This document shows, in pieces, positions 1-23,368 of a stretch of DNA of 23,368 nucleotides. The notes below the pieces were generated by a model. The model saw only the letters and a list, made by a program, of their open reading frames with translations. It had not been told where the DNA came from and did not search any database. The position numbers were made by a program, and so were the translations under genes. How positions within the stretch are numbered: the stretch's first letter is position 1; every line of letters starts with the position of its first letter. The stretch spans positions 62,001 through 85,368 of the forward strand of contig MEDY01000169.1 in assembly GCA_001724265.1 (NCBI GenBank), written 5' to 3'. This DNA is from Rhizaria sp. SCN 62-66 (Eukaryota).

Positions 1-641
1 GCGCTGTGCAGTGAGCGCGGACACGATCGCGGGCACGCACAGCGAAGAGCAGAGCGCGTTGCCGCACCGGCCGCGCGCGGATGGGCTCACGACACACAGA
101 TTCTCGCGGTACACGCCCACAAGCTCACTGCTGCTGCACTCAGTGTTGGTGTTGTTGTTGTTGCTGCTGTTGTCACTGCTGTCTCCCAGAGGCGCGGCGT
201 CTGGTCCGGCGACCGGCGCCCCAGTCTGTGCGTCGACGATCCCGCCGCCCGGCGCGACAACACAGCCGGCCGAGTCTGGGATGGCGAAAGCGGCGTGGTT
301 GTAGCCCCAGGCTTCGACGTGGAAGCGCGCGATGCCCTGGTAGACGCCGAAGTGGACGAACACGCGCACGGGCTCGCAGTCCGCACTGCCAGCGCTAATG
401 CTCGAGCTAGAGTCAGGATCAGCAGTGTCACCTGTGTTGCTGCTGACATTAGAGTGACGTTTGATGTAGTCGTGGACGGCGAGGGCAGACACGGGCAGGA
501 TCTCACGGGAACGCACAGTCACATGCGGCGGCAGCACGACCTTGCCCGTCAGACTCGCCATCGCAGCATCGTCAACTACACTGGCGCTGGCACTGGCGCG
601 GGGATCAGCACTGGTCTCACTTGCACTCGAGCCGCCACCAC

Positions 642-675
<34 letters not shown>

Positions 676-1032
676 GCTCCGGGGGGGCTGGTGGCGTGCG
701 GGGAGCGGGAGGTCGGTGGTGATGCCGGTGCATGGCGGCAGCGGGGGCGCCACGACCACCGCACTCGCGCTCGCACTCGCACTAGCGCAAGACGAGCTGC
801 TGCTGCTGCTGCTGCTGTCGGCGCTGTTTTCAGCGGTTGTGTGTGTGTGTGCGTTGGTGGTGACGGGCGCGTGCGAGAGGAAAGAGTCGAGGTGGCGGAG
901 GATGTACCCCGTGGGGTTGTGGATAACGCTGCCAAACGGGCCGAAAGCGGTCAGGTACAAGTGCACGGGGCGCGGGGAACGCGCGGCCGCGGCGGCGCCG
1001 GGCGCAGAGCATGCTGGCAAGGGGGCGCTCAT
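1..1032 (-). CDS. PGPEP1: Pyroglutamyl-peptidase I (peptidase C15)-like protein, N-terminal 344 codons; continues past the left edge
   Basis: Manual translation from ATG at 1032 (in-frame TAA shortly upstream) is open to position 1. It gives VHLYLTAFGPFGSVIHNPT (C15 N-terminal TGFxPF..NP motif), EILPVS, VFVHFGVYQGIARFHVEAWGYNHAAFAIPD (catalytic Glu motif E-x4-N..IPD) and ALCSSLCVPAIVSAL. The catalytic Cys/His would lie outside the window. Poly-Ser/Asn inserts separate the motifs. Confidence 0.85.
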
Positions 1033-1405
1033 GGAGTGGCGCTGAGCAAGTAAGTGAGGAAAGAATGAGACGTATTAGCGTGATTGCGCATTGAAATGAG
1101 ATATGGCGATTGAATATAAAGTATATATTTAGTATTGTTTTGTAAAATGTGTGCTCTCAAGAAGTTAGAACGAGTTTGATGGCTGCAGAAGAGGAAATGT
1201 GTAGACTGGAGGCGGTTGTGGTCGGAAAGGCTCCGGTAAGTCAGGACGGACGCGTTTGGGAGGCGTAGTTTGGTTTAAGAAGAATAGTTCCTGTCAGTTC
1301 CGCTGGTAAGTCATATTAAATCGGTGTCAGGTATGGTAGAAGTGGGACATCTATCTGACGATAAGTGACACAAATGAACTTGAGGTCAAATAGCTGGAGG
1401 ATCTG

Positions 1406-1434
1406 TCTGTCTGGACAATCTGTCTGGACAATCT
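1406..1434. repeat. 13-bp tandem duplication (TCTGTCTGGACAA x2.2)
   Basis: Exact copies at 1406-1418 and 1419-1431, plus a partial TCT. Confidence 0.85.
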
Positions 1435-2307
1435 TTTTTCGGTACTGGGGAGCGAGGCTGGGCACTCAGTGCTCTAAGGGCTAGCTACAATACACCACGC
1501 AACTTCTCCTCTTTCGTCTTTGCAAGAAAATGCTGTGAAATCATCGTGGATCTTGTTAAGAAGTGCTGTAATACGTATTAATCGAGTGCATTTATTGATT
1601 CTAAAAGTGTAAGCTGCTGTGCGCCTGATATTGCCCTCAGATTGAGACTCAATATGGAATTGATCTTAGGGGTGCGACTTGCCTTGCTATATTAGGCTTC
1701 TACATCCGTATTATGCCAGCAGATGCTCGCTACAACCAGACATTTCTTATGAAAATGCTGATTTCTATTTATTTGCGACGATTATTTTTCATCAACAAAG
1801 TTCAACGCCCTCTTTCGTCGCATTCGCGCCCTTTACCAACTTAATACTTGTCAAACTCTCACAACGAACAACTACGACTATTTTTCTTTCTTTTCTGACG
1901 TGCCCACATTGTGTAGCCTCTACTGAATTGGTTCAGCACTTCAAACTTTACTAGCAACGCCCCAGTAGCTCTTCAATCGCTGCAATCGCGCGTGCTCTTC
2001 TACGACCGCAAGCTCCTCCACATTTTCTTACCATTCCGGTCACGGTCATCTGGAGCACTTGTGCGTCTCTCTTCGCAAGTGTAGTCGATTCGACACTCAC
2101 ACCTTTTCTGGTGCATTCGCCCAGTTTTTGACGTTATTAACTTTTCAGGTTTGTTCATAACTCACGCCTTTTCATCCTCGCAACTCTCCCTGCGTACGCT
2201 TGCTGATTGGCACTGCTTTTGACTGCTAAGCAAACACACCTGCCATAAACACGTCGCCAACGCCAGTTTCTTCTAAACTCGGGTGAGGCCGATTCTTGCT
2301 TTCTGTC

Positions 2308-5300
2308 ATGGATGTTTACAAGTATATGGCGTGCAATCCTTTTACGAACTAGAATCCGTACTACTCTTTTCTTTGCGCATCCGCTCAAGATGTAAAAAAT
2401 GTATTTGCCAAATTCACTCCAGACATTGCAAGGACTTCTATCAAAACTCTCGATGAGGCCAGACTTTTAAACCTGTTTTCGGCTTCAACTCTGGATGTGG
2501 GTGTATCCAAGGCATCGCGCACGAGGGCCAGGAAGAGGACATTTCGGAAAGCGTTCAAAGAAATGAATGAATCGACAACGAAGACTTGCGACGATGCAAT
2601 CGAGGCGTTTGGCCGGCTTACGCCAGGAAGGGAGAACTACAACATTCGCGAAGGTGTTAAGTTGCTTAGAAATGTCATCGATCAGGCTCAGAAGACACAA
2701 ACAAAGATCAGGACGGCGCGTGCTGCTTTCACAAAGCTCGTAAATTATGGTTGTGCGTATGGCGTCGAGCACTTCAAGAGCGAAGCTCACGATCTCCGCG
2801 TCAAATTCAAGCTCGTTAATCATGTGATTGAAAACTCAGAGGCCAGGAGCAGTGAGCTCGAAACTTCTTACATTAAGAGTTTGATCGATGAGATTCGCAA
2901 TTTTCTCAAAGAAGTTGAGAATTCAACTCCGCGCTGTACTCGTCGCACTCTCTCCCGATTACCTGATCGTCTTAATGTTTTCGATCCTTCTGATGAGAAA
3001 TCATTTCTCATCATTGTTGCTGAAGCTGGACATGTCGCCACTATGATCGAGTAGGCCCAGAGTCTCCTTGATGACATCGAGAACCCTGACTACAAGACCG
3101 ACACATTTCACTTGGTCACTGAAGACAAGGTTGCTCTTCAAACGCTGTCAGTGTACGCTTCGCACAGTGCGCAATGGTTGGTGAGTGCGAAGCGCGCTTA
3201 TTGGGAGCGTGATAGGGCTCGTTTGACTCAGACTCTCAAGCACTTCGAGCGCACCTCCAAGGATTGGGAATAGGCCAAACACATGACGTGTAGCGACTTC
3301 ACTATTGCGTTAACTCAGCTTTACGATCGGATGGCAATTGTTCGCCCCACCACCCCAATCCAACAGGTAAAATACGACTCTCCTTTCGAGGCGGAGCTTA
3401 ATTTGTCTGCTGAGCTACTTAAGCGGTTCAAAAACTGTTTGGATAAAACAACGGACGCCGATCAAAGTAGCTCATTTGTCGTCTTGCCACATCAAGTCCA
3501 ACTATGCTTGTTGTCAGCCCTTTGTGCTCTATTTGAGAGGTTTTCTAAATCGTTTCCAGCACTTCCTAGCGACATCCAGCTAAAAAAGAAACCGACCTTT
3601 AAAAACATCACGCAAAACGAATATTAGTGTATCTTTACGTACCGGCAACTGTATTGCTTTGTGAAGTGTCTTCGTCATAGGTTTGCTCATAATACTCATG
3701 ATGCCTTGGAAGACAAAAAGATAGTGGATGAAATGATCGAGGAAATTTATAAACGGTTGAAGAACAACCATTTACGTGTTGACGATAGCGCTTCGGGTCT
3801 TGCTGAGAAAGAGTGGCTGCTTTTCATGCGCTCTCTGCTTCGTTACTGCAAAGGAGAGTCGTCCTCCATTCTCCCCGTGCACCAGTCATCACGCGCCATG
3901 CGCGTCTGGTTTAAAGACATTGTTTATGAGCTGGCTATGAAAACAACTCTGGCTCAAAAACATGTGGACAAACTCGAAGATTCTATTTCCGCAGCAAACG
4001 GTACCGTGGTACGGATTACGAACAAAATCAATAAGAAGGCTGGCTCCATTAAACAGATCGAAGAAAATGCAGCACGCTATGACGAGGCAACAAAAGAGAA
4101 AGAGAACAAACTCAAAGGCGAACGTTCCTCTTTTTAGCTGCAGTTAAAGGAGGAGAAAGACAATGTGGCATCCTTGAAATTATAGCATCTGTGTAAAAGT
4201 GATCTCCTGCGTGCAAATGCGATGTTTCAGAAGAACGATGTCGCGCCGGCGTGGCAAAATGTTGGTGATGAGCATGTGTACCGTTTCCGCGTCGAGGCGT
4301 ATCACACGCTCTGTGACTACGTCAAACTGGACGATCAATCCCTCAATTCTCATCCTGTTGTTTGCGATAGCATCATTGCATCTCTGTTTCCTTCGTTTTT
4401 CAAAGCAGTCAAGAAATTGCCTGGGGCTGCCAACGCTCCAGCTAACTTAGATAAGGTGGGCCAGATCAGCTTTCTTAAATAGCAGCTTGAACAACTTGTT
4501 GTGCGCACTGCCCAGAAACGGACCACCTCATGTTGTGATGATGATAAATGTACACTCAAAGCTGTTTCTATTTTAAAGCACGTTGGTAATACGCTACGAC
4601 ATCGGAAGGGTGGACGTATCGTCATCAACAACAATAAGCAGCTGCAGGCGGCGTTGCAAACAGCGTTAAAATGGTTATTGACTTTATTTGGGTCAGATGG
4701 TCAATACGTATCTCGACATGAAAACGAGAAGCACGTTCGCAAAACAGTTGACAAGCTTCACACGGAGAGTGTGCTTAAAAAAAACAAACTTGAGTTCATT
4801 GGGGACGAGATCAACCGTTTTGATTTGTTCGCGCGAGTTTCTGCACAAATTTCTTGCCGGACTCTAAAAACCAATGAGAACAACGACATTAACCCACATC
4901 TCAATGTTCACCAACTGACCCGCCTGAATTGCCACCACTCATCTTGGTTAAACCTCAAAGGAACGCAAAAAACAAACACTTTTAGTACAAAGGAGAAGCG
5001 GCCCTTGTGGAAAGTATTGTTTTGGTGTGTCAAAGTTGCTGAATGTGCTTTACATCTTCTTTCTGTGCCTATCCCCGGCGACGCTCCGTCTCAGAATGCC
5101 AACGGAGTGTTGTCTGAGAACCGTGGTCCAAACCAAACTGTTCTGGCAAATCAATTGCCACCTGTTGAGGGAGGTGTTTTGCCTGCGCGGATTCAGCTTG
5201 CTCTATTGGTGCCTCATCTTCGGTTGAAGCTCAATCCTGTTTTACCTGATCAAGCAAATCGGATTCGGATATCGATAGCGTCCAACCCGTCAGTGGAACT

Positions 5301-6663
5301 GTGCCTCACTGCACGACAGATTCAAATACTCTACAAAGCTGTTGTGGATAAGTACACGACGGGAAAAGGTTGTGTTGGTGACGCCGACCTGGAGTCTATC
5401 AAGGAGACTCTGAAGGGCGAACTCGAACCCAGGCATGAGTGCCTGCACGCCAACCAGTGGTTCAGGGCAGGTGGGCGCAGCTGGAGCGCAGACTTGGACA
5501 TTACCAGCTCGCATGTCTGGTGCATCAATTGCATCCCCGGTCAGTGGGCATGGACTATGCTTGCACTGTATCATTACACGATCGACCATGTTGAAGCGCA
5601 TATGATCTCACCTGAACGTCTTGCTTGGTTTACAAACTTTTGGTTTAAGCGCAACAGCTAGCGCATCGATTCTTCACGGAAACCATACAGGCCGCATCTA
5701 ACTTTGCGCACGCCCAAAAATACTAGTTTGGAGTCGCACTACAAGAGTTTCAATCGTGATATCCAATGTCTACAAACGGACATTGTTCAGTCACTCTACT
5801 CTGGATTCCTGATGTATCAAAACCGTTCGTTTGTCATGGGATTTGTGCTGCGAATGATGTCATTCTTCGATCGTTTTCTGCGTAATTGTCTAGAACAGTT
5901 TTTTACTGGGCTCCCGACTTAGTTCTCTCGATTATTTCGTATTTTACTTCACAAGCGATCAACGCAGGTGAACAATGGCCTGTCTGGCGACGTGCTGCTG
6001 TTCACACACGAAGAAAATGACCTATATCCAATTCTAAGTAGTGTTGTCTGTGCTCGTGGATTAAATCGAGTTGAAACCGCTTTCCATGACGTCGTAAGCT
6101 TACGCAATATGTGTGCACACGCTGACTATGACAATTGGGGGATTCCTGCTTTTGACCTTGACGCTGATAAGCTTTCAAACCGAATTTTGACGCATTGTCC
6201 CGAACAGCTCGTGAAGTACCTCCATCTTCATTACTTTGCTCGCTCTCAGCTTCCGCACTGTCCCTTAAGGCCGGGGGTTAAAATCCCCGCAAATGGGCTT
6301 GCTAACAACATGTCTCGTCAAATATTCAATGTTAAATTTCCGAAATCTATGTTCAACGTACATTGTAGTGTAATATCACCAATCAATGGGCTCAAATATA
6401 TGAGGGATTGTATCACAAAGTGTACAGATGATTTTTTTGCCACTCCTGAAGAGGTGGTGAAGGAGAACCTTTCCGATGCCGTCCGGGAAATTCCCGGGCT
6501 CCGTGACAACGCTGGTTGGGTGCTACTTGTGTTGCCGCAACTATTACTGGAGCTCGCACACCTGCTGTCACAGACACGCATCCCCGCAAGTCATGATAAG
6601 AGAAAGGTTGACGGGTACGAGGCTGAGTTGGAATCGTGGCTTAAGCTCGGCAATTCAACGTGA
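2308..6663 (+). CDS. 1451-aa helical protein with two HEPN-like R-x4-H motifs, encoded through nine in-frame UAG codons
   Basis: ATG at 2308 (upstream in-frame TGA at 2284). Frame +1 is open to TGA 6661-6663 except for TAG at 2350, 3052, 3271, 3625, 4135, 4183, 4480, 5659 and 5920. Gaps between the track ORFs translate as normal-looking protein (e.g. MIE*AQSLLDDIENPDY, FLK*QLEQLVV). Motifs: RHRFAH 3673-3690, GNTLRH 4585-4602, RNMCAH 6103-6120. Coiled-coil-like segment ~3950-4200. Confidence 0.8.
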
Positions 6664-6834
6664 TGCAAAGCAACCTGGTGCGTAATATCAACCAATCCCG
6701 ATATTATATCTATCGCAATACCCACGCTTGAAGCAGTGATATTTTGCCTGATGCTTTCGAAATACTTCTATGTATTTAATAACACGTGCCTGAATATAAT
6801 GTGTATTTTTAATATGAAACGAACAAATAATAAC

Positions 6835-7036
6835 TGTACGTACCGGACGGAGTAGTGCATTCCATCATCCGTACTAGTACGAGTACGTACGTCCTTAATT
6901 TGAAATACAAAAATCTCCTACACACGATTTAAGCTATTTCCGTGGACGTATGATTACGTACGTAAGACTTACTACGTACATAAGTCACAACTGAGTGTTT
7001 ACACAATCACCATACGAAACCGTCCGAGTGTGTACA
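6835..7036 (+). ncRNA. Candidate structured RNA, or MITE-like fold-back element
   Basis: 6835-6850 pairs with 7020-7036 (16 pairs including two G.U, one bulged A at 7027). Internal helices are TACGTCC/GGACGTA, CGTATG/CATACG and GACTTA/TAAGTC, with several perfect palindromes. No evidence of transcription. Confidence 0.3.
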
Positions 7037-7965
7037 TATTGAAGGCGAAATCCGGTGAAAAACACGTTAGCCCGTCATCCCGCCGTCGTCTTGTTTTGTG
7101 TAGGTAGCTGTGAGGTTGCGTAGAATCCTTTTGTGGTCATATCGTTATGTACTGTGAGATTTAGCTATAAAATTGCATTTTTAGGCCTACATCATCGTGT
7201 TGATTTGTCGGCAATATCAATGGAAATCCCATTGTCGTGCGATGTGGCCGGTTGTGTCGAGCTACGTGCTTCCAGTGTATTGACGTTGGCCTATTCAAAT
7301 ACGCACACACGCTCTTGAACGGTTTCACCATGAATATATTGTCACAGAGGAGGTATCCAAGTGTCACATTCTAATCTCCAGATTAATGAGTGATACACAG
7401 CACAGCAAACGTCAGTCATACTTGAAATGCGCTAAGAAACATATAAAAACAGTGTGCAGTACTTAGAAAATTCAATAATAAAGCAATACTAATATTACTA
7501 TAAGTTGCTAACTCAAAAATTGTCACCAAGTCAATTCAGCTTCTCCTATTTCCAGTTCCCACGGTATTGGTTTTTTCGAATCTGGTGACCGTTGCAAGCG
7601 CCAATCTATCCGCTCTATTTTCTTGCCCATACCATCACCCAGTCGTAAAATATCACAATTGAAATCAAACCACGAATAAATCTCTGCTAATTTCAAATTA
7701 AAATCTTTCATCTCTTGCTTTAACCCCGCCAACTCACCTCTCCTCCATTGCCCGCCTTCGCACTCCCGCCTCTTTCCCCACTCTCCCCACCCGCTCGCTC
7801 CCGCTCTCCCCTCAGCACCCCACTCTCCCAAACTACCCTCCAAACCTTTTTATTGCTCGTGTATAGCTTTTCCTTGTCTCAGCTCCCCGAAACCAAGCGT
7901 TCCTCCGCTCTCTCGCACACTTCCAACCCGCTCTAGCAAACTCTGTCCTCACTCTTGCTTGCTTG

Positions 7966-8001
7966 CTCGCCGACCACAACCATCTCGCCGACCACAACCA
8001 T
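7966..8001 (+). repeat. 18-bp tandem duplication overlapping the start codon
   Basis: CTCGCCGACCACAACCAT at 7966-7983 and 7984-8001. The first copy is followed by C, the second by G, forming the ATG at 8000. Confidence 0.85.
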
Positions 8002-9524
8002 GTCCCGCACCCAGCCTCGCTCTATGCCTCCCCCGCCAATTACGGCGCGCCGTTCGACGGAGAACGTGCTTGACGACGCCCAGCGCAAGGCCCTCCAGGC
8101 CTTCGACGTCTCTGGCGCCGCCACCGCGTCCCCCAACGCGTCCGGAGGCTCGTCGCCCGCCGCGCCGTTCGATTTTGCCTCGCTGTTCCGCGCCCCCGAG
8201 GAGAAGCCCAAGTCTAAGCCCCGCGCCTACCCTGCCGCAACCTCCAGCTCTAGCTCCAGCATGTCCACCACCACAACCACCACGACGACGACGACTGTGA
8301 ACAAGGCTGGCGCCTCTCCCGCTGGCTCTGCCTCTGGCTCTGCCTCTGCTGCGGGCCGGCCGAGCGTGTCGCACATGCTGGACGCGATGCGCAACACCCC
8401 CAGCGGCGGCGGCAAGCTCGGCGGCGGCGGCCGCACTGCGGGCGACTTCCTGGGCGCTCTTGACCCGTCCGTGCTGGCCGTGCTGCACCAAATGGCAGGC
8501 GACGAGAGTAATCCTTCTGCTGCGACCGGCACGCGTGCGGTCAGCTACTCTGAGGACGAGGACGACGAGGAGTCTGAGGAGCCCGCGCCCGCGCCCGCGC
8601 CCGTGGCTGTGGCTAAGAAGGGCGGCCGCAAGAGCCTCGGCGTCCCCGCTGCTGCTGCTAAGAAGGGTAAGCAAGCTGAGGCCGAGGCCGAGGAGGAGGA
8701 GATTGAGGTCGAGTCCGTCCCCTCCCGCCGCCGCGCCAGCGTCGTCCCTGCTGCCACTACTGGCGGTCGCCGCAAGTCTGTTGCGCCTGCCCCTGCTCCT
8801 GTGGCAGCGGGCCGTCGTGTGACCCGGTCCCGCGCCCGCGCCGCCCACGACGACGACGACGCCGACGAGGCCGCTGCCGCCGCCCCTGTTGCCGCCGCCG
8901 CCACTGGCAGCCGCCGCAAGTCAACCACCGCCACCGCCGCTGCCCCTGCTCCTGCTCCTGTGGCAGCTGCGACAGGCCGTGGTGCTGCCAAGCGCGTCTC
9001 TGCCGCCGCCACCGCTGCTGCTGCTGCTGCACCGAACGCCAGTGTGGCCGATTACGACGAGGACGAGGACAACGGCGATGAGCTGCTCGACCTGGTGCCG
9101 CGCCTGGACACTCTGTTCCCGATCAGCCCCTCCAACGGCAGCAGCCGCCGCCGCAGCCGCTCGGCACGCAACTACGACGACCTCTTTGCCGCCGCACCCA
9201 TGGGTACCGTTACGGGTACTGCTGACAGCGCGCTGGTGGACGACGTGCTTAAGAGCGTGGGGGCCGACCTCTCCGCAATCACCGCCTTCGCCAACAACAA
9301 CATCAACAACAACAACAGCGGCAGTGGCAACGGCAGCGGTAGTAGTAATGGTGTCGCCGGCGCAGCGGCAGGCGCTGCTAAGAGCGGCGTGGCGGGGGTC
9401 AACTCCGCCACCGGTGCTAAGGCCCTCAACCTGTCTGCGCCAGTGCTGCTGCTGCTGGCTGCGCTGGCCGTTGTCGCCGCCGTCGTCGCCAGCTACGCAG
9501 CCGCGGCCGCCACCGCAAGTCCGG

Positions 9525-9555
<31 letters not shown>

Positions 9556-9880
9556 CGCTGCGTACGTGGCCAGTCCCGTTCCCAACACGGCTGCCGCCGC
9601 TCCTGCTGCTCCCGCTGCTGTGCCTGCTGCTGCGCCTGCTCCTGCTGCTGCTCCTGCCACTCCCAACGCCCCCGTTGCCGCTGCCGCCGCCGCCGCTCCT
9701 GCTCCTGCTGCGCCTGCCGCTGCCGCTGCCACTGCTCCCGCTGCGGCGGCCGCGGCGGCTGCTGCTGCGGCCTCGGCGGCGGCGGCCAAGGCGAAGGCTG
9801 CGGCGGCTGCCGCGACCGCAGCCAAGGCTGCCGCCGCTGCGGCCGCGGCCAACAACGCGAACGCCGCTCCTCGCGTCTAA
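8000..9880 (+). CDS. Hypothetical 626-aa disordered protein with basic RRxS/RKS motifs, one predicted TM helix and an Ala/Pro-rich tail
   Basis: First ATG of the 7955..9880 frame is at 8000, with strongly GC3-biased codons. It ends at TAA 9878-9880, where composition shifts abruptly. Hydrophobic stretch VLLLLAALAVVAAVVASY ~9443-9496. Confidence 0.75.
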
Positions 9881-10421
9881 TGGCCTTGTTTCCGCCCTTT
9901 AAGTGCCTCGCTCATCGAAGCAGCGCTTTGTCTAAGTATGATGCTTCGATGTGAGTGTGTTTAGCGATCTCTCTTTGGATGTGTAAAGTCGTTGTTTTGC
10001 TAGTTGTTGCTTGGAACACAGTGAAGCTGCGTTGGCCGCGGCTGGTTTGTCCCTCAGATGACAAAAGCACAGCAGGGGTAAGCTTAACACTTAAGAAGTG
10101 GTCGTAACAAACTTCTTGAAGTCAGTCTTCAGTGACGGATTGTGTTGGCTTATATTCGTGTTCTTTGTAGTTGCAGAAGATGCTTTAAAGCGTGTTGATG
10201 TGATTGATGTGTGTTTTGTTTCCTGTTTTTGTGTATCTTTATCAGTAATCCTTGTTGCATGCGTGAGTTGCAGTTGCAGCCTTGTCCTCGTGTCCCTAAT
10301 TCATACAAATTTAAACATATGTAATGCGCTCTTTCATATTAATAGTACGTTCTTAACGTATCTCGAACACGTCACTCTCTGAAAATACTAGATTTAGTGA
10401 CTATTTGTTTTGCTGTGAGGA

Positions 10422-10522
10422 GATATCTTGACATAAGTGCAAAAACTGGCCCTTGACTGTGACGTGTGGCTGCGACAGGCTGACCGTTCACCGACTTGGG
10501 CCAGTTTCTTAACGAGGATATC
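10422..10522. repeat. Imperfect intergenic inverted repeat
   Basis: Perfect 10-bp arms AAACTGGCCC (10443-10452) and GGGCCAGTTT (10498-10507), extended outward by TAAG/CTTA and GATATC/GATATC (10422-10427, 10517-10522). Confidence 0.55.
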
Positions 10523-10956
10523 GATAGCCTAGAGTCGTGTGTTTGGTCAAAAGTCCGCTTATTTGAAATTTAGTTTAGTGCATCTGCAATGGTATAAAAC
10601 GTGGCTTTCTAGAATCATCATTATTCATGTCATCTATCTTCTTTTCGGCCCACGCCCGTCGGTCATTCAATCGTCGCCTTGGGATCATCACTCGTTCCTG
10701 GATATCTCGCCTAATCCATTGTGAATAGCATCCTAGGCTCACTATGCAAGCTAAATAGTTGCTTGTTTATGGATATATCTGTGATATCTTATTGAAGTGA
10801 ACAAATCTTCCTTAAACCATTCTTTCTTGTTGCCCCATCATCAACCACGTCTCACCCTCCGCCTTCCGTCTTGTTTGCTTCCACACGCTCTATCTCAGGT
10901 CGCCTCTCACCCCGGGGCCCTTCCCCGCTCCCCGTTGACCTTTTTCGCCCTCCGCA

Positions 10957-13900
10957 ATGGCCGACAACATCGACCTCGTTGCCCTCATGGCCGAGACGAC
11001 GCCAGCGACGCCAGCGGCTACAGCGATGCCAGCCAACAGCAACGGCGCCAGCAAGGGTGCAGTGCCTGCCCCGCTTGCGGTCACGACCCTGTCGCCCGCC
11101 CCGTCCGCGCTGCTGTCCCCGCCGCAGACGCCCGCCCCGGCCCCCGCCCCCTTACTATCGGACGCCTCTTTCTCCGCGCTCCTCTCAAGCCTCTCCAACT
11201 CCAACAGCAGCACAAGCAACAACAGCATCAGCAGCCGCAACGCCACGACGCTGGCGCTGGCCCGGCACCTGTGGACCGCGCTGTCTCGCCGCCCTCTGCC
11301 ATATCTCCCCCACACTCAAGCAGCGAACAGCAACAACAGCAACAACGCCAATGCCGCCAGCGCTGGCTCTGCCTCTGGGGGCGACGTCGCTGAGAGTGAC
11401 GACGTCGCCTTCTGGCGCCGGTTCGTGGCTACCATCCCCCCGCCCAACGCCACGGCCACTTACCTGGCGTCCAAGGGGCTGCTTCTGGCCGCGGTCGACC
11501 GGCGCATCGCCGCCGCCGCCGCCGCCGCCGCCGCGAACGCCGCCGCTGGCACAAATGACGGCGACAACGACGACGCTGACGCTGCTGCTGCTGCTGCTGC
11601 TGCTGCTGACAACATTAGCGACGACGGCATTGACATTGCTCTCGAAGCCGCCTCTCCTCAGCACAGCAACCCCAACGCCAACTCCGCCAACAACGCGACA
11701 GGCAGCCGGGGCGCTTTCTCGTCCTTCTTCGGGGCCTCGGCCGCCGCCGCCGCTGCCGCCGCCGCGGCCGAGGCCGCCAAGGTGTCCATCACCGCCCGCA
11801 GCATCATCCGCGACGCGCGGCGCACGCCCGTGCCCCCGGTCGGTCTAAGTACCGCCGGTCTAAGTACCCCGGGCAGCAAGGGTGTAAGTGCCTCTGAAAG
11901 TACCCCGCGGTTCGACTGGCGGTCCGTGGCGCGCGTCGTCGCCCGCTACTGCGATGCACACACGTTCCTCAACAGCCACAACCCAAACAACAACAACAAC
12001 AACAGCAGCAGCGGCAGTATTGGCAACGCTCTGAACGCCGCCACTGCGGGCGATGTTGGTAGCGAAGACAGCGGCGGCGGCGGGTTCTGCTACTACGTGC
12101 AGGGGATGACCGACGTCGCCGTCGTCGCCCTCACCATCGTCAGTCTAAGTACCCCCTTAGCCGGCGTAAGCGCCCCCGCGCTCTTCGCGGCCGAGAGTGC
12201 CGCCGTTACCCTGCTCACGACGCTGGCGAGGGCCGAGCCTGCGCTTGCGCTGGCCTGGGCTGGCCGGCCCTTAGAGCTACCGACGCCCTCAGAGGCCGCC
12301 AGCGCGGTGAGCTGCACGGACTCTGCCGCCGCCGCCACTGCTGCTGCTACTAACAGCGCGAAGAGCGCCCACAGTGCGAAGAGCGCGAACATCGCGAACA
12401 CCACGCTCCTGTCCCTGCCCTTTCCCTCTGTTTCCAACTCGAGCGCCGCCGGTGTGCGGGTGTCTGTGCCCGCCGCGGCCGCCGCGACCGCGGCCGTGCT
12501 GGCTGTCTTGTGGCGTTGCGACCCCGCGCTGGCCCGGGCTCTTTCACTGCCCCGCGGCCACTCGACCGGCCCCGCGAACGGTCACTCGGGAGAGAGTGAC
12601 TCGAAGGGGGTGGCGGCGGCGGCGGCGGCTGTTGAAGGGGGCGCGTGTTATCAAAGTCAAGCCGCGCTGACGGCGATGCTGGCGGGGTGGGCGCACAGTC
12701 TGTGCGTGCGGGCCCTTACACCCGCGGCACTTACACCTGCGACCCTTACATCGACGCAGTCGCCGTCCCCTCAGACCGAAAGCAGAGCGAGCGTCAACGT
12801 CAACGTCGATGTCAATGCAAGTGCGGGGGCGAACGGTGCTGCGGTGGGCTCTGTCGCCCCCGTCTTGTCACTATGGCGGGCCATGCTAGCCAACGCCAAC
12901 ATCACCAGCACCGTCACGAGCAGTTCCAGCTCTGCCTCAGCCTCTGCCTCTGGCTCCGGCTCTAGTTCGAGTTCGAGTTCGAATGACAACAGTGAAGGCA
13001 GCGGGGGTCTGATGCTCTGGCTAGCCATGGCGGCGCTGACGGCCCGTCGCGACTGCATCATCGGCGCGCGCAACGGCTCCAATAACGCAAATACCAACAA
13101 AAACACCCCTGCTGATGCGAATTGCAGTAGTGATAGTAGTTCCGCGGGCGAGACTGGTGCAGAGGCAGTGGCTTCGGTCATCTCCCAAATCGCCCGCGAC
13201 CCCCTCGACCTGCGCCAGAGTCTAAGCACCGCCTCCAATGTAAGTACCTCCACAGCGAGTCTAAGTGCGAATGAGTCCGGCTGTGCCGCGTCGCTGCACC
13301 GGCTGGCTCTGCTGCTGCACACGGCGAATGTGACTCGCACCGCGGCGGGCGCCCTGCTCCGGGCCGTCGTCGCCGCCGCCGCCAACGCCAGTCACTCCAC
13401 TAGCGCGAACTCTAGCCACGGTAACACCGCTGGGAGTAGCAATGCGAGTGCTGGTATGGGCGGTGTGCTACTGGCGTCCATCGTGTACAACTACGATCCG
13501 ACGCTGTTCACCGCCAGCAGCTGCAGCAGCAGCAGGAGCCGCCGTAGCAGCTCGGTCGCCGCCGCTCCCCACGGCAACGGCGGTCTCGGCCTCAGCCTTG
13601 GTCTTGCTCTGGGCTTGCCGCTGCTCACGGTCACTTCGGCCGAGGCGGCGGCGCTGGTGGCCGCCGAGTGCCCGTCGCTAGCGTTGCCCCACCTGCTCGC
13701 GGCTACTAAGCACAACAACAGCAGCAACAACAACAACATTCACTCCAGCTCTACTGCTACTGCTGGTAGTGACGCTGAGGCCAAGACCGAGGCGGATGAC
13801 GTCGCTGTTACCGCTGAGTCGGCTGAAGCCAAGGCCGCGGCTGCCGAGGCTGACGCCAAGGCTAAGGCCGACGCCGCCGCCGCATCAGAGGCCGAGGCCG

Positions 13901-14823
13901 AGGCTGAGGCTGCTGCAATGACGGCACGCGTCCTGGCCGTGGCCGCCGCTGCCGCCGCCCAAGCCGAGGCCCAGGGCTGGGCGCCCGTCCCCCTCACCAC
14001 TGCAGTCACCACCAAGCTCGTCAAGTACGCGCTCTCGCTCCTCGACAACCCCGCTAGCGACTCGAATGCCGCTGTGTCGGCTTTCGTCGCGAGCGTCTCG
14101 GCCCCAAGCGGCAAGGCTGACTCTGCCATCTCCGCCTCCACCTCCGCTGCCGCTGCCGCTGCTGCTGAGGCTGCTGAGGCCGCCGCGGTGTTGCTGGCCC
14201 GCACCTTGTTCCCGGCCTGTGCCTCGGACGCCTCCGCGCTCGCCGCGGCCGCGCCAGAGACGGTGGCGGCCGCGGCGGCGCTCGTGGCGGCGCTGTCCCC
14301 GGCCCCCGCGCCGTACTACTACAGCCGCAGTCGCATTGGCCGCGGCAGTGGCAACGGCAAGAGTGGTGTTAAGAAGGCTAGCAAGAAGGACAAGAAGGCG
14401 CAGACGGGCAGCAAGCCTCCGGCGACTGTCGCCTCTGGCGAGAGCAGTGAAGCCGAGGCCAAGGTGTCTACCGCCAATACCACCGATGGTAGCAGCAAGG
14501 ACACCAAGCCTGCTGCTGAAGCTGCTGCTACTGCCAAGGTCCAGGCCAAGGCCCAGGGCACCGATGAGGCTGACGATTTGCTGGCCGACTTGGCCGCTCT
14601 GGGCATCGATGTGGCCGGCACCAAGACCGCGAAGGCGGTCGAAGCTGAGGCGTCCAAGGCTCAGGGGGCCGCCGCTGAGGGCGCGTCTAAGGGTGTCGAT
14701 GCGAAGTCTAAGGGGGGCGACCTGGACGACTTGTTGGCCGACTTCGACTCTCTCGTCGCTGCCGTCAAGACTACTAAGGATACCGCCAGCGAGCCTAGCG
14801 CCGCTGCCACTGCTGCTGCTGCT

Positions 14824-14858
<35 letters not shown>

Positions 14859-15997
14859 CACTGCCAATGCCGCGATTGCGGCCGACATTGCTGTTGAGGA
14901 CGAGAACGACGACGGCGACGACGACGACGATGATGACGATGATGACCAAGAGGAGGATGACACGTTTGAGCTCTCGTCTGCGCTGTCCCCGGCCGCCTGT
15001 GAGCAGGGTACTTACACCCCGTCTAAGGGCTTCGGCTCCTCGTGGCTGCAGCTGCTCTGGCTTCTGTCCCCTTTGCGTCACCGCCCTTTCCTGCTTCTGG
15101 CCTCGGCCGCCGCCTCGGCCGCCGCCTCCGCCAGCGCCGGCAACGGCAGCGGCGCTGACTGCGACAGCGTCGGTGGCGCCAACTCGAGCGCCAGCGCCAG
15201 CGGCAGTGAGAATGGCAGTGTTGTTAGCAGCCGCAGCAGCAGCGACTGCATTGCGAAGGCGATTGTTATCGACCTGTGTCCTGCGCTCGAGGCCGCCGCT
15301 GCGGCCGCAGTTGCCACCACCGTCGCCGCCAGTTCGCGCTCCCGCTCCAGCTCGTCTTTCGCAGTCAACAACGACGACAATCCAAACAATAAGACCAGCA
15401 GCGATGACGCCGCGAACGCGAATAATGACGCGGCCGACGCCAGCAGCAGCGCAGACGCCGCTGCGAAGCTCCCCTCTCACTTGCACTCGCTGTCAGGGCT
15501 GCTGGCGGCCGCCACCGCCGCCGGCGAGATCGCCGCTGCCGCGCGCCCCCTGCGGCCGGTCGTCGTCCGCCTGCCACTGTTCCTCTCCCACCTCAGCAGC
15601 GGCCACGGCAGCGCCGCCGCTGGTGACGCCGAGGCCGCCGCTGCTGCGGCGACGGAGGCTGAGAGCACGAGCAGCAAGCTGTTGCGCTGGGTGCGGCGCC
15701 CGCGCTCCCAGTCTGCCGCCCCCGCGCCCCATAGTGGCGAGGCGGGGGCGCTGGCGCAGGTGGTCGCCGAGGTGACGGCGGGCGCCGCGGCTGCGGTCGG
15801 GCTTGTTGCGCGGCAGCTGCTGACGGAGACGCTGTGCCACGCGGTCACAGTTGTCTGTGTGCCCACCGTCATCTCGCCGGCGATGCTCGCGATGCACTGC
15901 AACAACAACAACAGCAGCAGCAGCAGCAGCAACGCTGTTACGGCGAGTGATGCCGCTGCCGCCGCCGCGACTGAGAGCACAAACACTGATTCTGGTG

Positions 15998-16030
<33 letters not shown>

Positions 16031-16363
16031 AGAACACAGAAGTCAAGCCGGCTTCGTCGGCCGCTAGCGCCGAAGTCAAGCCGCTGCCGCCGACGCGCCT
16101 TTTCCTCGTGCGTCGTCGCGTCGTCTTCCCCGAGACGGAGTCCGATGACACTGCCAACGCCGCTGCCGCCGCCGCCGCCGCCGTTGCCGAAGCCTCCGCG
16201 AGCGGTAACGCTGCGACTGCTGTCCAAAGCAGCGCCAACTCTACTCTCGCCGCCGCCGTGGCCGCCGCCGCCGCCGCCGCCGCCGCCGCGGCCGCGGCGA
16301 GTGGGGGCGGCAACAACCGCTTCCTGGCGGGCGCGCTCACGGTCAGCGCACAGGAGGCCCAGG

Positions 16364-16394
<31 letters not shown>

Positions 16395-19278
16395 GATCGG
16401 ACGCGGGGCCGCGCTGAGCGACGGTGACGACGACGAGGAGGACGATGACATCGGCGCCGGCGCCTTCCGGTTCCACGGTCTCGACGACTCGGACTCGGAC
16501 TCTGGCTCGGACTCGCGCAGCGCCAGCGCCAAGGGCAAGGCCGGGTCTAGAGAGAAGGCCGGAGCTGGCGGCGGCGCCGGCAGCGCGAAGACGGCCGAGG
16601 TGGGTCACAGCGACGGCGAGAGCGACCTGGAGGACGACGACGACGCTGCCGGCGTCAGCGGCCTGCACTTGAACATCATGCTCCGCTCTCCGATTCCCCG
16701 CAGCAACAACAACAATAGCTCTAGCAACGCCAGCGGCGGCAGCAGCGCCAACGGAAGCCGCAGAAGCAGCCTCGCCGGCGCTGGCGCTGGCACTGGCGGG
16801 AGCAGTCTCACCACGAACTCCGCGGTCTCGAACGGCGTCGCCGTGCCTGGTGCGGGCACCGAGACGGTGGCCGGCGCGCTGCGACTGCTGGCGAGCGACT
16901 GGCTCTGGTCGCTGCTGCTGCTGCCCGCGTCGGAGCTGTCCGGCGCGCCTCTGTTCCCGGTCCCCGGCACGGACGTCGAGGCCGGCGTCATTACGAGGGA
17001 GGTGCTGGCCACGGACCCGCTGTTGCTGCGTCTCCTCACCGCCGCAGACGCCGCTGACGGCGACGGCGACTCTGGCCGTGGGAGCGACGAGGCTGAGTCC
17101 ACCGCCAAGCCTGCTGACGGCGGCGACAGCGCTGCCCGTCAGACCGAGTCCGACGGTAAGACCGAGAGCGGGAAGGCCGAGACCGGGGTTGCGCCGCCGG
17201 CGAGTCTGGCGGCCGTGGGCGGCGCCAAGAGCGTGTTGGCCCGCGCCGGCGGCTCGAAGCGCGAGCTGCTGGCCGCGGCCCAGGCCGTGCTGGCGAACGC
17301 GGCGCCGGTGCTGCAGCCGCGGCGCAGCGTCCGCGCCCACGCGCCCCACATCCCCTACTTTGCTCTCACTCGAGCCAGCGGTTTCGGCGCCAGCGCCAAT
17401 GCCAGCGCCAACGCCAACCCCAGCACTGGGCAAAGCGACAGCGAGGACGAGAACGACTCTACCGCCACTGCCACTGCCACTGCGACCGCGAGCGCGAATG
17501 CTGCGGTAAGCGGGGGGGCCTGTGTGCTGGTGCGGTTGAGCGAGGTGCCCGTGGGACCCGAGCACGCCGCCGCCGTCGCAGCCTCCGAGGCCCGGCTGCC
17601 CGCCTTCTTTGCAGAGGTCCAGGCGCTGGCGCGGCGGCGGCGCGCGCGGCAGCGGCATGCGGCCGAGGCCGTGCGGCGCGCGGAGGAGGAGGCCGCCGCC
17701 GCCGCGGCCGCTGCAGCTGCAGCCGCGGAGGCCGAGGCCGCAGCCGCCAGGGCCGCAGCCGCCGCAGCCGCCGCCGCGGCGAAAGAGAGCTCTGGCGGCG
17801 GCTTTGCGTCGCGACTGCGGATGTGGGGCAAGAAGGCCGCCGACAAAGTCGGCACCGCGCTCGACACCGCCCTGGAGAAGGCCCTCGCCCCTAGCCCCGC
17901 GCTCGGCGGCCACGCCGGCGGACTCGTCGAGGGCGGGGTGGCGGCCGCCACTGGCAGGCTCCGGTCCTCTACGGCCCTGCGGCGGCTCAGTCCGGCCGAG
18001 TGGGAGGCGCGCGAGCCTGGACGAGTCTGGGTCAACCTGGCGGACCTGGCGTCGTCGCCGGAGGTCGGCCTCTTCGTCGTCTACGAGGCGCGCCGCGCGC
18101 ATAGTAGCGAGGCGGGGGCGGGCTCCCATAGTAGCGAGGCGGGGGTGTTGCGGCGCGATGGCGGGCGCACGGTGTTCGTGCCGCGCGTGCTTGTGCTGTC
18201 GCGCGTGCGGCTGCTCGTTCTCTCGCTCCCGGTGGCCAGCGACTACGGACTTGTCCGCCCCCGCGCGCCTGCCGCCGCGCTGCCCCACAACTCGAACAGC
18301 TCGAGCCTGAGTCCCGCGCACAGCGAGACGACGGCGACGGCCACCATCTCGCCCTTCGTCTCCCCTTCGTTCGGCGCCAACGCCCGCTCCCCGACTGCCG
18401 CTACAGGGCCCGCGGTGGTGGCGGCGCGGCTCGAGGCCCGTCTCTCGCTCCGCACGCTCGACCGCATCACGCGGTCAAAGCAGCGGCCTGCGCAGCTCGC
18501 CTTCTACTGGCGTCAGCAGCCCTCTAGCAACAGCAACAGCAGCAGTTTGACTGGGGCCGTCACCGGGGAACGGCGGTACGTGGTGGTGCTTCCGAACGCT
18601 GCCGCCGCGCACGACTGCGTGACGATCTTCACGCGGATGTATCAGAATCTGATCTCCAGCTCGGCATCGGCCTCCACTGCCGCCGCCGCCGCTGCTCCTG
18701 CTGCTGCCGCTGCCTCTGAGTCGAGTGATGCCGTGAACAGTAGTGAGTCTCCCGCGAGTGCTGCTGATGGCAGTGCCAAGAGCGAGGACAGTGCTACGGC
18801 CGCCGAGCCTGCTGCTGCTGCTGCCGCTGTTGCTGTTGAGTCGGGCCGGAGCAAGGCTCTGGACCTGGCCAACGGCAGCAGCAACAGCAGCATCCCCAGC
18901 ACTGCGTCCAACACCACCCCTACCAGCACCACTGCGTCCAACACTGCATCCGCGAGTGCGAGAGCGAACGCTGCGCCTGCGCCTGTGCCTAGCAACGACC
19001 TGAACGCTGCCGTCGTGGCCGCCGCGGCCGCCGCCGCCGCGACGACTACCAGTGCCGCCAAGTTCATGATGACCGCCAACGCCACCAACGCGAGCAGCAG
19101 CAACAACAACGCTAACACTAGTTCTGCGGGCAAGCCTGCGGTGGCGTCAGGCGCGGCCGTCGCCGCGGCTGCGGGCGCGCGCGCGACGGCCGAGGCTGCG
19201 CCTGGCGCCTTCTCGCTGCTCGGTGACGACGCCGCGCTCGGCGACGACGACGACGACGATGACGAGGAGCTGCCTTGA
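10957..19278 (+). CDS. TBC1D23: TBC (Rab-GAP) domain protein with TBC1D23-like architecture (TBC, rhodanese-like, C-terminal PH-like), heavily expanded by low-complexity inserts
   Basis: 2773-codon uninterrupted ORF ending in TGA. TBC motifs: IIRDARRT (11803-11826), YYVQGM (12091-12108), LWRCDPALARAL, GWAHSL, VLSLW. Rhodanese-like AIVIDLCP (~15259-15282). The C-terminal block VLVLSRVRLLVL...ARLEARLSLRTLDRITRSKQRPAQLAFYW...RYVVVLPNA (~18025-18654) resembles the TBC1D23 PH-like domain as I recall it. The TBC call is strong; orthology is moderate. Confidence 0.75.
14801..14858 (+). repeat. GCN trinucleotide run encoding poly-Ala (representative of many in the window)
   Basis: (GCT)n(GCG)n tract. 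Similar GCC/AGC/AAC/GAC runs occur throughout the GC-rich genes, e.g. 641-678, 9530-9560, 11510-11535, 16261-16298, 16364-16394. Confidence 0.9.
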
Positions 19279-19507
19279 GGTGCGAAAGTGAACAAAATGA
19301 GGCATGCATGGTGTCATGCCTCTATTTGCTTTTGAACATGTATATTCATGCAAGAATTTCTAAATAATGATACGGATAACAACTATTTTCAAGAAATACA
19401 CCATTTTATTTTGCAAACAAGTGCATGACAATCATTGACCTTTTGCTTTGTTTGATAGGAGTTGGCCTTATAGTTGGCCCCGCGACTTCTACTCTCTCGC
19501 AAATCAA

Positions 19508-21658
19508 TCACGCCCAATCGTCGTCATCATCATCACCGTTATTGCGATTGCTCTCCGCCTTAGTATCGACCCCCATCACTCTCGCACTCGAGCTTGAGAT
19601 CGAGCTCGAGCTACTGCTGCCACCGCCGCTGCTACTCGCGCCGCCAACCCCCGAGCCCCCGCCCCCGGCCGCGGCGCCGGCGCCTGCGACAGTAACGCCC
19701 GCCGCGGCCGCCTGGTGGAGCTGCAGCGCGGTGGCCTTGAGCAGCCTGCGCGCGCGCACAACGAGCGGCTGCCGCAAATCGAAGTCGGCCGCCACGCGCT
19801 CCCGCAGCGCCGCCAGCGCCGCCGCCGCGCTCGCGGCAGACGCGCTGCTCCCCGTCCCGGTGTGAGCGCTGTTGGCGGCGGCGATGGCGCGCTGGGCGCG
19901 GACGCCCTTGGCGCGGAACTGCTCGTACACGGTCTGCGCTTGCTGCAGCCAGGCCGCCAGCGCGTCGAGGGAGCGCGCACGGAACGCAACCTCGCGCCGC
20001 GCCCAGTCGACGAGACTGCCGCTCGCGACACGGCCGCTACTCGCAATCGCCCCAGAGCTGTTGTCGGCGGCGCCAGCGGCGGCGCCAGCGGCGGCGGCAA
20101 TGGAGGCGCCAGCGGCGGCGACGGCGGCCGTCCAACCCCCGGAGACACGTGAACTCGCACTCGCTGTCGCACTGCTCGGATCGCTAGCATTGGTAGCACT
20201 GCTCGTGTTGTAAGGGGCGGGCACGGGGGCGCGGAGGCGCGCCTCGACCTCCGCGAGCAGCGTGGCGACGCCGGCCATCTCGGCCGCAGCGGCGGCGTCG
20301 GCCTTGGCGTCGGCGGCCCGCAGCACGCGGGACACACCCCCGGGGACACTGCTCGCCGCTGCCGCCGCCGCTGCCGCTGCCGCTGTATTGCCAGATCTTG
20401 TAGCAGCAGCAGCGGTGGTGGCGGGGGCGTTACTAGACTTGGAGCGGACACCAGGGCCGGCAGGGACGGGGGCGGTGGCAGCCGCGGCAGCGCTCATAGC
20501 AGCAGCGGACGGCAGCAGCTGCTGCTGCTGTTGCTGCTGCTGGCGCTGCTGGTGGAGCTGCTGCTGCGCGGCGCGCGAGAGCGACTGCTGCTCGAGCGCG
20601 GCCCGCACCCGCTCGCGCATCTCCAGCGGGATCGCCGGCGCCACACGCACGCGGCCGCTGCTGCTGCTGCTGTTGGTGTTGTTGTTATACACGGTGGTCG
20701 AGCTCGCGCTGGCGCTAGAGCTGGCGATGTTGGCCGCAGCAGCAGTAGCAGTCGGGGCAGTCGGGGCAGGACGCTTGGCGCGAGAGCTGCTGCTTATATC
20801 ACTGCTACCGCTGCCAGTGCCAGTGCTAGTACCGCTGCTGGTGGCTGCAGCGCTGTTGGCGCCGCCGCTGTGGGCGCCGCTGATGCTGTGCGTGTGGTGG
20901 TAGGACGACAGCAGCGCGGAGGGCCGGTTCGGCGCGGTGAGGAACTTGCTCTGGCCCGGCAGCGACACCGCCGATAGGGGCGCCAGCGCCGCCGCCCCCG
21001 CCCCCGCCGCCCCCGCCCCGGCGCCTGCGCCGCCGGAGCTGCTCGAGCTGGCACTCGCGCTCGCGCTAGCGGCGCTGAGAGGCGAGGACAGCGAGGACAG
21101 CGAGGGCCGCGCCGCAGCGGTGGTGGCGGCGCGGGCGACGAAGCGGCCGGCAATGGCGCCAGCGACGGTGAAGCGGCTCGCGCGCGCGCCCGCGTCAAGC
21201 GCGGCCATCAGAAAGGCTGTCGCCTCGTCCTCCTCGGCCTCCGCGGCGGGGTCACGCGCGGCGGGGCGAGGTCCGGCCTGGAGCGCGGCGGCGCGACCAA
21301 GGTGCTCCGCGGCCGGGTCCCAGGGCGCGGCGCGGTACAGGAAGCAGCTGGAGGCGCGCTCGCGCGTCGCGTCCAGCTCGAACAACGCGCTGCCAATGCG
21401 CAGGCGCGCGCGGCGGTCGCCCGCTGCGCTGCCTGGGAGCGTGAGGGAGGCGGCGGAGTCCGCGCTGGAGGCGTCCGAGGGAGAAGGGAGCGAGACGGAG
21501 CCCGTGGGGGAGGACTTGAGGGCGGACACGAGCTGCTCAGCAATAGGGAGTGGAAGCCGAAAGAAGTAGGACGCGCCGCACTGCGCGGAGTCGCGCGCGG
21601 GGCCCGCCAGGTGCGAGGGGCCGACGACGACATGCTCGTTCGCGACGGTGGTGCTCAT
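19508..21658 (-). CDS. Probable RNA polymerase II elongation factor ELL-like protein (ELL N-terminal-like region plus C-terminal Occludin/ELL-like helices)
   Basis: 716-aa ORF from ATG 21658 to TGA. The N-terminal blocks YFFRLPLPIAEQL, RLRIGSALFEL..CFLYR, FTVAGAIAGRFVAR and EMRERVRAALEQQSLSRAA follow the order I recall for ELL N-terminal domains. The C-terminal amphipathic helices LDALAAWLQQAQTVYEQF and LRERVAADFDLRQPLVVRARRLLKATALQL fit an Occludin_ELL bundle. The CDS is secure; the product call is tentative. Confidence 0.6.
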   Translation of the reverse strand: MSTTVANEHVVVGPSHLAGPARDSAQCGASYFFRLPLPIAEQLVSALKSSPTGSVSLPSPSDASSADSAASLTLPGSAAGDRRARLRIGSALFELDATRERASSCFLYRAAPWDPAAEHLGRAAALQAGPRPAARDPAAEAEEDEATAFLMAALDAGARASRFTVAGAIAGRFVARAATTAAARPSLSSLSSPLSAASASASASSSSSGGAGAGAGAAGAGAAALAPLSAVSLPGQSKFLTAPNRPSALLSSYHHTHSISGAHSGGANSAAATSSGTSTGTGSGSSDISSSSRAKRPAPTAPTATAAAANIASSSASASSTTVYNNNTNSSSSSGRVRVAPAIPLEMRERVRAALEQQSLSRAAQQQLHQQRQQQQQQQQLLPSAAAMSAAAAATAPVPAGPGVRSKSSNAPATTAAAATRSGNTAAAAAAAAAASSVPGGVSRVLRAADAKADAAAAAEMAGVATLLAEVEARLRAPVPAPYNTSSATNASDPSSATASASSRVSGGWTAAVAAAGASIAAAAGAAAGAADNSSGAIASSGRVASGSLVDWARREVAFRARSLDALAAWLQQAQTVYEQFRAKGVRAQRAIAAANSAHTGTGSSASAASAAAALAALRERVAADFDLRQPLVVRARRLLKATALQLHQAAAAGVTVAGAGAAAGGGGSGVGGASSSGGGSSSSSSISSSSARVMGVDTKAESNRNNGDDDDDDWA

Positions 21659-22459
21659 CGGGACGGAGTTGGCGCCAGTATATTCGGCTTCTGCGTTCGA
21701 AGGGAAAGGCTGTGTTTTAAGAAGTAATTAAAAGAAATTCGTAGATTTGATGTAAATTTCAACCCTGATTTGTTGCATGCAGAACATTTGACGGTCAAAA
21801 CTACTCACGGGAATTTACACATCAAAAAAGGCCTCAAGATCCATCCTCTCACGCCAACACCACAAACATATCAACAAATACGACTTGTCCTGGTGGCTGC
21901 TGCCTCTCCAAGGGGGATGGAGGTGAGACTCCGGACTTGCGGAAATGACGAATCCGCAATTGTTGTATTGTGTAACCTTATTTTGCTTAGGTATTTGCAA
22001 TGGCAAGCTATGTGTTAATATGGTACAGCTTTTAATATGCTCTGACTGACTATATTATCGGCGACCACGCGCTCGAAGTTGCTAGTCACTTGCTGCTCTT
22101 GGATCAACCGCGCCTCTACGAGCGAACTGACGTGGAAACTTTACGAAACACTAGCAATGGTGTATTTAAGCCGTATTTCTTTTTTATTTTCTATTACATC
22201 TTCATGTTTTCTTTCAACCGTGCCTCTTGGCTGTCAGAAGGCTGCTTCACTCGCTACCATGGGCCTCGTTTAAACGCAAAGTTCATGCCTGCTCACCACC
22301 ACCCACCTTTACCTTTCATGACTCAATTTCCCTTCCACTTCCATTTGCTATTTTAAACGCGCCTCTGGGCTGGCCGTATTAATATCCTTCGCATGTTTCG
22401 CCTCCCCCGTTCTTCATCATAATTCAATAATCCTTCAACAAAGGTTGACACGCGTCGCA

Positions 22460-23368
22460 ATGGCACCCTACCACCGCGACCAGGGACAGTCTCCCCGTCT
22501 AACTTCGCTGCTAACGGCTATGTTCCTACTGTTGACACTTATGTGGTGTTTCTGCGGCCTCGTCTCGGCTCTCCCCACCCTGGCGTCATTCCGCGTGACT
22601 TTGGAGAACCCGTCCCTGCGCAGCCTTTATCTAGGTTACACTTGGTACAACATAACCTCTCTTCTGCCAAATGCGACGAACAGTGCCGTAATGACGCGCT
22701 GTAATGGCGCGCCAGACGCTCTTCGCTATATTGAGGGCACTCGGGGTTATCATTCTCCGACCGCTCCGATGCCAGCCGGAGCAACGGTGTGGGAGGAATC
22801 CGTCACTCCGGTGGACAAAACCTACATGTCAATTGTTTACCGCGCTGCGTCAACGAAGGAGATGTCATGTTCGATTTATACCCAGGACGGAACAGTACAG
22901 CTCGCCAGTGAGTCTATTGTCCAGCAAACAGCTCTGCGGCGTGTGGCGCAGGTCACGGTCTCCACGACGGGAACGACATTCACCATTCCGGACCAGGCGA
23001 ACACGGTACAGCTGTACTCACGCACAGACAAGTACGAGATAGCGGGCCCTACGTTGCCAACATTTGCGCTTACAAAAGCGTCCGCGGTATACTACACCAT
23101 GACTAAGACGACGACGCCGACGATTACATATGTCGTGGCGCCAAAGTTAGACGTCTTCGCATCGACACTCGCGCCGGAGCTGACAAGCTCGTCCGTGATG
23201 GTCAGCGCAAACGTCACTGTGAGGCTGTACTCGAGTAGCCGCACCATTGTCCTTACACCCGCGGCGCCAACCTTTGTGTACGTCACCAACACAGACGTGA
23301 ACAACTTCGCGACATCCAAATGGAGTCTCGCGCTTTCGCCCACAATCTACTCGGACTGGATCATCGCC
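22460..23368 (+). CDS. Secreted or cell-surface protein with signal peptide, Thr/Ser/Val/Tyr-rich; first 303 codons, continues past the right edge
   Basis: Manual translation of frame +2 from ATG 22460 (context gcaATGG, as at 10957; upstream in-frame TAA at 22271): MAPYHRDQGQSPRLTSLLTAMFLLLTLMWCFCGLVSA|LPTLASFRVTLEN... open to the window end. N-glycosylation sequons NIT, NAT and NVT. Confidence 0.8.
   Translation, partial: MAPYHRDQGQSPRLTSLLTAMFLLLTLMWCFCGLVSALPTLASFRVTLENPSLRSLYLGYTWYNITSLLPNATNSAVMTRCNGAPDALRYIEGTRGYHSPTAPMPAGATVWEESVTPVDKTYMSIVYRAASTKEMSCSIYTQDGTVQLASESIVQQTALRRVAQVTVSTTGTTFTIPDQANTVQLYSRTDKYEIAGPTLPTFALTKASAVYYTMTKTTTPTITYVVAPKLDVFASTLAPELTSSSVMVSANVTVRLYSSSRTIVLTPAAPTFVYVTNTDVNNFATSKWSLALSPTIYSDWIIA

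What the first reader, a model, noticed from the sequence alone, without database searches (positions are those of the whole stretch)
2308..6663. Nine in-frame TAGs and no TAA/TGA in a 4.36-kb frame: UAG apparently read as sense, decoupled from UAA
Seen: all seven + strand fragments from 2497 to 6663 share frame +1, every interruption is TAG (nine, counting 2350, 3271 and 4183 in the gaps), there are no frameshifts, and the frame closes with TGA. None of the four complete genes ends in TAG (TGA, TAA, TGA, TGA), and TAA at 9878 looks like a real stop. CAA, CGA and TGG codons are present but no TAA or TGA has arisen, which argues against ordinary pseudogene decay. Established: most nuclear code variants reassign UAA and UAG together; UAG-only reassignment is rare (Iotanema spirale UAG=Gln, rhizarian exLh UAG=Leu, some ciliates). 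Inference: the amber positions fall on polar faces of amphipathic helices (ISFLK*QLEQL, IE*AQSLLDDI), which mildly favours Gln, but Leu is not excluded. The other genes have no in-frame TAG, so this window cannot distinguish a genome-wide code from locus-specific recoding.
Basis: partly seen in the sequence, partly recalled or inferred. Interest (0 to 1): 0.88.

Follow-up and report, generated by a model that had tools for sequence, protein, structure and literature searches.

The report
Orphan gene with nine in-frame TAGs
A long gene of unknown function from a wastewater microbe is interrupted only by the stop codon TAG, which suggests that the cell reads TAG as an amino acid, at least in this gene.

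Summary
Between TGA 2284 and TGA 6661 the +1 frame (1,458 codons) holds nine TAG, no TAA and no TGA. The other two frames of the same stretch predict 66.5 TAA+TGA (P about 3e-30) and 8.0 TAG. Random decay of an intact gene would make all nine stops TAG with P about 3-5e-4.

A relative about 92% identical, in another wastewater run, differs by net indels of +9, +12 and +6 nt only. It reads AAG at TAG 4480 and seems to keep TAG 5659. So the frame stayed open while TAGs were already present. TAG is, or very recently was, translated in this gene.

Whether this holds for the whole organism is not settled:
- The four GC-rich neighbours (4,459 codons) have no in-frame TAG. Their off-frames predict 26, and a Gln model scaled for codon bias predicts about 3.
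- None of four terminators is TAG.
- The protein is an orphan.
- There is no tRNA in the window, no genome is held, and no RNA run is listed.

The amino acid is unresolved. I score interest as moderate to high.

The parts
2287..6663 (+). Open frame of 1,458 codons plus the closing TGA. The ORF runs from the first ATG (2308) to TGA 6661-6663 and gives 1,451 residues if TAG is read through. GC is 0.46 (GC1/2/3 = 0.52/0.38/0.49). The protein is an orphan.
   Evidence: No homologue apart from its own fragments.
2350..2352 (+). In-frame TAG 1 (codon 15 from the ATG)
3052..3054 (+). In-frame TAG 2 (codon 249)
3271..3273 (+). In-frame TAG 3 (codon 322)
3625..3627 (+). In-frame TAG 4 (codon 440)
4135..4137 (+). 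In-frame TAG 5 (codon 610)
4183..4185 (+). In-frame TAG 6 (codon 626)
4480..4482 (+). In-frame TAG 7 (codon 725). It reads AAG in the relative from run X7.
   Evidence: (row 4480 T>A).
5659..5661 (+). In-frame TAG 8 (codon 1118). It appears unchanged in the X7 relative, although both neighbouring codons differ.
   Evidence: One search has rows at 5651 and 5662/5663 and none at 5659-5661, but the table was cut..
5920..5922 (+). In-frame TAG 9 (codon 1205). Its state in the relative was not shown.
3673..3690 (+). R-x4-H motif (residues 456-461), the kind seen in HEPN RNases. This is a lead only.
   Evidence: regex: 8 such motifs in the protein, where I estimate about 3 by chance. No HMM support.
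6103..6120 (+). R-N-x3-H motif (residues 1266-1271), HEPN-like. This is a lead only.
   Evidence: In one search the nearest Atlas clusters of fragment 5923-6660 are Csm6 HEPN domains, at 0.89 and 0.88, below the tool's 0.9 bar.
1..1032 (-). Neighbour g1, cut at its 3' end by the window. GC3 is 0.78. It looks like a pyroglutamyl peptidase (lead only). No in-frame TAG.
8000..9880 (+). Neighbour g2: GC-rich, low-complexity orphan that ends in TAA. No in-frame TAG.
10957..19278 (+). Neighbour g3: 2,773-residue GC-rich orphan that ends in TGA. No in-frame TAG.
19508..21658 (-). Neighbour g4: 716-residue GC-rich orphan that ends in TGA. No in-frame TAG.
22460..23368 (+). Neighbour g5, open at its 3' end. 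GC3 is 0.66. No in-frame TAG in 303 codons.

Best explanation
The stretch is an intact, fast-evolving protein gene with no known relatives. It lies in the nuclear DNA of a GC-rich microbial eukaryote from wastewater reactors. In this gene UAG is translated as an amino acid, while UAA and UGA terminate.

The most likely mechanism is organism-wide: a tRNA with anticodon CUA, with or without an eRF1 that reads UAG poorly. Under that reading, the codon is purged from GC-rich, strongly codon-biased genes. It drifts to its neutral frequency in this low-GC, weakly constrained gene.

Shown: the stop pattern, its statistics, and frame maintenance against a relative. Inferred: translation of UAG, the suppressor tRNA, the organism-wide scope and the eukaryotic host. 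The amino acid is not determined. Gln is the most economical guess, because CAG to TAG is a transition and Gln fits the neighbours best.
For: 1. The frame has nine TAG and no TAA or TGA in 1,458 codons. Off-frame rates predict 66.5 TAA+TGA (P=2.6e-30) and 8.0 TAG against 9 seen, so TAG is not selected against here.
2. Under neutral decay, P(all nine stops are TAG) = 3-5e-4. The window copy has no frameshift.
3. Run X7 holds a relative, in five pieces with 103 differences over 1,251 bases (8.2%). From the record and window coordinates in table 8, I calculate net length differences of 0, +9, 0, +12 and +6. All are multiples of three, as in the flanking coding pieces (-6 and -3).
4. TAG 5659 seems to be kept in that relative while both adjacent codons changed. 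TAG 4480 is a sense codon (AAG) there. TAGs therefore predate the split, and the frame was still kept.
5. None of the 4 terminators in the window is TAG.
6. The dinucleotide signature of the gene is as close to the host's intergenic DNA (distance 71) as the intergenic pieces are to each other (48-137). CpG is not depleted (1.04). There are no flanking repeats of a mobile element.
7. There is precedent for uneven use of a reassigned UAG. In the rhizarian exLh, UAG=Leu is the rarest Leu codon in ribosomal-protein genes, and half of those genes lack it (PMC5304391, passages read).
Against: 1. The four GC-rich neighbours have 0 in-frame TAG in 4,459 codons, and g5 has 0 in 303. Their off-frames predict 26. 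I scaled the candidate's TAG:CAG ratio by the neighbours' TTG:CTG shift. This gives about 3 expected for Gln (P(0) about 0.05), about 7 for Leu and about 17 for Lys (my arithmetic).
2. No tRNA gene lies in the window.
3. No other TAG-interrupted ORF of 150 residues or more appears when TAG is read through.
4. One search showed 26 of the 103 differences from the relative; the table was cut. They fall in 23 codons, of which 20 are non-synonymous and 3 synonymous. I see no purifying selection on the residues, only on the frame.
5. No evidence of expression could be obtained.
6. Four terminators are too few to show that TAG is never a stop.
Confidence: 0.45

Rival explanations
1. Decoding is specific to this locus or to a condition. 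The organism uses TAG as a normal stop, and this gene is made only when its UAGs are removed or suppressed. That could happen by RNA editing (UAG to UGG or CAG), or by a suppressor tRNA that is regulated or brought in by a virus. The nine TAGs would then act as a safety catch on a protein that may be harmful; it carries HEPN-like motifs.
For: - TAG is excluded from 4,459 neighbouring codons as strictly as TAA (0 seen, 26 and 19.5 expected from off-frames), yet sits at the neutral rate in this gene.
- There is a known precedent for TAG-only premature stops that are corrected in the RNA. Fusarium has 71 such genes, and Neurospora has an antiviral module in which a neighbouring deaminase edits UAG (PMC10776026 and PMC12754623, passages read).
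- The gene has HEPN-like R-x4-H motifs, and its C-terminal fragment lies nearest to Csm6 HEPN clusters in the Atlas (0.89 and 0.88, lead only).
Against: - Nine sites in one gene far exceeds the fungal cases, where 6 of 71 genes have two sites.
- The A of the in-frame TAGs lies in a predicted hairpin loop in 3 of 9 cases. The figure is 7 of 16 for off-frame TAGs and 131 of 300 for random A, so there is no enrichment.
- No deaminase or any other Pfam family was found in the neighbours.
- The nine TAGs share no sequence context.
- Readthrough at nine sites in a row would give almost no product unless suppression is efficient.
Confidence: 0.2
2. The gene arrived recently from a donor that reads TAG as sense, such as a ciliate or a virus with a TAG-recoded genome. 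It cannot be translated in this host and has not yet had time to decay.
For: - The gene is an orphan. Its GC is 0.46 against 0.65-0.76 in the neighbours, and its codon usage is very different.
- The neighbours behave as if TAG were a stop.
- Giant-virus genomes from metagenomes that are best read with TAG-recoded tables, and viral insertions in protist genomes, have been reported (PMC13524828, passages read).
Against: - A relative about 8% diverged exists alongside relatives of both flanking genes in the same run, and differs only by 3n net indels.
- At that divergence I estimate about 4 new TAA/TGA in this lineage (my arithmetic). None is seen.
- The GC and dinucleotide signature equal those of the host's own intergenic DNA.
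- There are no viral genes, no terminal repeats and no tRNA nearby.
- There is no match in the phage, viral-contig or prokaryote collections.
Confidence: 0.12
3. It is an ordinary or specially mutated pseudogene. The TAGs are nonsense mutations, and the lack of TAA, TGA and frameshifts is luck or a TAG-biased mutation process.
For: - Nine stops is about the number expected after roughly 4-5% neutral divergence, since 3.5-5% of substitutions create a stop.
- In the differences that were shown, non-synonymous changes dominate: 20 of 23 codons.
- GC3 (0.49) is close to intergenic GC.
Against: - P(9 of 9 TAG) = 3-5e-4 under four spectra.
- The window copy has no frameshift, and net indels against the relative are only 3n.
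- CpG is not depleted, and the substitution spectrum against X7 is unremarkable (table 1). Nothing points to a process that makes only TAG.
- One TAG is AAG in the relative, not CAG or TGG.
Confidence: 0.08

Closest known systems
Nuclear codes in which only UAG is reassigned: Iotanema spirale (UAG=Gln), the rhizarian exLh (UAG=Leu), phyllopharyngean ciliates (UAG=Leu or Gln), and NCBI table 15 (Blepharisma; recalled)
   Same: In-frame UAG occurs with UAA (and UGA) kept as stops, which implies a tRNA-CUA. Use of UAG is uneven between gene classes in exLh (PMC5304391, passages; PMC11687900, abstract).
   Different: In those organisms UAG is found in many conserved genes (384 in 71 transcripts of exLh). 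Here it is seen in one orphan gene and in none of five neighbours. The host looks like a GC-rich, intron-poor eukaryote rather than a ciliate. The amino acid is unknown.
Restorative A-to-I editing of premature UAG in filamentous ascomycetes (PSC genes, and the OLD-ZAO antiviral module)
   Same: Otherwise intact genes are interrupted by TAG only. The genes stay under selection, and the stop acts as a conditional switch (PMC10776026 and PMC12754623, passages).
   Different: There are one or two sites per gene there and nine here. No hairpin-loop preference was found. No deaminase neighbour was found. The host is not shown to be a fungus, and no RNA data exist.
TAG-recoded phages and giant-virus genomes read with alternative codes
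   Same: Genes full of in-frame TAG sit in a setting where the cell may use TAG as a stop (PMC13524828, passages; the phage case is recalled).
   Different: There are no viral genes, no suppressor tRNA and no viral matches. It is a single gene embedded between cellular-looking genes, with host-like composition.
HEPN-domain RNases (for example Csm6)
   Same: There are two R-x4-H motifs of the canonical kind in a mostly helical protein. The nearest language-model clusters are Csm6 HEPN.
   Different: There is no HMM match. The Atlas scores are under its 0.9 bar, with few shared features (102-104 of 256). The structure models are unusable (pLDDT 36 and 40). This is a resemblance only.

Membership tests
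Organism-wide UAG-to-sense nuclear code (UAA/UGA stops) | In-frame UAG in many genes of the organism, including conserved ones | tested here: not met
   Only the 23-kb window could be examined. There are 0 TAG in 4,459 codons of four GC-rich neighbours and 0 in 303 codons of g5. No further TAG-interrupted ORF appears. Strong codon bias could hide a rare codon: about 3 are expected for Gln.
Organism-wide UAG-to-sense nuclear code (UAA/UGA stops) | UAG is never used as a terminator | tested here: inconclusive
   4 of 4 terminators are TGA or TAA. That is too few to decide.
Organism-wide UAG-to-sense nuclear code (UAA/UGA stops) | A tRNA with anticodon CUA | not testable with these tools
   No tRNA gene lies in the window and no genome is held.
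Organism-wide UAG-to-sense nuclear code (UAA/UGA stops) | UAG aligns with one amino acid in conserved orthologues | not testable with these tools
   The protein has no homologues. One site is AAG in a close relative.
Organism-wide UAG-to-sense nuclear code (UAA/UGA stops) | Altered eRF1 | not testable with these tools
   No genome is held.
Fungal-type restorative A-to-I editing of UAG | Premature stops are TAG only | tested here: met
   9 of 9.
Fungal-type restorative A-to-I editing of UAG | The edited A lies in a hairpin loop | tested here: not met
   3 of 9 in-frame TAGs, against 7 of 16 off-frame TAGs and 131 of 300 random A (43-nt windows, minimum-free-energy fold only).
Fungal-type restorative A-to-I editing of UAG | RNA differs from DNA at the sites (A read as G) | not testable with these tools
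   No RNA holder is listed. X7 is labelled RNA-Seq, but the tool rates it as probably DNA.
Pseudogene | A mixture of stop types and frameshifts, with no constraint on the frame | tested here: not met
   0 TAA/TGA and no frameshift, P(9 of 9 TAG) = 3-5e-4. Net indels against the relative are 3n.
HEPN RNase | R-x4-6-H catalytic motif (definition recalled) | tested here: met
   Residues 456-461 and 1266-1271. Eight R-x4-H motifs occur in all, where I estimate about 3 by chance.
HEPN RNase | Profile or fold match to a HEPN family | tested here: not met
   No Pfam or PADLOC hit. The AF2 models have pLDDT 36 and 40, so no fold search was made. The Atlas gives a lead only.
Gene of a TAG-recoded virus or phage | Viral hallmark genes or a suppressor tRNA nearby, and relatives in viral collections | tested here: not met

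The most novel reading that the evidence does not exclude
A eukaryotic gene is gated by amber codons. The host uses TAG as a stop, and a possibly toxic protein with HEPN-like motifs is kept silent by nine in-frame TAGs. The protein is made only when UAG becomes readable, either through an inducible editing enzyme or through a suppressor tRNA, for instance one carried by an infecting TAG-recoded virus. The gene would then work as a sensor and executioner for that state.
Probability: 0.08. Interest if true: 0.9.

Novelty: new member of a known kind. Interest (0 to 1): 0.6.

Why it matters
Nuclear codes that change UAG but not UAA are rare. They bear on how stop codons are captured, which requires a tRNA-CUA and release-factor changes that separate UAG from UAA.

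A GC-rich, non-ciliate wastewater eukaryote with such a code would be a new, independent case. It might be an early or leaky stage, because the codon is absent from biased genes and neutral in a weakly constrained one.

If TAG is instead a normal stop in this organism, a gene kept open across nine TAGs would point to conditional decoding of a kind not described outside a few fungi.

In practice, standard gene callers cut this gene into seven or more fragments. That is how it sits in the public protein collections.

Tried and rejected
Tools that were closed or held nothing
- No whole genome is held for the window.
- Paper supplements were not opened. The codon tables of PMC5304391 and the site lists of PMC10776026 may bear on the comparisons.

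Searches for relatives of the protein
- Word-index search at near and shorter lengths found none, or only the window's own fragments P0001-P0006. 'Longer' lengths were not searched.
- HMMER search of residues 252-1451 against 1.84 billion representatives returned 5 hits, all the window's own fragments.
- Cluster members differ only in their start points.
- The metagenome scan found one locus, L001, identical to window 1477-3291.
- Viral contigs, prokaryote genomes and phage records gave nothing.
- Solved structures by sequence gave nothing useful.

Family and structure searches
- Pfam on the whole protein, on five fragments and on neighbour segments gave no hit above any cut-off. PADLOC gave none.
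- Two AF2 models without an alignment had pLDDT 35.7 and 40.4, so no fold search was made.

Sequencing runs
- No RNA holder was listed.

Search for the organism
- A search with the g1 neighbour found one unnamed relative at 35% identity. Solved structures gave none. The taxon remains unknown.

Other ideas considered
- Rfam gave only weak microRNA-like and sRNA matches far below the gathering scores, all in GC-rich parts. I take these as chance.
- The protein has no internal repeat that could align a TAG to a residue.
- There are no flanking inverted or direct repeats.
- Introns hiding the TAGs: rejected by reasoning. Nine introns would all need 3n length and no TAA or TGA.
- Pyrrolysine: not pursued, because the setting looks eukaryotic and nine sites in an orphan gene do not fit.
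- A chimeric contig: rejected (contigs spanning 829-8546 and 829-3291).
Full report
**What is there**

The window alternates very GC-rich ORFs (0.65-0.76) with spacers of about 1 kb at 0.42-0.45 GC. The frame of base 2308 on the + strand is open from 2287 to the TGA at 6661. It is interrupted only by nine TAG, at 2350, 3052, 3271, 3625, 4135, 4183, 4480, 5659 and 5920, with no TAA or TGA in 1,458 codons.

Its GC is 0.46, with GC1/2/3 of 0.52/0.38/0.49. That is a coding-like pattern, but far from the neighbours, whose GC3 is 0.74-0.83.

**Is it more than chance?**

Yes. The other two + frames of the same stretch carry TAA+TGA at 0.0456 per codon, so 66.5 are expected in frame and none is seen (P=2.6e-30). 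The same frames carry TAG at 0.0055 per codon, so 8.0 are expected and 9 are seen. In this frame TAG behaves like an unconstrained triplet, while TAA and TGA are strictly excluded.

If an intact gene were decaying, 40-43% of newly created stops would be TAG under uniform, transition-biased, AT-biased and empirical spectra. That gives P(9 of 9) = 3-5e-4. There is also no frameshift.

The nine TAGs share no flanking context.

**Where it comes from**

No genome is held. The sequence occurs in reactor and wastewater metagenome runs. X1 holds all of its sampled words, and X2 and X3 hold 85%. Independent contigs span from the neighbouring genes into the frame (829-8546 in X1, 829-3291 in X2), so the contig is not a chimera.

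The setting looks like a microbial eukaryote:
- ORFs that are long and apparently intron-free, on both strands.
- Long runs of Ala, Ser and Asn in the proteins.
- Pyrimidine-rich spacers about 1 kb long.
- For neighbour g1, the nearest language-model clusters are eukaryotic pyroglutamyl peptidases (0.90; 28 of 30 hits share that family set; lead only).

The taxon could not be named.

**The protein**

Read through, it has 1,451 residues and is mostly helical in the models. It has no relative:
- Word-index searches at near and shorter lengths found nothing, or only its own fragments.
- An exhaustive HMMER search of residues 252-1451 against 1.84 billion representatives returned only five of its own fragments.
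- Pfam and PADLOC gave nothing.
- Solved structures, phage records, viral contigs and prokaryote genomes gave nothing.
- The one metagenome locus is identical to the window.

By eye and by regex there are R-x4-H motifs at residues 456 and 1266 of the kind found in HEPN RNases (the family definition is recalled). For the C-terminal fragment, the nearest Atlas clusters are Csm6 HEPN domains at 0.89 and 0.88. That is under the tool's bar and with few shared features. I treat this as a lead only.

**The relative**

Run X7 is a wastewater run that the tool rates as probably DNA. It holds short contigs that match five parts of the frame, with 103 differences over 1,251 bases (8.2%). It also holds contigs that match the flanking genes, with 23 differences over 533 bases (4.3%) (table 8; my sums).

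Three points matter.

1. *Indels.* The net length differences of the five pieces are 0, +9, 0, +12 and +6. All are multiples of three, as in the flanking coding pieces (-6 and -3). The one piece over the 5' edge of g2 differs by -1.
2. *TAG sites.* TAG 4480 reads AAG in the relative. No difference is listed at TAG 5659, although the codons on both sides differ (5650 CGC to CTC, 5662 CGC to TAC). The table was cut ('88 more are not shown'). So conservation of 5659 is probable rather than certain, and 5920 is unknown.
3. *Substitution pattern.* The 26 differences that were shown fall in 23 codons, of which 3 are synonymous and 20 non-synonymous. Many are radical. The residues are therefore evolving at about the neutral rate while the frame is kept. 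This pattern suggests a rapidly evolving protein and does not fit a dead gene. The sample is small, however, and may be biased towards divergent patches.

**Whole organism or this gene only?**

The four GC-rich neighbours have no in-frame TAG in 4,459 codons, and g5 has none in 303. Their own off-frames predict 26 TAG, 19.5 TAA and 60 TGA. So in those genes TAG is excluded just as TAA is.

Codon bias softens this. The neighbours use TTG:CTG at 23:148, against 30:31 in the candidate. Scaling the candidate's TAG:CAG (9:27) by that shift gives about 3 expected TAG for Gln (P(0) about 0.05). It gives about 7 for Leu and about 17 for Lys (my arithmetic).

Other observations:
- Reading TAG through does not lengthen any neighbour or reveal another interrupted ORF.
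- The four terminators are TGA, TAA, TGA and TGA. This is mildly in favour of a changed code, but the number is too small.
- No tRNA lies in the window.
- In the rhizarian exLh, a reassigned UAG is the rarest Leu codon in ribosomal-protein genes, and half of those genes have none (PMC5304391, passages). A strongly uneven distribution therefore has precedent.

**Explanations**

I put 0.45 on an organism-wide readable UAG (a tRNA-CUA, possibly with leaky termination). Under that reading, the codon is purged from biased genes and drifts to its neutral frequency in this one.

I put 0.20 on decoding that is specific to this locus or to a condition. The known model is restorative A-to-I editing of UAG in filamentous ascomycetes, including an antiviral module in which a neighbouring deaminase edits the stop (PMC10776026 and PMC12754623, passages). 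Against it:
- There are nine sites here, against one or two per gene in the fungi.
- The A of the in-frame TAGs is in a predicted hairpin loop in 3 of 9 cases, against 7 of 16 off-frame TAGs and 131 of 300 random A.
- No deaminase is seen nearby.

I put 0.12 on a recent import from a TAG-sense donor or virus (background: PMC13524828, passages). Against it:
- The diverged relative differs by 3n net indels only.
- About 4 TAA/TGA would be expected at that divergence, and none is seen.
- The dinucleotide signature is as close to the host's spacers (distance 71) as the spacers are to each other (48-137).
- There are no mobile-element repeats.

I put 0.08 on a pseudogene. The rest is left open.

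**The amino acid**

It is undetermined. Gln is the economical guess, because CAG to TAG is a transition and Gln fits the neighbours best. The single comparative site (AAG) does not discriminate.

**Comparison with what is known**

The closest known kind is the small set of nuclear codes that reassign UAG alone:
- Iotanema (UAG=Gln) and exLh (UAG=Leu): PMC5304391.
- Phyllopharyngean ciliates (UAG=Leu or Gln): PMC11687900, abstract.
- Table 15: recalled.

Membership is not shown. The defining genome-wide features could not be tested, and the one that could be tested in the window (UAG in other genes) was not met.

Two literature searches for such a code in wastewater protists, or for a comparable gene, listed nothing matching (listings only).

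**Verdict**

The reading 'UAG is sense here, decoupled from UAA' is supported for this gene. Its scope and its amino acid are open. The remaining uncertainty can be settled from the source metagenome without new sampling.

Noticed in passing
window 3673-3690 and 6103-6120: There are two R-x4-H motifs of the HEPN-RNase kind in the read-through protein. For the C-terminal fragment, the nearest language-model clusters are Csm6 HEPN domains (0.89 and 0.88, below the tool's bar). No HMM or fold support.
   Followed up: partly
whole window: There is a sharp two-state composition: ORFs at 0.65-0.76 GC (GC3 up to 0.83) and spacers of about 1 kb at 0.42-0.45. The proteins are full of Ala, Ser and Asn runs. 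None of the five neighbouring ORFs matches any Pfam family.
   Followed up: partly
window 1-1032 (minus strand): This ORF runs off the start of the window. Its nearest Atlas clusters are eukaryotic pyroglutamyl peptidases (Peptidase_C15), and it carries long low-complexity inserts. Its only sequence relative is an unnamed metagenome protein at 35% identity (P0007).
   Followed up: partly
window 7019-7201: This spacer segment is matched with 21 differences by another, 14.7-kb contig of runs X1-X3. It is probably a dispersed repeat of the same genome.
   Followed up: no
window 8750-9100 and 9800-10150: GCC/GCT-type coding repeats in g2 attract hundreds of other contigs (summed depth up to 1,855 in X1) and many false joints. 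Depth there says nothing about copy number.
   Followed up: no
window 22460-23368: This ORF is open at its 3' end and has intermediate GC (GC3 0.66). It has a hydrophobic N-terminal segment and is rich in Thr and Ser, so it may be a surface or secreted protein. No Pfam match.
   Followed up: no
window 12091-12108: The 2,773-residue ORF g3 contains a short Y-x-Q-G-like motif that recalls RabGAP/TBC domains (recalled). No Pfam hit was found on that segment.
   Followed up: partly

Follow-up and report, generated by a model that had tools for sequence, protein, structure and literature searches.

An open frame interrupted only by TAG

The forward strand of the 23,368-nucleotide stretch analysed here (the window) carries, at positions 2308 to 6663, a frame of 1451 codons that is interrupted by nine TAG codons and whose product, when TAG is read as a residue, contains two R-x4-H motifs resembling those of HEPN ribonucleases. 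In HEPN enzymes, two such motifs meet to form one metal-independent site, which cuts RNA to a 2',3'-cyclic phosphate; they usually come from two chains, and in Cas13 from one. The locus raises the question of whether a eukaryote makes a HEPN RNase from a gene in which UAG is a sense codon. The reading that we prefer, with a probability of about 45%, is that of a lineage-specific, fast-evolving RNase of the defence or stress type, in a host where UAG encodes an amino acid (probably Gln) and translation ends at UAA and UGA.

The frame contains no TAA and no internal TGA and ends in TGA; the remaining five frames of the same interval hold 44 to 103 stops apiece. In relatives about 10% diverged, all 13 of the non-zero net indels were multiples of three, so that the frame is kept over about 3.8 kb. 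This conservation establishes that the gene is real and, together with the lack of TAA and TGA in 1451 codons, indicates ongoing selection on its product. The gene is apparently intronless. Judged from the sequence comparison, it is fast-evolving, and its predicted helical blocks are more conserved and joined by hypervariable linkers. One hypervariable segment (aa ~547-642, 3946..4233, forward strand) is modelled by AlphaFold as long charged helices, coiled-coil-like and with weak matches to coiled-coil families; aa 549-654 gave no alignment at 80% to run X4, which contains two copies of a relative. No internal repeats were found by blastp of the protein. Coding GC in the window is about 70%, and the window is apparently without introns; no tRNA gene was found in it.

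As originally predicted, standard annotation misses this gene: callers using table 11 split it at the TAGs into stop-broken pieces, of which the gene catalogues contain five self-fragments. When aa 300-1451 were compared by phmmer with 1.84 billion representatives, there were five matches, all 100% self; word-indexed searches returned nothing or self only, a metagenome scan yielded a single identical 1.8-kb contig, and scans of viral and prokaryotic genomes gave no homolog. Searching plasmids by tblastn with the three modules described below gave only five matches (E 2-9). The two motif-spanning ones that were inspected were due to chance, as they fell on the opposite strand of a gene or in the frame of a glycosidase.

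Two sites with the residues of HEPN motifs

The read-through product contains both motifs of the original prediction, LRHRFAH (R456, from nucleotide 3673) and LRNMCAH (R1266, from nucleotide 6103, its histidine ending at 6120). Motif 1 (R456-H461, RHRFAH; 3673..3690, forward strand) lies in module 1 (aa 360-486; 3385..3765, forward strand), a candidate HEPN with a predicted order of helix, helix, insert, motif-ending helix and helix (model pLDDT 55, pTM 0.48). Motif 2 (R1266-H1271, RNMCAH; 6103..6120, forward strand) lies in module 3 (aa 1141-1296; 5728..6195, forward strand), a candidate HEPN whose motif helix resembles that of AbiF/Abi2 by hhalign to Abi_2 members. Both sites fit R-x4-6-H with a polar second and a small fifth residue.

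R-x4-H occurs eight times in this protein, against 3.1 times in shuffled versions, which makes the bare motif weak evidence. The stricter R[NHQ]xxAH is found at two sites, where 0.028 is expected (P=0.0002, 20,000 shuffles). We scored the sites with a matrix trained on 60 real HEPN sites of six families (leave-family-out median 10.9 bits); two rows of the training set had been excluded, L168 for wrong orientation and L209 as a partial hit, and 10 of the 80 remaining had no anchorable motif. R1266 ranked first in the protein (22.1 bits) and R456 second (11.3 bits, close to the real-site median). The best score was reached by none of 5000 shuffles, the second by two and the pair by none; none of 43 natural chunks of 1451 residues attained the second-best score. 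Only 9 of 138,922 natural positions reached at least 11.3 bits, and the top two belonged to HEPN family members.

The two sites behaved differently against real proteins. None of 93 unrelated LRNxxAH sites matched R1266, the score of which dropped to 15.7 bits when the Abi2 family was left out of the matrix, whereas 29 of the 93 reached that of R456. With the upstream helix alone, R1266 stood above 93 of 94 controls, R1312 scoring higher still, and R456 scored like the non-HEPN controls. By eye, R1312 has no HEPN-like context. Each motif had been predicted to end a helix; this holds for R456 in both AlphaFold models, but R1266 falls three residues beyond the predicted helix end (pLDDT 36). From these comparisons we infer that the case for a divergent HEPN is stronger around R1266 and weaker around R456.

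Similarity to HEPN domains ends at the motif helix

Neither the profiles nor hhalign produced a whole-domain HEPN alignment, the similarity ending at the motif helix. The motif helix of module 3 aligned to Abi_2 members with a probability of 33% (E 4.5e-4) over 23 columns only, and its Abi_2 score was matched by 199 of 300 block shuffles that kept the upstream helix; for all pairs but one, the hhalign probability was at most about 2%. Module 1 scored 12.5 bits against the RiboL-PSP-HEPN profile, which was the best of 18 tests and was reached by 7/300 and 5/300 shuffles. A PHROG family of unknown function, phrog_30951, matched aa 437-500 (E 0.004). No HEPN match was found in Pfam, PHROGs, PADLOC, NCBIfam or PDB sequences, and the protein had no match to PIN, NACHT, TPR or kinase domains. 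Since real-looking HEPN domains also escape Pfam (rows L036, L046 and L097), the silence of Pfam is weak evidence. Single-sequence models were too weak to assign a fold (pLDDT 36 and pTM 0.25 for aa 300-1451, which hold both motifs; pLDDT 55 for aa 355-520). The dual-HEPN reading of the original prediction thus stands insofar as the two motifs outrank every other site of the protein in likeness to HEPN and score above shuffles, but not at the level of whole domains or library matches.

A third motif, KHVGNTLRH, had been likened to DUF4145-type HEPNs. It is a K-x2-GN-x3-H at aa 757-765 (nucleotides 4576-4602) of module 2 (aa 654-795; 4267..4692, forward strand), DUF4145-like by eye, in which K replaces the R of R-x2-GN-x3-H. 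A GN-type matrix gave 12.2 bits (equalled by 81/5000 shuffles), compared with 22.5-35.3 bits for 6 of 7 real sites, and the domain-profile scores of module 2 were matched by 204/500 and 139/500 shuffles. In run X7, which is probably DNA, the histidine is displaced by one position (read by hand). The assignment to DUF4145-type HEPNs is unsupported by these tests.

Diverged relatives gave a mixed picture of motif 2. Its R, N and H were absent among the 40 differences listed out of 565. Motif 1 too falls within the region shared with the relatives, outside the listed part of the differences. In run X4, both copies carry A1270G, and one copy has two residues inserted in the motif.

We considered the possibility that the product, a helical and in part coiled-coil protein, is not an RNase but serves as a scaffold or in interactions, evolves under relaxed or diversifying selection and carries motifs that are chance picks of a large scan. 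This explanation is a serious one, to which we give somewhat less than an even chance. It agrees with the absence of any family, homolog or domain-level alignment in the searches above, with the His-rich composition of a protein that has eight R-x4-H, and with the indel within motif 2 of a 10%-diverged relative. LRNxxAH at a helix end is, by eye, common outside HEPN proteins, e.g. in CheA-like kinases and ABC permeases, and 1 of 43 scanned LRNxxAH proteins had a Pfam HEPN. Furthermore, the candidate came out of a very large scan, in which rare coincidences are inflated. Yet chance picks do not readily account for a score pair unmatched in 5000 shuffles, a second score missing from all 43 natural chunks, or the position of R1266 above all 93 motif-matched controls. 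On balance, the odds that the protein contains at least one real HEPN are close to even.

TAG is a sense codon in this gene

The nine in-frame TAGs (2350..5922, forward strand) start at 2350, 3052, 3271, 3625, 4135, 4183, 4480, 5659 and 5920, corresponding to residues 15, 249, 322, 440, 610, 626, 725, 1118 and 1205. An assembly of run X3, from another study, covers all nine with zero differences, which rules out assembly error as their source. TAG is a sense codon in the gene and its relatives. UAG stands there within a conserved frame and UAA and UGA are terminal, the pattern of a UAG-only sense code. The residue is probably Gln, as suggested by one site: codon 1443 in run X4 reads TAG in one copy and CAG in the other (read by hand), a swap that favours Gln over Trp. 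A context model for Gln versus Leu or Trp at the nine TAGs had no discriminating power.

Alternatively, the TAGs might not reflect genome-wide recoding: they could be genuine stops, mark the ends of introns, undergo A-to-I editing and be read as Trp, or be leaky codons peculiar to this gene that limit the output of a toxic protein. What recommends this is the contrast with five neighbour genes, which have no TAG for 81 Gln codons compared with 9 for 64 in the present gene (Fisher P=4.5e-4; P=0.02 after GC-bias scaling). However, random pseudogene stops would all be TAG with P=3e-5 and are ruled out, as are introns, because a consensus in-frame donor lies within 120 nt of only one of the nine TAGs and every indel is 3n. 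Editing to Trp fits less well with the exchange at codon 1443, and TAG terminates none of the window's four complete genes. Nor need neighbours without TAG be surprising: in the rhizarian exLh, UAG is sense and half of the ribosomal-protein genes lack it, according to part of PMC5304391. We regard this alternative as improbable.

Reassignment of UAG only (NCBI table 15) is described, in parts of PMC5304391 and PMC11687900, for Iotanema spirale, Hartmannula sinica, Trochilia petrani and Protocruzia tuzeti; the same parts give UAG as Leu in exLh and as Ser in Scotinosphaera. The gene resembles such lineages in reading UAG as sense, with UAA and UGA ending genes. Unlike them, it sits in a window with a coding GC of about 70% and apparently no introns, and the case consists of one gene and its relatives, with the residue taken from one site. 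It is a candidate new case of an already known nuclear code. Independently of the HEPN question, the gene points to a eukaryote in which UAG, unlike UAA, is a sense codon, as is reported for only a few lineages, and illustrates how recoded genes drop out of catalogues as stop-broken fragments. Were the motifs due to chance, the finding would reduce to an orphan gene with recoding and this candidate case.

A relic or a working effector

A decaying in-frame relic of a HEPN gene, non-catalytic like the dead pair of Swt1 and perhaps binding rather than cutting RNA, would fit the near-neutral substitution ratio of about 0.7 (from the 30 changes listed for the final 200 codons), the insertion in motif 2 of one X4 copy, the shift of motif 3 in X7 and a GC3 of 0.49, which is near the intergenic GC of 0.43-0.45 and far from the neighbours' 0.66-0.83, but it is hard to square with the strict frame over about 3.8 kb, the lack of TAA and TGA in 1451 codons and the intact motifs of the window's own gene, and is the least probable explanation.

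Under the preferred reading, that of a fast-evolving RNase, the blocks around R1266 and R456 would be divergent HEPN domains, the third helix of each being closed by an R-[N/H]-x-hydrophobic-small-H motif, and the block between them would be a helical domain, either decayed or lacking catalytic activity. By analogy with known HEPN enzymes, the two motifs may join, between chains or within one, into a single RNA-cutting site, and the RNase may be toxic and restrained until released, for instance by viral infection. The rapid change (of the changed codons listed, 9 are synonymous and 20 non-synonymous) and the absence of homologs are consistent with a conflict gene, as in the expansions of eukaryotic HEPN families, several of which are lineage-specific with a proposed defence role (part of PMC3710099). 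A more specific version, which we consider unlikely, is a single-chain eukaryotic RNase whose two intact HEPN domains bring R456/H461 and R1266/H1271 into one active site, an AbiF-like arms-race effector of a lineage whose UAG-only code was previously unrecorded, masked by nine amber codons; these rare codons might also slow the production of a toxic protein.

Comparison with known HEPN systems

Two HEPN domains forming one site within a chain have so far been shown for Cas13-type proteins of prokaryotes. Like these and the non-CRISPR intramolecular HEPN dimers, the orphan protein is one long, mostly helical chain with R-x4-H centrally and near the C-terminus, and to this extent the Cas13-like layout originally predicted is borne out. 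Unlike Cas13, it showed no sequence similarity to known members (Pfam, NCBIfam, PADLOC and PDB sequences) and, in the weak models, no similarity of fold, and there are no CRISPR repeats (no array in 1033-7996), cas genes or known RNA nearby. Cas13 proteins are divergent in sequence, so that the absent profile match lowers the case for membership rather than the resemblance; "Cas13-like" is a resemblance in layout only.

The LRN-x-CAH helix of Abi2/AbiF/AbiD members (Pfam Abi_2, PF07751) matches motif 2 and its upstream helix. In contrast to Abi_2, the alignment spans at most 23 columns, there is no Pfam match and Rfam gives 0 matches across the window; the orphan protein has 1451 residues and is eukaryotic, whereas Abi_2 members have about 300 and are bacterial. 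The HEPN domains of Cas13an group with AbiD/F (part of PMC12165695).

The gene shares a eukaryotic host with the HEPN proteins Swt1, CXorf38/Ava_2192-like, DZIP3-like and Las1. The original prediction gave known eukaryotic HEPN proteins one domain per chain, which is wrong for Swt1, a dyad of inactive HEPN domains (Table 1 in the part of PMC3710099 used). The orphan protein resembles Swt1 in having two HEPN-like sites in one chain; it differs in that its own motifs look intact and it matches no PIN, whereas Swt1 has a PIN fusion and an inactive pair. Its score against the Swt1-like profile was no better than that of shuffles. In the portions of the literature consulted, we found no eukaryotic RNase in which one chain carries two HEPN motifs that both look intact, and 12 dual-HEPN clusters of PMC12165695 come without taxonomy terms in the supplement. 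If the HEPN reading is true, the gene would encode such an RNase and would bring to the defence of protists the intramolecular design of Cas13 or, failing that, suicide RNases of the AbiF kind.

Las1 motifs have a polar second, a hydrophobic fourth and a small fifth residue (part of 10.1101/760058). Motifs 1 and 2 both fit this rule, under which A1270G in run X4 is tolerated.

A recoded orphan gene

With TAG read as a residue, window 2308-6663 (+) forms a frame of 1451 codons in which TAG occurs nine times, TAA never, and TGA nowhere before the terminal codon; each of the other five frames holds 44-103 stops. The probability that TAA and TGA are both missing from a random frame of this length is 5e-24, and that random stops would be TAG throughout, 3e-5. 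Eight contigs of sequencing run X3, from a separate study, span all nine TAG with zero differences, and runs X4 and X7 carry relatives at 6-13% divergence. Among the pieces listed (26/33; 14 of them, from X4 and X7, inside the frame), net indels were multiples of three in all nine gapped in-frame pieces and all four intervals between X4 pieces, not all independently, since some are common to X4 and X7; they were not multiples of three in the two pieces extending beyond the frame. Introns were rejected as the cause of the TAGs: a consensus in-frame donor lay within 120 nt at 1/9 TAG, and no splice-like joint was seen. The conclusion that this is a real, recoded orphan gene is solid. Searches of protein, metagenome, viral and prokaryote genome sequences yielded no homologs beyond X4/X7-type relatives.

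The 30 in-frame differences (among 40 of 565 listed) alter 29 codons, 9 synonymously and 20 non-synonymously; the synonymous share of sites being 23%, the substitution ratio is ~0.7 for this biased subset from the last 200 codons. Residues 319-369, 549-654 and 828-897 keep the frame and were not alignable at 80%. These stretches fall between helical blocks predicted by AlphaFold, which suggests domains connected by variable linkers. In X4 the 3' end of the gene (window 6025-6660) was read by hand in two divergent versions, which may be paralogs or products of recombination. A tandem repeat of ~18 nt, near 6474-6486 and containing an in-frame TAG, is present in one version; in the other, 20 nt inserted at 6656 alter the C-terminus.

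Meaning of TAG

At codon 1443, where the window has TCG, one X4 copy reads TAG and its counterpart CAG (both by hand); the frame continues in both. This exchange, at one site, favours Gln as the meaning of TAG. TAG is also present within a short in-frame repeat in X4. A context model did not distinguish Gln, Leu and Trp at the TAG sites. TAG accounts for 0/81 Gln codons in all five neighbouring genes vs 9/64 in the target (P=4.5e-4; P=0.02 after GC scaling), and for 0/4 terminal stops of complete genes in the window. Given these counts, genome-wide UAG reassignment in the host is likely, but no more than that; amber use may be restricted to weakly biased genes. In the excerpted account of the rhizarian exLh, ribosomal-protein genes are likewise without UAG in half of cases (PMC5304391). 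Reassignment of UAG only is ascribed to a few lineages in the available parts of two papers (PMC11687900; PMC9161772).

HEPN-like motifs

The original prediction placed RHRFAH at R456-H461 (motif 1) and RNMCAH at R1266-H1271 (motif 2), positions confirmed in the TAG-read translation. The bare R-x4-H motif carries little meaning, because the protein has 8 vs 3.1 expected. From 120 random LRNxxAH sites in prokaryote genomes, the 43 not placeable by eye went to a Pfam scan, which assigned HEPN to 1/43; about five more were HEPN-like by eye. Many of the remaining 77 are presumably CheA-type kinases or ABC permeases. Three bacterial proteins, L046:572-1420 (-), L036:329-937 (+) and L097:166-621 (-), have HEPN-like motif helices and no Pfam HEPN match; L046 also carries a CBS domain in front.

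A HEPN site matrix (12 upstream and 6 motif positions; 60 sites from members of six HEPN families) ranked R1266 first within the protein, with 22.1 bits, and R456 second, with 11.3 bits; the median of real HEPN sites scored without their own family was 10.9 bits. The best score was reached by 0/5000 shuffles and the second by 2/5000. Among 93 motif-matched LRNxxAH controls, none reached 22.1 and 29 reached 11.3, as did 9 of 138,922 natural positions, five of the 9 being HEPN sites by eye. R1266 scored 15.7 bits with the Abi2 family removed from the matrix. By the upstream helix alone, R1266 lay above 93/94 controls, R456 was unremarkable and R1312 had the top score. On the matrix, control and upstream-helix scores together, motif 2 rates as good and motif 1 as average among HEPN-like sites.

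The proposed DUF4145 likeness of a third motif (K-x2-GN-x3-H, aa 757-765) was not supported by the scores: the pattern fits by eye, but its 12.2 bits, equalled or passed by 81/5000 shuffles, compare with 22.5-35.3 for 6/7 real sites, and a domain-level profile test there gave no gain over shuffles. In X7 its His is displaced one position later (read by hand). Both X4 copies carry A1270G in motif 2, permitted by the small-residue rule as excerpted from 10.1101/760058. Two extra residues turn motif 2 of one copy into R-x6-H, which is inside the R-x4-6-H consensus, yet surprising for a tightly held catalytic site.

Domain and fold

RiboL-PSP-HEPN matched aa 360-486, around motif 1, over 130 residues with 12.5 bits (7/300 and 5/300 shuffles; best among 18 tests, unfiltered profiles), the one outcome among these profiles that is suggestive. 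The Abi_2 match to aa 1141-1296, around motif 2, vanished with the motif helix held fixed (199/300 shuffles reached the score); hhalign gave this pair 33% over 23 columns and every other pair at most about 2%. Single-sequence AlphaFold models (pLDDT 36 for aa 300-1451, 55 for aa 355-520) are too weak for fold or inter-motif distance; in these low-confidence models, helix order round each motif appears compatible with HEPN. The protein is a candidate member of the HEPN superfamily: the motif is present, a HEPN fold may be, any domain similarity is local, and the X4 copies show changes in motif 2. Window 3616-3807 (aa 437-500), spanning motif 1, weakly matches phrog_30951 (E 0.004), whose function is not annotated.

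A candidate RNase and its rivals

RNA cleavage by HEPN proteins needs two motifs together. In our leading reading, with a probability of roughly 0.45, the gene encodes an RNase that evolves fast and contains a divergent HEPN domain or a pair of them; two motifs, from a single chain or two chains, would be brought side by side to cut RNA. Its HEPN signal, judged from sequence, is respectable but unproven. The main rival, an orphan helical protein bearing the motifs by chance, is a quite credible reading and gains likelihood because the finding was picked out of a large scan. A single active site within one chain, Cas13 fashion, as originally claimed in full, seems unlikely, and a decayed relic of a HEPN protein is more improbable still.

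The candidate RNase may work like HEPN RNases, the nearest by motif being AbiF/Abi2, with which Cas13an HEPN domains group in the portion of PMC12165695 available. A CRISPR array near the gene, a known RNA in the window and sequence similarity to Cas13 were all looked for and none was found, so the protein is not classed as Cas13. The idea that eukaryotic proteins have one HEPN per chain is contradicted by Swt1, whose chain has two HEPN domains, both inactive, according to the accessible text of PMC3710099. Judged from its listings, a literature search found no active HEPN pair in a eukaryotic protein. The candidate would plausibly serve defence, given its rapid change and the HEPN expansions in eukaryotes that the same text describes (PMC3710099).

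Neighbouring genes

The window comes from a eukaryote. Its genes are rich in GC (GC3 0.66-0.83), of low complexity and apparently intronless, and its spacers have ~44% GC; metagenomes containing its DNA are from bioreactors and wastewater. On the left, 1-1032 (-), open at the window's end, resembles eukaryotic pyroglutamyl peptidase clusters (atlas score 0.90; PF01470 on 66% of cluster members); Ser/Asn/Ala-rich inserts interrupt it, and a Pfam search did not recover the peptidase family. On the right, 7997-9880 (+) encodes an Ala/Pro-rich product of 627 residues with a single hydrophobic segment, ends in TAA and has no Pfam match. The 2773-aa low-complexity gene at 10957-19278 (+), without apparent introns or TAG, found nothing in Pfam; its YxQGMxD stretch is, we presume, reminiscent of TBC (Rab-GAP) domains. 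The ordered N-terminal and C-terminal parts of the 716-aa gene at 19508-21658 (-) recall, in our estimation, elongation factor ELL and its occludin-like domain, a family type that Pfam did not find. The gene at 22460-23368 (+), open at the right end and matching nothing in Pfam, NCBIfam or the atlas, encodes an N-terminal hydrophobic segment and a body rich in Thr; its product is possibly a surface protein.
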